Shown here: one piece after another, positions 1 to 64,000 of the stretch | Layout: every line of letters starts with the position of its first letter | Position numbering within the stretch: the stretch's first letter is position 1 | Assembly (NCBI GenBank): GCA_965228735.1 | Contig: OZ245838.1 | Coordinates: 6,496,001 to 6,560,000 of the forward strand | DNA length: 64,000 nt | Source: Planctomycetota bacterium | GTDB taxonomy: Bacteria; Planctomycetota; UBA1135; UBA2386 | Direction of reading: 5' to 3' | Notes under the pieces: model-generated | Database searches by the model: none | What the model saw: the letters and a program-made list of their open reading frames with translations, nothing else | What the model was told of the DNA's origin: nothing | Translations under genes and position numbers: made by a program

Positions 1-1
1 G

Positions 2-367
2 GCCACGTCGCCGGAAGAGCTGCTGCGCATGCGCCAGCTGCTCGACACGATCTACCTCGACGACAAGGTCAAGGCCTACATCGTCGACCTCGTGTTCGCG
101 ACGCGCGAGCCGGCGGCCGTCGGCCTCGAGAAGCTGCAGCCCCTGATCCTCTACGGCGCGTCGCCGCGCGCGTCGCTCGCGCTGGCCCGCGCGTCGCGTG
201 CCCGGGCGTTCCTCGAAGGGCGCGGCTTCGTCACGCCGCAGGACGTCAAGGCCGTCGGCGCGATGGTGCTGCGCCACCGCGTGCTCACGACCTACGAGGC
301 CGAGGCCGAGGGGATCACGAGCGAACAGGTGCTGCAGCAGGTCTTCGACACCGTTCCCGTGCCGTAG
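2..367 (+). CDS. MoxR-family AAA+ ATPase, C-terminal part (5' truncated by window)
   Basis: GASPRASLALARASRARAFLEGRGFVTPQDVK...VLRHRV lid motif; frame open from window start; followed by DUF58 and VWA genes. Confidence 0.9.
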   Translation, partial: ATSPEELLRMRQLLDTIYLDDKVKAYIVDLVFATREPAAVGLEKLQPLILYGASPRASLALARASRARAFLEGRGFVTPQDVKAVGAMVLRHRVLTTYEAEAEGITSEQVLQQVFDTVPVP

Positions 368-376
368 CCAGCCGCC

Positions 377-1330
377 GTGACGCGAGCGATCGATCCAGAA
401 CTGCTCGCCGAGGCGCGTCGCATCCAGGTGCGCGCGGATCGCATGGTCACCGACGTGATGTCGGGCGGCTACAGCTCCGTGTTCCGCGGTTCGGGCATCG
501 AGTTCGACGAGGTGCGCGAGTTCGCCGAAGGTGACGAACTGCGCGCCGTCGATTGGAACGTCACGGCCCGCGTCGGACGCCCGTTCGTAAAGAAGTTCGT
601 CGAGGAGCGCGAGCTCACGGTGCTGTTCCTGCTCGACGTTTCCGCGTCGATGGCGTTCGGCAGCAACCCGCGCGGCATCGAACGGCGCACGGTCGCGCAG
701 ACCGCGGCGCTGTTCGTCGGGTGCGTCGCGTTCGCCGCGGCGCGCAACAACGACAAGGCCGGGCTCATCCGCTTCGGCAGCGAGATCGAGCAGTACGTGC
801 CGGCCAAGAAGGGGCGCAACCACGTGCTGCGGCTGATCCGCGAGGCGTGCGAACCGCCGCTCGCGCAGGTCACGACCGACATCGACGCGGCACTCGATTA
901 CACGAGCCGGGTGCAGCGACGGCACGCGATCGTGTTCGTCGTGAGCGACTTCTTCGGCGGCGGCGACCCCGAGTCGGCCTACGGCCAGAAGCTGCGGCTG
1001 CTCGCGCGGCGGCACGACGCGATCGCCGTGCGCGTGCGCGACCCGTTCGCCGGTGGCGTCGATCCCGCGACGGGCGAGGTGCCGGAGCTGCCCAAGGTCG
1101 GGCTGCTCGCGGTGGCCGATCCCGAAACCGGGACGCGCGTCGAGGTCGACACGAGCAGCCGCGCGGTGCGGCGCGACGTGCGCGCGGCGTGGCAGCGCGA
1201 ACGTGAGGCGCTCGACGCGCTCTGCCGGCGCTCCGGCGTCGACCTGCTCGACGTGCCGACGAGCGGCTCGGTCGTCGATCCGCTCGTGCGGTTCTTCCGG
1301 ATGCGCGAGCTGCGGGGGGCGAAGCGGTGA
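377..1330 (+). CDS. DUF58 domain protein
   Basis: FRGSGIEFDEVREF..GD..R.VDWNVTAR and LDVSASM motifs; directly after MoxR. Confidence 0.92.
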   Translation: MTRAIDPELLAEARRIQVRADRMVTDVMSGGYSSVFRGSGIEFDEVREFAEGDELRAVDWNVTARVGRPFVKKFVEERELTVLFLLDVSASMAFGSNPRGIERRTVAQTAALFVGCVAFAAARNNDKAGLIRFGSEIEQYVPAKKGRNHVLRLIREACEPPLAQVTTDIDAALDYTSRVQRRHAIVFVVSDFFGGGDPESAYGQKLRLLARRHDAIAVRVRDPFAGGVDPATGEVPELPKVGLLAVADPETGTRVEVDTSSRAVRRDVRAAWQREREALDALCRRSGVDLLDVPTSGSVVDPLVRFFRMRELRGAKR

Positions 1331-2343
1331 GGCGGCTCTCCGTGATGACGAGCCTGCTGCTGTTCGCCGCGCTTTCGCTGCCGTCGTGCGGCGGTCCCGG
1401 CGCCTCGCCGTGGGCGAAGACGGCCGGCAGCGGCGCGCCCGCCGCCGCGCTCGACCTCGTTGCCACGGTCTCGGCCGACGAGGTCGCCCTGCTGCAGCCG
1501 GTGTACGTCACCCTCGACCTGTTCCGGCGTAGCGACCTCGAGGTCGAGTTCGATCCCGAGGTCGACGGCGACCAGTTCGCGAGCGAACGCAAGGACCACC
1601 CGGCCGTGCCGCTCGGCGACGGGCTGTGGCAGCGCACCGTGCTCACGCTGCGGCCGATCGCGGCACCCGGCGAGCTCGAGATCCCGGCGTTCGTGGCCAA
1701 GGCCGTCGACGGTTCGGTCGACGCGCGCACCGAACCCGTGCGCCTCGTCGTCACGTCGGTGCTCGACGGGCACGGAGAAGCGCTCGAGGCCCCCGGCGCG
1801 CCGTTCCCGCCGCCGCCGCGTTGGCCGCTGTATCTCGGTCTCGGCCTCGCAACTCTGCTGGTGCTCGGTGGGCTCGTGTTCTTCCTCCGCCGGCGCGCGG
1901 GCGACCGGACGATGGGTGACGCGATCGCCGTCCCGCCCCACGTCACGGCGCTGCGCGCGCTCGAACGGCTGCGCGAGGCGCCGCGTCGGACCCCGGCCGA
2001 GGTCGAGGCGTTCTACGTCGACGTCTCCGACGTGCTGCGCCAGTACCTCGAGGCGCGCTTCGGGCTGCGCGCGCCCGAGAGCACGACCGAGGAGTTCCTG
2101 CGCGATCTCGAGGCCGGCGACGCGCTCGCGCGCGAGCACCAGAGCGAACTGCAGCGCTTCCTCACGCAGTGCGACCTCGTGAAGTTCGCGCGGCACCAGC
2201 CGGGCGAAGCGGATCACGTCGCGATGTTCGAGATCGCGGAGTCGTTCGTCGAGACGACGCGCGCGGACCGCGGCCGCGGCGCGGCTGGCGTCACAGGTGC
2301 GGTGCCGGGCGAACGCGCGTCGACCGAGGAGGTGCCCGCATGA
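1327..2343 (+). CDS. Bat-operon membrane/lipoprotein accessory protein
   Basis: Signal/lipobox-like N-terminus, one TM, C-terminal LRQYLEARFG..A.E.TT.EF..CDLVKFA typical of the gene between DUF58 and batA; GTGA overlap. Confidence 0.75.
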   Translation: MRRLSVMTSLLLFAALSLPSCGGPGASPWAKTAGSGAPAAALDLVATVSADEVALLQPVYVTLDLFRRSDLEVEFDPEVDGDQFASERKDHPAVPLGDGLWQRTVLTLRPIAAPGELEIPAFVAKAVDGSVDARTEPVRLVVTSVLDGHGEALEAPGAPFPPPPRWPLYLGLGLATLLVLGGLVFFLRRRAGDRTMGDAIAVPPHVTALRALERLREAPRRTPAEVEAFYVDVSDVLRQYLEARFGLRAPESTTEEFLRDLEAGDALAREHQSELQRFLTQCDLVKFARHQPGEADHVAMFEIAESFVETTRADRGRGAAGVTGAVPGERASTEEVPA

Positions 2344-3347
2344 TCGCCGCGGCTGCGTCCGCAGTGGGCCCGACCTCCCTGGGCATGTTCGGGATCACGC
2401 TGCTCGACCCGTGGTTCCTGCTCGCGATCCCGCTCGGCCTGCTCGCGGTGCTGTGGCGCGCGCTGCGGCCGCGCGCGGCGCTCATGACGGCGACGACGAG
2501 TCTGTTCGCCGGCGTGCGCCGCACGCTGCGGCAGCGGCTCGCGTGGCTGCCGCTGTTCGGCAAGTTCCTCGCGGTGGTCGCGCTCGGCCTCGCGCTCGCG
2601 CGGCCGGTCGAACGCGAGGTCGTGCCGATCCAGGACCAGGGCATCGACATCCTGCTCGTCGTCGACACGAGCTCGTCGATGACCGTCGAGGACATGAGCG
2701 ACGAGGAGCGGCTCGCGCGCATGACGGCGGCGCGGGCCCGCGCCGAGGAGTTCGCCGGGGCGCGGACCAACGACCGCGTCGGGCTCGTCGCGTTCGCGCG
2801 CTACGCCGAGCTGCGCTGCCCGCTGACGCTCGACGAGGAGGCGCTCGCCGCGTTCCTGCGCGTGCTCGAGGCCGTGCCGATGAACAGCCCGCTGGACGGC
2901 ACCGCGATCGGCACGGCGCTCGCCAAGGCGGCGCAGGTGCTCGAGACGAGCGAGGTCGAATCGCGCGTCGTCGTGCTGCTGACCGACGGCGAGACGACCG
3001 TACGTGACATCGAGCCCGAGGAAGGCGCCAAGCTCTGCAAGGACGCCGGCATCCGCGTGCACACGATCGGTCTCGGGCGCGGCGAGGTGACGCCGTTCGG
3101 CATGCGGCCGCTCGAGTTCAACGACCTGCGCATGATCGCGGACACGACCGGGGGCGAGTTCTTCCAGCCGCGGTCGGACGAGGACCTCGCGGCCGTGTAC
3201 GAACGAATCGACGAGCTCGAAACGAGCGAGCTCGAGGACCCGCGCTACCGCACCGTCGACCGGTTCGAGTATCCGCTCGGCGTCGGGCTGTTGCTGCTGC
3301 TCTTCGCGTTGCTCGGTGAGGTCCTGCTCTTCCGGAGGGTGCCGTGA
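2340..3347 (+). CDS. batA: BatA-like VWA domain protein
   Basis: N-terminal TM with ALARP, MIDAS DTSSSM, DRVGLVAF, GTAIG, LLTDGE; ATGA overlap at 2340. Confidence 0.85.
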   Translation: MIAAAASAVGPTSLGMFGITLLDPWFLLAIPLGLLAVLWRALRPRAALMTATTSLFAGVRRTLRQRLAWLPLFGKFLAVVALGLALARPVEREVVPIQDQGIDILLVVDTSSSMTVEDMSDEERLARMTAARARAEEFAGARTNDRVGLVAFARYAELRCPLTLDEEALAAFLRVLEAVPMNSPLDGTAIGTALAKAAQVLETSEVESRVVVLLTDGETTVRDIEPEEGAKLCKDAGIRVHTIGLGRGEVTPFGMRPLEFNDLRMIADTTGGEFFQPRSDEDLAAVYERIDELETSELEDPRYRTVDRFEYPLGVGLLLLLFALLGEVLLFRRVP

Positions 3348-4366
3348 TCGCGCTCGTCGCAGCGAACGATTCGGCCGGCGACTTCGAGTTCGCGCGGCTG
3401 TGGCTCTGGCCCGGCCTGCTGCTGATGCCGGTCGTCTGGGCGCTGCTCTGGGCGTTGTTCGATTCGTCGGTGCGGGCGGCGAAGCGCTACGGCGTGCAGC
3501 CGACCGATCCGGTCGGTTCGCCGCTCGCGCGGTCGTTGCGCGTCACGCTGCTGCTCGGGCTCGGGCTGCTCTGTTGGATGGATCCGCGCTGGGGCGAGGA
3601 GCCGATTCCCGTCGAACGCCGCGGACTCGACCTGGTGTTCTGCCTCGACACCTCGCGGTCGATGCTCGCGCGCGACATGGACGGCACGCGCCTCGACCGC
3701 GCCGTCGCCGACATCCGCGCGGTCTTGCCGAGCCTCGAGGGCGGCGATCGCGTCGGGCTCGTCGTGTTCGCCGGCACGGCCCGGCTGTGGGTGCCGCTCA
3801 CGCACGATCTCGACTCGTTCCGCGGGCTGCTCGACGAGGTCGACACCGACATCGTCAAGACCGGGGGTACCGACCTCGCGGCGGCGCTGCGCAAGGCGCT
3901 CGCGGTTGCCGAGCCCGACAACGCGACGACGACGGCCGTTCTGCTGCTGACCGACGGCGAGGACCTCGCGGGCGCCGGCCAGCAGGCCGCGACGGAGCTC
4001 GCCGCGGAGGACATCGTCGTCTACTCGATCGGCTACGGCAGCGCGCTCGGGAGCAAGATCACGATCGCTCAGCGCGATGGCACCGAGACGTTCCTGCGCG
4101 ATCAGGAGGGCAACGAGGTCGTCTCGCGCCTCGACCCCGAGAGCCTGCGGGCGCTCGCCAACGTCACGGGCGGGGAGTTCCTCCGGGCCGAGGTGATGGC
4201 GCTGCCGCTCAACCAGATCCATAGCAAGCGCCTGCTGCCGATGGAGAAGCGCAGCTACGACGCGGGTGAGGAGGCCGGCAAACAAGCCCGCTACCAGTGG
4301 GTCCTGCTGCCGCTGCTTCTTCTGCTACTCTTCGAGATCGCGACCGCCGGAGGCCGCCGCCGATGA
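3344..4366 (+). CDS. batB: BatB-like VWA domain protein
   Basis: PRWG, DTSRSMLARD, PLTHD, GGTDL, LLTDGED motifs. Confidence 0.85.
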   Translation: MIALVAANDSAGDFEFARLWLWPGLLLMPVVWALLWALFDSSVRAAKRYGVQPTDPVGSPLARSLRVTLLLGLGLLCWMDPRWGEEPIPVERRGLDLVFCLDTSRSMLARDMDGTRLDRAVADIRAVLPSLEGGDRVGLVVFAGTARLWVPLTHDLDSFRGLLDEVDTDIVKTGGTDLAAALRKALAVAEPDNATTTAVLLLTDGEDLAGAGQQAATELAAEDIVVYSIGYGSALGSKITIAQRDGTETFLRDQEGNEVVSRLDPESLRALANVTGGEFLRAEVMALPLNQIHSKRLLPMEKRSYDAGEEAGKQARYQWVLLPLLLLLLFEIATAGGRRR

Positions 4367-5541
4367 AGACCCCGATCCTGTTGTCCTGTTCGCTCGCGTT
4401 CGTGCTCGCCGGGTCCGGCGATCGCGAGGACGGTCTGGAGCACTACCGCGCCGGCCGTTACCCGGAGGCCGTCGCGGCGTTCCAGCGCGCGATCGCGGCC
4501 GACGAGGAGTCGGCCGAACTGCACTTCAACCTCGCGCTCGCCGCGTGGCGCGCCGGCGACCTCGCGACGGCCGAGGTCGCGGTCGAGAAGTACGCCGCGC
4601 TGTTCTCTGACCCGCGCGCGAGTCTGCACGCGGGGCTGCTCGGCGCCGTGCGGTTCGAGCAGGGCAAGCGGCTCGATGCCCAGGCCGACGCCGCGCTGCA
4701 GGCGCTGCAGCAGCCGGTGGACAACGAACGACAGCCGATGGACCCGCTGCAGCTCCTCGGCCAGGCGCTCGTGAAGGCGCAGCTGGCCAAGCGGCATTTC
4801 GTTCGTGGCGCGACCGAGGAGCGTTCGCCCGAGTGCGTGCGCAACCTCGAGCGCACGCTGCGGTTCATCCAGGAGCTCGAGGACAAGATCGAGCAGCTGA
4901 AGCAGCAGCAGCAGGACAGCGGCGAGGACGGCGAGCAGCAGGAGAAGCAGGACGACGAGTCCGAGAAGCAGGACGAGCAGGGCGACGAGCAGAAGGAGAA
5001 GCAGGAGCAGGGCGAGAAGGGTGAGCAGGAGCAGGGCGAGCCGAAGCCCGATGAGTCTCAGCAGGAGCCCGGCGAGCAGTCCAAGGAACCGCAGCAGTCC
5101 GAGGAGTCGCAGCAGAACCAGAACCAGCAAGGTGAGACGCCGCCCGAGCAGGAGGGCGAGGCCGAGCAGCCGCCAGAACCGCAACGAGCAGAGCCCCAGC
5201 AGGGGGAGCCGCAGGAAGGCAAGCCGGAGGAGCCCGAAGGCCAGAACCCGCAGCAGCAACCGGACCCGCAGGAGACGCCCGAGGGTTCGCCGAGCGGCGA
5301 GCCGGAGGAGTCGAAGGAGCCAGAGCAGGCCGAGCCGCAGCCGAGCCCCGCGGAGCCGGACGGCTCGGAGCAGCCGGCCGAGGGGCGGAGCGACGCGCCC
5401 GGTGAGGGCGTGGCGGGCCGCGCGTTGACGCCCGAGCAGACCCAGCGGTTGCGCGACAAGCTGCAGCAGCTCGAACAGCAGCTGCAGCAGTTGCGGCAGC
5501 GCAGCCGGTCGCGGCGCGGGCGCGTGGAGCGCGACTGGTGA
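4363..5541 (+). CDS. BatC-like TPR protein with long Q/E/P-rich low-complexity region
   Basis: TPR-like HYRAGRYPEA..FNLALA; Q/E-rich tail; ends ERDW like BatC; ATGA overlap at 4363. Confidence 0.75.
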   Translation: MKTPILLSCSLAFVLAGSGDREDGLEHYRAGRYPEAVAAFQRAIAADEESAELHFNLALAAWRAGDLATAEVAVEKYAALFSDPRASLHAGLLGAVRFEQGKRLDAQADAALQALQQPVDNERQPMDPLQLLGQALVKAQLAKRHFVRGATEERSPECVRNLERTLRFIQELEDKIEQLKQQQQDSGEDGEQQEKQDDESEKQDEQGDEQKEKQEQGEKGEQEQGEPKPDESQQEPGEQSKEPQQSEESQQNQNQQGETPPEQEGEAEQPPEPQRAEPQQGEPQEGKPEEPEGQNPQQQPDPQETPEGSPSGEPEESKEPEQAEPQPSPAEPDGSEQPAEGRSDAPGEGVAGRALTPEQTQRLRDKLQQLEQQLQQLRQRSRSRRGRVERDW

Positions 5542-8108
5542 CGGCGCGGAGACGAATCGCGGCGTTCGTCGCGCTGACCCTGGCCGTCGCCTTGCCGGCG
5601 CAGGAGACCCTCGAGCTGCAGGGGCCGACCCCGGCGACGGTCAAACTCGGCGACAGCGCGCAGGTGCTGATCCGCGTCGAAGGGCGCGGCGCCGATCCGC
5701 GCGAGCCCGTGCTGCCGAACGTGCCCGAGCTGGCGATGGACCTGTCCGCGCCCGTGCGCAGCAGCTACTCGTACTACGACGGCCGCACGATGATCGAGCG
5801 GCAGGGCGTGCAGTACCGTCTGCGCCTGACGCCGCAACGCGAAGGCAAGTTCGTCGTTCCGGCGTTCGCGATCTGGACCGGCACGAAGTCGCAGCGCACG
5901 CGGCCGATCGAGCTCACCGCGGTCAAGGACCTGCGCGGGGAGAACCTCGGCTGGGTCGACGTCCGCATCGAGCCGCAGCGGGTCTACGTGCACGAGCCGA
6001 TCCGCATCGAGGCCGCGTTCGGTCTCGATCCCGGCGTCCGCCTCGTGCAGGACGTCTACCGCAACGTGCGCTACCTCGACGTCGAGGTCCAGGCGGCGTG
6101 GCTCACGGACTTCCCGGGCGGCGAACGCATCGAGACCGAGGCGCCGAGCGGCGACCGGCGCGCGATCATCAGCAACCGCGAGCTGTTCCACGCGAGCTTC
6201 GATCCGGGCTTCCGTCGCGACGGCCGCAACTGGCACCGCTACTCGTTCGAGCGCGCGTTCCTGCCGACGCGCACGGGCGTGATCGAGCTGCCCGCACCGA
6301 CCCTGCGCTTCCAGGTCGTGCGCCGCGCCGGGCGCCGGGACATCCTCGGCCGGTCGCGCGGCGCGCAGACCGAGCAGATGTACGTCTACGGTCAGCCGGT
6401 GCGCATCGAGGTGCTGCCGATCCCCGAGGCGGGGCGGCCGACGCCGTACTACGGCGCGGTGGGGCGGTTCTCGATCACGGCCGAACTCGATCGCAATCAG
6501 GTCAAGGTCGGCAGCTCGGTCAAGCTGCAGATCACCGTGCGCGGCGCGGGCAACCTCGAGTTCCTGCGCATGCCCGAGGTCGAGGAGCTGCCGGGCTTCC
6601 ACAAGCTCGGCCAGGCCGAGGCGCAGCGCGATGCCGACAAGGTCGTCGTCACCTACGATCTCACGCCGACGTCCGCGGACGTCACGGCCGTGCCGCCGAT
6701 CGCGTGGAACTACTTCGACACGACCCCGGGCGTCGAGGCGTTCGTCGAGGTCGCCACGCCGGAGCTCGCGCTCGACGTGCAGCCGCTGCCCGAGGGCGAG
6801 ACCCTCACGGCGCTGCCCGAGGACGTCGCGGCTCCCGTCACGCCTGGCGTCGACGACATCTTCGACCTGCCCGACCTGAGCGGGCCGCCGGCGCTCGCGG
6901 ATGCGCGCGCGCCATGGCTCGGATGGCTCGCGGCGCTCGGCCCGTGGCTCGCCGTGCTGCTCGGCCTCGGGTTCGCCTCGGCGTTGCGGCGCCGGCGCGC
7001 GGACGTCACCGGGCAGCGCGAACGCGCGGCGCTGCGCAACTGCCGCCAGGCGCTGCAGTCCGGCGCGGATCCGGGCGACGCGCTCGCGGGGTATCTCGGT
7101 GACCGGCTCGACGTGCCGGCCGCGGCCGTCGTGCGGCCGTCGTTGCGCGACGATCTGGTGCGCACCGGTCTCGACTCCGCGCTCGCCGAGGAAGTGAGTG
7201 TGGCGATCGAGAGATCGACCGCCGCGCGCTACGGCGGTGGCGGCGGCCTGCAGCAAAGCGAGGTCGAGGCGCTCGTCGCGAGGCTCGAGAACGCGACGAT
7301 CGAACGTTCGCAGTGGGCGGGTCTGATGCCGATCGTGTTCGTGCTCGCGACCGGGTTCGCGCCCGGTGGTGTGCTCGTCGCGCAGGAATCTGTCGTGCAG
7401 GGGGCTGGCTCGCTGGCGCCGGCCTCGCCGCCCTCGCCGGGGACGGCTGGCGCGACTGCCGGCGCGAGCGCGGCGGTCGCGGCCTACCGCGCGGGTGACT
7501 ATCAACGCGCGGACGAGCTATTTGCCGCGGCCTACGAGCGCACGGGGGACCGGCGACTGCTGCGCGCTCGCGGCAACGCGCTCTACCGGCTGCAGGATCT
7601 GCCGCGCGCGCTCTGGGCCTACAAGGCGGCGCGGCTCGGCGCGCCGCGCGATCCCGAACTGCTGCGCAACATCGCGCTCGTCGAGCAACAGCTCGAGGTG
7701 CAGGAAGCCGCGGGCGGTTTCGCCGCCGAACTCGATCGGCTGCGCGCGCGCCTGTCACCCGGCGAGCGCATCGCGCTGCTCGCGGGGTTCATGTTCGGCG
7801 CCGCGTTGTGTCTGGTGCTCGGCCGGCGCCGCATGGGCTGGCGCTGGGTCGGGGCCCTGTTGCTGCTGCCCGGCGCGTGGCTCGCGGCCGAGGTGCTGTG
7901 GTTCGATGCGGTGCGCGCGCCGCGGGCCGTCGCGCTGCAGGAGCTCGCGATCACGAGCGAGCCGCGGGCGGACCTCGAAGCGGTCGCGACGGCCCGGCCC
8001 GGCGTCACCGTCGAGGTGCTCGGCGGCACGAGCGGCCGTTTCGTGCGCGTCGCTGCCGGCGAACGGTCGGGATATGTGCCGCGCGAACTGATTGCCGTGA
8101 TCGACTGA
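5538..8108 (+). CDS. BatD-like protein fused to BatE-like TPR/SH3 module
   Basis: BatD repeats (GAVGRF, G.GNL, YFD); C-terminal TPR (YRAGDY..GNALYR) plus SH3-like end (SGYVP). Confidence 0.75.
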   Translation: MTARRRIAAFVALTLAVALPAQETLELQGPTPATVKLGDSAQVLIRVEGRGADPREPVLPNVPELAMDLSAPVRSSYSYYDGRTMIERQGVQYRLRLTPQREGKFVVPAFAIWTGTKSQRTRPIELTAVKDLRGENLGWVDVRIEPQRVYVHEPIRIEAAFGLDPGVRLVQDVYRNVRYLDVEVQAAWLTDFPGGERIETEAPSGDRRAIISNRELFHASFDPGFRRDGRNWHRYSFERAFLPTRTGVIELPAPTLRFQVVRRAGRRDILGRSRGAQTEQMYVYGQPVRIEVLPIPEAGRPTPYYGAVGRFSITAELDRNQVKVGSSVKLQITVRGAGNLEFLRMPEVEELPGFHKLGQAEAQRDADKVVVTYDLTPTSADVTAVPPIAWNYFDTTPGVEAFVEVATPELALDVQPLPEGETLTALPEDVAAPVTPGVDDIFDLPDLSGPPALADARAPWLGWLAALGPWLAVLLGLGFASALRRRRADVTGQRERAALRNCRQALQSGADPGDALAGYLGDRLDVPAAAVVRPSLRDDLVRTGLDSALAEEVSVAIERSTAARYGGGGGLQQSEVEALVARLENATIERSQWAGLMPIVFVLATGFAPGGVLVAQESVVQGAGSLAPASPPSPGTAGATAGASAAVAAYRAGDYQRADELFAAAYERTGDRRLLRARGNALYRLQDLPRALWAYKAARLGAPRDPELLRNIALVEQQLEVQEAAGGFAAELDRLRARLSPGERIALLAGFMFGAALCLVLGRRRMGWRWVGALLLLPGAWLAAEVLWFDAVRAPRAVALQELAITSEPRADLEAVATARPGVTVEVLGGTSGRFVRVAAGERSGYVPRELIAVID

Positions 8109-8145
8109 GCACGAGGGCGCAGCGTGCCGGTTACGTTCGTGGGCG

Positions 8146-10758
8146 ATGAGGATCGTCGCTCCGTTCGTCATGAGTGTCGCGCTGTGCGCGCAGGACGCGC
8201 CGCGCCCCGGCGTCGGGCTGCCGAATCGCTGGTACACCGAGGGCGGCAGCCCGAGTCGCTCCGGGGCGGTTGCCACAGTGCCGCTCGAGCTCGAGCCGGA
8301 GCGGGCATGGCAGTTCGATGCCGCTGGTCCGATCGTCGGCGAGCCGCGCGTGTGGGACGACTACGTCGTCATCGAGTGCAAGCTGGGGCAACGCAAGCGG
8401 CGGCTGCAGGCCGTCGATCTGGGCACCGGTACGGCCATCGCGCACAAGGACTTCTTCGCGCGTTCGGGGTTGCCGCCGCTCGCGCCGACGTTGTGGAACC
8501 GCCAGGTCATCGTCCGGGCCGGCGGCAAACTCAAGCGGCTGCGCGTCGACAGCGCGGCCATCACGGAGCAACGCGATTCCGAGGCGATCACCGGGCTCGG
8601 GCCGCCGCTGCGCGTCGGCAACGAGGTCTACGCGACGGCGGGCGGGCGCGTAATCCGTTTCGACGCCGTTCGCCTGCAGTCCGTCTGGCAGAGTGCGGGC
8701 GGTGGCTTCGCCGGGCCGGTGACGCTGTCGGAGGACCAGGTCTTCGCGATGGGCTTCGGCCAGTCGACGGCCTCGATCGTCGGGTTCGATCGCGAGCGGG
8801 GACAGCGACGGCAGAGCGTGAAGCTGCCCGTGCCGAACGTCGGCCGCGGCGGCCGGATCGTCGTCACCGACGACTTGCTGATCGCGCATGGGCTCGGCGC
8901 GATCCTGTTGCAGGGCGGTGACGCGGTCGATGCGTTGAGCTACCGGTTGCCGCTCAGCGGTGGCAAAGAACCCTCGGCGCTGTCGCACATCCCGAACGCG
9001 CCCGCGGTCGCCGACGGTCACTGGGTCGGCGGGTGCGGTTCGGTGAAGAAGCCGTACCTCGGGCGCGGGGTGGCCGGCGAGCAGCAGTTCAGCGTCCTCG
9101 CGACGCCCGACGCGCATCCCGAACTGCTCGGGGCACCCGTGACGATCGCGGGTTCGCTGGCCTACCTCGGGGGCGTTGCTGTCGACCTCGAGACGCTCGA
9201 AGTGCGGTGGCGGATCGACGTGCCGAAGGGGGCGCGCGCGATTCCGGCGCGCGACTCGCTGCTGTTCGTGACCGAAAGTCGCGTGCGCGCGTTCCGGCGC
9301 CAGGGCGCGGTCCTCGACGTCGACGTGCGCGCACGCGAACGGACGTGGGCCGGCGCGTTCGTGGCCGCGCAGCACGAAGCCCTGCAGGACATCGTCGCCG
9401 ATGCGATGATCGCGCGCGCGATCGATCTGCTGCCCGACCTGTTCGAGCGGTGTCGGGCGGCGGGCGTCGAGGAGAAGTGGGTGGCGCAGCGCGAGCGCAA
9501 GACCAAGGGGCTCGCGCGCGGGCGGCGGGGGGCGACCGAGAAGGAGGTCGCGGCGCTGACCGAGCGGCGGGATGGGGTGGCGACGGCCGCGGTCGCGAAG
9601 CTGTGGCGCAAGCTCGGCGTCGCGGACCTGGAGGGTGAGGAGCGCCTGCGCGCGCTGCGGTTCATTTGTGACATCGACAGCAGTTACCCGCCGTTCGCCA
9701 CGGCCGTTCGTGAGCTGCTGCCGAAGGAGCTGCGGCCTGCGGACGAGACCAGGGACTTCGACGCGGCCGAGTGGCTCGCGTTCCTCGAGAGCACGCGCTG
9801 GATCGACATCGACTTCCTCGCGGTGCCGACCAAGGAGCAGATCGGGACCGCGACGCCGGATCAGCGCAAGCTGCTCGAGCTGCGGGACCGCTGGCGCCAG
9901 GACCTCATCGGCGTGCAGAGCGGGCGGCTCCTCGTCTACACGCCGATCGCCGCACCCGGCAGTCTCGCGCGCTGCCTGTCGCTCGGCGAGCTCGTCTGCG
10001 ACACCCTCGAAGGCATGTTCGAGGATCGTCAGGTCGTGCGGGCCGACGCGCGGCGCATGCGCATCTTGCTCTTCCCGACGCAGGAGGAATACCAGGAACA
10101 GTCGCCGGGCGGCGGGCACCTGGCGTGGACCGCGGGGCACTACTCGCCCGAGGAGCAGCTGTCGCGGATGTACCTGCCCGACGATCGGCAGGCATTCGCG
10201 CGCGTGATGCCGGTGTTCGTGCACGAGCTCACGCACCAGTGGCTGCAGGATCGTTGCCCCGCGATCTCGTCGATGCGGTCGATGCGGCGCGATCCGCGCG
10301 TGCCGGGCTACTGGCTCGTCGAAGGGTTCGCGTCGTTCGTCGAGGAGTTCGTGTTCGACCTCGATCGCAGAACGCACGCGACGGACAGTCCGCGCGACAC
10401 CAACCTCGACATCCTCGCGCACGCCAGTGACCGGATGCTCGTGCCGTGGCGGACGCTCGTGCGCGCGTCACAGGTCGACTTTCATCGCATCTCGCCGAAG
10501 CCGAGCTTCCGGGTCAAGCTCGGCCATCGCCTCGGCGTGCAGCGGTCGCTGAGTCCGCGCAACATGTTCTACGCGCAGGCCGGCGGCCTGTGTCACTGGC
10601 TGTGGCATGCGGAGAACGGCGCGCACCGCGATGCGCTCATCGATCTCGTCATCGCCTACTACCACAACGAGCGCGACGCGGTCGACGTGACGGAGCGCAT
10701 CGATCGCGACGCGAAGGTGATCGGGGCGGCGGTCGTCGAGCACAGCAAGTGGCGCTGA
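8146..10758 (+). CDS. Secreted protein: PQQ-like beta-propeller N-terminus plus C-terminal zincin-like domain
   Basis: Signal peptide; W-containing propeller-like repeats; HELTH followed by WLVEGFA (gluzincin pattern). Confidence 0.65.
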   Translation: MRIVAPFVMSVALCAQDAPRPGVGLPNRWYTEGGSPSRSGAVATVPLELEPERAWQFDAAGPIVGEPRVWDDYVVIECKLGQRKRRLQAVDLGTGTAIAHKDFFARSGLPPLAPTLWNRQVIVRAGGKLKRLRVDSAAITEQRDSEAITGLGPPLRVGNEVYATAGGRVIRFDAVRLQSVWQSAGGGFAGPVTLSEDQVFAMGFGQSTASIVGFDRERGQRRQSVKLPVPNVGRGGRIVVTDDLLIAHGLGAILLQGGDAVDALSYRLPLSGGKEPSALSHIPNAPAVADGHWVGGCGSVKKPYLGRGVAGEQQFSVLATPDAHPELLGAPVTIAGSLAYLGGVAVDLETLEVRWRIDVPKGARAIPARDSLLFVTESRVRAFRRQGAVLDVDVRARERTWAGAFVAAQHEALQDIVADAMIARAIDLLPDLFERCRAAGVEEKWVAQRERKTKGLARGRRGATEKEVAALTERRDGVATAAVAKLWRKLGVADLEGEERLRALRFICDIDSSYPPFATAVRELLPKELRPADETRDFDAAEWLAFLESTRWIDIDFLAVPTKEQIGTATPDQRKLLELRDRWRQDLIGVQSGRLLVYTPIAAPGSLARCLSLGELVCDTLEGMFEDRQVVRADARRMRILLFPTQEEYQEQSPGGGHLAWTAGHYSPEEQLSRMYLPDDRQAFARVMPVFVHELTHQWLQDRCPAISSMRSMRRDPRVPGYWLVEGFASFVEEFVFDLDRRTHATDSPRDTNLDILAHASDRMLVPWRTLVRASQVDFHRISPKPSFRVKLGHRLGVQRSLSPRNMFYAQAGGLCHWLWHAENGAHRDALIDLVIAYYHNERDAVDVTERIDRDAKVIGAAVVEHSKWR

Positions 10759-10785
10759 CGGCCGGGTCCGTTCGTGCGGCGGAGA

Positions 10786-10998
10786 TCAGCCGCCGAGCAT
10801 GCGGCGCGCGCGCAGACCGGTGAAGAGCAGCACCGCGCCGATCAGCAGGAACACGCTGGCAACCATCCAGCGCAGCAGTTCTTCGTTGAAGATGATCAGC
10901 AGGCCGAGCCCGATCGCGCCGCCGCCGAGCATCATGAGCAGGAACGGCAGGTTGGGCGGAACGGCCGGCATGCCGCCGCGATTGAGATTGATGTCCAT
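10786..10998 (-). CDS. Small two-TM membrane protein
   Basis: 70 aa MDINLNRGG...; two hydrophobic helices; start placed so the gene does not run through the palindrome. Confidence 0.6.
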   Translation of the reverse strand: MDINLNRGGMPAVPPNLPFLLMMLGGGAIGLGLLIIFNEELLRWMVASVFLLIGAVLLFTGLRARRMLGG

Positions 10999-11048
10999 GT
11001 CCAGAGCGGAGCATCGCGGCCCGCGCGAGCCGGATCCAGTCCGATCAC

Positions 11049-11145
11049 GCCCGTACGGAACCTGGTTCAAACCGGCAAAGCCGGGTGCCGCCGGCGAAGC
11101 CGGCGGCACCCGGCTTTGCCGGTTTGAACCAGGTTCCGTACGGGC
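11049..11145. repeat. Fold-back element A: perfect 47-bp inverted repeat with GAA loop
   Basis: 11049-11095 is the exact reverse complement of 11099-11145. Confidence 0.97.
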
Positions 11146-11158
11146 TAAGACTGGCTGG

Positions 11159-12133
11159 ATGAGTTCCGCTGCTGCGCCGTCGGTCCGGGCCCCGAACGCT
11201 CTCGCTCTGCCGTTGGCGCTGGCGTTGACCGTGACCTTCACGGGCTGCGCGAGCACCGAGTCCAACATCATGGAGCTCGGGCGGCTCGACGAGGCGACGT
11301 TTCAGAAGCTCGTCGAGGCCAACAAGTTGTTCCAGCAGCAGGATCCGAGGTATCCGGCGCTGCGCGACGAGCTGCTCGAGGATCCGGTGTCGGCCGGTTG
11401 GCTGACGCGCAACTTCGTGCACTACGTGTTCTACGAGCGCGAGATCCTCGGGCTGCACGACGACGCTGACCTGCTGCGCGCGGCGGCCAGGATCGACGAT
11501 CCGTTCGAGCGCTTCGCGATCGAGGAGATCCGCGTCATCGGTGGCCAGGCCGTGCCCGTGCTCGTGCAGGATCTGCTGCTGCACAAGCAGGCGCAGGTTC
11601 GGCAGGTCGGCATCGAGCTGCTCACGGTGGTGGGCGAGCCCGCGTTGCCGCGACTGCTCGAGGTCGCCGGGTCGTCCGAGCCGCGGCATCGGCGCACGGC
11701 CGCGCTCGCGCTGTCGGGCTTCGTGGAGCATCCGCCGGCGGTCGAGGCCCTGACGCGACTCGTCCACGACAGGGACTTCGCGGTGCGCGCCGACGCCGTG
11801 CGCGCGCTGCGCAACGCTGGGCCGAACGTCACGCCGCTGCTGCACGACGTGCTGCAGAACGATGATGATCACTTCGTCCGGCGGGTGGCGGTGGAGTCCC
11901 TCGCCGGTCATCCCAGCGGCAAGACCGCGCGGCTGCTGGCGGCGTATCTGGCGAAGTGCAAGGCCGGCGATGACTCCCGCGGGTATCAGGCGGCGCAGGA
12001 AACGCTCCAGGAACTCGCGGGCGCGCGCGGGCCGCGCACCGTCGAGGCGTGGCAACGCTGGGCCGAACGCCAGCCGCTCGATTCGTCGGCCGCCAACTCG
12101 ACGGACAACGGCGCTCGACCGCGGGGCTCGTAG
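11159..12133 (+). CDS. HEAT-repeat lipoprotein
   Basis: Lipobox FTGC; repeated D....VR..A...L HEAT motifs. Confidence 0.8.
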   Translation: MSSAAAPSVRAPNALALPLALALTVTFTGCASTESNIMELGRLDEATFQKLVEANKLFQQQDPRYPALRDELLEDPVSAGWLTRNFVHYVFYEREILGLHDDADLLRAAARIDDPFERFAIEEIRVIGGQAVPVLVQDLLLHKQAQVRQVGIELLTVVGEPALPRLLEVAGSSEPRHRRTAALALSGFVEHPPAVEALTRLVHDRDFAVRADAVRALRNAGPNVTPLLHDVLQNDDDHFVRRVAVESLAGHPSGKTARLLAAYLAKCKAGDDSRGYQAAQETLQELAGARGPRTVEAWQRWAERQPLDSSAANSTDNGARPRGS

Positions 12134-12168
12134 CGGCCACGATACCCGCGCTCACCACGACCCACATC

Positions 12169-12768
12169 ATGGCCGAAGACTGGAAGATCCGCGTCGACCG
12201 CACCCGCTGCGACAAGCCGGGGTGCCCGTTGCCGACGAGCAGCTCGTACATGGCGGTGCTCGAATTCCCCGAGTGCGTGCGGCGCGACCTGTGCGACGCC
12301 TGCTTCACGGACTACGAGCGCAAGGCCGAGGACGGCAAGGCGCCGGTCTACTGGCGGGCCCGCCGCAAGCAGTCCGGCAGCAAGGAGCCGGTGCTCGACC
12401 TCGTGTCGCTGCGCGCGCTGTTCGATCGCCTGGCCGAGGTCGAGGACGACAAGGCGCGCGCGCTGCGCTACTTCTGCGCCCTGCTCCTGATCAGGAAGCG
12501 TGTGCTCCGCATGGAGCGTCCGCGCACGACCGAGCAGGAACGCGCCGATCTCGTCGTCGTCGACCCCAAGATCAAGAAGGAGGAGCGCGAGCCCATGTTG
12601 CTCTTCGCGCCCGAGATCGATCCCGACGACCTCGATGGCCTCAAGGACGAGCTGCTCGCCGCGATCGGCGAGGGCGATGAGGGCGCGGAGGGTGACGCAG
12701 CGGTCGCCGACGGCGAGCCTGCCAATGCCGAAACGCGCGTGCCTGCGCCCGACGCGTCGGCCGATTGA
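12169..12768 (+). CDS. Hypothetical protein with N-terminal Cys cluster (putative Zn finger)
   Basis: CDKPGC...RRDLCDAC; LLLIRKRVL; strong GC3 codon bias. Confidence 0.75.
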   Translation: MAEDWKIRVDRTRCDKPGCPLPTSSSYMAVLEFPECVRRDLCDACFTDYERKAEDGKAPVYWRARRKQSGSKEPVLDLVSLRALFDRLAEVEDDKARALRYFCALLLIRKRVLRMERPRTTEQERADLVVVDPKIKKEEREPMLLFAPEIDPDDLDGLKDELLAAIGEGDEGAEGDAAVADGEPANAETRVPAPDASAD

Positions 12769-12777
12769 CGGCGCGCC

Positions 12778-13350
12778 TCAGCCGGCGCTCGGATCGGGGC
12801 GGGCCACGTCGTACCGCAGGCGGATGATGCCGCAGCCGTAGGTGTGCGTGTCCGTCAGGCGGAGCGCCGTCTGTGGACCGGTCGGACCGATCATTGGGAT
12901 GCCGGAGCCGAAGACGACCGGGTTGAGCTTGACGACGACCTGGTCGACCAGGGCGTCGTGCATCAGGATCGCGGCGATCTCCGCGCCCCCGCACAGCCAG
13001 ACCGGCTTGCTCGCGGTCGCCTTCAGCTCTCGAACGAACGCGGCCGGGTCCTGCCGCACGATCTCGACCGCCGGATCGGGACTCTCCGCCATCGAGCGTG
13101 AGAAGACGACCTGGCGCATCGCGGGGTATGGGCTGGTCTTGCCCTCCGCGAGGCCGACGTCGTAGGTCTTGCGGCCCATGAGGACGGTGCCGAACCGTTC
13201 GAGTTCGGCGAAGAAGTCGGCGACGACTTCATCGTCCCAGGCGAACCCCCCGAACGAGCCGTCCGGGTGGGCGATGAAACCATCGAGGGTGGCCGCAACG
13301 TGGTAGACCAGCGGTTGCGTCGAATCGCCGGTCGCGGCGTCCGCGCTCAT
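12778..13350 (-). CDS. Dihydrofolate reductase-like / RibD C-terminal family protein
   Basis: ATLDGFIA, LMGRKTY, VWLCGGA, PVVFGSG motifs. Confidence 0.88.
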   Translation of the reverse strand: MSADAATGDSTQPLVYHVAATLDGFIAHPDGSFGGFAWDDEVVADFFAELERFGTVLMGRKTYDVGLAEGKTSPYPAMRQVVFSRSMAESPDPAVEIVRQDPAAFVRELKATASKPVWLCGGAEIAAILMHDALVDQVVVKLNPVVFGSGIPMIGPTGPQTALRLTDTHTYGCGIIRLRYDVARPDPSAG

Positions 13351-13952
13351 CGCCAGGTGACGTCCCAGACGAGTTCTTCGCCTTCCTTGATCGCTTCGCG
13401 TGCGGGGACGAGCAGGTAGGCGCGCTTGCGCTCGCGGTCGGCCTCGATGCCGCGGCCCGGTGGGTGGACGCTCGAGGCGACGACCTCGCCCGGCAGCTCG
13501 AGCTCGAGCCGGATCGTGTCGCCGACCTCGCGCGTGCGTCCGGTCGGATCGTAAACGGGAGCGAGTGAGCGGCGCTGCGGGGCGTCCGGGACGAGCGCCT
13601 GGACCCATTGCTGGGCGGCGCCGCGCGGCACGTAGACCCGCACGCTCGGCTGCTCGCCGTCGAGGGTCGCGGCGAACCTGAGGCCGGTCGGCCCGCCGAT
13701 CTTGACGTCCGACAGCCGGGCGAACCGACCCTGCGACGCGACGACGGCCGCGCGCGCCTGCCAGTCGACGGTGCCCCCGGCCGCGGCCTCGACCCGGGCC
13801 GGATCCGGCACGGTCAGCGCGCGGGTCGTGATCGTGCCCGCGCCGTCCTCGGCGAGCGTGACGTGCACGCCGACGAGCTGGTCGCCGGAGCAGGCCGTGA
13901 GCGCGGCCAGGGACAGGAGCAGAGCGGTCGGGCGCAGGAAGGTCATGGCCAT
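13347..13952 (-). CDS. Hypothetical lipoprotein
   Basis: Lipobox LTAC; ATGA overlap with downstream gene. Confidence 0.7.
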   Translation of the reverse strand: MAMTFLRPTALLLSLAALTACSGDQLVGVHVTLAEDGAGTITTRALTVPDPARVEAAAGGTVDWQARAAVVASQGRFARLSDVKIGGPTGLRFAATLDGEQPSVRVYVPRGAAQQWVQALVPDAPQRRSLAPVYDPTGRTREVGDTIRLELELPGEVVASSVHPPGRGIEADRERKRAYLLVPAREAIKEGEELVWDVTWR

Positions 13953-14103
13953 GATTTGCGATTGCGGGTCCTAACCGATGGGCGGCTGGCCGAAAACGGC
14001 GAGCTGCGCGAAAAAAACCGGGTCTCGAGCCGGCACAGGTGCTTGTGGGGTGCGATCACACCGGACCCCACCCTTGGCCCTGATGTGCAAAACTCACGGG
14101 TCC

Positions 14104-14168
14104 GTGGGGGTCGGGGGTGGTGTTGAGTGGTTTGCTAGGGTTGACAGGGGTTCTGCGTGGGGTAGGCT
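14104..14168 (+). promoter_or_regulatory. dcw promoter (TTGACA 14141-46 / TAGGCT 14163-68) overlapping 10-bp-periodic GTGG-like MraZ boxes
   Basis: GTGG at 14117, 14127, 14157 with degenerate copies at 14107, 14137, 14147; directly upstream of mraZ. Confidence 0.65.
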
Positions 14169-14205
14169 CCGAAGCGTGACAGGGAGGCAGTCCCTCCTCG
14201 GCCCC

Positions 14206-14679
14206 ATGGCGACCTTCTTTGGTAGTTCGGAGCACAACCTCGACGACAAGGGCAGACTCGTGCTGCCTGCGCGGATCCTGGATGCGCTCCCCAAGAACGA
14301 CTGGAAGTTCCACCTGACGGCCGGGCTGGACCGCTGCCTCCTCCTGCACGACTCCAAGGGTTTCGAGGAACTCGTCGATCGGATCGGCCGGGCAGTCCCT
14401 GGCAGCCGGGCCCACCGGGCGCTCTGTCGACGGTTCCTCGGGCACTCGGAGGAGGTCAAGCCGGACGGCAATCGAAGGATACGGATCCCCGAGCCGCTGT
14501 TGCGATACGCCGGCCTAGCCGCCAGCAGTCCTGCCACGTTGATCGGCACCGGTCGGGTCTTCGAGATCTGGTCGCCGGCCAACCTCGGCGAGACCCTGGA
14601 CCAGGCGACGGCCGACGAGGAAGCGCTCTTTGCCAGTTTGATCGAGCCAAGCAACGCCGCTGCCCCGAGCGAGGAATGA
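14206..14679 (+). CDS. mraZ: MraZ transcriptional regulator
   Basis: HNLDDKGRLVLP and DGNRRIRIP AbrB-like motifs; FEIW. Confidence 0.92.
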   Translation: MATFFGSSEHNLDDKGRLVLPARILDALPKNDWKFHLTAGLDRCLLLHDSKGFEELVDRIGRAVPGSRAHRALCRRFLGHSEEVKPDGNRRIRIPEPLLRYAGLAASSPATLIGTGRVFEIWSPANLGETLDQATADEEALFASLIEPSNAAAPSEE

Positions 14680-14774
14680 TCGCTCGGGCACGTCGTGCCG
14701 GATCCCACGCGGCAGTGGTCCTGCCGTGCGGGAGCGTTCTGCGACTGCCGCCGGGTGGTCATGGGATGTAGCGT

Positions 14775-15737
14775 ATGAACGATTCGGGCACGACGGAGGG
14801 CGCGGGCGGGCACGGGGATAGGCGCCCCGTGCACGTGCCCGTGCTGCTGCGGGAGACCCTGGCGATCCTCGAGCTCTGGGAGGGGCTCGTGGTCGTCGAT
14901 GGTACGGTCGGTGCCGGCGGACATGCGAGGGCAATCCTGTCCGCAATCGGTACGACCGGGAAGTTGATCGGGCTCGATCGGGACAGCGAGATCCTGGTCT
15001 CCGCAAGGGCCGCACTCGGAGGGAGTGCGGCCCTCGCGGAAGCCGGGGTCTCGCTGCACCACCTTTCGTATTCGCGCATGCGCGAGGCGCTGCAGGACTC
15101 CGGTCAGACCTGCTGCGATCGCGTGCTGCTCGATCTCGGTGTCAGCTCCATGCAACTCGACCGGCCAGAACGCGGGTTCTCGTTCACCTCCGATGGACCT
15201 CTCGACATGCGCATGGATTCCGGTTCAGGCAGGACCGCGGCGGACTGGCTCGCGCGCGTCCCGGAGACGGAGCTCGCCGACGTGATCTACCGCTACGGTG
15301 AAGAACGTCACAGCCGCCGCATCGCGCGCCGCATCGTCGAGCAGCGCCGGCGGTCGCCGATCACGCGCACGCAGCAGCTCGCGGACATCGTGTGTTCCGC
15401 GCTGCCCGGTGCCGCGAAGGGCCGCCGGATCCATCCGGCGACGCGCACGTTCCAGGCGATCCGGATCGCGGTCAACGACGAGCTCGCCGAGGTCGAACGC
15501 GGCCTCGCCGCCGCCGTGGATTGCCTGCGACCCGGTGGTCGGCTCGCGGTCATCTCGTTCCACTCGCTCGAGGACCGCATCGCCAAGCACTTCCTCCGTG
15601 AGCACTGCGACGTCGTGACCAAGAAGCCGATCGTCGCGGGGCCCGCCGAGGTCCAGGACAACCCGCGTTCCCGCTCCGCCAAGCTGCGTTGCGGGGTCAA
15701 GCCGGTCGCGGCGGGCGACCCGGGAGGTCGATCGTGA
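14775..15737 (+). CDS. rsmH: 16S rRNA m4C1402 methyltransferase
   Basis: HVPVLL, DGTVGAGGH, DLGVSSMQLD, FQAIRIAVN, SFHSLEDR, NPRSRSAKLR. Confidence 0.97.
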   Translation: MNDSGTTEGAGGHGDRRPVHVPVLLRETLAILELWEGLVVVDGTVGAGGHARAILSAIGTTGKLIGLDRDSEILVSARAALGGSAALAEAGVSLHHLSYSRMREALQDSGQTCCDRVLLDLGVSSMQLDRPERGFSFTSDGPLDMRMDSGSGRTAADWLARVPETELADVIYRYGEERHSRRIARRIVEQRRRSPITRTQQLADIVCSALPGAAKGRRIHPATRTFQAIRIAVNDELAEVERGLAAAVDCLRPGGRLAVISFHSLEDRIAKHFLREHCDVVTKKPIVAGPAEVQDNPRSRSAKLRCGVKPVAAGDPGGRS

Positions 15738-15988
15738 AGTGGTTCCTCGCGGGTCTGATGTTCGCCGCGTTCGTCGCGATCGCGCTGTTCACCGCGACGG
15801 TGCGCGCCAACAACGCGCTGCGCCGTCACGAACTCGAACTCGAGTACCGGAGCGTGCGCGATCGCGAGATCGAGCTCGAGCGGCTCGAGGCCCAGCTGCT
15901 CGATAGCGCGACGGCCGAACGGCTCGCGCGCGCCCACGAACACTGGCTAATGGCCGAGTACGAACGCCGCCAGCGCGGCTGGCAGTAG
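15734..15988 (+). CDS. FtsL-like small TM/coiled-coil protein
   Basis: TM followed by heptad region; position between rsmH and PBP; GTGA overlap. Confidence 0.6.
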   Translation: MKWFLAGLMFAAFVAIALFTATVRANNALRRHELELEYRSVRDREIELERLEAQLLDSATAERLARAHEHWLMAEYERRQRGWQ

Positions 15989-15995
15989 GAGCGCC

Positions 15996-18008
15996 ATGAT
16001 TCGACCCGGCGAACGTCTCCGTCTCGGCTTCGTGTTCGGCCTGCTGGCCTGCGTGCCGGTGTTCCTCGCGGGCTGGCTCGGCTACGTGCAGGTCGCGCAG
16101 GCGGGGTCGTTGGAGCGCGACGGTCGCGCGCCGCTGCGGCTCGATGCGGACGCTTCTTCGAGTCAGTGGGCCAGGGTCGAACGCACGCCCGCGGCGCGGG
16201 GTTCGATCGTCGACCGCAACGGCGAGCGCCTCGCGTACGACCGGTCGGTCTACGAGGTCCGCGCCCGGATCAGCGTCTCGTCGTGGCGCCACAAGAACGC
16301 CGCGAAGTTCCGGGAGTGGCTCGAGGGTCTGGCCCGTGACTTCGCGCGCGCGCTCGCGAGCGATCCCGAGCTCGCCGATCGGCGCGCCGCGCGTCGACAC
16401 CACGAAGAGCGCGTGCTCGGGCTGTTCGCGCGCAAGTTCGCGTTCGATCGGCTGCCGGCCGGCAACCGGCCGCTCGCGGAGGGGCATCCCACGGTCGCCG
16501 ACCTGCGGATCGCGGGCGACATCGACGTGCTCGCCGTGATCGACGCGCTGCGCGGGATCGCCGACCGCAACGACCTCCGTGGCTTCGTCCGGGTCGACTT
16601 CCTGCCCGCGTTCCGGCGGGTCTACCCGGACCGAGAACTCACGTACGGACTCGTTGGCCACACGGTCACCGAGTGGGCGAAGAAGAAGGGCGCCGGCCGT
16701 GAACTCGTCACCTACGGCACCGTCGGCCTCGAAGCCGCGAACGTCCTCGGCACGGGCGCGGGCACCCGGCGGGCGCTGCGGCGCGACGGCCGTGGCCGCG
16801 GCTACTTCCTCGGGCTGCCTGCGGACGATGTGCGGCGCCCCGTCGTGCACTCGTCGATCGATCTCGAGCTGCAGCGCATCGCGGTGCGCGAACTCTCGGC
16901 GCAGGCCGAGGCCGGCGCCACGGTCGGCAAGATCACGATCCCGAAGTGGGGCGCGCTCGTGCTCGTCGACCTCGAGTCGGCCGACGTCGTCGCCGCGGCC
17001 TCGTGGCATCGCGACGTGAAGAACCTGAAGAACGCGTCGTTCACGCCGTACCAGAGCCTGTTCGAGCCCGGTTCGATCGTCAAGCCGCTCGTCCTGAGCT
17101 ACGCCTACGAGGCGGGCACGTTCGATTGGGGCTACGAGTACGACTGCCGCGCCCACGGGCGCGACTACCGCGAGCAGATCCGCGGTCTCGGGCGGCGCAA
17201 GCCGGTGCGCGACGATCACGACTGCGAGGACCTCGATGCCCACGGCATCCTGGTCAACAGCTCCAACATCGGCGCGTCGCTGATCGGCCTGACGCTGTCG
17301 CGCGAACAGTGGCGCGACTACATGCGCTTCTACGGCTTCGGCGAGTCCCTCGACCTGCCGCTGCCGCACGGGCGGGTCGGCGGCTGGCCGAAGCAGTCGT
17401 TCGACCCGAACACCCGGATGCGGTCGTTCCGTGCCAACAGCGCGATCTCGTTCAGCTTCGGCTACGAGTTCCAGGTGACCGCGCTGCACGTGGCCCGCGC
17501 CTATCTGCGGATGCTCTGCGGCCACGAGGCCGAGCTGCGGCTGTGCCGCGGTGTCGAGGTCGACGGCGTGTGGCACCCGGCGCCGCCGGCGAAGAACGGT
17601 GGAAAGTTCTCCCCGCGCGTCCTCGGCGCCGTGCGGGACGCGATGGTCGACGTGATGGGGCACGACTCGCACGCGACCGGCAGCAAGGTCCGGCGCCTCA
17701 TCGAGAAGGAGCAGGGCATCGACATTCACGGCCACGTCGCGGGCAAGACCGGTACTGCTGCGAGCATGATCGGTATTCCGGGGCGCGGTCGGGTCAACGT
17801 ACGCAACGCGAGCTTCGTCGGCTTCCTGCCGGCGCGGGCGCCGCGCTGGCTGTGCGTTTGTGTGTTGCAGAAGGACGATAGTGCGCGCTTCTACGGCGGC
17901 AGCTATGCTGCACCGCCAGCGGTGCGAGTGCTCTTGCAGGCCGAACGGCTTGCGGAGCAGCGCCGCCGCCGACAGAAGTCGCGTCCATCGAACGGTCAGG
18001 TTCGGTGA
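15996..18008 (+). CDS. ftsI: Class B penicillin-binding protein (FtsI-like)
   Basis: RGSIVDRNG, EPGSIVKP (SxxK), SSN (SxN), GKTGTA. Confidence 0.88.
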   Translation: MIRPGERLRLGFVFGLLACVPVFLAGWLGYVQVAQAGSLERDGRAPLRLDADASSSQWARVERTPAARGSIVDRNGERLAYDRSVYEVRARISVSSWRHKNAAKFREWLEGLARDFARALASDPELADRRAARRHHEERVLGLFARKFAFDRLPAGNRPLAEGHPTVADLRIAGDIDVLAVIDALRGIADRNDLRGFVRVDFLPAFRRVYPDRELTYGLVGHTVTEWAKKKGAGRELVTYGTVGLEAANVLGTGAGTRRALRRDGRGRGYFLGLPADDVRRPVVHSSIDLELQRIAVRELSAQAEAGATVGKITIPKWGALVLVDLESADVVAAASWHRDVKNLKNASFTPYQSLFEPGSIVKPLVLSYAYEAGTFDWGYEYDCRAHGRDYREQIRGLGRRKPVRDDHDCEDLDAHGILVNSSNIGASLIGLTLSREQWRDYMRFYGFGESLDLPLPHGRVGGWPKQSFDPNTRMRSFRANSAISFSFGYEFQVTALHVARAYLRMLCGHEAELRLCRGVEVDGVWHPAPPAKNGGKFSPRVLGAVRDAMVDVMGHDSHATGSKVRRLIEKEQGIDIHGHVAGKTGTAASMIGIPGRGRVNVRNASFVGFLPARAPRWLCVCVLQKDDSARFYGGSYAAPPAVRVLLQAERLAEQRRRRQKSRPSNGQVR

Positions 18009-18075
18009 TTCGTAGGCTCCTGAGCGGTCAGGCTGAGGCAGCAGTCTCAGAGACGATACTTCGGTAGGGCGGTTG

Positions 18076-19592
<1,517 letters not shown>

Positions 19593-19608
<16 letters not shown>

Positions 19609-21113
19609 AGGGCGTCAAGAACCGCAAGTCGGACAGGACCGACAAGACCGAGGCGCGCGCGACGACCGCGGCCCGCGGGTGGATGACCGCGACCCGGGTG
19701 GCCAAGGCGCTCGCGGGCGGCGCGGTCATCGCCCGTGGCCGCACGGCTTCGCGTGTCTGCACCGACTCGCGCGTCGACTGCCGCGGTGCCCTGTTCGTCG
19801 CGCTGCGCGGGCCGAACCACGACGCGCACGGTCACCTCGCGGACGCGGTGAACCAGGGCGCCGTCGGCTTGCTCGTCGATCGGCCGCTCGCGGAGCTGCC
19901 GCCGCTGCCGCGCACGCAAAAGGTCTACGTCGTGCAGGTGCCCGACACGGGCACAGCGCTCATGGAGCTCGCGGCCGAGCATCGCCGCCGCCACCCGGCG
20001 CGGGTCATCGGCATCACGGGGTCGTGCGGCAAGACCTCGACCAAGGAGATGCTAGGTGGCGTGCTCGCGAGCGCGATGCCGACCGTGCGTTCGCCCGGCA
20101 GCTACAACAACCAGGTCGGCGTGCCGCTCTCGCTGTTGCAGATCGATGCCGCGACGCGCGCGGCCGTCGTCGAGATCGGCACCAACGGCCCCGGCGAGAT
20201 CGGGCCGCTCACGGCGATCGCGCGGCCCGACGTCGGCATCGTGACCTGCGTCGCCTCGTCGCACCTCGCGGGTCTCGGCTCGCTCGAGGGCGTCGCGCGC
20301 GAGAAGGCCGCGCTGCCGCACGGGGTCGCCAAGGGCGGTCTCTGCATCCTCAACGGTGACGACGCGGCGTGCCGTGCGATGGCCGCCGAGTGCGATGCGG
20401 ACGTGCAGTTCACCAGCGTCGCGGGTGAGGCCGACTGGTTCGCGACGGATCTGAGTTTCCACGCGCTGGGCACGTCGTTCCTGCTCAACGGCGAGCGGCC
20501 CGTCACGCTGCCGAAGCTCGGCACGCACAACGTCTACAACGCGCTCGCGGCGATCGCGGCGGCCGTGCATCTCGGCATGCCCGAGGACGACGTGCTCGCG
20601 GCCCTGGCCGGCGCGCCGTCGGCCGCCCGTCGGCTCGAACCGAAGTCCGCGGCCGGCGTCACGATCTTCGACGACACCTACAACATGAACCCCGAGTCGG
20701 CGCGGGCGGCGCTGCAGGCGCTCGCGGGCATCGGCCGGACGGGCAAGCGCATCGTCGTGTTCGGCGAGATGCACGAGCTCGGGGCGCAGAGTGTCGCGCT
20801 CCACGAAGAACTCGGCGGCCGCGTCGCGGCGAGCGGGCAGGACGTCCTCGTGACGGTCGGACCCGGCGCCAGCGCGATCGCCGACGGCGCGCTCGCAGCC
20901 GGGATGCCGGCGAGCAAGGTCGAGCGGGTCACGGATGGCGAGGCCGCGCTGCAGTTCCTCCATTCCACCGTCCAGTCGGGCGACGTCGTGCTGTGCAAGG
21001 CCTCGCGACGGGTCGGACTCGATCGCCTCGTCGACGAACTCCTGTCCCTGCTCGGGGCTGCCTTTGTTGGGGCCGCCTCTGTCGGGCCCGCTTCTGGCGA
21101 GGCCGGCGGCTGA
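19593..21113 (+). CDS. murF: UDP-MurNAc-tripeptide:D-Ala-D-Ala ligase (start uncertain)
   Basis: GITGSCGKTSTKE, NNQVGVP, DDTYNMNP, GEMHELG, KASR. Confidence 0.95.
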
Positions 21114-21149
21114 CCCGTGATCACCACCATCCGCCGAACGACCTGACCC

Positions 21150-22280
21150 ATGCTCCACTGGCTCGCGCCCTACTTCTTCTCGGACGACGTGTGCCGCCTG
21201 TTCGGCTACATCTCGTTCCGGGCAGCGGGCGCGACGTTGACGGCATTCCTGTTCGCGGTCCTGTTCGGTCCGCGCGTGATCCGCTGGTTGAGCTCGGTCG
21301 GCGTCGGCGAGCGTATCGACGGCACGGGCTCCGTGACGCTCGAGAAGCTGCACGAGCACAAGCGCGGCACGCCGACGATGGGGGGGGTGTTCATCATCGG
21401 TGGCATCCTGCTCTCGGGGGTCTTGTGGCTGCGCTTCGACGGTGACAACCGGTTCTCCCTGCCCGGACTCGTGCTGATCGCGGGCTTCGCGCTCGTCGGT
21501 TTCTGGGACGACTGGGTCAAGCTGAAGAACAAGCTCGAGGACGGCAAGGTCAAGCGCGGCATCAGCAAGCGCGAGAAGCAGGGCGCGCTGACGCTCATCG
21601 CGCTCGGCGTCGGGCTCTGGCTCATGGGGCCGGCCGCGCTCGAGGGGCCGGCAGGACCGCAGCTCTACCTGCCGTTCTTCAAGGACGTGTCGATCGACCT
21701 GACGATCGGCTACGGCATCCCGTTCCTGCTGCTCGCGATCTTCGTGCTCACGGGTTCGGCCAACGGCGTCAACCTCACGGACGGACTCGACGGGCTCGCG
21801 ACCGGCTGCATCGCGACGGCGGCGATCGCCTACGCGGTGATCACCTACGCGGTCGGGCGCGTCGACTGGTCCGAGTACCTGCTCGTCGAACACATCGCCG
21901 GCGCGGGTGAGATGACCGTGCTCATGGGGGCGCTGCTCGGCGGCGCGCTCGGGTTCCTGTGGTTCAACGCGGCGCCCGCGATGGTCTTCCTCGGCGACGT
22001 CGGCAGCCTCGCGCTCGGCGGCGCGCTCGGCTATGCCGCGATCGTCAGCCGCACGGAACTCGTGCTGCTCGTCGTGGGCGGTGTGTTCGTCGTCGAGGCG
22101 CTGTCCGTGATCGTCCAGGTCGGCTCGTTCAAGCTGCGCGGCAAGCGCGTGTTCCGCTGCGCGCCGATCCATCACCATTTCCAGTTCGGCGGCATGCCGG
22201 AGACCCGCGTCGTGGTGCGGACGTGGGTCGTCTCGGCGCTGCTCGCCCTCACGAGCCTCGCGCTGTTCAAGGTGCGGTGA
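21150..22280 (+). CDS. mraY: Phospho-MurNAc-pentapeptide transferase
   Basis: GTPTMGG, WDD, NLTDGLDGL, FLGDVGSLALG, APIHHHF. Confidence 0.97.
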   Translation: MLHWLAPYFFSDDVCRLFGYISFRAAGATLTAFLFAVLFGPRVIRWLSSVGVGERIDGTGSVTLEKLHEHKRGTPTMGGVFIIGGILLSGVLWLRFDGDNRFSLPGLVLIAGFALVGFWDDWVKLKNKLEDGKVKRGISKREKQGALTLIALGVGLWLMGPAALEGPAGPQLYLPFFKDVSIDLTIGYGIPFLLLAIFVLTGSANGVNLTDGLDGLATGCIATAAIAYAVITYAVGRVDWSEYLLVEHIAGAGEMTVLMGALLGGALGFLWFNAAPAMVFLGDVGSLALGGALGYAAIVSRTELVLLVVGGVFVVEALSVIVQVGSFKLRGKRVFRCAPIHHHFQFGGMPETRVVVRTWVVSALLALTSLALFKVR

Positions 22281-23422
22281 TGAGCGACATCGAGCTGAGT
22301 GATCGGGATGCCCCCGGCAAGGATCGGGTGCACCTGCGTGAGCTCGATTGGCTCATGCTCATCACGGTGTCGCTGTCGTGCCTCGGTCTCGTGATGGCCG
22401 TGTCGGTGCTCGGGCCCAAGATCGACGTCGGGCCGCTCGCCGCGGTGAAGAAGCAGAGCTTCAAGCTGCTGTTCGGGCTGGCCGCGTTCCTCGTGACCGC
22501 GACCCTGCCGATGCGGCTGGTCTACCGTTCGGCGCTGCCGATGTTCTTCGTGACGACGGCGCTGTGCCTCGTCCCGCACGTGATGCGCGACGTCAAGGGC
22601 GCGCACCGTTGGATCCACATCGGCGACCATCAGTTCCAGCCCGTCGAGCCGGCGCGGTTCTTCATGATCCTGTCGGTCGCGCTGCTGCTCGCCCGCGCGG
22701 GGCGCCATGTCACGACGTTCTTCCGCGGGTTCGGCCCCGCGATCGGCTGCGCGGGCTTGCTCGCCGCGGTCCTCATGAGCCAGCCCGACAACGGCAACGC
22801 GCTCATCGTCCTCGCGATCGCGAGCGTGCTCGCGCTGATCGCCGGCGTCCGGATCCTGCACTTCCTGCCGTTCGCCGCCGTCGGCTTCGCGTGCTTCTGG
22901 TTCGTCGCGATGCAGCATGGCTACGTGCGGGACCGCGTCCACGACTTCATGCACCCGACGCCGCGGTCGCAGGTTGGCCTCGGCCTGATCGCGGTCGGTT
23001 CGGGCGGCACGACCGGGCAGGGTCTCGGGCAGGGCTGGATGAAGATGGGCTTCGTGCCAGAAGCGCACAATGACTTCGTCTTTGCCATCGTAGGTGAAGA
23101 ACTGGGATTCCTCGGGACGGCCGGCGTGCTGCTCGGCTTCGGCGCGTTCGGTTGGATCACCTACCGGATCGCGTCGAAAGTGCGCGACCCCTTTCTTCGC
23201 TACGTCGTCTGCGGTTACGCTCTGATGATCTGCATGCAAGCAGCGGCCAACCTGCTCGTCGTCAACGGGTGGGCCCCGGCCAAGGGCATCGACCTGCCGT
23301 TCGTCAGCACGGGCGGCACGAGCCTGATGTTCTGCTTCGCTGCGGTGGGCCTGATCGGCAACGCAGCCAGAGCCGATCGGGCGGGCGACTTCAGCACTGA
23401 GTATTCGAGCCATGGTGGTTGA
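22280..23422 (+). CDS. ftsW: SEDS family protein FtsW
   Basis: GAHRWI, QPVE, QPDNG, PEAHNDFVFAIVGEELG, LPFVSTGGTS. Confidence 0.93.
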   Translation: MSDIELSDRDAPGKDRVHLRELDWLMLITVSLSCLGLVMAVSVLGPKIDVGPLAAVKKQSFKLLFGLAAFLVTATLPMRLVYRSALPMFFVTTALCLVPHVMRDVKGAHRWIHIGDHQFQPVEPARFFMILSVALLLARAGRHVTTFFRGFGPAIGCAGLLAAVLMSQPDNGNALIVLAIASVLALIAGVRILHFLPFAAVGFACFWFVAMQHGYVRDRVHDFMHPTPRSQVGLGLIAVGSGGTTGQGLGQGWMKMGFVPEAHNDFVFAIVGEELGFLGTAGVLLGFGAFGWITYRIASKVRDPFLRYVVCGYALMICMQAAANLLVVNGWAPAKGIDLPFVSTGGTSLMFCFAAVGLIGNAARADRAGDFSTEYSSHGG

Positions 23423-23479
23423 CGGTCAGGTCGACCAAGCAATGGCGTTCTACAACGCGACAATCCTGGGAGGGATGTG

Positions 23480-24328
23480 ATGGGCCAGCTCGAGAAGTAC
23501 GGGCTCTACGTTTTGTGTCTGCTGATCTTCCTGATCCTCGGCGTCACCCTGATGGGGTCGGGGACGGTGGAGGCCAGCCCGGACGGGCAGCGCGAGCGCC
23601 AGTCGGTGCAGGATCTGAACGCGAGCCGTGAGGGTGGCGGGGCGCTGCCGGTGAACGATCGCGACACCACGCGGTCGAGTGGATCCCCGGCCAATGGATC
23701 CCCGGCCAATGGACCGACGGCGAACGGATCGCCGGCCAACGGCGGCGCGCGCGCCCCGAACTTCCGGGAACTGCTCACGCCGTCGGCGCGCCCCTCGAAC
23801 GGTGGCGCCAGCAGCAGCGTCGCGACGCCGAACCCGCGGCCGAACACGACCCCGTCGAACGGCGGGAACAGCCCACCGTCGAACGGCCGGGCAGCGTCGA
23901 ACGGCCGCACCGCGACGCCCGACCCGGCGCCGGTCCACACGCCGGCGCCAGCCGACCGCCCGACCTACACGATCCGGCGCGGCGACAACTACGAGTCCAT
24001 TGCCCGCGAATTGTTCGGCACGCGCGCGCTCGTCGGTGAGATCGCGCGGCTCAACCCGCGCATCGATCCGCTCAAGCTGCAGCCCAACAAGACGATCCTC
24101 GTGCCGACGAAGGCCGAGGCCGAGGCGTTCATCGCGCAGCGCGCGGCGAAGCGCACGGGCGTGCAGCTCGGCGGCACCTACAAGATCAAGAAGGGCGACA
24201 CGCTGATCGACATCGCCAAGCAGCAGCTCGGTTCGGAGGGTCGGCTCGCCGATCTGCAGGCCCTCAACCCGGGCCTCAATCCGACCAACCTGCGCATCGG
24301 CCAGAAGATCCGCTTGCCGCGCAAGTAG
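23480..24328 (+). CDS. Membrane-anchored double LysM peptidoglycan-binding protein
   Basis: N-terminal TM, P/S/N-rich linker, two LysM domains (YTIRRGDN..IA, YKIKKGDTL..IA..LN). Confidence 0.9.
   Translation: MGQLEKYGLYVLCLLIFLILGVTLMGSGTVEASPDGQRERQSVQDLNASREGGGALPVNDRDTTRSSGSPANGSPANGPTANGSPANGGARAPNFRELLTPSARPSNGGASSSVATPNPRPNTTPSNGGNSPPSNGRAASNGRTATPDPAPVHTPAPADRPTYTIRRGDNYESIARELFGTRALVGEIARLNPRIDPLKLQPNKTILVPTKAEAEAFIAQRAAKRTGVQLGGTYKIKKGDTLIDIAKQQLGSEGRLADLQALNPGLNPTNLRIGQKIRLPRK
23681..23740 (+). repeat. 4 x 15-nt coding tandem repeat (GSPAN/GPTAN)
   Basis: ggatccccggccaat x2 plus two degenerate copies. Confidence 0.85.
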
Positions 24329-24425
24329 CGCTGCGTTCGGGCCGGCGCGCTCACGCCGGCGCGGCGGCGTGTCGACGCCGCCCGAGGTCTCCTGACGTCA
24401 CTCTGCTTCTCCGATTCTGCACCGA

Positions 24426-25577
24426 ATGGTCCGACGTGTTTGTCTCGTGAGTGGGGGCACGGGCGGTCACCTGATGCCCGCACTCGTTCTGGCTCGCGGA
24501 CTGCGGGAACGCGGTCACGAGCCGGTCCTCCTGACCGAGGGCCGCGACGTCGAACGCGCGATGGTCGAGCGCGAGCTGCCCGACTTGCCGGCGCTGCGAC
24601 TGCCGGGCACGGGTGACGTCGCACGGCCGTCGCGCCTGCAGCTGCCGCTGTGGCTCCTGCGCACGACGCTCGCGATGCGCAAGACGCTGCGCGACGAACG
24701 CATCGACTGCGTGGTGAGCACGGGCGGGCGGCCGTCCGTGCCCGCGGGGCTCGCGGCGCGCAGTCTCGGCGTGCCACTCTTCCTGCTGGAGCAGAACGCC
24801 GTGACGGGCCGCGCCAACCGCCTGCTCGGGCCGTTCGCGAAGCGCATCTACCGCGGGCTGCCCGATCGCGGCCATCATGATCCCGGCTTCGTGACCGGCA
24901 CGCCGCTGCGGCCCGGCGTCGGGTCGGTCGATCGGCGGGTGGCGCGGCGGGCGCTCGAGTTGCCCGAGACGGCCCGCGTCGTCCTCGTGACTGGCGGCAG
25001 CCAGGGGGCGCAGGCGCTCAACGAGACCGTGCCCGCGGCGTTGCAGCGTCTCGCGGACGGCGTGACGAGCTACGTGCTGCACCTCGCGGGCGCCGGCAAC
25101 GCGGAGGACGTGGCGGCGCGCTACGGCATCGGCACCCACGACCTCGAGGCCGGCAGGGCCGTCGGGTCGGCCACGGTCGAGTCTGTCACGGTCGTGGCGA
25201 AGGTCTGGCCGACCACGACGCGGATGGCCGAGTGCTATGCCGCCGCGGACCTCGTGATCTGCCGCGGCGGCGGCACGACGGTCGCCGAACTGATCGCGGC
25301 GGGCCGGCCGGCCGTGATCGTGCCCTACCCGCATCATCGCGATCGCCAGCAGGTGCGGAACGCCGAGGTGCTCGTCGATGCCGGCGCTGCCGAGCTCGTC
25401 GAACAGCACGAGCTGACGGTCCAGGGCCTCGCCGACCGTCTCGCCCGGCTGCTCGGCGACCCCGCGAAGCTCGCGGCGATGGCGACCGCGGCCGGGCAGG
25501 TCACGACGGGCTCGGCGACGACGGCGATCCTCGACGACGTCGAGCGCGCGAGCGGCTGGACGGAGGTGGCCGAATGA
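24426..25577 (+). CDS. murG: Lipid II GlcNAc transferase
   Basis: GGTGGHL, EQNAVTG.AN, GGSQGA, Q..NA. Confidence 0.95.
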   Translation: MVRRVCLVSGGTGGHLMPALVLARGLRERGHEPVLLTEGRDVERAMVERELPDLPALRLPGTGDVARPSRLQLPLWLLRTTLAMRKTLRDERIDCVVSTGGRPSVPAGLAARSLGVPLFLLEQNAVTGRANRLLGPFAKRIYRGLPDRGHHDPGFVTGTPLRPGVGSVDRRVARRALELPETARVVLVTGGSQGAQALNETVPAALQRLADGVTSYVLHLAGAGNAEDVAARYGIGTHDLEAGRAVGSATVESVTVVAKVWPTTTRMAECYAAADLVICRGGGTTVAELIAAGRPAVIVPYPHHRDRQQVRNAEVLVDAGAAELVEQHELTVQGLADRLARLLGDPAKLAAMATAAGQVTTGSATTAILDDVERASGWTEVAE

Positions 25578-27037
25578 CGGCGCCCGCCGACGTGCCGCAG
25601 GAAGGCGTGCAACTCGCCGAGGCGACGGCCGGCGCGCCGCCCGTTCCCGGCTTCGCGAGCCGGCGCTTCCACTTCGTCGGGGTCGCGGGGGCTGGCATGA
25701 GCGGCCTCGCGCGACTGCTGCGCGGCATGGCGTGCGAGATCAGCGGCAGTGACTCGACCGACGGTCCGCAGCTGCAGCAGCTCGTCACCGAGGGGTGCGA
25801 TGTCTGGGCCACGGGGCGGCCCGAGCGCATCGCCGGCAGCGACGGCTACGTGATTCGGAGCGCCGCGGTGCCGAGCAGCGACCCGGAGGTGCAGGAGTGC
25901 GTGCGGCGTGGCTTCACGTCGCTGCTCTACGCCGAAGCGGTGGGGCGGCTCAGCGAAGGGCGCCGCACGCTCGCGATCGGCGGCACGCACGGCAAGACGT
26001 CGACGACCGCGCTCACGGTCGCCGGGCTGCGCGCCGCGGGCCTCGACCCGTCGCATCTGATCGGCGGCGACGTGCCCGAGTTCGCGACGGCAGGTGGTGT
26101 GGGCGGCAACGGGCATGGCGGCAAGAGCTCCGAGTTCGTCGTCGAGGCCTGCGAGTTCAACCGCAGCTTCCATTCGTTGCGGCCGTTCGGCGCGGCGATC
26201 CTCAACCTCGATCACGACCACTTCGACTGCTACCCGTCGACCGAGGAACTCATCGACGCGTTCGCCGGCTACCTCGCGCGCGTGCGTCCCGGCGGGACGG
26301 CGCTCGTCGACGAGAGCGTGCCGCGCGGCGTGCTCTCGAGTCTGCGCAACGACGTGACGATCCTCACGGTCGGCGCCGGTCTGTGGGCCGACATCCGCGC
26401 GATCGAGGTGAGCGAGGATCTCGGCCGGTTCTCGTTCGTCCCCGTCGTCCACGGCGACCGATTGGAGCGGGTTCAGATGGCGATGTCGGGTCGCCACAAC
26501 ATGCAGAACGCGCTGTTCGCGCTCGGGCTCGCGCACGTCGTCGGGGCCGATCTGCAGCGCGCCGGTCGCGGCATCGGCGACTTCGGCGGCGTCAAGCGCC
26601 GTTTCGAGGTGAGCCGCGGCCCCCGCGGTGGCGTGCTCGTTAACGACTACGCGCACCACCCGGTCGAGATCGCGGCGACGCTGCAGGCAGCGCGGCGGCG
26701 CTTCCCCGGGCAGCGGATCGTCGTCGCGTTCCAGCCGCACCAGTTCCAGCGCACGCGCTACCTGTTGCCGCAGTTCGCCGAGGCGCTGAGCGCGGCGGAC
26801 CTGACGCTCGTCGTCGACATCTACGGCGCGCGCGAGAGCGCGGATGCGCAGGCCAGCGTGTCGGCGCTCGACCTCGTCGAGGCCGTGCGCGAGCGCGGTG
26901 GTCGCAGCGAACGGGGCGGGAGCATTCAGGAGTTGCCCGCTCGCGTCGCCGAGCACTGGCAGCCCGACGATGTCGTGCTCGTGCTCGGTGCGGGGGACGT
27001 CGACCAGGCCGTGGAGGCGATCGTTGCCGGAATCTGA
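25574..27037 (+). CDS. murC: UDP-MurNAc:L-Ala ligase
   Basis: HFVGVAGAGMSGLA, GTHGKTST, EACE, GVKRRF, DYAHHP. Confidence 0.95.
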   Translation: MTAPADVPQEGVQLAEATAGAPPVPGFASRRFHFVGVAGAGMSGLARLLRGMACEISGSDSTDGPQLQQLVTEGCDVWATGRPERIAGSDGYVIRSAAVPSSDPEVQECVRRGFTSLLYAEAVGRLSEGRRTLAIGGTHGKTSTTALTVAGLRAAGLDPSHLIGGDVPEFATAGGVGGNGHGGKSSEFVVEACEFNRSFHSLRPFGAAILNLDHDHFDCYPSTEELIDAFAGYLARVRPGGTALVDESVPRGVLSSLRNDVTILTVGAGLWADIRAIEVSEDLGRFSFVPVVHGDRLERVQMAMSGRHNMQNALFALGLAHVVGADLQRAGRGIGDFGGVKRRFEVSRGPRGGVLVNDYAHHPVEIAATLQAARRRFPGQRIVVAFQPHQFQRTRYLLPQFAEALSAADLTLVVDIYGARESADAQASVSALDLVEAVRERGGRSERGGSIQELPARVAEHWQPDDVVLVLGAGDVDQAVEAIVAGI

Positions 27038-27956
27038 CCGCGAGCCGCAGTCCCGATCCGAACGGTCGGCCGAGCTGTCGACCGCGCTGCAGTCGATCCG
27101 CGGCGCCGTGCGGCAGAACGTGCAGCTTGCGCCGTTCATGCACCTGCGGATCGGTGGTCCCGCGGAGTGGTTCGTCGAGCCCTACGCCGAGGAGGATGCG
27201 GCCCGGGTCGTCGCGATCTGTCACGAGCTCGGCGTGCCGATGCGCGTGCTCGGCGGCGGCAGCAACGTCGTGATCGCGGACCGTGGCCTGCCCGGCGTCG
27301 TGCTCTACCTCGGCAACCTCAACCGCATCGTGCGCGACGGCGAACGCGTAACGGCCGGCGCCGGGTGCACGTTGCCGAGCCTCGTGCGCGCGACCAAGGA
27401 GGCCGGGCTCGCCGGACTCGAACGCCTCACGGGCGTGCCGGCCCAGGTCGGCGGAGCAGTCGCGATGAACGCCGGCACGCGTGACGGCGAGACCTTCGAT
27501 CTGCTCGTCTCGCTGACCGTCGTCGAGCCGGACGGCACGATCGTGGTGCGCGGGCCCGATGCGTTCTCACCGCGGTACCGCAACGGCGGTCTCGGGGACG
27601 CGATCGTGCTGCAGGCGGCGTTCGAACTCACGCCGGACTCACCCGACGCGATCTTCGAGCGCTTCTCCGCGAGCCTGCAGAAGCGCAACGCGTCGCAGCC
27701 CGTGTCGCAACGCAGCGTCGGTTGCGTGTTCCAGAACCCGGAGAACGACGCGGCGGGGCGGCTCATCGAGGCGGCCGGCTGCAAGGGTATCAGTGAGGGC
27801 GGCGTCGAGGTGAGTCCAGTGCATGCGAATTACTTCGTAAACTCGGGCGACGCGAGCGCCGCGGAGTTCCTCGCGCTCATGCGGCAGGTGCAGGCCCGCG
27901 TGCGCGACCAGTTCGGCGTCGAACTTCGCCCCGAGGTCAAGCTCTGGGGCTTTTAG
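27024..27956 (+). CDS. murB: UDP-N-acetylenolpyruvoylglucosamine reductase
   Basis: RIGGPA, GGGSN, GGAVAMNAG, GCVFQNP, HANYFVN; TTG start after GGAGG. Confidence 0.93.
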   Translation: MPESDREPQSRSERSAELSTALQSIRGAVRQNVQLAPFMHLRIGGPAEWFVEPYAEEDAARVVAICHELGVPMRVLGGGSNVVIADRGLPGVVLYLGNLNRIVRDGERVTAGAGCTLPSLVRATKEAGLAGLERLTGVPAQVGGAVAMNAGTRDGETFDLLVSLTVVEPDGTIVVRGPDAFSPRYRNGGLGDAIVLQAAFELTPDSPDAIFERFSASLQKRNASQPVSQRSVGCVFQNPENDAAGRLIEAAGCKGISEGGVEVSPVHANYFVNSGDASAAEFLALMRQVQARVRDQFGVELRPEVKLWGF

Positions 27957-28118
27957 CGGTTGTGGTCCGTCGCCACCAGACCGCGGTGTCATGGTCGCTA
28001 CGAACGGCCGTGCGAATCGCGATCGTCGCGCCTCGGGATCTCGCGACGGGACTCCCTTGCAAGCGCGGCGAACTTCCCGGACGCTAGGTTCGATACGCCT
28101 TCTGCTATGAGGAGCGCC

Positions 28119-28514
28119 ATGGACGAGCACGTCGTTACCATCGAGTTCAAGGGTCGCCACGACCACATCTCCGAGCGGATGAAGGAGCACGCGACCCACA
28201 AGATCGGTCGCCTGTCCAACTACCGCGATCGGCTGACGCGGATCGAGGTCGTCGCGGATCACATCCACGACAACCCGGAGGTCGAGCTCATCGTGCACCT
28301 GACCAAGGGGGCGCCGATCGTCTCCAAAGAGCACAGCACGTCGTTCTCGGCCACGATCGATCTGCTCGTCGACAAGGTCGACACCCTGCTGCGCAAGCAG
28401 AAGGAGAAGGCGATCGACCGCCAGAAGCACCGCGCGGACAGCTCCGTCGCGCCGGAGCTCGACGGCCGCGACGACGAAGAGACGTACGAAGAAGCGGTCC
28501 GCAAGTCGCTCTGA
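28119..28514 (+). CDS. hpf: Ribosome hibernation promoting factor (HPF/RaiA)
   Basis: GRHDHISERMKEH..KI, IDLLVDKV..LRKQKEK. Confidence 0.85.
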   Translation: MDEHVVTIEFKGRHDHISERMKEHATHKIGRLSNYRDRLTRIEVVADHIHDNPEVELIVHLTKGAPIVSKEHSTSFSATIDLLVDKVDTLLRKQKEKAIDRQKHRADSSVAPELDGRDDEETYEEAVRKSL

Positions 28515-28572
28515 GCGCTGGCCCCGACTGGGCACTGGCCCCGACTGGGCGCTGGCCCCGACTGGGCACTGG
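28515..28572. repeat. 17-nt tandem repeat x3.4 (GCRCTGGCCCCGACTGG)
   Basis: Units at 28515, 28532, 28549, partial at 28566. Confidence 0.95.
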
Positions 28573-28668
28573 TGAACGTACCGAACCCGCCAGCTTTGGC
28601 TCACGGTTCGTCCCACCCCCCGGGTGAGACAAGCCGTGAGCCAAAGCTGGCGGGTTCGGTATGTTCAC
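28572..28668. repeat. Fold-back element B: 47-bp arms, 3-nt loop, 4 mismatches
   Basis: gtgaacgtaccgaacccgccagctttggctcacgg... pairs with ...ccgtgagccaaagctggcgggttcggtatgttcac. Confidence 0.93.
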
Positions 28669-28796
28669 GACCGGTCCGGGGTTCTGGCCTGGCATGGGCC
28701 GTTCCGCGCCGGCAGCGGCCACGGCGAGCAGCAGGATTTGCCTTCGGGAGCGGCGCGGCGTTGCTTTCCGCCCGCCATTCCCGACACTGCTCGCCC

Positions 28797-29267
28797 ATGA
28801 TCGGACAGGTGGTCCAAGACGCCCGGCTCGTGCCGGAACTGCAGGCTCAGAACAAGGAAGGCGCGCTCAAGGAGCTCATCGGCCACGCCCAGGAGGCGGG
28901 CGCGTTCCCGAGCAAGTCGCTGAAGGCGATCTCCAAGCTGCTGCACGACCGCGAGGCGATCGGCAGCACCGGCCTCGGCAACGGGGTGGCCGTGCCGCAC
29001 GTGAAGTCGGACGCGGTCAAGGAGCCGACGCTGGTCCTCGCCCGCAGTCACGCCGGGCTCGAGTGGCAGGCGATCGACGGCCGCGCGGTCCACATCATGT
29101 TCATGCTGGTCTCGCCGGCGGACGAGCCCGAACGCCACCTCGGCTACCTGCGCTGGATCTCGAGTCTGGCGCGGAACTCGGACTTCCGGCGCTTCCTGCT
29201 CGATGCCGACGACGAAGCCGGCATGCGCGACCTGCTCGTCGAGATGACGCCCAAGGACGCCTCGTGA
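28797..29267 (+). CDS. ptsN: PTS IIA (nitrogen/fructose type)
   Basis: REAIGSTGLGNGVAVPH, AIDG. Confidence 0.85.
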   Translation: MIGQVVQDARLVPELQAQNKEGALKELIGHAQEAGAFPSKSLKAISKLLHDREAIGSTGLGNGVAVPHVKSDAVKEPTLVLARSHAGLEWQAIDGRAVHIMFMLVSPADEPERHLGYLRWISSLARNSDFRRFLLDADDEAGMRDLLVEMTPKDAS

Positions 29268-29551
29268 GCGAATCGGAAGCGCAGACGCTGCGCGTGACGC
29301 TGACCAACAAGCACGGGCTGCACGCGCGGCCGGCCCACCTGTTCGTGCAGACCGCCAACGCCTACGCGAGCAGCCTCGAGGTCGGCCGGGCCGACAGCGA
29401 GGACCGCGTCGACGGCAAGTCGATCATGGGGATGATGATGCTCGCGGCCGAGTGCGGGGTCGAGCTCGAACTCAAGGCCACCGGTCCGGACGCCGACGCG
29501 CTGCTGCGCGCGCTCGAAGAACTCGTCCAGGCCGACTTCGGCGAGGACTGA
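29264..29551 (+). CDS. ptsH: HPr/NPr phosphocarrier
   Basis: NKHGLHARPA (His15), DGKSIMG (Ser46); GTGA overlap. Confidence 0.9.
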   Translation: MSESEAQTLRVTLTNKHGLHARPAHLFVQTANAYASSLEVGRADSEDRVDGKSIMGMMMLAAECGVELELKATGPDADALLRALEELVQADFGED

Positions 29552-29666
29552 GCGCGGCGGCGCTCTGGACGTCCGGTCCTTCCGGTTCGTGGCGCCCCGA
29601 CCGGGGAACCTCGCAGATCCTTCGGATCTCTTGCTCGCGTCGACCGTTGGCATGAGAGTGGAGGTG

Positions 29667-32600
29667 ATGTCCATCCGCGTTGCCCTGCACCACCGAACGA
29701 GCTACTCGTACGACCGCCTCGTCGAGCTCGGCCCGCAGGTCGTCCGACTGCGCCCGGCGCCGCACTGCCGAACGCCGATCTCGGCGTACTCCCTGCGGGT
29801 GCGGCCGAAGAAGCACTTCCTCAACTGGCAGCAGGATCCCCTCGGCAATCACGTCGCGCGCTTCGTGTTCTCCGAGCCGACGCGCTCGCTCGAACTGGAG
29901 GTCGACCTCGTTGCCGACCTGCAGGTGATCAACCCGTTCGACTTCTTCCTCGAGCCGTTCGCGGAGGAGTTTCCGTTCACGTATCCCGCCCAACTCGCGC
30001 AGCAGCTCGCGCCGTTCCTGCGGCGGGACGAGGCCGGGCCGTTGTTCGCCGCGTTCCGTGGCGAGGTGGATCGGACGGCGCGGCCGACGACCGACTTCCT
30101 CGTGCTGATGAACCAGCACGTCAACCAGCGGCTGGAGTACGTCCTGCGGCACGACCCCGGTGTGCAGTCACCGGAGGAGACGTTGACGCTGGGCCGCGGC
30201 TCGTGTCGCGACTTCGCGCTGCTCCTGCTGCAGTTGCTGCGGCATCACGGGGTCGCGGCGCGCTTCGTTTCCGGCTACTCGATCCAACTCGTGGCCGACC
30301 AGAAGCCGCTCGAAGGTCCGGTGGGCGTCGCCGTCGATACCGTGGACCTGCACGCGTGGGTCGAAGCGTACTTGCCCGGGGCTGGCTGGGTCGGACTCGA
30401 CGCCACGAGCGGCCTGTTCGCTGGGGAAGGTCACATCCCACTCGCGTGCAGCGCCGAGCCGCACGATGCGTCGCCGATCGCCGGCAGCCTCGACGACTGC
30501 GAGACCGAGCTCGACATCACGATGACCGTGGAGCGTCTGCGGGACGTGCCACGCACGACCAAACCGTTCTCCGACGAGCTGTGGGATCGCCTGCTCCGCG
30601 TGGGCGACGCGGTCGACGAGCGTCTCGCTGCGGGCGACGTCAGGTTGACGATGGGGGGCGAACCGACGTTCGTGTCGATCGACGACTATGTCGGAGCCGA
30701 GTGGAACACGGCTGCCGTCGGCGGGGCCAAACTGGAGCTCGCGCACCGACTGATGGGACGCCTTCGCGACCGGTTCGCCGCCGGTGGCTTCGTGCAGTTC
30801 GGTCAGGGCAAGTGGTACCCGGGCGAGTCGTTGCCGCGCTGGGCGATGACGTGCTACTGGCGGCCGGACGGCGAACCGATCTGGCAGGACCCGCGGTGGA
30901 GTCACGATCCGTCGGCCACCGGTTCGCAGACGGTCGCGCAGGCGCGGCAGTTCGCGGAGACGTTGGCGAAGAACCTCGCGACCGATGCGTCGCACGTGCT
31001 CGCTGCGTTCGAAGATGTGGGCTACTATCTGTGGCGTGAGGGACGGTTGCCGGCCGACGTCGATCCGACGAACCCGGAACTCGAGGACGCCGAGGAGCGG
31101 GCGCGGATCGCACGGGTGTTCTCGCGCGGGCTCACGACTCCCGTGGGGTACGTGCTGCCGCTGCAGCGCGTCGCGGCCGGGAGTCGTCGAATCTGGCAGA
31201 GCGGCCTGTGGATGCTGCGCAGTAAACACGTGTTGCTCGCGCCGGGTGACTCGCCGGTCGGGCTGCGACTGCCGATGGCCTCGTTGCCGGCGAGATCGAC
31301 CGCGGCGTGGTCACCGGAGCAGCCGCGCGACCCGATGGAGCCGCGCGGTCCGCTGCCGCCCGCGGGCCGGGTGCAGCCGCAACGGGACACGACATCGGTC
31401 GACGGGCCGGACGGCGGGGCGCGCAGCGAGCAGGTGCCGCCGAGCGCGACCGCGGCGGCGGGTGACGCGGTTCGGACGGCATTGGTGGTCGAACTGCGCG
31501 ACGGCCGGGTGCACGTGTTCCTGCCGCCCGTCGCGTTGGCCGAGGATTTCCTCGATCTCGTGGCCACGGTGGAGCGGACCGCGGCGGAGGTCGGATTCGC
31601 GGTCGTCGTCGAGGGCTACCCGGCACCGCAGGATGACCGGCTCGCGCTGCTGCGGATCACGCCCGACCCCGGCGTGATCGAGGTCAACGTTCAGCCGGCT
31701 GCGTCGTGGCGCGAGCTGGTCGAACTGACGACCGGCCTGTACGAGGACGCCCGGCAGAGCCGACTCGGAACCGAGAAGTTCCTCGTGGACGGCCGGCCGA
31801 TGGGCACCGGCGGCGGCAATCATGTCGTCGTCGGGGCGGCTCGGCCGCAGGACAGTCCGTTCCTCCGGCGGCCCGATCTGCTGCGGAGTCTGCTCGGCTA
31901 CTGGCACAACCACCCGTCGCTCAGCTACCTGTTCTCGAGTCTGTTCATCGGCCCGACGAGCCAGTCGCCGCGGATCGACGAAGCCCGGCACGACTCCCTG
32001 CGCGAGCTGGAGATCGCGTTCGCGCAGATTCCCGACGGCGGCGGTGACGGATCGCGGCACTGTCCGCCGTGGCTCGTCGATCGCCTGTTCCGTCATCTGT
32101 TGGCCGACGCGTCGGGGAACACGCATCGGACCGAGTTCTGCATCGACAAGCTGTACTCGCCCGATTCGGCGAGCGGGCGACTCGGACTGCTCGAGCTGCG
32201 CGGTTTCGAGATGCCACCTCACCCGCGCATGAGCCTCGCCCAGCAGCTGCTCGTGCGGGCGGCCGTGGCGCGGTTCTGGGATGCGCCGTACCGCGCGCGT
32301 CTGACCCGCTGGGGTACGACGCTGCACGATCGGTTCCTGCTCCCGTACTTCGTGCGGCGGGACTTCGAGGCAGTGCTGCGCGAGTTCTCGGACCACGGAC
32401 TGCCGCTCGAGTGGGCGTGGTACGCGCCGCAGTTCGAGTTCCGGTTTCCGCGCGCCGGCGAGGTCACGGTCGACGACGTGCAGCTCGAGGTGCGGCATGC
32501 GCTCGAGCCTTGGCACGTGCTCGGTGAAGAGCCGGGTGGCGGCGGCACGACCCGGTTCGTCGATTCGTCGCTCGAGCGCGTGCAGGTCATGCTGACGGGG

Positions 32601-33002
32601 CTGTCCGACGTCGATCGGCACGCGCTGGTGTGCAACGGGGTCCGGGTGCCGCTCACGGCGACGCACGTACGCGGACAGGCCGTGGCCGGAATCCGATTCC
32701 GGGCGTGGCAGCCGCCGAACTGCCTGCACCCGACGATCGGCGTCAACGACCCGCTCGAGTTCGAGCTGTTCGACGAGGTGGAACAGCGCGCGCTGGGCGG
32801 TTGCGCCTACCACGTCGCCCATCCCGGCGGCCGCAGCCATGAGGCGCCGCCGACCACGGCCTACGAAGCCGAGGGGCGTCGGCTCGCGCGGTTCGTGCCG
32901 TTCGGCCATACGCCGGGTCGGGCGGCGCCGCGCGCGGTGGACCGTGACCCAGAGGGCCCGATCACTCTGGATCTGCGACAGGCGGCGCGAGCAGCACGCT
33001 GA
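29667..33002 (+). CDS. Transglutaminase-like + DUF2126 (putative amidoligase) protein
   Basis: GSCRDF/LHAWVE/LDAT triad; LTMGGEPTF, TPDPGVIEVN, GTGGGNH, ELRGFEMPP; GGAGGT RBS. Confidence 0.92.
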   Translation: MSIRVALHHRTSYSYDRLVELGPQVVRLRPAPHCRTPISAYSLRVRPKKHFLNWQQDPLGNHVARFVFSEPTRSLELEVDLVADLQVINPFDFFLEPFAEEFPFTYPAQLAQQLAPFLRRDEAGPLFAAFRGEVDRTARPTTDFLVLMNQHVNQRLEYVLRHDPGVQSPEETLTLGRGSCRDFALLLLQLLRHHGVAARFVSGYSIQLVADQKPLEGPVGVAVDTVDLHAWVEAYLPGAGWVGLDATSGLFAGEGHIPLACSAEPHDASPIAGSLDDCETELDITMTVERLRDVPRTTKPFSDELWDRLLRVGDAVDERLAAGDVRLTMGGEPTFVSIDDYVGAEWNTAAVGGAKLELAHRLMGRLRDRFAAGGFVQFGQGKWYPGESLPRWAMTCYWRPDGEPIWQDPRWSHDPSATGSQTVAQARQFAETLAKNLATDASHVLAAFEDVGYYLWREGRLPADVDPTNPELEDAEERARIARVFSRGLTTPVGYVLPLQRVAAGSRRIWQSGLWMLRSKHVLLAPGDSPVGLRLPMASLPARSTAAWSPEQPRDPMEPRGPLPPAGRVQPQRDTTSVDGPDGGARSEQVPPSATAAAGDAVRTALVVELRDGRVHVFLPPVALAEDFLDLVATVERTAAEVGFAVVVEGYPAPQDDRLALLRITPDPGVIEVNVQPAASWRELVELTTGLYEDARQSRLGTEKFLVDGRPMGTGGGNHVVVGAARPQDSPFLRRPDLLRSLLGYWHNHPSLSYLFSSLFIGPTSQSPRIDEARHDSLRELEIAFAQIPDGGGDGSRHCPPWLVDRLFRHLLADASGNTHRTEFCIDKLYSPDSASGRLGLLELRGFEMPPHPRMSLAQQLLVRAAVARFWDAPYRARLTRWGTTLHDRFLLPYFVRRDFEAVLREFSDHGLPLEWAWYAPQFEFRFPRAGEVTVDDVQLEVRHALEPWHVLGEEPGGGGTTRFVDSSLERVQVMLTGLSDVDRHALVCNGVRVPLTATHVRGQAVAGIRFRAWQPPNCLHPTIGVNDPLEFELFDEVEQRALGGCAYHVAHPGGRSHEAPPTTAYEAEGRRLARFVPFGHTPGRAAPRAVDRDPEGPITLDLRQAARAAR

Positions 33003-34809
33003 GTCGCAGGGCGCGCGCGAGCGTGACCAGAGCGCGACGTCCCGCCTCGCTCGTGCCGTGCTCGTTCACGCCCGGCGCGAATACCGTGATCCCGGCGCAG
33101 CCCGGCGACACCGCGACGATGGCGCCGGAGATGCCGCTCTTGGCCGGCAGACCGACATCGAAGGCGAATCGCCCCGACTCGTCGTGCAGGCCGCATGTGT
33201 ACATCACGCTGAGCGTCTGGCGAACGACGGCCTGGTCCAGTAGGCGGTCGCCCGTGGCCGGATCCAACCCGCCGCTGGCCAGAACGGCCGCCATGCGCGC
33301 GAGCTCGGTCGTGCCCGACCGGATCGCGCACTGGTGGAAGTAGAGCTCGAGCGCATGCTCGACCTCGGCGACGACGCCGTGGGCGCGCAGCAGGCTCGCG
33401 ATCGCCCGGTTGCGGTCGCCGCCGACCCGCTCCGCGGCCAACACCACGGCATCGACCTCGAGTCGGTCCACGCCGGCGAGCCTGGCGAAGTCGCGGAGCT
33501 GTGTCGCGACGCGGTCCGCCAACGCCGCGCCGGGGACGGTGCTCGCCACGGCGATGGCGCCCGCGTTGCCGAGCGGGTTGTGTGGCCGGTGCAGGACGGG
33601 GTCGAGGAAGATCTCGTGGAACGGGTTCCCGCTGGCCTCGACGCCTGCGAGTTCGCGGATCCGGTCGCCGCCATGCCGTTCGAGCGCCAACGCGTGGCCG
33701 AACACGTTCGCGGCCGCCTGCATCGCAAAGCGGGTCGCGATCCCGGCCTGGACCACGACGCCGGCGGTCGTGACGAGGCTGATGTCGACCTCTTCGTCCC
33801 GGGCGACGGTCTCGACGAGGGCTTGCAATGCCGGCCCATCCGGCAGGGTCGGCTCCGCGCGCGGTGCCGGCGGCACGTTGCGCGGCGAGAAGATGTGCAA
33901 CCCCATCGACGTCGACAGCTCACGGAGTGCGGCGACGCCACGGACCGGGTTGCCGCGGGCGTCGAGCCGCGGCGACCAGGCCGCGAGCCCCATTCGGCCG
34001 GGAACGACCGCGAAGATCGCGCCGGAGACGCCGCTCTTCGCCGGCAGGCCCACGTCGTGCAGGAACGCCCCCGCGCCATCGTACAGGCCGCAGGTCGACA
34101 TCACCGCCACCACGTCGCGCGCGACCTCCGGCGTGACGACCTGTTCGCCGCTCACCGGGTTGTGGCCGCCGTCCGCCAGCGTCGCCGCCATGACCGCGAG
34201 CTCGCGGCAGGTCACGAGGATCGCGCACTGCTGGAAGTAGAGGTCGAGTGCGGCGGCGACATCGACGTCGATGACGCCGTGATAGCGCAACAGGTAGGCG
34301 ATCGCGCGGTTCTGATCGCCCGTGTCCCGCTCCGACAGGTACGTCGCCGAGTCGACGTGCAGCTCGGCAGCCGCGAACTGCCCGAACGATCGCAGCATCG
34401 TCGCGATCGGCGCGTCGTCCGTTGCGGCGGCCAGGAGGCCCGATACCGCGATCGCGCCGGCGTTGATCATCGGGTTGTGCGGTCGGTGCGTACCGGTCTC
34501 GAGCCGCACGATGGAATCGAACGAGCGGCCCGTGGGCTCGACGCCGATCTTGTCGCATACCGCGTCGCGGCCGAGTCGCTGCAGGGCGCCGGCGTACGCG
34601 AACGGTTTGGACGTCGACTGCAGCGAGAACCGCGCGGCGCTGTCGCCGACCTCGGCGATCTCGCCACCAACGGTGCACGCGGCGATCCCGTACTGCTCCG
34701 GGTCGGCCTCGGCGAGCCGCGGAATGTAGTCGGCGACCGCGCCGTCCCGCAGCTCGGCGGTCCGAGCGAGCGCGTCCCGCAGCGCTTGTTGGAGGTCAGA
34801 CGTGGCCAT
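32962..34809 (-). CDS. glsA: Glutaminase A family, tandem two-domain
   Basis: ADYIP.L, QSTSKPF, HNPMINAGAI, PAKSGVSG; second copy HNPLGNAGAI, PAKSGISG. Confidence 0.88.
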   Translation of the reverse strand: MATSDLQQALRDALARTAELRDGAVADYIPRLAEADPEQYGIAACTVGGEIAEVGDSAARFSLQSTSKPFAYAGALQRLGRDAVCDKIGVEPTGRSFDSIVRLETGTHRPHNPMINAGAIAVSGLLAAATDDAPIATMLRSFGQFAAAELHVDSATYLSERDTGDQNRAIAYLLRYHGVIDVDVAAALDLYFQQCAILVTCRELAVMAATLADGGHNPVSGEQVVTPEVARDVVAVMSTCGLYDGAGAFLHDVGLPAKSGVSGAIFAVVPGRMGLAAWSPRLDARGNPVRGVAALRELSTSMGLHIFSPRNVPPAPRAEPTLPDGPALQALVETVARDEEVDISLVTTAGVVVQAGIATRFAMQAAANVFGHALALERHGGDRIRELAGVEASGNPFHEIFLDPVLHRPHNPLGNAGAIAVASTVPGAALADRVATQLRDFARLAGVDRLEVDAVVLAAERVGGDRNRAIASLLRAHGVVAEVEHALELYFHQCAIRSGTTELARMAAVLASGGLDPATGDRLLDQAVVRQTLSVMYTCGLHDESGRFAFDVGLPAKSGISGAIVAVSPGCAGITVFAPGVNEHGTSEAGRRALVTLARALRLSVLLAPPVADPE

Positions 34810-36826
34810 CAATAACGGGTGTCACCCGCACCTCGATCTCCAGCTTCTCGCCGCCGCCACCGCGGTAGATCGTGCCGGAGGTCGGCGTGGCATCGCGGAA
34901 GTGCCGGCCGGATGCTACGCGGATGTGGTCGTGGTCGACGATGCACCCGTTGGTCGGGTCGAGGCCCTTCCAGCCGAGCCAGGGGAGGAACACCTCGACC
35001 CACGCGTGCGACGCGTCGGACTGCAGCTTGTTCTCGTAGTTGCCGCCCGTGTAGATGTAGCCGACGCGATAGCGGGCCGGGACGTTGAGCAGTCGCGCGA
35101 GACAGATCAGCAGGTTCGCGAAGTCCTGACAGACCCCGCGGCGGGTGGTGTAAACCTCGAACGGCGTCGTCTCGACGGACGTGATGCCCTGCACGTAGGC
35201 GTAGTCGCGGTAGATCGAGGTGTTGATGTCGAGCAGCGTCTCGACGATGTCGTAGTCCTGGCGCTCGACGAAGCTCATGGCGTAGTCGAACAGCTCCTGC
35301 AGTTGGGATTCGGGCAGCTCCATCGGCAGCAGGTACGGCAGCATCATCTGCCGCTGCCAGGGCATCCAGGACAGCGGCACGCTCGTGCGCCGGTGCGGGG
35401 AACGCAGCTCGCCGACGGGCATCGCGTGGACCCGGACGCGCGAACGCGCGACGAACGCCATCTTCGGCGCCGACCCCTCGATCTCGATACGGGTCGCGAA
35501 GTTGCCGAACACGTCCTCGTGCTCGAACTGCGCGGTGAGCGGTTCGATGTCGAGATCGTACGACAGCACCTCCTGGAACCGGTCGTGAACGGGCCGCACC
35601 CGCAGGACGTGCCGGCTGAACTCGACGGGCGTCTCGTACTCGTAGCGCGTCGCGTGCAGCACGTCGTACACGCGCACCGAGTCGGTCGGGGACGGCGCGG
35701 CATCGGGAGACGGCGCCGAGGGCGCGCCGGGCGCGGTGGGCGAGTCGGCCGAGGTCAGGGTCGGGTCGGGCCCGTTCGCGGCTGCTTCGCCCTCGGGCGC
35801 CGCTCCGGGACCGGTGGGCGGCGGGTCGTTGACGGCGGCCGGCGCCGCCGTCTGCTGCTGCAGTGTCGGTGCCAGCCCGGCCTCGGCCGGCAGGTCGAGG
35901 GGCCCGACGGGACCCGCCGCCGGCGCGGCTGCGGCCTCGCCCAAGATCGAGGAGGGCGGGACCGAGGAGGGCGGGACCGCGGAGGGTAGGGCCACGTCGG
36001 CTGTCGCCGGGGCGGTCGCGCTGTCCCAGAGGACGGCGCCGCGGCAGATGGCGAGCATCTGGCCGGGCGTCATCCGCTGCCAGTTCCCCGGCTCGTCGCC
36101 GGCGTCCGCGAGTTGATCGGTCGAGACCAGCACGGCCGTGCGGCTCCGGTCCCGAACGCCACCGAGGTCGAGTTCGACGTCGTCGCCCGTCAGGAGCGTG
36201 GCGGCGTGTGGCGGGCAGCGCCGCGTCCAGTGCATCGGTGCGTGGCCGCCCTGGTCCTGATACGCGACGAGATGGGAGCCGTCCGAGATCAGCATGTTGA
36301 ACGTGCCGACCTGGTTGGCCTCGCCGAGCCACGCATGCAGGCGCTCCCATCCGATCTCGGCCAGCCGGTCGATGTCGTGTTCGCGGCACCGCTGCAGCAA
36401 CCAGCACAGGACGTGTTCGGTGTCGGTCCGGCCAACGGGTTCGAAGGCCGGTCGGTCGCCGAGCGGCAAGGCTGCCGCGAAGCCCGCGTCGAGCTGGCCG
36501 TGGTGCGTCATCACCCAGTCGCGGCCCGCATGACTGCGCGCGAACGGGTGCGTGTTCTCCTGCGAGATCCGGGCCGCGGCGCCGCGCAGGTGACCGACGA
36601 ACACAGTCGAGCGGAACCGGGTCCAGTCGCGCAGCAGCTGCGTCGACGCGCCGTCGGAGGACGCGGCCGGGTCCTTGACGACGGTCGCGGCGCGGTCGCT
36701 CGCGGCGTACCAGGCCATGCCCCAGCCGTAGGGTCGCTGGCGATCGGCGCGATCGGCCCGCGTGTAGAGCAGCGTCATGAGCGGCGATGCCGCGGCGTCG
36801 AACGACATGCCGAGGAGTTTGCTCAC
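34796..36826 (-). CDS. Class II glutamine amidotransferase (Ntn, YafJ/EgtC-like) fused to transglutaminase
   Basis: GTG start MSKLLGMSFD; GWG, HLR, ENTHPF, G.TDTE; C-terminal GVCQDF/SHAWVE/LDPTN. Confidence 0.88.
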   Translation of the reverse strand: MSKLLGMSFDAAASPLMTLLYTRADRADRQRPYGWGMAWYAASDRAATVVKDPAASSDGASTQLLRDWTRFRSTVFVGHLRGAAARISQENTHPFARSHAGRDWVMTHHGQLDAGFAAALPLGDRPAFEPVGRTDTEHVLCWLLQRCREHDIDRLAEIGWERLHAWLGEANQVGTFNMLISDGSHLVAYQDQGGHAPMHWTRRCPPHAATLLTGDDVELDLGGVRDRSRTAVLVSTDQLADAGDEPGNWQRMTPGQMLAICRGAVLWDSATAPATADVALPSAVPPSSVPPSSILGEAAAAPAAGPVGPLDLPAEAGLAPTLQQQTAAPAAVNDPPPTGPGAAPEGEAAANGPDPTLTSADSPTAPGAPSAPSPDAAPSPTDSVRVYDVLHATRYEYETPVEFSRHVLRVRPVHDRFQEVLSYDLDIEPLTAQFEHEDVFGNFATRIEIEGSAPKMAFVARSRVRVHAMPVGELRSPHRRTSVPLSWMPWQRQMMLPYLLPMELPESQLQELFDYAMSFVERQDYDIVETLLDINTSIYRDYAYVQGITSVETTPFEVYTTRRGVCQDFANLLICLARLLNVPARYRVGYIYTGGNYENKLQSDASHAWVEVFLPWLGWKGLDPTNGCIVDHDHIRVASGRHFRDATPTSGTIYRGGGGEKLEIEVRVTPVIDGHV

Positions 36827-37821
36827 TGACCGACTCCGCCGGCCCGATCGGCCTCCTGCTCGGCGAGAGTGGGGTCGAAGAAGTCCGCGCGGACCTGCAG
36901 ACACAGGTTGGCGATGCCGTCGATCATGTAGGTGAGTTCGTCGTGGAGCGCGAAGCCGAAGAGCTGCGTGCCCGACTCGTGCCGCAGCCGGGTCCGCAGG
37001 GCGTCCAGCATTGTAGCCGACTCCTCGCCGCGCTTGCCGTCGCTCAGCTCGCGCACGTAGGCGATGGAATCGGCGGCGCGGACCAGGCAGTGGCGGACGG
37101 AGCGCGGCAGGTCGCGTTCGAGCAGCAGGAACTGAGCGACCGCTGCGCCGGAGAGCGTGAGCCCGCGCTTGAAGAACGACTCGGTCGCCGTCAGCGTCCG
37201 CAGCAGCGCGAGCCAGTGCGCGGCCTCGGCCGGCGACTCGCCCTGACTCGGGTCGGTCGGCCCGAGATGGTGGTGCTTGACGTCGAGCAGGCGAGCCGTC
37301 TGGCTGGCGCGTTCGAGCAGCATCCCGAGCCGCATGAAGTGGAAGGCCTCGTCGTGTAGGATCGTGCCGTGCGTCAGTGCACGCAGGAGCTCGACCTCCC
37401 GTCGGACCCGGGAGTAGAACTCGAGGGCGTCCTTCTCGAACAGCCGCCGCCCCTTGCCGTCCGTCAGCCACAGCCAGAGGCCGTTGATGGCGAGCCACAT
37501 CTCGAGGCTGATGGTCTCTCGGACCGTGCGGGCGTTCTCCCGGGCCAACGTCACCATCTGGACGACCGAGGCGAAGTTGTCCGGGTCCCAGACGAGGTAG
37601 TCCTGGACGATCTGGCCGTCGGTCGCGGCTGCGGCATCGTGGCGTTCGAGAAAGCCCGGCTCTTCGCCGGCAGCGATGAGCAGCGCGCGCCAGCTGTCCT
37701 TGGCCGAGACCTGCAGATCGAGCACGCTCGACAGGTTGACCTCGATCATGCCGGCCGTGCTGCCGGCACGTTCGAGATAGCGGTGCAGCCAGAAACAGTT
37801 CTCCGCGACGCGCGAGATCAT
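36823..37821 (-). CDS. Alpha-E domain protein
   Basis: MISRVAENCFWL.RYLERA, ARENARTVRE.IS.E.W, LERA..TAR.LDVK, PRSV. Confidence 0.92.
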   Translation of the reverse strand: MISRVAENCFWLHRYLERAGSTAGMIEVNLSSVLDLQVSAKDSWRALLIAAGEEPGFLERHDAAAATDGQIVQDYLVWDPDNFASVVQMVTLARENARTVRETISLEMWLAINGLWLWLTDGKGRRLFEKDALEFYSRVRREVELLRALTHGTILHDEAFHFMRLGMLLERASQTARLLDVKHHHLGPTDPSQGESPAEAAHWLALLRTLTATESFFKRGLTLSGAAVAQFLLLERDLPRSVRHCLVRAADSIAYVRELSDGKRGEESATMLDALRTRLRHESGTQLFGFALHDELTYMIDGIANLCLQVRADFFDPTLAEQEADRAGGVGQ

Positions 37822-39293
37822 GACTGCTCCTTCAGGACCCAGGTGTCCTTGGACCCGCCGCCCTGGCTGGAGTTGACCACGTACGAGCCCTCCTTGAGGG
37901 CCACCCTGGTGAGGCCGCCGGGCAGGACCCAACTCGACTTGCCCGTCACGATGTAGGGGCGAAGGTCGACCCGGCGGGGCGCGACCCCGCGCGAGGACCA
38001 CGTCGGGCAGGTGCTGAACTCGACCAGCGGCTGCGCGATGTAGTTGTGTGGTCTTGCCGCGACCTGGCGCGCCATGGCCTTGATCTCGGCCTTGGTCGCC
38101 GTCGGGCCGACGCACATGCCGTAGCCGCCGGCGCCCGCGACCTCCTTGACCACGAGATCGGCGATATTGTCGAGCACGTAGCGGCGATCGTCCGGTTCGG
38201 AGCAGCGGTAGGTCGCGACCTGCGGCAGCAGCGGTTCCTCACCGAGGTAGAACCGGATCATCTCGGGCACGAACGGATACATCGCCTTGTCGTCGGCGAT
38301 GCCGTTGCCGACGGCGTTGGCGATCGTGACGTTGCCCGCGGCGTACGCACGCATCAGACCGCAGACTCCGAGCGCGCTGTCCTCGCGGAACATCTCGGGA
38401 TCGAGGAACAGGTCGTCGACCCGGCGATAGACCACGTGCACGCGGCGGGGGCCCTGCGTCGTCTTGACCCACAGGCAGTCGTCGTGCACGAACAGGTCGC
38501 GACCCTCGACGAGCAGGCAGCCCATGAGCCGCGCGAGGAAGCTGTGCTCGAAATACGCCGAGTTGAAGATGCCGGGGGTCAGGACCGCGATGTTGGTGTC
38601 CGCCGGGTCGATCGGTGAGACCGAGAGCAGCGCCTCACGCAACCGCATCGCGTAGTCGTCGACCGTTTCGACCTGGGCAAGCTGGAAGATCAGCGGGAAC
38701 AGCCGCTTCATCACCGAGCGGTTCTCGAGCACGTAGGACACCCCGGACGGGACACGCAGATTGTCCTCGAGCACGACGAACTCGCCGTCCTGCCGCCGCA
38801 GCAGGTCGACGCCGGCGATGTGGACCGAGACGCCGTGCGGCTTCGTCAGTCCGCGCACCTCCGGCACGAAGCCGCTGCACTGCTCCACGAGCTCGCGCGG
38901 GATCCGTTCCGCCTGCAGGATCTCCTGATCGCCGTAGATGTCCTCGAGGAAGCGGTTGAGCGCGGTCACGCGCTGGATCAGCCCGCGCTCCAGGGGCGCC
39001 CAGTCGGCCGCCGAGATGACCCTCGGGATCAGGTCGAACGGGAAGGTCTTCTCCGTGCCCCGACGGTCGGAGTAGACCGAGAAGGTCACCCCGCCGCGGC
39101 GGAACGCCGAATCCGCGAGGCGCTGGCGCTGCCGGAAGTCACCGCGATCGATCTGGAGCAACAGGCGCGCGACGTGAGCCGCATCCGAGTGCGGCGATCC
39201 GTTCTCGTCGAACAGTTCGTCGAACGCGTCCGCGGGTTCGTATCCGTCGAGTAGCCCTGCCGCCGGCTCACCCCTGCGTGATCTGCCTGCCAT
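37818..39293 (-). CDS. Circularly permuted type 2 ATP-grasp protein
   Basis: PFDLIPR, VLEDNLRVPSGVSY, NSAYFEH, DLRPY, PGGLTRVAL, VNSSQGGGSKDTWV. Confidence 0.94.
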   Translation of the reverse strand: MAGRSRRGEPAAGLLDGYEPADAFDELFDENGSPHSDAAHVARLLLQIDRGDFRQRQRLADSAFRRGGVTFSVYSDRRGTEKTFPFDLIPRVISAADWAPLERGLIQRVTALNRFLEDIYGDQEILQAERIPRELVEQCSGFVPEVRGLTKPHGVSVHIAGVDLLRRQDGEFVVLEDNLRVPSGVSYVLENRSVMKRLFPLIFQLAQVETVDDYAMRLREALLSVSPIDPADTNIAVLTPGIFNSAYFEHSFLARLMGCLLVEGRDLFVHDDCLWVKTTQGPRRVHVVYRRVDDLFLDPEMFREDSALGVCGLMRAYAAGNVTIANAVGNGIADDKAMYPFVPEMIRFYLGEEPLLPQVATYRCSEPDDRRYVLDNIADLVVKEVAGAGGYGMCVGPTATKAEIKAMARQVAARPHNYIAQPLVEFSTCPTWSSRGVAPRRVDLRPYIVTGKSSWVLPGGLTRVALKEGSYVVNSSQGGGSKDTWVLKEQS

Positions 39294-39506
39294 TGGGCCG
39301 ACTAGACGGCTTCGGCGCCGTGAGTCACGCACGAACGCGGATTGCCGCCGCCCCCGCGGAGTGCGGTTCGGTGGCTACGGGATTCCCTCGATCCGCCCGT
39401 GGCACCGACCGGACTGCGTCGGGATGGACAACTGCCTCAATTCGAGAGCGGGTGCGGACCGATAGATCGCCGGGAACGCTCGCTCGGCGAGCAGGAGTCA
39501 AGCGCC

Positions 39507-40529
39507 ATGCTGAAGCAGCGGAAGAGCATCGTCGGTCTGGATATCGGCAGTCATTGCATCAAGGCCATCGAGCTTGCTCGCGACAAATACGACTACGTGA
39601 TCACGGGCTACGCCCAGATCGAGGTCAGCGACGAAGCGGGGCGGTCCGACGCCATCGCGGAGCTCATGCGGGCGGCGAAGTTCCGCAGCAAGCGCGTCGC
39701 GACGTCGGTGAGCGGCAAGAACGTGATCTTTCGCTACGTGCCGCTCGCCGACATGTCGCAGGACAAGTTGGTGCAGGCCGTGCGGGTCGACGCCGACAAG
39801 TACATCCCGTTCGACGTCGAGGACGTCGAGCTCGACGTGCAGAAGCTCGCGAAGGTCGAGGAGGACAACCCCGAGTCCGACGTGAAGTGCCTGCTGATCG
39901 CCGCGAAGAAGACGGTCGTCGCGGACCAGGCGCAGCTGCTCATGGAACTCGGGCTGCAGCCGGTCTCGATCGGCGTCGACGGCTTCGCCCTCGGCAACGC
40001 CTGGGAGCTCGGCGACGTCGTGAACCCCGGCATCCAGGAACCGGGTCGCACGGTCGCGCTCGTCGACATCGGCGCGACCAAGACGAGCATCAACATCATG
40101 AGCGACAACGTCTCGTGCTTCGCGCGCGAGGTGCCCATGGGCGGCCAGGACTTCACCAACGCGATCGTCCGCCGTCTCGGCATCGAGAGCCCGCAGGCCG
40201 AGCAGATGAAGCGCGATGCCGGTGACCAGGTCGACGTCGTCCAGGAGGCGATGACGCAGGCCATCGAGGACCTCGGCAACGAGATCAACCTGTCATTCGA
40301 CTTCTTCGAGAACCAGTTCGACGGCGAGGTCCAGGAGGTCTGGCTCACCGGCGGCTCGGCGCTGCTGCCGTTCCTCGAGGAGAGCTTCGAGAAGATCTTC
40401 GAGAAGCGGACCAAGACCTGGAACCCGATCGAGGGCCTGAAGGTGCGCGCCGACAACGTCGACGTCGAAGCGCTGAACCAGTTCGCCCCCCAACTCGCCG
40501 TGGCCGTCGGCCTGGCGGCGACGTCGTAG
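39507..40529 (+). CDS. pilM: Type IV pilus assembly protein PilM
   Basis: VGLDIGS..IK, YIPF, VDIGA..T, LTGGS, AVAVGLA. Confidence 0.92.
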   Translation: MLKQRKSIVGLDIGSHCIKAIELARDKYDYVITGYAQIEVSDEAGRSDAIAELMRAAKFRSKRVATSVSGKNVIFRYVPLADMSQDKLVQAVRVDADKYIPFDVEDVELDVQKLAKVEEDNPESDVKCLLIAAKKTVVADQAQLLMELGLQPVSIGVDGFALGNAWELGDVVNPGIQEPGRTVALVDIGATKTSINIMSDNVSCFAREVPMGGQDFTNAIVRRLGIESPQAEQMKRDAGDQVDVVQEAMTQAIEDLGNEINLSFDFFENQFDGEVQEVWLTGGSALLPFLEESFEKIFEKRTKTWNPIEGLKVRADNVDVEALNQFAPQLAVAVGLAATS

Positions 40530-40550
40530 GAGCTGACGAGGACTACTGCC

Positions 40551-41165
40551 ATGATTCGCATCAATCTTCTTCCTGCCGAACTGCGGCGCGGCAACAAGCT
40601 CGCGCTCAAGGTGCTCGTCGCCGCGTTCGCCTCGGCTCTCGCGGTCAGCGCGTCGGTCGGCTGGTTCGGCATCGTCTGGTTCGGGCAGCTCGCCGAGGCC
40701 GAGCGCACGCTCGCCGCGGTCGAGAACAAGCTGGCCAGCAAGCAGTCGAAGGCCGCCTACTTCGACCAGCTCGAGTCCAACAAGCGCGACTACGCCCAGC
40801 GCGTGCAGACGATCCAGGACATCGGGAAGTCGCGTCGCCTCTGGTCGCGCTTCCTCGACGAGCTGATCGACGTCGTCAACAACAACGGCGACGACGAGCG
40901 CCACCTCGCGTGGTTCGACCGCATGCAGGTCAAGACGGACCCGAAGGGCGGCGCCCAGATCAACCTGCCGTGTCAGGTGCAAGGCGACGACAAGTCCCGG
41001 ATGGCGAGCTTCCACGACGATCTCGAGGTCGCGCCGTTCTCCGAGGGCATGACGAAGTCGACGCCGTCGTATCGCGTGGCGACCGACGACAGCCGCACGC
41101 CGGCCGTGTCGCTGAAGTTCCCGATGAAGATCGAGCTGCCGCCGCGCGGTTGCAAGAAGAAGTGA
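40551..41165 (+). CDS. pilN: PilN-like protein
   Basis: MIRINLLP motif, TM, coiled coil. Confidence 0.88.
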   Translation: MIRINLLPAELRRGNKLALKVLVAAFASALAVSASVGWFGIVWFGQLAEAERTLAAVENKLASKQSKAAYFDQLESNKRDYAQRVQTIQDIGKSRRLWSRFLDELIDVVNNNGDDERHLAWFDRMQVKTDPKGGAQINLPCQVQGDDKSRMASFHDDLEVAPFSEGMTKSTPSYRVATDDSRTPAVSLKFPMKIELPPRGCKKK

Positions 41166-41173
41166 GGTGACCA

Positions 41174-42592
41174 ATGGCTGCTAGCAACCAGAACAAGCAG
41201 ATGTTGATCATCTGCGGTGTCGGCGCGCTCATCTGCGCCGGTGCCGTCGGCGGGGGCTTCTACGCCCAGGGCGAGATCGAGACGATCGAGAAGACCATCA
41301 CCACCAAGAAGGGTGAGATCGCCGCCGCGGAAGCCAAGATCGTGAAGATCGGCGCCTCCGAGAAGGAAGTGGTGATCCTGCGCGAGAACCTCGACGAGTA
41401 CGTCAAGATCTTGCCGGACGCCGCGGACCTCACGCAGTTCGTCCGCATGCTCAATCGCTTCGAGCAGCAGTCGGGCGGCAAGAGCTCGATGATGACGCCC
41501 AAGAACAGCAAGGGCGGCGGCAAGAAGCGGTTCGCGCTCATCGAGTACTCGTACGAGCTGACGGGCACGCTGTGGGAGATCATGCGGTTCGTCAACCTCA
41601 TCGAGAACTACGAGCGCTTCGTCAACATCTCCGAGTTCTCGATCCAGCCGGCCAACAACCAGGGCTCGGCGAACGAGGAGACCCGCGACGGCAACGCGAT
41701 CCACCGGATCAAGTTGACGATGCAGACCTACCGCTACAACGGTGCGCAGTCGCAGAAGGAAGTCCGCATCGAGGACTACGACGACCTCAAGGAGTCGCTG
41801 CGCGAGGAGATCTTCGCGCGCATGCAGGCGATCCGCATCGAGAAGTACGAGCACAAGGGCCAGCAGGGCCGCCGTGACATCTTCGTCGATCCGCGTCTGC
41901 GCGGCGACGAGGGCATGCAGGGTCTCTCGCCGGCCGAGCAGCGCGTGATCCTCGAGCGCTACATCACCAAGGTGGACAAGCTGCGCGAGATGCTGCGCCG
42001 AGTCCGCCGCGACGACACGACGCTCTTCGAGCAGTACGCGCTCGAGAAGGGCCTGCGCGACGGCCTGCTCGAGCTGCAGGGCGAGATCGACACCGACGAC
42101 AGCAAGATCACCTACACGCCGTTCCGGATGAAGTGGTCGAAGGACGTCGCCGGCGCGGTCGAGGACATTCGCGCCGACTTCGAACAGGGCAAGATCGACG
42201 GTCCGGCGGACCCGTTCCTGCCGTTGCCCGAGATCGAGGCGCTCGTCGCGCAGATGAAGGAGGAGTGCGAGAACGGCTTCCTCGACGACGCGCGCTCGCG
42301 CTACGAACTCGTCGAGGAGCAGCTGCAGGTCCCGGCCGGTGATCCGCGGCACTCGCTCGCCGTCGAGGCGAAGACCCTGCACAGCAAGGCGGTCACCGCG
42401 ATCGACTTCCGCCAGATGGATCTGCGGATCCAGGGCGTGGTCGTGGATCGCACGGGCCGCTCCGGCGTGCTGCTCAACGGCGAGGTCTTCGAAGAAGGCG
42501 AATACGTGAGCGAAGAGCTGCTCATCAAGATGGTCGAAGAGGAGCAGGTCTGGTTCATCTTCCGCGGGCTCACGCTGGTCCGCACGATGTGA
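41174..42592 (+). CDS. pilO: PilO-like protein with long C-terminal extension
   Basis: TM, coiled coil, ILP, IENYERFVNI; extra ~280 aa. Confidence 0.75.
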   Translation: MAASNQNKQMLIICGVGALICAGAVGGGFYAQGEIETIEKTITTKKGEIAAAEAKIVKIGASEKEVVILRENLDEYVKILPDAADLTQFVRMLNRFEQQSGGKSSMMTPKNSKGGGKKRFALIEYSYELTGTLWEIMRFVNLIENYERFVNISEFSIQPANNQGSANEETRDGNAIHRIKLTMQTYRYNGAQSQKEVRIEDYDDLKESLREEIFARMQAIRIEKYEHKGQQGRRDIFVDPRLRGDEGMQGLSPAEQRVILERYITKVDKLREMLRRVRRDDTTLFEQYALEKGLRDGLLELQGEIDTDDSKITYTPFRMKWSKDVAGAVEDIRADFEQGKIDGPADPFLPLPEIEALVAQMKEECENGFLDDARSRYELVEEQLQVPAGDPRHSLAVEAKTLHSKAVTAIDFRQMDLRIQGVVVDRTGRSGVLLNGEVFEEGEYVSEELLIKMVEEEQVWFIFRGLTLVRTM

Positions 42593-42734
42593 TTTGGGCG
42601 AGCCGCGGGGGAATCGTCGGCAACGTTAAAGCCCCCGCCCCCCGTGGCTCGATGTAAGACAGAACGTGGCCGGCGCCCCCAATTGCGCCGTTCCGCGGGA
42701 CTCGAAACGCACCCCCGCGTGGGGAAGGAACGAC

Positions 42735-44576
42735 ATGCAGGCAGTGAGTAAAGGGATCTTGGCCGCTCTGGCCAGCTGCGTGGCTCTGAGCCTGCCGCTC
42801 GCGGCACAGGAACAGGGTGGCGAGCAGCAGCAGGGGGACATCACGTCCGGGGCGCAGGCCGACCGCGCCAGCCGGCTGACCCTCAAGCTTCGTGACCGCG
42901 ATCTTCGTGAGATCGTCGCGAGCATTCGTCGCAAGACGAACGCGAACATCATCATGGATCCGGGCATCGAGGCGCCGATCACGATCGAGCTCGCCGACAT
43001 TCATTGGCGGCAGGCGCTCGAGCTGGTCGCCGAGCAGGGTGGCTGCATCGTGCGTGAGCTCGAGGGCGGCATCCTCAAGGTGGAGCAGCCGCCGCCGGTC
43101 TACTTCGCGTTCGAGAACACGGACATCCAGAAGGTGATCGACACGATCGCCAAGATCTCGGGTGCCAACATCGTCGTGAACCCGGACGTCCAGGGGCAGA
43201 TCACGGTCCGCCTCAAGAACGTGCCGTGGCGCCACGCGCTCGACGCCTGCGTCAAGACGCTCGGCTTCGTCGTCGTCGAAGAAGACCGCGGCATCCTGCG
43301 CGTCGTCCCCGCGTCGAACATCCAGCAGGACCTCATCACCGAGCCGATCCAGCTGCGCTTCGTGCGCCCGCAGTCGACCTACGTGCCGTTCATCGACAGC
43401 GAATACATCCTCAACCAGCAGGCCAACGTCCAGCTGCAGCAGGGTGAGATCAACTTCACGCTGCTCGACACGCTGCAGACGATGATCACGCCGAACATCG
43501 GCAGCCTGGAGTACGTCCAGGAGACCAACGTCATCGTGGTCCGCGACACGCGTCCGGTCGTCGAGGCCGTCCGGCGCACGATCGCGATGGTCGACCTCGA
43601 ACCGTCGCAGATCTACCTCGACGTCCGCTTCGTGACGACGAGCAACGAGGACATCCTCGACGTCGGCATCAGCCCCGGTGGTTCGGGCTGGGCGGCCAGC
43701 ATCGGCCTCGGCTCCGTGCCGACGCGCCTGCCGTTCGACCTCGGCAGTGGCGGCTGGGAAGACGAGATCATCGCGAACGACACGGGCACGGGCCCGTTCG
43801 CGACCGACGGACTCAACAGCTCGGCCGGCCTGACGATCCCGAACGTGATCTTCGGCGCGCTCGACTTCACGCAGGTCACCGCGACGCTGCGCCTCCTGAA
43901 GCGCGACTCGCGCAGCGAGATCGTGCAGGCGCCGCAGATCGTCGCGCTCGATCACCAGACCGCGACGATCTTCGTCGGCGAGGCCGTGCGCTACGCGCAG
44001 GCCCGCGTCGAGCAGGGTCAGGCCGGTGGTCTGCTGCTCGCGCTCGAAGAGGGTGACGAGTCGCCGGTGAGCGTCGGCTTCCAGCTGCTCGCGACCCCGC
44101 ACATCGTGCCCGGCTCCGACAAGGTGATCCTCGAGGTCATTCCGAAGCGCACGGCGCTCTCGGGCACCGGCAGCACGACGCTCGCGCCGCCCGGCTTCGA
44201 CGTCTTCACGATCGGCACGAGCAGCTCGGAAGAGGGTCGTATCGCCCTGCCGCGCGTCAGCTCGAGCACGCTCGCGACGACGGTGCTGCTGACGGGTGGT
44301 CAGACCGCGGTGCTCGGCGGCCTCAAGACGAAGAACGAGACCGAGAGCGAGACCAAGCTGCCGTTCCTCGGCGACATCCCGATCCTCGGCCACCTCTTCA
44401 AGAACACGACGCGTCAGGAGACGACGTCGACGCTGCTCGTCTTCATCACGCCGACGATCATCCGCACGACGGACGACATCGAGCGGACGATGAGCGACGT
44501 GCTGCGCGAGAAGACGCGTGACCACCGCTCGACGCTCGCGTCGGAGCGCGAGGCGATCTTCGGCGGCGACAACTAG
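42735..44576 (+). CDS. Secretin (PilQ/GspD family)
   Basis: Two STN/N0-like repeats (I.D......ITI.L....W..AL), AP.I..LD...A.I.VG, LPFLGDIPILGHLF, LLVFITPTII. Confidence 0.92.
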   Translation: MQAVSKGILAALASCVALSLPLAAQEQGGEQQQGDITSGAQADRASRLTLKLRDRDLREIVASIRRKTNANIIMDPGIEAPITIELADIHWRQALELVAEQGGCIVRELEGGILKVEQPPPVYFAFENTDIQKVIDTIAKISGANIVVNPDVQGQITVRLKNVPWRHALDACVKTLGFVVVEEDRGILRVVPASNIQQDLITEPIQLRFVRPQSTYVPFIDSEYILNQQANVQLQQGEINFTLLDTLQTMITPNIGSLEYVQETNVIVVRDTRPVVEAVRRTIAMVDLEPSQIYLDVRFVTTSNEDILDVGISPGGSGWAASIGLGSVPTRLPFDLGSGGWEDEIIANDTGTGPFATDGLNSSAGLTIPNVIFGALDFTQVTATLRLLKRDSRSEIVQAPQIVALDHQTATIFVGEAVRYAQARVEQGQAGGLLLALEEGDESPVSVGFQLLATPHIVPGSDKVILEVIPKRTALSGTGSTTLAPPGFDVFTIGTSSSEEGRIALPRVSSSTLATTVLLTGGQTAVLGGLKTKNETESETKLPFLGDIPILGHLFKNTTRQETTSTLLVFITPTIIRTTDDIERTMSDVLREKTRDHRSTLASEREAIFGGDN

Positions 44577-44616
44577 CCGCCGCGCCAACTGGCCGGAACC
44601 GAGTCCACCGGCAGCC

Positions 44617-44659
44617 AGGAACCCCGCGGCAGCTCGACATTGAGCCGCCCGGGGTTCCT
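44617..44659 (+). terminator. Hairpin after secretin gene, probable terminator
   Basis: aggaacccc...ggggttcct stem with inner gctc/gagc; only a short T run follows. Confidence 0.5.
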
Positions 44660-44983
44660 TCGTATCATCCGGCCGCCTGCCCGGGCCGGGTGAACCGCCC
44701 GGCCGCGGTCGGGCGCGCTTCGACGCCGCCGCCCCCCGCGACGCGCGCGAGCGCTGCGTTGCATTTGCCATGGTTTCCGAGCGCCTCCGCCCCCGCACTG
44801 CCCTGGGTCCCGACTCGCACCTCCGGGTGCGCGCCGGCGGCCGGCGGTTCGGGCCAGAGAGCGCGCGCGGGCCTGGTTGTTTCGAGTTCTCCCTGGTCGA
44901 ACCGAAGTCTGCGGCTGCCACCGGCGCCGCCTGGTCCCAGGGGATCGCCCGTCCGGGCGATCGATACCCCGAGGAAGTTCCCC

Positions 44984-47521
44984 TTGAAGCGGATGCTCAT
45001 CAACGCCATCGATCCGGAAGAAAGCCGGATCGCCGTGGTGGAGGACGGCGTGCTGCAAGAGCTGCACGTCGAGTTGGCCAATCGTGAGGCCTATCTAGGC
45101 AACATCTACAAAGGCAAGGTCGTCAACATCGAGCCCAGTATCGGCGCCGCGTTCGTGGCGTTCGGTGGCCGGGTGAACGGCTTCTTGCACGTCAGTGACG
45201 TTCTGCCGGCCTACGGGCGCCCCGAGTTTCGGCTCGAGGACGTGATCGAGGGCCGCGCCCGGGTCGACGCCGAGGACGGGCCCGAGTCGCTGCAGCAGGC
45301 GCTGGACGACGGCGACGACGCGGATGGTGATGCCGACGAGGCCGACGGCGACGGTGAAGCGGCGTCTGCGGCGAGCGCCGAGGACGGTGACGCGCCGGCC
45401 GCCGATGGTGCCGCGGCCGACGACTCGGCTGGCGACGCCGCTGCTCGCGACGACTCTGGCGACGATCGCGAGCCCGAGTCTGGTGTGGCCGAATCTGGCG
45501 CGGTCGATGCCGATTCGGATGCCGACGACGACGGCTGGGACTTGTCGGCCGGAGAAGATGCCGACGGTGACGCGGCCGACGAGGAGGACGAAGACGACGA
45601 CGTCGAGGTCGAACCCGACGACGCGCTCGAGGTCGAACCCGATGAGGACGATGACGACCTCGGCTTCGGTGACGGCGTCGACGAACGCCCGCTGCTCATG
45701 GCCGCGCGGTCCGAGGATGGCGCGGGCGATGGCGGCGAAGCGGACGATTCGGTCGACCCCGAGACCCGCCCGTTCGCGGCCGCGGCCGGCGAGCCCGAGG
45801 CCGACGGCGACGGCGAGGCGTCGCCGCGCAAGAAGCGCACGCGCCGCAAGCGGACCAAGAAGGCCGAGGCGGACGACGGCGAGGTTGCCGCGGCTGCGGC
45901 CGAAGCGAGCAACGACGGCGGCGCCGAGGTGCGTGACGCGGGCGTGGCGGATGCCGATGCCGGTGCCGATGCGGGCGCCGATACCGACACCGCCGCTGCC
46001 GACACCGCCGATGCCGACAGCGCCGAAGGCGATGGCGAATCGGGCGGTGAACGGCGTCGCGGCGCGCGCAAGAAGCGCAAGAAGGCCAGGTCCGGCGGCG
46101 CCGACGAGGACGAGGCTCCGGCGGAGGCCCAGGAGAGCGGCAAGAAGTCGGGCGCGCCGAAGAGCAAGGACGGCGGCGGCCGTTCGCGGCGCGGCGGGCG
46201 TCGCAACAAGAAGAGCGGCAACGACGGCGGCCGGCCGCGCGCGGCCCGGCCGCGGCTCGCGATCGATCAGCTGCTCAAGAAGGGGCAGGAGGTCGTCGTG
46301 CAGATCACCAAGGAGGGCATCGGCAACAAGGGGCCGACGCTGACGACCTACGTGTCGTTGCCGGGGCGCTGCCTCGTGCTCATGCCGTCCCTGCCGAAGT
46401 GCGGCGTCTCCCGCAAGATCGAGGACGCGCGCGAGCGCAAGCGCCTGAAGAAGATCGTCAAGGGGCTCGACGAAACCGGTAGCGGCGGCATCGGCTTCAT
46501 CGTGCGCACGGCCGGCATCAACAAGAGCCAGGAGGACCTGCAGCGCGACCGCGACTACCTCAACAAGATCTGGGAGCTCGTCGCGCAGCGCCTGCAGGTG
46601 ACGCGCGCGCCGGCCCTGCTCTACCAGGAGTCCGATCTCGTGCTGAAGGCGATGCGCGATCAGTTCACGCGCGACATCGCCGACGTCGTCGTCGACAGCG
46701 AGGACGTGTTCATGCGCATCCGCGACTTCGCGGACAAGCTGATGCCGCACCTCAGCGAGCGCATCAAGTCGCACACGGTCACGACGCCGCTCTTCCATCA
46801 CTTCGGCATCGAGAGCGAGGTCGAGAAGCTCTACCAGCCCAAGATCGACATCAGCAACGGCGCGTCGATCGTCATCGACCAGACCGAGGCGCTCGTCGCG
46901 ATCGACGTCAACTCCGGCAAGTACAAGGCCGGGCACGACAGCGACGACACGGCCTACAAGACCAACCTCGAGGCGATCCCGGAGATCGTGCGCCAGCTGC
47001 GGCTGCGCGACCTCGGCGGCCTGATCATCATCGACTTCATCGACATGATGCAGGAGAAGCACCGCCGCGGCGTCGAACGCAAGATGATCGACTCGCTGCG
47101 CGGCGACCGCGCGCGCATCAAGGTCGGTCGGATCTCACCGTTCGGCATGCTCGAAATCACGCGCCAGCGCGTCGGGCCGGGCCTGAAGCGCACCGTGTTC
47201 ATGCAGTGCCCGCACTGCAAGGGTGCTGGCTGGTCCCGGACGGTGCAGAGCAAGGCGCTGTCTGTCTTGCGCGAGACCCGCGCGCTGCTGCACCTCAAGG
47301 GTTATTCGATCCTGCAGGTGTTCGTCGCGCCGGCCGTCGCCGACTACCTCGTCAACCACAAGCGCCGCGCGATCCTCGAACTCGAGGACGCCGTCGGCAA
47401 GTCGATCGCGTTCAAGCCCGAACAGAGCTACCCGATCGACGTGGTGCACTACCGCTTCATGACGGGCGACGGCCAGGAGGCGCGCGTCGCGATCCCGGCC
47501 GGACTCGGGGTGACGGCGTGA
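44984..47521 (+). CDS. rne: Ribonuclease E/G with large insertion in S1 domain
   Basis: GNIYKGKV.NIEPSIGAAFV, QITKEGIGNKGP.LT, AIDVNSG, LRLRDLGGLIIIDFIDM, CPHC Zn-link; TTG start inferred. Confidence 0.92.
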   Translation: MKRMLINAIDPEESRIAVVEDGVLQELHVELANREAYLGNIYKGKVVNIEPSIGAAFVAFGGRVNGFLHVSDVLPAYGRPEFRLEDVIEGRARVDAEDGPESLQQALDDGDDADGDADEADGDGEAASAASAEDGDAPAADGAAADDSAGDAAARDDSGDDREPESGVAESGAVDADSDADDDGWDLSAGEDADGDAADEEDEDDDVEVEPDDALEVEPDEDDDDLGFGDGVDERPLLMAARSEDGAGDGGEADDSVDPETRPFAAAAGEPEADGDGEASPRKKRTRRKRTKKAEADDGEVAAAAAEASNDGGAEVRDAGVADADAGADAGADTDTAAADTADADSAEGDGESGGERRRGARKKRKKARSGGADEDEAPAEAQESGKKSGAPKSKDGGGRSRRGGRRNKKSGNDGGRPRAARPRLAIDQLLKKGQEVVVQITKEGIGNKGPTLTTYVSLPGRCLVLMPSLPKCGVSRKIEDARERKRLKKIVKGLDETGSGGIGFIVRTAGINKSQEDLQRDRDYLNKIWELVAQRLQVTRAPALLYQESDLVLKAMRDQFTRDIADVVVDSEDVFMRIRDFADKLMPHLSERIKSHTVTTPLFHHFGIESEVEKLYQPKIDISNGASIVIDQTEALVAIDVNSGKYKAGHDSDDTAYKTNLEAIPEIVRQLRLRDLGGLIIIDFIDMMQEKHRRGVERKMIDSLRGDRARIKVGRISPFGMLEITRQRVGPGLKRTVFMQCPHCKGAGWSRTVQSKALSVLRETRALLHLKGYSILQVFVAPAVADYLVNHKRRAILELEDAVGKSIAFKPEQSYPIDVVHYRFMTGDGQEARVAIPAGLGVTA

Positions 47522-47522
47522 G

Positions 47523-49100
47523 ATGAGGGCGCGGTTCACAGCGCGCGCCGCGGTCGGCGCGGCGCTGTGGCCGGGGTTCTGCGTGGCTGTGGCCGCGCAG
47601 GAAGTCGTCGAGTTGCCGTGGCGGGAGACCGCGGACGGGCGGCTGGAGTACCGGGCCCACATTCCGGGCGAGGGCCGCGTGCTCGTCGAGGAATGGCAGC
47701 CGATGTTCCCCGATCTGGTGTCGGAGGAGAGTGGGCTCGACGCGATCGCGAACCTGCCGACCGTCGCGCTCGTGCCGCTCCTGTGCCACGGCGTCGGCGG
47801 CGCGGCGGCGATCGCCGAAACCGACCTCCGGCTCCAGCGGCTCGGTGTGCGGCTCGTTCGGAGCCACGGCTGGATCCATACGCATCTCGAACCGCATCCA
47901 CTGCGGGACCTGCTCGCGGTCTGCTGGCTCGCGGCCTCCGATACGGCGGTGGCTACGTTCGCATTGCGCGACATGGCGGCCCTGTACGGGGTGGACGAAG
48001 GCCGCGGCGAGCGCGAGCGGGACGCATTCGTTCGGGCCGCCGCGGCGGCTGCGCTGATCCGTCGTTCTGCACAACTGCCGGGAGGCCCCGATCTCGCCGA
48101 TGACGCTCGCGCGCTGATTCGTCGACTCGTCGGCGAGCGGTCTGGGAGCGGTTCGCTCCACGACGGCCTCGCCCGGTTGCCGGACGACGCGACGTTCGTT
48201 GGTGGCTTCCACGCCGCGGCTTTCCCCGATTCGACTCCGGTGTTGCGGGCCTGGCGTCAGCTTATTGAACGCCATGCGAGCGAGCACATGCTCGACCAGG
48301 GCGTGCTCTCGCCGGCGCAGCTGCTGATTGCGCAACTGGCCGCGGACTCGCCGGGGCAGCTGCCGTACGAGCTCGCGTCGAGGTTCGGCAACTGGCGCGC
48401 CGACTACGCGCTGTTCGCACGCCGCGGCACGGACGCCGCTCGCTGGTGGTGGTTCGTCGGCGGCAGGTTCCAACCCGACCGGGTGCGGGCCGGGCTCGAA
48501 GCCTCCGGGCTGCGTGACGTGACGTCGAGGGACGGCGTCGTCGAGGCGACCTTCGCGGGCTGGCACGTGCGCGTGAGTTCGACGGCCTTCGAACTCTGGC
48601 AGGGTGACCTCGATGACGTTCCGCGCGGTAGTCGGGTTGCTGAGCTGCATGATCGCGCGAACGAGGGATCGGCTCCGGTCTGGTTGTGGATCGAACCGGA
48701 CTGCCCGGGCGTTCCGCTGACGAACGGTGCGGCCCGGCCGCTGGATGTTCGCGTCGATCCGATCGCAGGTGTGGTGGGGGCGAATGTGACGTTCGCGATC
48801 GAATCGGCCGCTGTCGCGGCGAGCGAGTCGTGGACCAAGTGGCAGACGGGCGCCCGATTCGATCCGGACGAGCGCGCTGACATCGAGGGCCCGTTCACCT
48901 GGCGCCAGGTCGAGGAGGCGCCTCCCGGCCTCGGCGAGATCGGCAAAGGGCGACTGAGCTGGCGTCGTTGCATCACGGCCGTCGAACACGAGCGCGACGG
49001 GGTGAGGCTCACCTGGCAACTCGACCTCACGACGTTCCCGGCCGTCGATCGTTTGCATTGGCTCGCGCCGCCGCTGTCGGATCGGTGGCGCTATCGGTGA
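47523..49100 (+). CDS. Hypothetical exported protein
   Basis: 525-aa ORF abutting rne, signal-peptide-like start; no recognised motif. Confidence 0.6.
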   Translation: MRARFTARAAVGAALWPGFCVAVAAQEVVELPWRETADGRLEYRAHIPGEGRVLVEEWQPMFPDLVSEESGLDAIANLPTVALVPLLCHGVGGAAAIAETDLRLQRLGVRLVRSHGWIHTHLEPHPLRDLLAVCWLAASDTAVATFALRDMAALYGVDEGRGERERDAFVRAAAAAALIRRSAQLPGGPDLADDARALIRRLVGERSGSGSLHDGLARLPDDATFVGGFHAAAFPDSTPVLRAWRQLIERHASEHMLDQGVLSPAQLLIAQLAADSPGQLPYELASRFGNWRADYALFARRGTDAARWWWFVGGRFQPDRVRAGLEASGLRDVTSRDGVVEATFAGWHVRVSSTAFELWQGDLDDVPRGSRVAELHDRANEGSAPVWLWIEPDCPGVPLTNGAARPLDVRVDPIAGVVGANVTFAIESAAVAASESWTKWQTGARFDPDERADIEGPFTWRQVEEAPPGLGEIGKGRLSWRRCITAVEHERDGVRLTWQLDLTTFPAVDRLHWLAPPLSDRWRYR

Positions 49101-49220
49101 TGCGGATCGTGTTGCTGGGCTGCATGGAGCGGGACGAGCTTTTCCGACTGCGGAAGTAGGCGTTTACGCAGGCGTCGTTACTCCGCCGACTCCGCGACCA
49201 AGGGTTAGGCTGGCGCCGAC

Positions 49221-49442
49221 ATGGATATCACAGTTTCCGTCGACCAACTGAGTGAATGGGCAGAGTCTTGCCTGCGGATCAACCACTTGAACACACTCGT
49301 TCAGCGCGAACTCGCGGAGGACTCACGGGCGGCCAAACTGAGCGAGAGGGCACGCAGGCGTGCGTGGAGTCTCTTCAACGAGATGGTGGCCACAGGTGCC
49401 AGAAAGCCGCCCGGCTACTGCGAGCCCGACGGCGCTTCATAG
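49221..49442 (+). CDS. Small hypothetical protein
   Basis: 73-aa ATG ORF with protein-like composition. Confidence 0.45.
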   Translation: MDITVSVDQLSEWAESCLRINHLNTLVQRELAEDSRAAKLSERARRRAWSLFNEMVATGARKPPGYCEPDGAS

Positions 49443-49849
49443 CGAGGCGACGCTTTCGCTGCGCCGACGCAGGCGCCGGCCTGTTTGCGGAAACGGGAGG
49501 ATTCGCAGGCGCGGCTTGCGCCAGCGGTGCCGGCATGGAACCCATCAAGACCGTGGGCGGCACAGAGAATGGCGATGCGATCATCGCCACGATTGGCGGT
49601 GATTCAGCTGGCGCTGCTGCTTGGTGTCGGATTGGCCTGCTGACGATTCTCTTCCTGCTGCCTGTGCCCTTCTTCGACCCCTGAGACTCGCCGCGCCAGC
49701 CCAAGCACCTCGACCTGGCGGACAACACGTCGCCGGCCTTCGGCCCGTGGCAGCTGTCGCGTGCCGTTCGTTCTTCGGGACCGAAACTCGCCGTGGCCGT
49801 CCGCGCGCGGTTACCATCGGTTACTTCCCCCCAACCCCCCGGAGACAGC

Positions 49850-51070
49850 ATGCAGATTCGCCAGAAGCCAGTGGCACAAGTGCTGCTCGGCGCTGTCCTC
49901 CTCGCCTGTCCGTCCCTGCTCGCGCAGGATGACCCGGCTGCGGCCGAGTCGATGACGGCGATCGAGAAGGAGTACGAAGCCGCCAGTGAGCAGTGGATGA
50001 AGTCGTATCGTTCCGCTTCGAAGGAGGAGCGGCAGAAGCTCGTCAACGAACGGCCGGACGCCAAGACGTGGCTGCCGCGCGTGCAGCAGATCCTCGCGGC
50101 GCGGCCGCAGTCGGATGACGGCTGCGCGGCGGCGATCTGGGTCGTGCGCGTCGCGCGCGCCAGCGGCAGCGAGCTCGAGAACGCGCTCGACGTCCTCGCG
50201 CAGCATCACCTCGCCGATGAACGGCTCGGCGACCTGATGCTGACGTTGTCGCGCAACCCGGCGCCGGCCGTCGGGTTGTTCCTGACGAAGGCCGAAGCCG
50301 CGGCGGAAGGCGAGATGCTCGCCAAGGTCTGCTTCGCCCACGGCTCGCACCTCAAGTCGGCCGCGGGTCTGGCGAACCGGATGGCCGGCGCCAGCGACGA
50401 GGAGAAGACGCAGTACGCGGGCTTCTACGGTCGCCAGACCGTGGACGTGCTCGCGGAGGCGGACGCCAGCGAGTTCGAGAGCCGCGCGGTGAAGTACTTC
50501 GAACGGATCCTCGCCGACGATGCGATGCGCGCGGTCGAGTACTACCGCGGCACGATGGGCGAAGCCGCCGAGGGCAACCTCTTCGAGCTGCAGCGTCTGG
50601 CGATCGGCAAGGTCGCGCCCGACATCGTCGGCGAAGACATCGACGGCGTGCCGATGAAGCTCAGCGACTACCGCGGCAAGGTCGTCGTGATCGACTTCTG
50701 GGGCGATTGGTGAGGCCCGTGCCGGGCCATGTACCCACACGAGCGGTCGCTCGTGAAGCGTCTCAGTGACAAGCCCTTCGCGCTGCTCGGCGTCAACTCC
50801 GATCGCGATCGCGAGAAGATCAAGCAGATCATCGAAGAGAAGGGGCTGACGTGGCGTTCGTTCTGGAACGGCGGCAGCACCAGCGGGCCGATCTCCACCC
50901 GCTGGAACGTGCGCGGTTGGCCGACGATCTACGTCCTCGACGAAGAGGGCGTGATCCGGTTCAAGAACGTGCGCGGTGAAGCCATGGACCACGCCGTCGA
51001 CTCGCTGCTTGCGAAGCTCGAGGCGAAGTCCGGCGCCGCTGGCGATCAGAAGAGCGGCGGCGAGCGGTAG
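49850..51070 (+). CDS. TlpA/ResA-like thioredoxin-fold protein with selenocysteine (UxxC), read through TGA 50711-50713
   Basis: VVVIDFWGDW-TGA-GPCRAM continues in frame into 50729-51070 (LLGVNSD, WNVRGWPTIYVLD); hairpin just downstream; signal peptide, GGAGA RBS. Confidence 0.88.
50738..50755 (+). promoter_or_regulatory. Candidate bacterial SECIS stem-loop
   Basis: CACGAGC-GGTC-GCTCGTG; G-led apical loop begins 31 nt after the UGA. Confidence 0.7.
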
Positions 51071-51088
51071 CTCGCCCGCGCGGCATGT

Positions 51089-51937
51089 TCACACGGGTTG
51101 CTCGCGGAAGCGCCCGTGCTTGAGGAAATGCAGCACCTGGACGATCGCGGCGTCGTCCTGCGCGAGTTGCGTGTGGCCGAGCAGCATGCCGACGCTGTCG
51201 GTCTGCTCCGGTAGCTGCGCTTCTTCGACTCCGACGCGGCCGTCGTCGTCGCCGGGGATCGCGGTCGACCAGCCCTCGGGCGGCGCGGTGCCGAACATGC
51301 ACCCGATGCGCGCGACGTCGAGCCGCGGCAGCTTGGCGTAGATCGGATCGCCCGGCACGAGCTGCTTCGCCGACTCGCCGCCGAACGTCTGGAAGAACCA
51401 GCTGTCCCGGTAGGTGCTCGCGAGGTGCGCGCCGCGGTGCGGTGAGCCGAGGAACACGCAGCTGCTCGCCGGGCGCGCGTCCGGCCGCGCCAGGTAATGC
51501 CGGATCACGAGGCCGCCGAGCGAGTGCCCGACGAAGTGGATCTCCGGCAGCTCGTCGTCGCGGCCGTCGAGCCGTTCGTCGATCGCGGCCTGCAGCCTCG
51601 CGCTGTGACCCTCGATGCCGTGCTCGGTGCTCGGGTACGACGTGTTGAGCACCTCGTAACCGTGCGCCTCGAGCGCCTCCTCGAGGCGCCACAACGACAG
51701 CGACGATCGCAGCATGCCGTGCTGCAGCACGACGAGCTGCGGCCGCTCGCGTTCGTTCTGCAGTTCGGCGCGCCGGTCGAATTCGTCGAACGAGCGGATC
51801 GTGTCGCGCACGTCGAACGGCGTGATCACGCAGCTCGCGCCGATCAGCAGGAGCAGCGCGATCGTGGCGCGGACCAGGCCTTGGCGGATTCGTCGCCACC
51901 GGCCGGTGGGGCGAGGGCTGTCCGGAACACCGTTCAT
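51089..51937 (-). CDS. Alpha/beta hydrolase (lipase/esterase-like)
   Basis: LQHG, GHSLGG nucleophile elbow, LGSPHRG, DDGRV, GH. Confidence 0.88.
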   Translation of the reverse strand: MNGVPDSPRPTGRWRRIRQGLVRATIALLLLIGASCVITPFDVRDTIRSFDEFDRRAELQNERERPQLVVLQHGMLRSSLSLWRLEEALEAHGYEVLNTSYPSTEHGIEGHSARLQAAIDERLDGRDDELPEIHFVGHSLGGLVIRHYLARPDARPASSCVFLGSPHRGAHLASTYRDSWFFQTFGGESAKQLVPGDPIYAKLPRLDVARIGCMFGTAPPEGWSTAIPGDDDGRVGVEEAQLPEQTDSVGMLLGHTQLAQDDAAIVQVLHFLKHGRFREQPV

Positions 51938-52023
51938 CCTGCCCTAGCCCCTGGGCCGCGAGACGCCGGCGCGAAAGGGTCGAAATACGCGTCGCCGCGG
52001 GCGGTCCCGCGACATGGGCGGGC

Positions 52024-54576
52024 ATGAATCGCAATCTCCACGGAGTCTTCTCGATCGCGCGCGCCCGGGTGATGCTCGCGGCGTTCGCGCTGCTCGCGGG
52101 CGTGCTGCTCGCCACGCCAGCGGCGAGTCAGGTCGTCGGCTGGGCCTGGGTCGTGCCGGCCGGCCAGGGGCAGACCTTCACCCCGCTGTCGCACTATCAG
52201 TACCTGACGAACGGCCAGACGATCACCGTGGCGCGCGGGATCGGCAACAACGAGTTCATCGTGACGTTTCCCAACGCCGCGCCGAGCGTCGGTGGCTGTG
52301 TCCACGCGAGCCCGGTGAGCGGCAACCACACGACGGTCGTGAAGAGCTGGCTCACGAGTTCTGGTGACGTCGTCGCATCGGTGCTGTTGTTCGACGCTGC
52401 CGGGCAGCCGGCGAACGACGAGCAGTTCACGATCCACTGGCGCTACGAGGGGCCGAACTCGCGCCGCGAGGCCTACTGCTGGGCCAACAATGCGACGGCC
52501 GCGGTCTACACTCCGAGCGCGGCCTACGCGTGGAACGGCAACCGCGGGGCGCCGACGATCCAGCGGCTCTCGACCGGGCGCTACCGCGTCAAGTTTCCCG
52601 GACTGTCGAACTTCCTCCCCGGCGGGGAACGCGGCCACGTGCAGGTCACGCCGCACGGCAGCGCGCCGGTGTGGGCTACCGTCGCGCAGTGGAGTCACGC
52701 CGGCAGCGACGTCAACGTGGAAGTGCGCACGTTCGACGCCCTGGGCCAGCCGACGGACAATCGCTTCGTCGTGAGCTACAACGAAGCGGCCGCGCCGCTC
52801 GCCGCCGACGACGGTTCGGGTGCGCACGTGTGGGCCCACCTCGCGACGCAGACCAACTACACGCCGTCCGCGAGCTACACGGACAGCAACGGCCGCTTCG
52901 GGCCGCCCGACGACGAGACCGTGCGTCGCATCAGCACGGGCTTCTACCGCGTCAACCTGCCCAACGTCGACCCGGGCAAGAGCTCGACTGTGCAGGTCAC
53001 GGCGTTCGGCACTTCGTCGCGCTACGCGTCGGTCGGCGGCTGGCTCGGCGACGGCTGCGGCGGCACGAACGTGGTCGTGCGCGTCCATGACCAGAGCGGC
53101 AACCTCGTCGACGGTCAGTTCAACCTGCTGTATCTCTCGAGCCGGCCAGCCAGCAAACCGTCGATCGGCTGGGCGTTCATCAACCCGGCGGGACAGGGGA
53201 CGACGTTCACGCCCGACCCGACGTACTCGTACTCGAGCGCCGGCCAGCCGATCACCGTGACGCGCGGCAACTTCGCCCACGAGTACACCATCACGTTCGA
53301 GGGCCTCGCGCCGCGTCCGGGCGGCGTGCCGATCGTGGCGCCGCTGAACGGGAGCCACGCCGTCATCGTGCGGCACATCGACACCGTGTCGACGCCCGAC
53401 GTGACGGTCTTCGTCGACACCTGGGGGCCCAACGGGTTGCCGGCACCCAACGCGCCGTTCACCATCCTCTGGCGCCAGGGCGGCGAGTCGGGCACCCGAC
53501 GCGCGTACGCGTTCTCGACGCAGCCGACGTCGCCGTCGACGCCGATGCATCCGATCTACCACTGGAACGACGGTCGCGGGGCGGTCGTGAACCGCATCTC
53601 ACAGGGCAACTACCAGGCCGTCTTCTACGGGCTCGCGCCCCAAGGTGCGGAGCGCGGCAACGTCCAGGTGTCGGCGTACGGCGCCGGCCTGAAGCGCGCC
53701 AAGGTCGTCTCGTGGGGGGCGTCCGGGCCGGACCTCGTCGTGAACGTGCAGACGCGTGACATCACCGGCGCGCTCGAGGACCACGAGTTCATCGTGAGCT
53801 ACACCGAGACGGCCGCGCCGATCCCGCGCGAGGACGGCTCGGGAGCGCACGTGTGGGCCAACTTCCCGACGCTGCAGAACTACACGCCGCACGCGGCCTA
53901 CACGGACAGCAACGGGACCCTCGGCCCGACCGGTGGCCCGAGTGGCGGCGAGGAGATCTTCAGGCTCGGCACCGGTTCGTATCAGGTGTGGTTGCCCGAC
54001 CTCAAGGGCAGCGACAGCAGCATCGCGATCGTGACCGGCCACGGCAACGACGACACGTTCGCGAGCATCGACTCGTGGTGGGCGGGTCCGAGCGGCGGCA
54101 CCGGGGTCGTCGTGCGGACGATGGACGCGGCCGGCAGCCTGACGGACGCGCGTTTCACGCTGCTCTACCTCACGGACGAGCCGGCCGTGACCGTCGCGGA
54201 GAACTCGACGTTCGGCAGCGGCTGCAACGGGCTGACCCTCGTGCCGCGCACGCGCCCGGTGCTGTGTCGCAAGTGGGAGCTGTCGCTCACGGGCGTGCCG
54301 GCGAACGCGGCGCTCGGCTTCGTGCAGGTCGACCTGGTGTCGACGCAGTTCACTCTCGGCCCCAATGCGCCGGGCTGCGTGCTGCACACGGGCGGCGCCG
54401 CGACCGTGCTGCTGCTGATGCCGCTGCCCGATCCGGCCTACAGCCTGACGATCCCGAGTGACCCGTCGTTCATCGGCCTGCCGATCTACGCCCAGGGCGG
54501 CGCGTTCGTGCCGAACGTCAACCCGTACTCGCTCGCGCTGAGCGCCCCGGTGCTGGGCACGGTCGGCGACTACTGA
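52024..54576 (+). CDS. Secreted beta-rich repeat protein
   Basis: Signal peptide; duplicated ~350-aa block (GWAWVVPAGQGQTFTP / GWAFINPAGQGTTFTP; GERGHVQV / AERGNVQV; DGSGAHVWA x2). Confidence 0.85.
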   Translation: MNRNLHGVFSIARARVMLAAFALLAGVLLATPAASQVVGWAWVVPAGQGQTFTPLSHYQYLTNGQTITVARGIGNNEFIVTFPNAAPSVGGCVHASPVSGNHTTVVKSWLTSSGDVVASVLLFDAAGQPANDEQFTIHWRYEGPNSRREAYCWANNATAAVYTPSAAYAWNGNRGAPTIQRLSTGRYRVKFPGLSNFLPGGERGHVQVTPHGSAPVWATVAQWSHAGSDVNVEVRTFDALGQPTDNRFVVSYNEAAAPLAADDGSGAHVWAHLATQTNYTPSASYTDSNGRFGPPDDETVRRISTGFYRVNLPNVDPGKSSTVQVTAFGTSSRYASVGGWLGDGCGGTNVVVRVHDQSGNLVDGQFNLLYLSSRPASKPSIGWAFINPAGQGTTFTPDPTYSYSSAGQPITVTRGNFAHEYTITFEGLAPRPGGVPIVAPLNGSHAVIVRHIDTVSTPDVTVFVDTWGPNGLPAPNAPFTILWRQGGESGTRRAYAFSTQPTSPSTPMHPIYHWNDGRGAVVNRISQGNYQAVFYGLAPQGAERGNVQVSAYGAGLKRAKVVSWGASGPDLVVNVQTRDITGALEDHEFIVSYTETAAPIPREDGSGAHVWANFPTLQNYTPHAAYTDSNGTLGPTGGPSGGEEIFRLGTGSYQVWLPDLKGSDSSIAIVTGHGNDDTFASIDSWWAGPSGGTGVVVRTMDAAGSLTDARFTLLYLTDEPAVTVAENSTFGSGCNGLTLVPRTRPVLCRKWELSLTGVPANAALGFVQVDLVSTQFTLGPNAPGCVLHTGGAATVLLLMPLPDPAYSLTIPSDPSFIGLPIYAQGGAFVPNVNPYSLALSAPVLGTVGDY

Positions 54577-55176
54577 TGGCGGTACCGAACCCTTGCGCCA
54601 GGCGAAGCCTGGACGGGAGAAATCATGACCTGACAGGAATGAGAACCCCGTATTGGAGTCCCGCGGGTGACGAAACCCGCCCGGCGAAGGCTAGCCACCA
54701 GCCGGAAGCGAGTCTTGCGTGGCGACCGGGTAACCGCCGCTGCGAAGCGTAGACAGCGAGGATGTGGGCGGCGCGACTGAGCCCCGAAAGTACCGACAGC
54801 GAGAGAGCCGACGTGGTGGGTTCATCGGAAGGCAACATGGAAGGGCCGCAACCGGCTTGGCCCGGAAGTCTCTCCGGGGTCCTGAGAACGACCGCACGCA
54901 TCCATCGGACTCCCCAGGAACCTGGGATCCCCTCGATTGGTCCGATCGTCAACTCCGGCTGGGGCCCGGAAACCAACTCTCCAGGGCCGCGACGTCGTGT
55001 CCGCGTCGGTGCCGTCAAGGAATCCGGACACACGGCCGGTACCGCCGAGCGAAGGAAACGAAGCGACGCGGGACGCCAACGAGGGAGTCGGAGTGCGTCA
55101 TAGTACCAAAGAGTCCGGGGAACCCGCCCCACGGGGACCCGGCGGAGGGAAGGGCGTCACCGGCGACAAGGAACCG

Positions 55177-57757
<2,581 letters not shown>

Positions 57758-57992
57758 CGCTACATCCTCTCACGTCTGGGAGCCTCCGAGAAACCCGGGG
57801 CGGTTCACCCTTGTCGCTGACGAGCCGGATGCGTTAGCCGCGCACGTCCGGATCTGTGGGAGCCCTGGGGGGAGACCCCCAGGGCCACCCGGCGTTTCGA
57901 ATCCGCCACCGCGCCGCCAGCGCAACCCCGCTTCCAAGCCGCGTTGCCGCCGAGTTGCCGGTGGCGGATTCGAAACGGGTTCGGTACCGCCA

Positions 57993-59726
57993 TCACTGCA
58001 GGCGGAGATCGACGGCGTTGCTGACGTGGGTGACGATTCCCTGGCGCAGCGCGATCGCGACGGGGTGCAGCGTGATCCCGGCGAAGCCCGGGGGCAGCGG
58101 CGGGACCGCGATCGTGCAGCGGCCCGTGCCGCTGCCGTCGAGGATGCCGGCACCCTGTCGCATCGTGCCCGGCAGGCCGCCGGTCACGGTCAGCAGGAAG
58201 AGCGGGTCGACGGTCACGGGCAGGGTGATGCCCGCCGCGGTGATGCCGTGCGTCGTCGTGGCCGTGGCGAGGCCGAACGCGTAGCTCGCGCCCGCCGAGT
58301 CCGGCCCGAGGCGGAACGTGAGCTGCTGGCGGCCGCCGCTCGTGACGGGCACGCTCGCGATGTCGCTCGTGAGTGTGGTGGCGTTCGCGAGCGCGCCCGG
58401 ATCGACGGGGAGGGGGCGCGGTGTTCCCAGCTGGTCGAACGGCAGCGCGAACGCCGGATCGCCGCGGTTGTCGATCGCGTGGCCGGCGCGCGGGCGCGCG
58501 TCCGCGGCGAACGTCACGAGGTCGACGTTCTCGAGATCGCCGAGGCCCTGGCCGAACTGATACGCGTCCGCGGTGTGCACGGGATTGCTCGCGCCGAAGA
58601 TGACGTTGCCGCTCGCAACGACGCCCTGGTCACCGATCCCGAACCACACGGCGTAGTCGGTCAGCGAGTAGAGCACGTTGTTGCAGAGCACCATGCCCGG
58701 CCGATTGCCCCAGCGCGCGAGCGTCGCCGCGCGCCCGACGCTGACGAACGTGTTGTGCACGAGCTGCAGCCGCTGGCTCGTGCCCTGATGGTCGTGGCTC
58801 TGGAACGCGGCGCTGCCGCCGAGCGCGATGTTGTTGAGCACGAGCGCGTCGCCCTGCACCTGCAGCACGGCGTCGTCGCTGTCGTAGCACAGGTTGGCCG
58901 ACACCACGTTCTCGTCCACGCCGCCCGTGCCGTAGACGAGGATGCACGGGTTCTGGCAGTCGTGCACCCGGTTGTTGTGGATCCAGTTGCGCGTCGAACC
59001 CGGCTTGACCTCGATGCCGTCGCCCTGCCCGGCACTCGCGGAGCGCGTGCCGTGCACGTGATTGAACGCGATCACCGAGTCGGTCACGACGAGGCTGCCG
59101 GAGGTGCCGCCGAGGTAGATGCCTTCGTTGGGCGTGCCCGGCCCCGGCCGCGTGATCTCGTTCCGCGTCAGGTACAGGTGACTGCACGAGATCGTCTGCA
59201 CGGCGATGCCGAGGCCGTTGCCGTCGTGCAGATAGCAGCCGTCGATCCAGGTGAACGAACCGTCGTAGATCCGGATCAGGTCGCTGCCGCCCGTGAACTC
59301 GAGGTTCTGCAGCACGAGATAGCGTGAGCGGCCGTTGCTCCCGATGTTGAGGCAGTTCTGGCTCGCGCTCGGGCGCGTGATCACCGGCCGGTCGTTCGGA
59401 TCGGCGGCGACGATCCGCACGGGCTGATTCGCGGAGCCCTGGATCGACAGGTCGAAGCGGTTGCTCACCGACCACGTGCCCGGACCGAGCTCGAGCGTCG
59501 TGCCGGGCGCCAGGTTCTCGGCGAGCTGCTCGAACGCCGCGCCGTTGCCGAGCGGGCCGAGGCTCGGTTGATACGCGAGCTGGATCACGGTTCCGGCCGC
59601 GCTCTGGCCCCAGGCCGGGAACGGGCTGCTCGGCAACCAGGCCGGGAGAGCGACCTGTGCCGCGACGGGGGCGCAGAGCACGCCGAGGAGGGGCAGGGCG
59701 GCGAGCAGACGCGGGTTCTTGGCCAC
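57993..59726 (-). CDS. Secreted right-handed parallel beta-helix protein
   Basis: Signal peptide, L.PG..L.L.PG.W, G....PVRI, repeated N-ladder motifs (NEGIYLG, DGIEVK, NNRVHD). Confidence 0.82.
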   Translation of the reverse strand: MAKNPRLLAALPLLGVLCAPVAAQVALPAWLPSSPFPAWGQSAAGTVIQLAYQPSLGPLGNGAAFEQLAENLAPGTTLELGPGTWSVSNRFDLSIQGSANQPVRIVAADPNDRPVITRPSASQNCLNIGSNGRSRYLVLQNLEFTGGSDLIRIYDGSFTWIDGCYLHDGNGLGIAVQTISCSHLYLTRNEITRPGPGTPNEGIYLGGTSGSLVVTDSVIAFNHVHGTRSASAGQGDGIEVKPGSTRNWIHNNRVHDCQNPCILVYGTGGVDENVVSANLCYDSDDAVLQVQGDALVLNNIALGGSAAFQSHDHQGTSQRLQLVHNTFVSVGRAATLARWGNRPGMVLCNNVLYSLTDYAVWFGIGDQGVVASGNVIFGASNPVHTADAYQFGQGLGDLENVDLVTFAADARPRAGHAIDNRGDPAFALPFDQLGTPRPLPVDPGALANATTLTSDIASVPVTSGGRQQLTFRLGPDSAGASYAFGLATATTTHGITAAGITLPVTVDPLFLLTVTGGLPGTMRQGAGILDGSGTGRCTIAVPPLPPGFAGITLHPVAIALRQGIVTHVSNAVDLRLQ

Positions 59727-59827
59727 GGGACGCGCTACGCGGGCGAGCGGGCCGGCGGGCACCGAAATCCGGTTCCGCCGGGCCGGTGGGCGGCCGCGGG
59801 CCGTTTCGGGTCCGGGGATCGTTGCGC

Positions 59828-59855
59828 TTGACACCCGGACCGCCCCGGCTACTCT
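59828..59855 (+). promoter_or_regulatory. Sigma70-type promoter for rplU-rpmA
   Basis: TTGACA-16 nt-TACTCT. Confidence 0.6.
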
Positions 59856-59930
59856 CCCTCGCCCGTTTTTCCGCGCCGGCCCCTGGGCCGTGCGGACCGA
59901 ACCCACGCCATCCCCGCCGCGACTATCGCA

Positions 59931-60245
59931 ATGTACGCCGTCATCGACGATCGCAACCAGCAGTACCGGGTCCAGCCCGGTGACCGCATCCGGATCCACT
60001 ATCGCAGCGATGCCGAAGAGGGCGCGAGCGTGACCTTCGACAAGGTCTGCTGCGTCGGCGGCGAGGGCGACGGCAAGGTCGGAACCCCGCACGTCGACGG
60101 CGCTTCGGTCGCCGGCAAGGTCGTGCGCCAGTGCAAGGGACCCAAGATCTACATCGGCAAGTTCCGCCGGCGCAAGGACAGCAAGAAGCGCACGGGTTTC
60201 CGCGCGAAGTACACCGAGGTCCAGATCGAGGCGATCAACGCCTGA
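59931..60245 (+). CDS. rplU: 50S ribosomal protein L21
   Basis: MYAVI....QYRV..GD, GPKI...KFRRRK. Confidence 0.95.
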   Translation: MYAVIDDRNQQYRVQPGDRIRIHYRSDAEEGASVTFDKVCCVGGEGDGKVGTPHVDGASVAGKVVRQCKGPKIYIGKFRRRKDSKKRTGFRAKYTEVQIEAINA

Positions 60246-60259
60246 GGCGGTAACCAACC

Positions 60260-60511
60260 ATGGCACACAAGAAGGGACAGGGCTCGACGAGCAACGGCCG
60301 CGACAGCAACGCGCAGTACCGCGGCATCAAGGCCTACGGTGGTGAGCGCGTGAAGGCCGGCTCGATCATCGTTCGGCAGTGCGGCACCAAGTTCCACCCG
60401 GGTCGCCACGTGCGGCGCGCCAAGGATGACACGCTGTTCGCGGTCGCCGAAGGCGTCGTTCGCTTCCAGAGCAACGGCCGCGTCCACATCGACGCGCCGG
60501 CCGCGAACTGA
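60260..60511 (+). CDS. rpmA: 50S ribosomal protein L27
   Basis: [16 protein letters not shown]. Confidence 0.98.
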
Positions 60512-60596
60512 CGCCTGGCTGATACGCAAACGGACGCCCGGCTGACGGAGGCGAGTCGGTCTCGTCGCTGGGCTCGTCGTCGCTGAGGGCTGCGCC

Positions 60597-61649
60597 ATGT
60601 TCGTCGACGAACTCGAAGTCACGCTCCGCGCCGGGAAGGGCGGCGATGGCTGCGTCTCGTTCTTGCGCGACAAGAACACGCTCAAGGGCGGGCCCGATGG
60701 CGGTGACGGCGGCAAGGGCGGCGATGTCGTGCTGCTGCCGACGACGCACAAGAACACGCTCTACCACCTGACGGGGCAGCGCGTTCTCGGCGCGAAGAAC
60801 GGCGTGCAGGGCGGGCCGTCCGATTGCTACGGCAAGGCCGGCGACGACCTCGTGATCGAGGTGCCCGTCGGCACGGTGGTGCTCGACGCGGAGCGCGGCC
60901 ACGTGCTGCGCGACCTCAAGCAGGCGGATGAGCCGTGGGTCGTCGTTCGTGGCGGTCACGGTGGCCGGGGCAATACCCGCTTCAAGAGCGCGACCAACCG
61001 GACGCCGCGGCAGTACGAGCGCGGCAAGCCCGGCGAAGAGCGCTACGTCCGCTTCTCGCTCAAGCTCATCGCCGACGTCGGGCTGCTCGGGTTGCCCAAC
61101 GCGGGCAAGTCGACGCTGGTCTCGGCGATCACGAAGGCGCGGCCGAAGATCGCGTCGTATCCGTTCACGACGCTCGAGCCGATGCTCGGCATCGCGCAGG
61201 GGGCGGGCGACACGACGTTCGTCGTCGCGGACATCCCGGGGCTCATCGAGGGCGCGAGCGCCGGCAAGGGGCTCGGCGACAAGTTCCTCAAGCACATCGA
61301 CCGGACCCGGCTGCTGCTGCACCTCATCGATTGCAGCGACCTGCCGCACGACGAACCGGCCGAGGCGTGGCGCGTCGTGCGCCAGGAGCTCGCGGGGCAC
61401 TCCAAGGACCTGGCCGCGCGCCCGAGCATCGTCGTGGCGACCAAGATCGAGGACGACGCCGCGCGGCAGCGGGCGCAGGCGCTCGCGACGGCCATCAAGC
61501 AACCCGTGCTGCCGATCTCGAGCGCGACGGGTCAGGGGTTGCCGGAGTTGCTGCGGGCGATCACGGTGACGCTGGCGCAGCTCGAGCCGGATGCCGGTGC
61601 GGTTGCCGATGGTGGGGCGGCCGCCGGCGGGGCCGTCGACGGCGGCTGA
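60597..61649 (+). CDS. obgE: GTPase ObgE/CgtA
   Basis: Gly-rich Obg fold, GLPNAGKST, YPFTTL, DIPG, TKIE. Confidence 0.97.
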   Translation: MFVDELEVTLRAGKGGDGCVSFLRDKNTLKGGPDGGDGGKGGDVVLLPTTHKNTLYHLTGQRVLGAKNGVQGGPSDCYGKAGDDLVIEVPVGTVVLDAERGHVLRDLKQADEPWVVVRGGHGGRGNTRFKSATNRTPRQYERGKPGEERYVRFSLKLIADVGLLGLPNAGKSTLVSAITKARPKIASYPFTTLEPMLGIAQGAGDTTFVVADIPGLIEGASAGKGLGDKFLKHIDRTRLLLHLIDCSDLPHDEPAEAWRVVRQELAGHSKDLAARPSIVVATKIEDDAARQRAQALATAIKQPVLPISSATGQGLPELLRAITVTLAQLEPDAGAVADGGAAAGGAVDGG

Positions 61650-61781
61650 TCAGCAGATCACGCGCCGCGCGATCGCCCGATGCCGTGGGCGGTTCGGCAC
61701 CCCGTGCCCGAGCCTGCGACGACCCGCTCCGGTCCACGCCGAGGAATGCCGATACCAGCGTGAACTCCGGAGGGAACCGCA

Positions 61782-62927
61782 TTGAGCACGCAAGGCAAGA
61801 ATCCGACGTCGACCACCTCTCGCCTGCCCAAGCTGCGCGATTTCCTGCGCATCATGGTCAAGGAGAACGCGTCGGACCTCGTCCTCAAGACGCACGGCTG
61901 CCCGGCCGTTCGCGTCGCGGGCGTCATCCGCTTCCTCGGCGACCAGCCGCTGCCGCCGGAGCTCATGCGCGCGTTCGCCGACGAGGTGCTGACGAGCGAG
62001 CACAACCGCGAGGAGTTCGAGCGCACGGGCGCGAGCGACACCGCGGTCGTCGTGCCGGGCGTCGGGCGCTTCCGCTGCAACGCGTTCCACCAGTGCGGCG
62101 AGATCGGCTTCGTCCTGCGCGCGATCAAGAACGAGATTCCGTCGTTCAAGGACCTCAACCTGCCGGTCGACCCGCTGAAGCGGCTGTCGTCGCTCAAGCG
62201 CGGCCTCGTGCTCGCCACGGGCGTCGCGGGCTCCGGCAAGTCGACGACGCTGGCCTCGATGCTCGAGTTCGTCAACCGGACGATGAACAAGCACATCATC
62301 ACGATCGAGGACCCGATCGAGTTCCGGTTCGAGGACAAGCGCTCGATCGTGAACCAGCGCGAGATCGGTCCCGACGTGCAGAGCTTCGGCCAGGCGCTGC
62401 GCCAGGCCATGCGTCAGTCGCCGGACGTCATCCTCATCGGTGAGATGCGCGACGCCGAGACCGTCGCCGCGGCGATCTCCGCGGCCGAGACGGGCCACCT
62501 CGTGTTCTCGACGCTGCACACGGTCAACGCCGTACAAACCGTCGAACGCATCATCTCGTTCTTCCCGCCGCACCAGCACGAGCTCGTGCGTCTGCAGCTC
62601 GCGCTCAACCTCGCGGGCGTCTGCTCGCTGCGTCTCGTGAAGAACAAGGACGGCACGTCGATGGTGCCGGCCGTCGAGATGCTGATCAACACGCCGACCG
62701 TGCGCGAACTGCTCGAACAGGGCAGCACCCGCATGCTGCCGAAGGCGCTGCAGGAAGGCAGCTACTACGGCACGATGACGTTCAACCAGTCGCTGATCCG
62801 TCTGTTCCAGGCCGGCAACATCAGCCTCGAGGACGCGCTGAGCTCGTCGGACAACCCCGACGAACTCAAGATGCAGATGCGCGGCATCACGCAGGGCGGC
62901 GGCGGCCAGATGCGCCAGCCCGTCTGA
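61782..62927 (+). CDS. PilT/PilU family pilus retraction ATPase
   Basis: ASDL, GVAGSGKSTT, TIEDPIE, QREIG, GEMRD, ETGHLVFSTLHT. Confidence 0.93.
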   Translation: MSTQGKNPTSTTSRLPKLRDFLRIMVKENASDLVLKTHGCPAVRVAGVIRFLGDQPLPPELMRAFADEVLTSEHNREEFERTGASDTAVVVPGVGRFRCNAFHQCGEIGFVLRAIKNEIPSFKDLNLPVDPLKRLSSLKRGLVLATGVAGSGKSTTLASMLEFVNRTMNKHIITIEDPIEFRFEDKRSIVNQREIGPDVQSFGQALRQAMRQSPDVILIGEMRDAETVAAAISAAETGHLVFSTLHTVNAVQTVERIISFFPPHQHELVRLQLALNLAGVCSLRLVKNKDGTSMVPAVEMLINTPTVRELLEQGSTRMLPKALQEGSYYGTMTFNQSLIRLFQAGNISLEDALSSSDNPDELKMQMRGITQGGGGQMRQPV

Positions 62928-63029
62928 CCCGTACGGAACCTGGTTCAAACCGCAAGGCTGCCACGCGAGAGCCGCCTTCGGCGGCGCTCGCGTGGCAGCC
63001 TTGCGGTTTGAACCAGGTTCCGTACGGGT
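62927..63029. repeat. Fold-back element D: 50-bp arms, TTC loop, 1 mismatch
   Basis: Shares 25-bp end CCCGTACGGAACCTGGTTCAAACCG with element A. Confidence 0.96.
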
Positions 63030-63067
63030 AGCGACTGGCAGGGCCGGCGGCTAACGTCGCTCACGCC

Positions 63068-64000
63068 ATGGATCGACTGCGCACGTTCGGGATCGTCGCG
63101 CACATCGATGCGGGCAAGACGACGCTGACCGAGCGCATCCTGCACGATGCGGGTGAGCAGAGCCACGTCGGCAGCGTCGACGACGGCACGTCCGCGATGG
63201 ACTGGATGCCGGCCGAGCGCAGCCGCGGCATCTCGATCACGGCGGCCGCGACGCGCGTGAACTGGAGCGGCTGCACGCTGCAGGTCGTTGACACGCCGGG
63301 TCACGTGGACTTCGTCGCCGAGGTCGAGCGCTGTCTGCACGTGCTCGACGGCGTCGTCGTCATCGTCGACGGTGTGCGCGGCGTGCAGTCACAGACGGAG
63401 ACCGTCTGGCGTCAGGCCGAGAACCGCCGGTTGCCGCGCATCGCGTTCGTGAACAAGCTCGACCGGGTCGGCGCGTCGTTCGAGCAGGCGATGACGCACC
63501 TGCGCGAGAAGTTCGACTGCCGCCCGGCTGCCGTCGTCGTGCCGCTGCGGGACGGTGACGGCGAGTTCGCCGGGCTCGGCCACGCCGTCACGGGCGCCGT
63601 GCAGTGGTTCGAGGGCGCGCCGGATCCGGCGATCGTTCCCGGCCTCAAGGCCCAGCTCGTGGCGGCGAACGACAAGCTCGTCGAGATCGCCGCGGACCTC
63701 GACGGGGCGGTGATGGACGACGTCGTGGCCGGCCGCACCGTGCCGCCCGATCGCCTCGTCGCGGTGCTGCGACGCGGCGCGATCCGGCGCGCGTTCACGC
63801 CCGTGCTCGCGGGCGCGGCGCTGTGGAACCGCGGCGTCGACTGGCTGCTCGATGCGATCGTCGACCTGCTGCCGTCGCACGGCGACGTCGAGCGCACGGG
63901 CATCTGGGGCGCCGAGCGCGCGGGTGATCCGACGGCGCCGGCGTGCGGCCTCGTCTTCAAGGTGCAGCACGACGAGGCGATCTGGAACTTCGTTCGCCTC
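63068..64000 (+). CDS. Elongation factor G-like GTPase, N-terminal part (3' truncated)
   Basis: AHIDAGKTTLTERIL, RGISIT, DTPGHVDF, NKLD; not in the ORF track because the stop lies outside the window. Confidence 0.92.
   Translation, partial: MDRLRTFGIVAHIDAGKTTLTERILHDAGEQSHVGSVDDGTSAMDWMPAERSRGISITAAATRVNWSGCTLQVVDTPGHVDFVAEVERCLHVLDGVVVIVDGVRGVQSQTETVWRQAENRRLPRIAFVNKLDRVGASFEQAMTHLREKFDCRPAAVVVPLRDGDGEFAGLGHAVTGAVQWFEGAPDPAIVPGLKAQLVAANDKLVEIAADLDGAVMDDVVAGRTVPPDRLVAVLRRGAIRRAFTPVLAGAALWNRGVDWLLDAIVDLLPSHGDVERTGIWGAERAGDPTAPACGLVFKVQHDEAIWNFVRL

Follow-up and report, generated by a model that had tools for sequence, protein, structure and literature searches.

Introduction

Operons that join a circularly permuted ATP-grasp (CP-ATP-grasp) ligase, an alpha-E protein and a transglutaminase are very common and nitrogen-induced, and their substrate has been unsolved since 2008–2009. 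Iyer and colleagues (2009) may already have listed neighbors of the class II glutamine amidotransferase (GATase-II) type for CP-ATP-grasp genes, and the Pfam text of PF14403 reportedly names a GAT-II-like amidohydrolase as a neighbor. According to the relevant sections of PMC7801951 and PMC3235984, expression of the canonical operon rises when nitrogen is limiting, and a transglutaminase-domain cluster of Burkholderia is NtrC-dependent in the part of PMC5491218 that deals with it. The ATP-grasp of the Anbu-type operon is portrayed in a section of PMC6376114 as glutathione-synthetase-like and as releasing phosphate from ATP, and a passage of PMC3495828 predicts that transglutaminase domains reverse ATP-grasp tags. 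For the family in which a transglutaminase is fused to DUF2126, the portion of PMC2588565 describing it predicts synthesis of glutathione-like small peptides, not protein conjugation. Rv2411c and Rv2567 were found not to make GABA-trehalose (bioRxiv 10.64898/2026.04.15.718621).

In this study, a window of 64,000 nucleotides from a Planctomycetota genome was analyzed, in which a first-pass annotation had pointed out a cassette of this kind. The cassette shares the ATP-grasp > alpha-E > transglutaminase order with the Anbu operons of Pseudomonas putida (PP_2688-2685) and Yersinia bercovieri, as presented in parts of PMC6376114, PMC5666114 and PMC3235984, but it lacks Anbu, its transglutaminase bears an N-terminal GATase_4 domain without the catalytic Cys, and a glutaminase gene and a transglutaminase-DUF2126 gene are added in the block. 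The latter has the same two-domain architecture as the Rv2566-type transglutaminase/carboxylate-amine ligase treated in PMC2588565, with the conserved columns intact, but lies convergent to the operon at its glutaminase end. A disarmed glutaminase or GATase domain serving as a glutamine sensor was not found in our literature searches.

Results

Five genes inserted as a block between HPr and pilM

All five ORFs were recovered where the first-pass annotation had placed them (Table 1), intact, above the Pfam cut-offs and with coding-like GC3 values of 0.87–0.91. The four minus-strand genes, CP-ATP-grasp, alpha-E, GATase_4-transglutaminase and tandem glutaminase, follow in this order with overlaps of 4 nt (ATGA), 4 nt (GTGA) and 14 nt, respectively, and the tandem glutaminase and transglutaminase-DUF2126 genes overlap tail to tail by 41 nt, so that the overlapping gene arrangement seen earlier, converging on transglutaminase-DUF2126, was borne out by ORFs, overlaps and Pfam matches. 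The core cassette genes are single-copy in the genome (tblastn), and contigs assembled from 4/4 DNA runs, one of which is a possible source of the window, span the stretch and both junctions with no differences listed. Neither sigma-70-like sites nor terminators at the gene ends were found, and a sigma-54 motif gave 42 matches vs. 54 expected, with no match in front of the operon.

The intact CP-ATP-grasp, which adjoins alpha-E, agrees with 139/140 columns conserved at ≥95% in 50 homologues and is ~50–58% identical to proteobacterial copies; an ATP-grasp match was present in 148/301 Pseudomonadota genomes sampled. In alpha-E, E17-R18 and E170-R171 are invariant in 53 aligned sequences. The transglutaminase-DUF2126 protein agrees with 262/265 conserved columns in 47 homologues and retains its triad Cys180-His229-Asp245, its fused DUF2126 belonging to the carboxylate-amine ligase family; with the triad of the fusion protein (Cys566-His607-Asp623, kept in 52/52 aligned fusions), the cassette has two transglutaminase-like domains with a Cys-His-Asp triad. 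Judged by gene set and conserved columns, the cassette is, as proposed earlier, a variant of the CP-ATP-grasp/alpha-E/transglutaminase system that lacks Anbu. Across 80 fusion loci the DUF2126 gene was present in 58, and ORF clustering, judged from cluster sizes and positions, revealed, apart from the five, no other family that is broadly conserved.

Table 1. Coordinates of the cassette, its genes and domains, and the flanking host genes in the window
Feature	Position	Strand	Remarks
PTS EIIA + HPr, host flank outside cassette	28797..29551	+	Profile matches; absent from related loci
Whole cassette, ~9.87 kb, between HPr and pilM	29564..39429		DNA homology break to G001
Transglutaminase-DUF2126 gene	29667..33002	+	1111 aa; Bact_transglu_N + Transglut_core + DUF2126; PF09899 1240 bits, PF08379, PF01841; Rv2566-like
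Tandem glutaminase gene, two Glutaminase domains	32962..34809	-	615 aa
Glutaminase domain 2, catalytically disarmed	32962..33843	-	Residue comparison; dN/dS
Glutaminase domain 1, intact	33880..34809	-	Whole protein above TIGR03814 cut-off; aligned to human/mouse GLS, YbaS
GATase_4 + Bact_transglu_N + Transglut_core fusion gene	34796..36826	-	676 aa; GTG start
Transglutaminase-like domain of fusion	34796..35674	-	PF08379, PF01841; best structural match 3ISR
Pro/Ala-rich linker, fusion residues 273-381	35684..36010	-	pLDDT below 50
Class II GATase (GATase_4) fold domain, fusion residues 1-272	36011..36826	-	PF13230 E 2e-64; aligned to PDB 1TE5
Alpha-E gene	36823..37821	-	332 aa; predicted acceptor or scaffold; PF04168 E 9e-76
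CP-ATP-grasp ligase gene	37818..39293	-	491 aa; predicted writer; CP_ATPgrasp_1/2; PF14403 E 6e-163, PF04174 E 5e-142
pilM, host flank outside cassette	39510..40529	+	TIGR01175 above cut-off

DNA homology to the same-genus genome G001 ends at ~29563 and restarts at ~39430, points that lie ~145 bp apart in G001, and in 5/5 relatives HPr and pilM are separated by only 0.2–0.95 kb with the cassette missing from that site. On this comparison, the cassette is inserted as one block between HPr and pilM. Repeats of ≥14 nt were found within neither cassette end region, and no excision joint was among the joints listed from the DNA-run assemblies. The "ptsN" label given to the flanking EIIA gene was not established, as the protein falls below the PtsN cut-off (64.8 vs. 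138.7 bits) and also below that of FruA (96.8 vs. 103.5), and neither EIIA nor HPr occurred among all 160 related loci (L001–L160). A PTS or nitrogen-PTS link to the cassette was thus ruled out by the sub-cut-off EIIA, the absence of these flanks from the 160 loci and the empty site in the relatives; the ptsN-HPr neighborhood noted earlier is a coincidence of the insertion site.

The GATase domain of the fusion lacks the catalytic Cys

The fusion gave a confident two-domain model (pTM 0.79), and a Foldseek search with the GATase domain matched 1TE5 and EgtC, indicating an Ntn fold. The domain shares this fold and the pocket Arg, Gly and Asp, which we take to be the glutamine-binding residues of the class II GATase fold, with YafJ/PA1307 (PDB 1TE5), EgtC (4ZFJ-L) and Dug3, but differs from them in having Ser/Thr for the N-terminal Cys, a relaxed oxyanion Asn and a fused transglutaminase. 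The window protein has Ser2 in place of the catalytic Cys and His109 in place of the oxyanion Asn; Arg81, Gly110, Asp135 and Glu137 are retained. Gly110, Asp135 and Glu137 are present in 52/52 aligned fusion proteins, and Arg81 in only 53/72 of the main group.

None of the 50 fusion proteins that span this position has the Cys, 39 carrying Ser and 11 carrying Thr; at the level of loci, it was found in 0/76 fusions vs. 38/38 stand-alone GATase_4 relatives. The oxyanion Asn was likewise relaxed, being kept in 50/72 fusion loci vs. 39/39 stand-alone relatives. A conventional Cys amidotransferase or ammonia-donor role is therefore ruled out on residues, and because the standard catalytic residues are missing, it is also improbable that the domain acts as a Cys eraser of the conventional kind.

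Ser or Thr nevertheless occupies the nucleophile site in 71/76 fusion loci, and in 70/71 site-covering loci outside one 6-locus clade that has lost the pocket Asp and most of the Ser/Thr (the fusion tree left out 4 partial or broken loci and 2 without a GATase match). All 55 Ser codons are AGY, a single base from Cys. The residue directly follows the start codon in only 37/76 loci; upstream extensions of 1–32 codons with no fixed preceding residue exist in 38/76, and Ser/Thr is retained in 34/38 loci where the site is not directly after the start codon. The conservation of Ser/Thr suits catalysis as well as binding. The dN/dS of the GATase domain (0.04–0.29, 6 pairs) indicated purifying selection.

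One half of the tandem glutaminase is disarmed

For the glutaminase family (PF04960), the S-x-x-K motif, the two Tyr and the pocket residues are numbered and assigned here by assumed analogy to GLS. Domain 1 carries Ser65, Lys68, Tyr191 and Tyr243, and all ten active-site positions checked are kept; it thus shares its active-site positions with GlsA/YbaS (1U60), YbgJ (1MKI) and mammalian GLS. Unlike those enzymes, the window protein has two domains per chain, the second of which carries Ala365, Asn368 and His542 at the catalytic Ser, Lys and Tyr positions and retains the pocket residues Gln364, Asn415, Glu460, Asn467 and Tyr490.

Among 102 tandem glutaminases, a count that leaves out 3 proteins under 600 aa, the catalytic Lys is missing from half 2 in 85, and in a second subfamily of 17 the other half is altered; the five pocket residues of half 2 are conserved in 101–102 of the 102. 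Half 2 is under purifying selection (dN/dS 0.09–0.25 in 4/5 pairs, one pair being saturated). The tandem protein gave a confident two-domain model with a pTM of 0.94, and no solved tandem glutaminase was among the structure matches listed. By these comparisons, of the three "glutamine-handling" domains, only glutaminase domain 1 looks like a standard enzyme, so the earlier description of the system as extended with glutamine-handling enzymes did not hold for the two added domains that lack standard catalytic residues.

The glutaminase is an accessory part of the cassette

The glutaminase lies beside the cassette in 12/24 glutaminase-bearing fusion genomes vs. 0/24 control genomes, the controls being all Pseudomonadota, in which distances were taken from ATP-grasp and which may include carriers of the fusion. 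It is linked in 13/80 fusion loci (10/47 among long-flank loci) and missing from the closest sister cassette, L001. Since the linkage recurs in other genomes, the possibility raised by the first-pass annotation that it is unique to this one is refuted. The linkage follows the tandem form: a tandem glutaminase adjoins system genes in 8/11 metagenome loci vs. 0/69 single-domain loci, and in a 400-genome phylum sample it sits beside the system in 7/9 genomes, in one case (L214) directly after alpha-E, vs. 0/16 singles fetched. The other two of these nine are apart from the system (L215, L216).

Across four phyla, the placement of linked glutaminases relative to the cassette varies, with at least five arrangements by position or orientation, and in 10/12 linked genomes the linked gene is the sole glutaminase locus found. 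However, in trees that left out near-duplicates and unsampled singles, a single origin of all linked glutaminases was not rejected (p-AU 0.36 for one clade); the linkage counts are therefore not independent events, and repeated independent recruitment is not supported. The glutaminase is an accessory part of the fusion-type cassette.

Anbu is rare in genomes that carry the fusion

The earlier statement that the locus has no Anbu-like gene extends genome-wide: neither Anbu nor another proteasome-family gene was found in this 93.4% complete genome (searched with PF00227 and with an Anbu protein whose identity was checked against Anbu structures in the PDB). Anbu occurred in 6/50 fusion genomes vs. 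44/74 control genomes (4/18 among Pseudomonadota alone), and within the fetched fusion locus in only 2/80 cases, both of the 6-locus degenerate clade; of the four remaining genomes in that clade, three, all incomplete, yielded no Anbu match. The idea that Anbu and the fusion never share a genome is ruled out by the 6/50 co-occurrence, in which at least two Anbu genes lie in a separate ATP-grasp/alpha-E operon.

Discussion

All three added domains have glutamine- or glutamate-binding folds, which suggests that glutamate is what is ligated and that glutamine serves as an input or signal. The first-pass annotation had inferred that the locus is complete for both writing and erasing gamma-glutamyl or isopeptide bonds, a reading that is still provisional. 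Given disarmed domains with retained pockets under purifying selection, and the recurrent glutaminase linkage, we tentatively favor, at somewhat less than an even chance, a cassette that performs reversible glutamylation, one that is fed by the glutaminase and adjusted by two pseudo-enzyme domains that bind glutamine. In such a scheme, glutaminase half 1 would convert glutamine to glutamate and ammonia, and the CP-ATP-grasp and DUF2126 ligases would join glutamate in amide linkage to an acceptor, for which alpha-E or a partner that it presents is the likeliest candidate. The transglutaminase-like domains may remove or transfer the tag, in keeping with the reversal predicted for such domains in PMC3495828. 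The Cys-less GATase domain would bind glutamine, glutamate or the glutamyl tag and gate the transglutaminase to which it is fused; the disarmed half of the glutaminase would bind glutamine and gate the active half. The whole system would thus follow nitrogen status, and the nitrogen tie suggested earlier fits the pertinent sections of the canonical-operon papers (PMC7801951, PMC3235984; PMC5491218). Against reversible glutamylation stand the accessory nature of the glutaminase with its absence from L001, the unrejected single origin, the two unlinked tandems, the variable Arg81, the clade without the pocket Asp, the retained Ser/Thr, which would suit catalysis equally, and the small-peptide prediction of PMC2588565.

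A different use of the same residues, which we regard as unlikely, is that the GATase-fold domain is a live amidohydrolase with a Ser/Thr N-terminal nucleophile, taking the place of Anbu in erasing a gamma-glutamyl or isopeptide bond. The retention of Ser/Thr, even away from the start codon, the uniform AGY codons and the scarcity of Anbu in fusion genomes favor it, as does the fact that both Anbu-containing fusion loci fall in the 6-locus clade, from which the pocket Asp is gone and Ser/Thr mostly so. However, no Anbu match was seen in most of the remaining, incomplete genomes of that clade, Anbu and the fusion do occur together, and the oxyanion Asn, invariant in stand-alone relatives, is relaxed here. 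With upstream extensions in half of the loci and no fixed preceding residue, a free N-terminal nucleophile would also need self-cleavage. Cys-to-Ser mutants of class II GATases typically lose glutaminase activity. On the other side, both EgtC and Dug3, to which the domain is related, act as gamma-glutamyl hydrolases, according to PDB titles and the relevant part of PMC12653102.

That the cassette instead serves to build and degrade a small gamma-glutamyl peptide or a nitrogen-storage metabolite, with alpha-E as an untagged adaptor and the glutaminase supplying glutamate or ammonia, likewise seems improbable to us. It would agree with the peptide synthesis predicted for transglutaminase-DUF2126 proteins in that portion of PMC2588565, with the ATP-grasp described in PMC6376114 and with small gamma-glutamyl compounds being substrates of the GATase_4 family, but no recurring transporter or tailoring gene appeared in the ORF clusters of the 80 loci, and the passage cited from PMC3495828 favors tag reversal. 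Distinctly unlikely, in our estimate, is a glutaminase that is a co-travelling nitrogen-scavenging passenger, with the disarmed domains serving structurally as a fused pseudo-dimer partner and a stabilizing domain, free of any sensing. Its absence from 67/80 loci and from the nearest sister, an unrejected single origin, tandem glutaminases apart from the system and the subfamily with the other half altered would all suit a passenger; yet in half 2 it is the substrate-pocket residues, not merely fold residues, that are near-invariant, and the varied placements across four phyla and the frequent lack of a second glutaminase locus speak against it.

Because the cassette is compact and single-copy, reconstitution from the five proteins is feasible. 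A bolder form of the glutamylation reading, which we consider unlikely, is that of a self-contained, mobile glutamine-sensing protein-glutamylation switch, in which two glutamine-hydrolase folds, a class II GATase and a serine-type glutaminase, would have turned into glutamine sensors, each in one chain with the enzyme under its control. If that were true, glutamate would be the tag, and glutamine the signal, of the long-unsolved Anbu-type operons.

Cassette layout and spread

All five open reading frames of the cassette were present as the first-pass annotation had described, ATP-grasp, alpha-E, GATase_4-transglutaminase fusion and glutaminase following one another and converging on the transglutaminase-DUF2126 gene. 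Overlaps of 4 nt (ATP-grasp/alpha-E), 4 nt (alpha-E/fusion) and 14 nt (fusion/glutaminase) join the minus-strand genes, and the end of the glutaminase gene overlaps the transglutaminase-DUF2126 gene by 41 nt. The core genes occur in one copy each in the genome, and assembled contigs from 4/4 DNA runs span the cassette stretch with no differences listed. The ATP-grasp and DUF2126 proteins match 139/140 and 262/265 highly conserved columns, respectively, and Cys-His-Asp is kept in both transglutaminase domains. By kinship the host belongs to Planctomycetota, and one genome of its order coincides with locus L004. The claimed lack of an Anbu peptidase gene was upheld, as none was found in the genome (93.4% complete) by family search or with a PDB-verified Anbu protein as query.

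Coordinates of the cassette genes and of other features in the window
Feature	Position	Strand
CP-ATP-grasp	39293-37818	-
alpha-E	37821-36823	-
GATase_4-transglutaminase fusion	36826-34796	-
Two-domain glutaminase	34809-32962	-
Transglutaminase-DUF2126	29667-33002	+
dcw-type cell-wall cluster (mraW, PBP, two Mur ligases, mraY, LysM protein, murG, murB)	14772-27956	
Bat-type operon (MoxR AAA / DUF58 / vWA / TPR / BatD)	2-12130	
RNase E/G, N-terminal part with ~300-residue acidic low-complexity insertion	44690-47521	

The fusion queried against GTDB genomes returned 270 related stretches. The best 80, which were retained, come from Planctomycetota, Myxococcota, Pseudomonadota, Nitrospirota, Spirochaetota, Melainabacteria and further groups. 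Within ≤8 kb of the fusion in the best 80 of 270 loci, ATP-grasp was found in 52, alpha-E in 51, DUF2126 in 58 and glutaminase in 13; many of these contigs are short, and among the 47 loci spanning at least 15 kb, 10 include glutaminase. The core of the system is intact and widespread. In eight of the best 80 loci (L005, L009, L019, L027, L039, L058, L069 and L070), transglutaminase-DUF2126 is followed downstream by another DUF2126-like gene, which is shorter and shares 33-37% identity.

Cysteine-less GATase domain and disarmed glutaminase half

Alignment to PDB 1TE5 places Ser2 of the fusion at the catalytic Cys position. This site is Ser in 39 and Thr in 11 of the 50 fusion proteins (of 52) that cover it, and Ser in 55, Thr in 16 and other in 5 of 76 loci including the window, with Cys in none of either set, the two sets overlapping; a start codon immediately precedes it in only 38/76 loci. 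In contrast, control stand-alone relatives have Cys in 38/38 covering the site and the HNG motif in 39/39, while the oxyanion Asn occurs in 31/52 fusions. A canonical class II amidotransferase was therefore rejected, and the earlier view of this domain as a glutamine-handling enzyme was not supported. The pocket residues are retained, Gly110, Asp135 and Glu137 each in 52/52 and Arg81 in 47/52. The dN/dS of the domain was 0.04-0.29 over 6 pairs, the dS being rough owing to high GC3. Since the structure model reached pTM 0.79 despite a disordered linker of 110 residues, it suggests that the GATase and transglutaminase domains pack together. Elsewhere in the genome, a second, stand-alone GATase_4 gene (G000:C1:531795-532535) has a frame starting Val(start)-Cys, the conventional form, and the P-II family gave one weak match only.

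The tandem glutaminase does contain two glutaminase domains, as proposed, of which half 1 has the motif QSTSK, but half 2 (QAAAN) is, judged by its residues, disarmed yet retains its pocket. In tandem loci, half 2 has Ala for Ser in 19/19, Asn or His for Lys in 19/19 and His for the second Tyr in 17/19, and the five pocket residues in 19/19; single-domain glutaminases keep Ser and Lys in 74/74 aligned. Across tandem proteins the half-2 Lys is missing in 85/102 and the pocket kept in 101-102/102. Half 2 evolves at dN/dS 0.09-0.25, and the structure model has pTM 0.94. The remaining 17/102 proteins (P0167, P0175, P0176, P0178, P0181-P0186 and P0188-P0194) form a second subfamily, in which half 2 is intact and half 1 keeps S-x-x-K with Lys/Arg at the pocket Glu; this may be the same design in mirror image, or it may reflect a different substrate.

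Recurrent linkage of glutaminase

Neighborhood searches supported the proposed glutaminase linkage beyond this genome. Glutaminase was found in 24/50 fusion genomes, within 8 kb of the fusion in 12 of those 24 (one broken), and in 24/74 control Pseudomonadota (every second of 147 ATP-grasp positives), where 0/24 lay within 10 kb of a listed ATP-grasp. The naive Fisher p of 8e-5 for linkage in the two sets overstates the significance because kin are not independent; for Pseudomonadota alone, linkage was 4/6 vs. 0/24. The linked gene was the only glutaminase locus found in 10/12 linked genomes. System genes adjoin tandem vs. single-domain glutaminases in 8/11 vs. 0/69 metagenome loci, and in 7/9 vs. 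0/16 in a 400-genome phylum sample (16 of its 23 single-domain genomes fetched). On the fusion tree, linked single-domain glutaminases are scattered over four distinct positions, but glutaminase tree tests did not reject a single origin of the linked genes. The sister cassette L001 has no glutaminase gene. The link is recurrent but accessory.

At L085:473-5677, a tandem glutaminase converges on an ATP-grasp/alpha-E/transglutaminase operon in which no GATase domain was matched, and therefore linkage can occur without the fusion. At L214:7848-10813, alpha-E is directly followed by a tandem glutaminase; the 13.6 kb fetched, which stops at the contig end, contains neither an ATP-grasp nor a fusion gene. 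Cassette-distant tandem glutaminases at L215:6374-13404 and L216:6589-13096, from two genomes, are flanked by a divergent Ser/Thr protein kinase gene on one side and a HEAT-repeat gene on the other.

Insertion of the cassette

The fusion gene occurs in only 1/60 relatives, and homology to a same-genus genome ends at ~29563 and starts again at ~39430. HPr and pilM are 0.2-0.95 kb apart in 5/5 relatives tested, one of which bears the cassette on a different contig; EIIA, HPr and pilM were found in none of 160 related loci. Because the cassette was inserted as a block, its PTS neighborhood is incidental and the suggested link to ptsN-HPr was rejected, the EIIA also scoring under the PtsN cut-off. 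In this genome, transcription of HPr could run on across the 115 bp gap into the DUF2126 gene; the arrangement is not conserved.

Possible function

In published work, the four-gene Anbu operon has an unconfirmed function and its ATP-grasp hydrolyses ATP (PMC6376114, PMC5666114), the transglutaminase is predicted to reverse tags (PMC3495828), and the DUF2126 fusion was defined with a prediction of small-peptide synthesis (PMC2588565). Other papers describe induction of the canonical operon under nitrogen limitation (PMC3235984, PMC7801951), an NtrC-dependent transglutaminase cluster (PMC5491218), a CP-ATP-grasp gene among those tabulated with predicted RpoN sites (PMC13207237), and an association in marine metagenomes between the system's domains and those of urea metabolism (PMC3597751). 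The literature searched, most subscription papers lying outside it, contained no report of a Cys-less GATase-transglutaminase fusion, of a tandem glutaminase in which one half is disarmed, or of glutaminase linked to this system.

We tentatively favor reversible glutamylation, in which the ligases would write a glutamyl tag, the transglutaminase-like domains would erase it, and Glu and ammonia would come from glutaminase half 1, while the Cys-less GATase domain and half 2 would bind Gln/Glu, each gating its fused enzyme. Architecture, residues, selection and linkage were observed; we infer each chemical step and the acceptor.

It is unlikely that the GATase domain is instead a Ser/Thr Ntn eraser in place of Anbu. 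Such replacement would agree with Anbu in 6/50 fusion genomes vs. 44/74 ATP-grasp-bearing Pseudomonadota, and with the location of the only two Anbu-containing loci among the best 80 of 270 (L053 and L059) in one six-locus clade (also L041, L049, L061 and L072) with an eroded GATase pocket, in which Asp135 has been lost and Ser/Thr mostly lost; however, three of the other four genomes of this clade gave no Anbu match. Synthesis of a small gamma-glutamyl metabolite seems similarly improbable, and a passenger glutaminase with merely structural dead domains even more so.

The cassette is not an Anbu operon, but it likely works like one. It is a real variation on a known but unsolved system, and offers a directly testable clue to Glu and Gln as the currency of that system.

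Follow-up and report, generated by a model that had tools for sequence, protein, structure and literature searches.

The question raised by this locus, from a member of the Planctomycetota, is whether two adjacent open reading frames are separate genes or the halves of a single gene whose in-frame TGA encodes selenocysteine (Sec). In the window (the whole 64,000-nucleotide stretch of DNA that was analysed), calling with translation table 11 splits the frame into ORFs of 306 aa (49793-50713) and 113 aa (50729-51070). With TGA read as U, positions 49850-51070 of the forward strand form one frame of 406 aa with one recoded codon, from ATG at 49850 to TAG at 51070, in agreement with the first-pass annotation, which had described a hidden selenoprotein cut into two ORFs. 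The features of the locus are as follows.

49850..51070, forward strand: full gene, 406 codons through one TGA, with GGAG 6 nt upstream of the ATG and a start Met shared by close homologs (MQIR...)
49850..49924, forward strand: predicted cleavable signal peptide, about residues 1-25, ending in small-x-Ala before Gln (by eye and hydropathy, homolog N-termini, and low pLDDT at residues 1-30)
49925..50596, forward strand: all-alpha N-terminal domain, about residues 26-249, with 11 helices in the model and no Pfam or NCBIfam match
50597..51034, forward strand: TlpA/ResA/DsbE-type thioredoxin domain, about residues 250-395 (Pfam and structure matches)
50711..50722, forward strand: active site U288-G-P-C291, with the TGA at 50711-50713
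50738..50755, forward strand: predicted SECIS hairpin with a 7-bp stem and GGUC loop, overlapping the codons for H-E-R-S-L-V

Probable decoding of the in-frame TGA as selenocysteine

U288 occupies the first Cys position of the TlpA/ResA W-C-G-P-C site (residues 282-291 are D-F-W-G-D-W-U-G-P-C). Matches to the Pfam families AhpC-TSA, Redoxin and Thioredoxin_8 (residues 252-378), all above their cut-offs, straddle the TGA, so the frame does run on from W-TGA-G-P-C through the thioredoxin fold as had been claimed, and the in-frame UGA lies inside a continuous conserved domain, as is expected of a selenoprotein gene. The codon at 50711-13 is TGA, not TGC or TGT, in contigs of three studies, which span it with zero differing letters; these contigs are near-identical to the window and possibly the source of the same DNA, and four of the 24 listed runs were used, the fourth having no own-strain piece over the TGA site.

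The machinery for Sec insertion is present in the genome (7.19 Mb, a single contig), where selA, selB, selD and tRNA-Sec, the four genes that the first-pass annotation had proposed to look for, all score above their cut-offs. The selD gene has an in-frame TGA of its own, and selA is above cut-off in 41/41 genomes of a sample covering genus, family and order. Homologs of the present gene were found in 38 of these 41 genomes. Counted by hand, 67 matches reach E <= 1e-40, of which 66 have a TGA; at 29 of the 30 loci examined it stands at the active site, in 30 genes altogether. Three further long paralogs in the genome itself share both the TGA site and the 18-nt hairpin. Of 925 database homologs the best 120 were compared: 29 terminate at the residue just ahead of the TGA, and of the remaining 91, 83 carry CxxC at the site; Cys is found at the TGA position in full-length homologs, the Cys/TGA pairing that had been suggested as a check. 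The named database homologs are planctomycete, and an exact-pattern scan of GTDB genomes gave at least 120 stretches, the 80 titles among the matches listed being mostly Planctomycetota with some Verrucomicrobiota. Gene callers halve this gene family throughout the order, so that its members go unrecognised among hypothetical proteins.

On this sequence evidence, the locus is very likely one gene whose in-frame UGA is decoded as Sec by SelA, SelB, SelD and tRNA-Sec. The numerous in-frame TGA codons genome-wide might instead be explained by UGA being read as Cys or another standard residue, whether by a code changed throughout the genome or by a tRNA-UCA charged with Cys, but we consider this highly improbable, since TGA terminates 2211 of the 3317 long coding-like frames of the genome and RF2 is present, which indicates site-specific recoding and no changed code, and since the sole tRNA found with a UCA anticodon scores as tRNA-Sec, selA and selD are intact, and the read-through sites coincide with redox-Cys positions. 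Scarcely credible is the remaining alternative, that the TGA is a real stop in a pseudogene, a sequencing error or a boundary between two cooperating genes: although databases annotate the halves separately (the 29 of 120 homologs above) and a truncated product may well dominate in low selenium, the TGA is fixed in all four paralogs and throughout an order, the contigs of three studies show the same codon, and the second ORF begins past both active-site residues with no GGAG upstream.

Several database homologs of this gene (P0017, P0045, P0047, P0082, P0104 and P0041; L017, L045-type) carry two such domains in tandem and so have two active sites: some begin just past one TGA site and stop at the following one, and others have a Cys site first and then end at a TGA site. 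No conserved neighbourhood was found around the gene, the largest neighbour family occurring at four of the examined loci. In the window, an alpha/beta hydrolase gene (51089-51937, reverse strand) converges on it across an 18-nt gap and is not conserved beside homologs. Farther downstream, a reverse transcriptase gene (PF00078, 54937-57757), group II intron-like by eye, meets at its end an opposite-strand IS3-like transposase pair. The region 41174-47521 contains a secretin gene (42666-44576) with pilus-assembly-like neighbours, followed by an RNase E/G gene (44690-47521) that carries a long acidic low-complexity insert.

A conserved hairpin past the TGA

The hairpin CACGAGC-GGUC-GCUCGUG occupies +28..+45 relative to the TGA, with a 4-nt loop that starts with GG and lies 31 nt past the TGA, and a predicted energy of -10.5 kcal/mol. 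The bSECIS model, as given in the available part of PMC13188914, calls for a loop of 3-9 nt, a stem of 4-16 bp, G in the first two loop positions, a spacing of 16-37 nt and an MFE <= -7.5 kcal/mol, and the hairpin satisfies all of these constraints when scored with our own script (not bSECISearch). The fold is unremarkable by stability alone (z = -1.68 for a 60-nt stretch), the same hairpin filter was passed by 103 of 600 control TGA codons at the ends of long open frames, and an Rfam scan of window positions 49500-51500 gave zero matches at gathering score. The case for function is instead one of conservation, that is, of selection on the RNA. In 29 distinct TGA genes the codons that form the hairpin are frozen (CGG for Arg in 27/27, TCG for Ser in 27/27, CTC for Leu in 29/29, and GTG in 28/29), against a genome usage of 27%, 42% and 52% for CGG, TCG and CTC, respectively, and flanking synonymous sites vary in the same 29 genes.

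Pairing is kept in 96.9% of cells in 28 aligned TGA genes, compared with 15-42% in slid controls. The changes seen within the hairpin in these genes are one compensatory pair and one G-U, and covariation is weak, because 22 of 500 shuffles reach the compensatory signal. The exact 18-mer is present in 24/28 TGA genes, which are kin to each other, versus 2/14 metagenomic Cys-type genes encoding HER(S/T)LV, which use varied codons for this peptide. The hairpin is absent from two TGA homologs (L044, L050), and the strict hairpin filter was failed by a short paralog in the same genome (G000:206071) and by the genome's DsbD. The GGUC-loop hairpin reported earlier downstream of the TGA is therefore present, follows the bSECIS rules and is conserved among TGA genes, and as a predicted SECIS it very likely guides Sec insertion.

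Architecture and proposed reductase function

The N-terminus of the protein has a basic n-region, a hydrophobic core (10-residue mean hydropathy 2.93) and an x-A-Q sequence that is conserved in homologs, as judged by eye and hydropathy. A lipoprotein reading based on Cys20 was rejected; Cys20 is not conserved, which makes a lipoprotein anchor unlikely. The protein is very probably exported and is predicted to be soluble in the periplasm. Modelled with AlphaFold2 from an alignment of 81 sequences (pLDDT 93.8, pTM 0.87), the protein consists of a low-confidence N-terminus, an all-helical domain (~35-249) and the TlpA-type domain, and the long helical N-terminal domain of the first-pass annotation is accordingly predicted to be all-alpha. 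Folded alone and without an alignment, this domain gave a pLDDT of 55.5 and no Foldseek match at E <= 0.001. Hidden redox cysteines within it were considered and rejected, C92 occurring in 7/120 and C161 in 52/120 homologs, with none invariant. The domain may serve as a substrate-binding platform.

The TlpA-type domain superposes on 3gl3, 4grf, 3fkf and 2f9s with Z scores of 19-20 and rmsd values of 1.7-2.1 A over 135-139 residues, and the best structure matches are DsbE, ResA and Bacteroides TlpA-like domains; 4yod (Bacteroides caccae) aligns with residues 89-387, loosely (Z 15.5, rmsd 5.8 A). Matches to ResA (NF002854, 70.6/170 bits), TlpA (NF047696, 61/230 bits) and DsbE (TIGR00385, 45.2/123 bits) fell short of the NCBIfam cut-offs, as did those to the UGC-motif TlpA/ResA-like families NF041054 (32/300 bits) and NF053656 (21.9/100 bits), the motif here being U-G-P-C and not U-G-C or TUGYCR.

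ResA, TlpA and CcmG/DsbE are extracytoplasmic CxxC reductases in which the first residue of the motif attacks a substrate disulfide and the second resolves the mixed bond, and which are kept reduced by DsbD or CcdA. The ResA of Bacillus, the TlpA of Bradyrhizobium, CcmG/DsbE and the Bacteroides TlpA-like proteins share their fold with the protein described here, which differs from ResA, TlpA and CcmG in having Sec for the first Cys, no membrane anchor and no cytochrome c maturation operon. We propose that the gene probably encodes a TlpA/ResA-type Sec reductase with a U-G-P-C site that is recharged via a Sec-containing DsbD. Sec288, in place of the attacking Cys, would attack a disulfide (or an oxidised thiol) of an envelope protein chosen by the helical N-terminal domain, and the mixed bond so formed would be resolved by Cys291. 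That would leave an Se-S bond, whose reduction would fall to the N-terminal domains of the only DsbD in the cell; this DsbD, itself UxxC in its C-terminal thioredoxin domain, would draw on cytoplasmic thioredoxin, so that electrons would pass from cytoplasmic thioredoxin to Sec DsbD, to the Sec TlpA-type enzyme and on to envelope substrates.

The DsbD of this relay is the genome's single DsbD_TM match, an 849-aa frame with TGA in its UxxC motif (G000:C1:4263182-4265728, reverse strand; L199), composed of two DsbD_N-like repeats, a transmembrane domain and a C-terminal thioredoxin domain bearing U-x-x-C. That the sole DsbD carries UxxC suggests a selenium-rich envelope reducing relay. In 30 loci of relatives (L223-L252), the DsbD TGA is kept in 27 of the 29 in which the motif was found and is replaced by Cys in two; the hairpin past it keeps its stem and varies in its loop. 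The DsbD-N complex 1z5y is among the structure matches of the TlpA-type protein. Gene order gives the DsbD link no support, TlpA-like genes adjoining DsbD in 3 of the 30 DsbD loci. Strict coupling of Sec TlpA to Sec DsbD across genomes was also considered and rejected: one genome (G018) combines TGA-type TlpA genes with a DsbD of the Cys type, and two others (G015, G032) have a TGA-type DsbD and no TlpA match. The third residue past the CxxC position, which is Glu in ResA, TlpA and CcmG, is Met here, so the motif by itself does not establish a reducing role; overall, a reducing role fed by DsbD seems likely.

Two other functions for a true selenoprotein have to be weighed against this one. Sec enzymes often reduce peroxides, and this fact, together with AhpC-TSA being the top Pfam match, would fit a peroxidase. 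DsbA (PF01323) was sought in this 93%-complete single-contig genome and gave no match, so another protein may form disulfides there, and room is left for an oxidase or isomerase role of the Sec TlpA-type enzyme. Nevertheless, a peroxidase or an envelope oxidase/isomerase in place of a DsbD-fed reductase is unlikely, as W-U-G-P-C is a thioredoxin-like site, the Sec peroxiredoxin motif PxxxTxxU is absent from the protein, the genome encodes separate Sec peroxiredoxins, and the structural neighbours are of the TlpA/ResA type. Still less likely is a dedicated role in cytochrome c maturation, in which the enzyme would reduce apocytochrome CxxCH as CcmG and ResA do. The best NCBIfam match, although below cut-off, is ResA, the best folds are DsbE and ResA, and the genome encodes both a cytochrome c assembly protein and DsbD; on the other hand, a membrane anchor is not apparent, the assembly gene (G000:791682) is far from the window, the selenoprotein gene has no conserved neighbours, and there are three paralogs with the large extra domain.

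Known UxxC families and the predicted selenoproteome of the genome

The gene is a further member of an already catalogued kind of selenoprotein, the UxxC TlpA-like proteins; its architecture and SECIS are not described in the available parts of the cited sources. The thiol-disulfide isomerase-like UxxC family, first reported in 2005 (PMC1088965), is listed as cd02966 in Table 1 of PMC13188914 and as PF13905 in PMC9312934. It shares with our gene the TlpA-like thioredoxin domain (PF13905 is above cut-off here), the UxxC motif and its prediction from Cys/TGA pairs, whereas the 220-residue helical N-terminal domain and signal peptide go unmentioned in the available descriptions of that family, from which the gene is set apart by description only. 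Both Pfam families behind the "Redoxin family protein" (PF08534) and "Prx-like thiol:disulfide oxidoreductase" (PF00578) UxxC selenoproteins (PMC13188914, PMC9312934, PMC2398784) are likewise above cut-off in the present protein, and the motif is the same; for these entries the defining features are domain and motif only, and the present architecture does not appear in the available tables.

Two "thiol-disulfide isomerase-like thioredoxin" candidates reported in 2016 from planctomycete P1 are split into two genes in IMG, are scored "SECIS: no" and have their closest Cys homolog in Singulisphaera (PMC4807772 Table S9). They come from a planctomycete and are split like the gene here, for which a Singulisphaera TlpA is a full-length homolog (39% over 388 aa), and, compared by description only, they likely belong to the same subfamily.

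The cd02953 family, which we take to be the DsbD gamma domain, is a precedent for the Sec-containing C-terminal domain of the DsbD in this genome. It was reported as a thiol-disulfide interchange UxxC family from 22 marine metagenome sequences, and the available part of that report contains no mention of a relay between Sec DsbD and Sec TlpA proteins (PMC2398784). A literature search for DsbD with selenocysteine, judged by listing, found nothing on a Sec DsbD relay, and a search for TlpA selenoproteins, SECIS elements or selenoproteomes of Planctomycetes/Planctomycetota, to which the BSepDB web database was external, gave no match. Planctomycete genomes are in the available input list of PMC13326102, and BSepDB entries for the gene's family may therefore exist.

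A genome-wide read-through scan for codons with coding-like sequence on both sides gave 197 TGA, 120 TAG and 30 TAA codons, of which 45, 9 and 3, respectively, were followed by a SECIS-like hairpin. After a second, motif-based pass, 55 TGA sites were picked by eye and 52 read-through proteins were scanned, and 45 TGA codons in 44 candidate selenoprotein genes were kept, a hand-curated count that may miss sites near gene ends. The 10 sites left out are 1750195, 2235166 and eight rejected loci (L180, L182, L184, L201, L212, L217, L221, L222), dropped because the TGA lay between two genes or outside a domain, had neither family nor hairpin, or did not fall at a Cys site. A family match spans the TGA in 30 of the 44 candidate genes, and the other 14 are supported by paralogs, by relatives, or by a motif together with a hairpin; the strict hairpin filter is passed by 31 of the 45 TGA codons, and 24 of the 44 candidates have an export-like hydrophobic N-terminal stretch (mean hydropathy >= 2.0).

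The genome also has two strong matches to heme-copper oxidase subunit I, and CtaD/CoxA matches at E <= 1e-50 occur in 38 of the 41 relatives, above cut-off in only two. According to the available part of a 2026 review, aerobic bacteria seldom retain selenoproteins and the richest organisms are mostly anaerobes (PMC13188914), while Peng (2016) found Sec use to be common in aerobes, with 78.3% of selenoprotein-rich organisms being anaerobic (PMC5029168). Tentatively, and with somewhat more doubt than confidence, we propose that an oxygen-respiring planctomycete order may run its envelope reducing pathway largely on selenium, with Sec DsbD feeding exported Sec enzymes that include the four-paralog TlpA subfamily, as part of a selenoproteome of ~44 genes with families outside the 2026 inventory. 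If this is true, ~44 genes would be near the largest selenoproteome on record, the BSepDB top ten having 46-63 selenoprotein genes and including no planctomycete in the part of that source available (PMC13326102). Because Sec use in aerobes is already reported as common in the accessible part of PMC5029168, the surprise would lie in how large the set is and where it is located, not in Sec use itself, and if confirmed it would offer a test case for the reasons behind Sec retention in an oxidising compartment. The gene itself is an expected catch; the wider value lies in its genome context of three paralogs, ~44 candidates and a Sec DsbD.

Among the other candidates, a cobalamin-independent methionine synthase-like gene (PF01717; G000:C1:1761498-1762646, forward strand; L183) has an in-frame TGA in R-T-F-M-U-A. 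In the relatives examined (L253-L264), 7 of 12 loci have the TGA and a hairpin at the identical position, and 5 of 12 have a Cys codon and lack that hairpin. This Cys/TGA family is absent from Table 1 of PMC13188914, and a literature search gave nothing relevant; these genes are a candidate new selenoprotein family on sequence grounds. A second, mostly signal-peptide-bearing family (L193, L204, L216 and L218, with L188 and L211) has the motif G-H-P-L-G-x-T-U and no Pfam or NCBIfam match, and contains TGA in 30 of 31 matches from 19 of the 41 genomes. Four FG-GAP repeat proteins (L176, L191, L214, L210) have U-C or C-U pairs, and one of them (L191) has TGA in 23/23 matches, likewise from 19 of the 41 genomes; four ASPIC/FG-GAP selenoprotein candidates have been listed in planctomycetes (PMC4807772 Table S9). 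Candidates with no family at the site include a 199-aa protein with two TGA codons and a hairpin past each (G000:C1:1929-2525, reverse strand; L172), a 652-aa U-M-C read-through product ending in a DsbD_N domain (L206) and two small UxxC read-through products (L194, L202). Finally, in one relative (G004, locus L230) selA is present, DsbD is of the Cys type, and there is neither a long TlpA of the TGA type nor a match to three other TGA families, a pattern that possibly reflects shrinkage of its selenoproteome.
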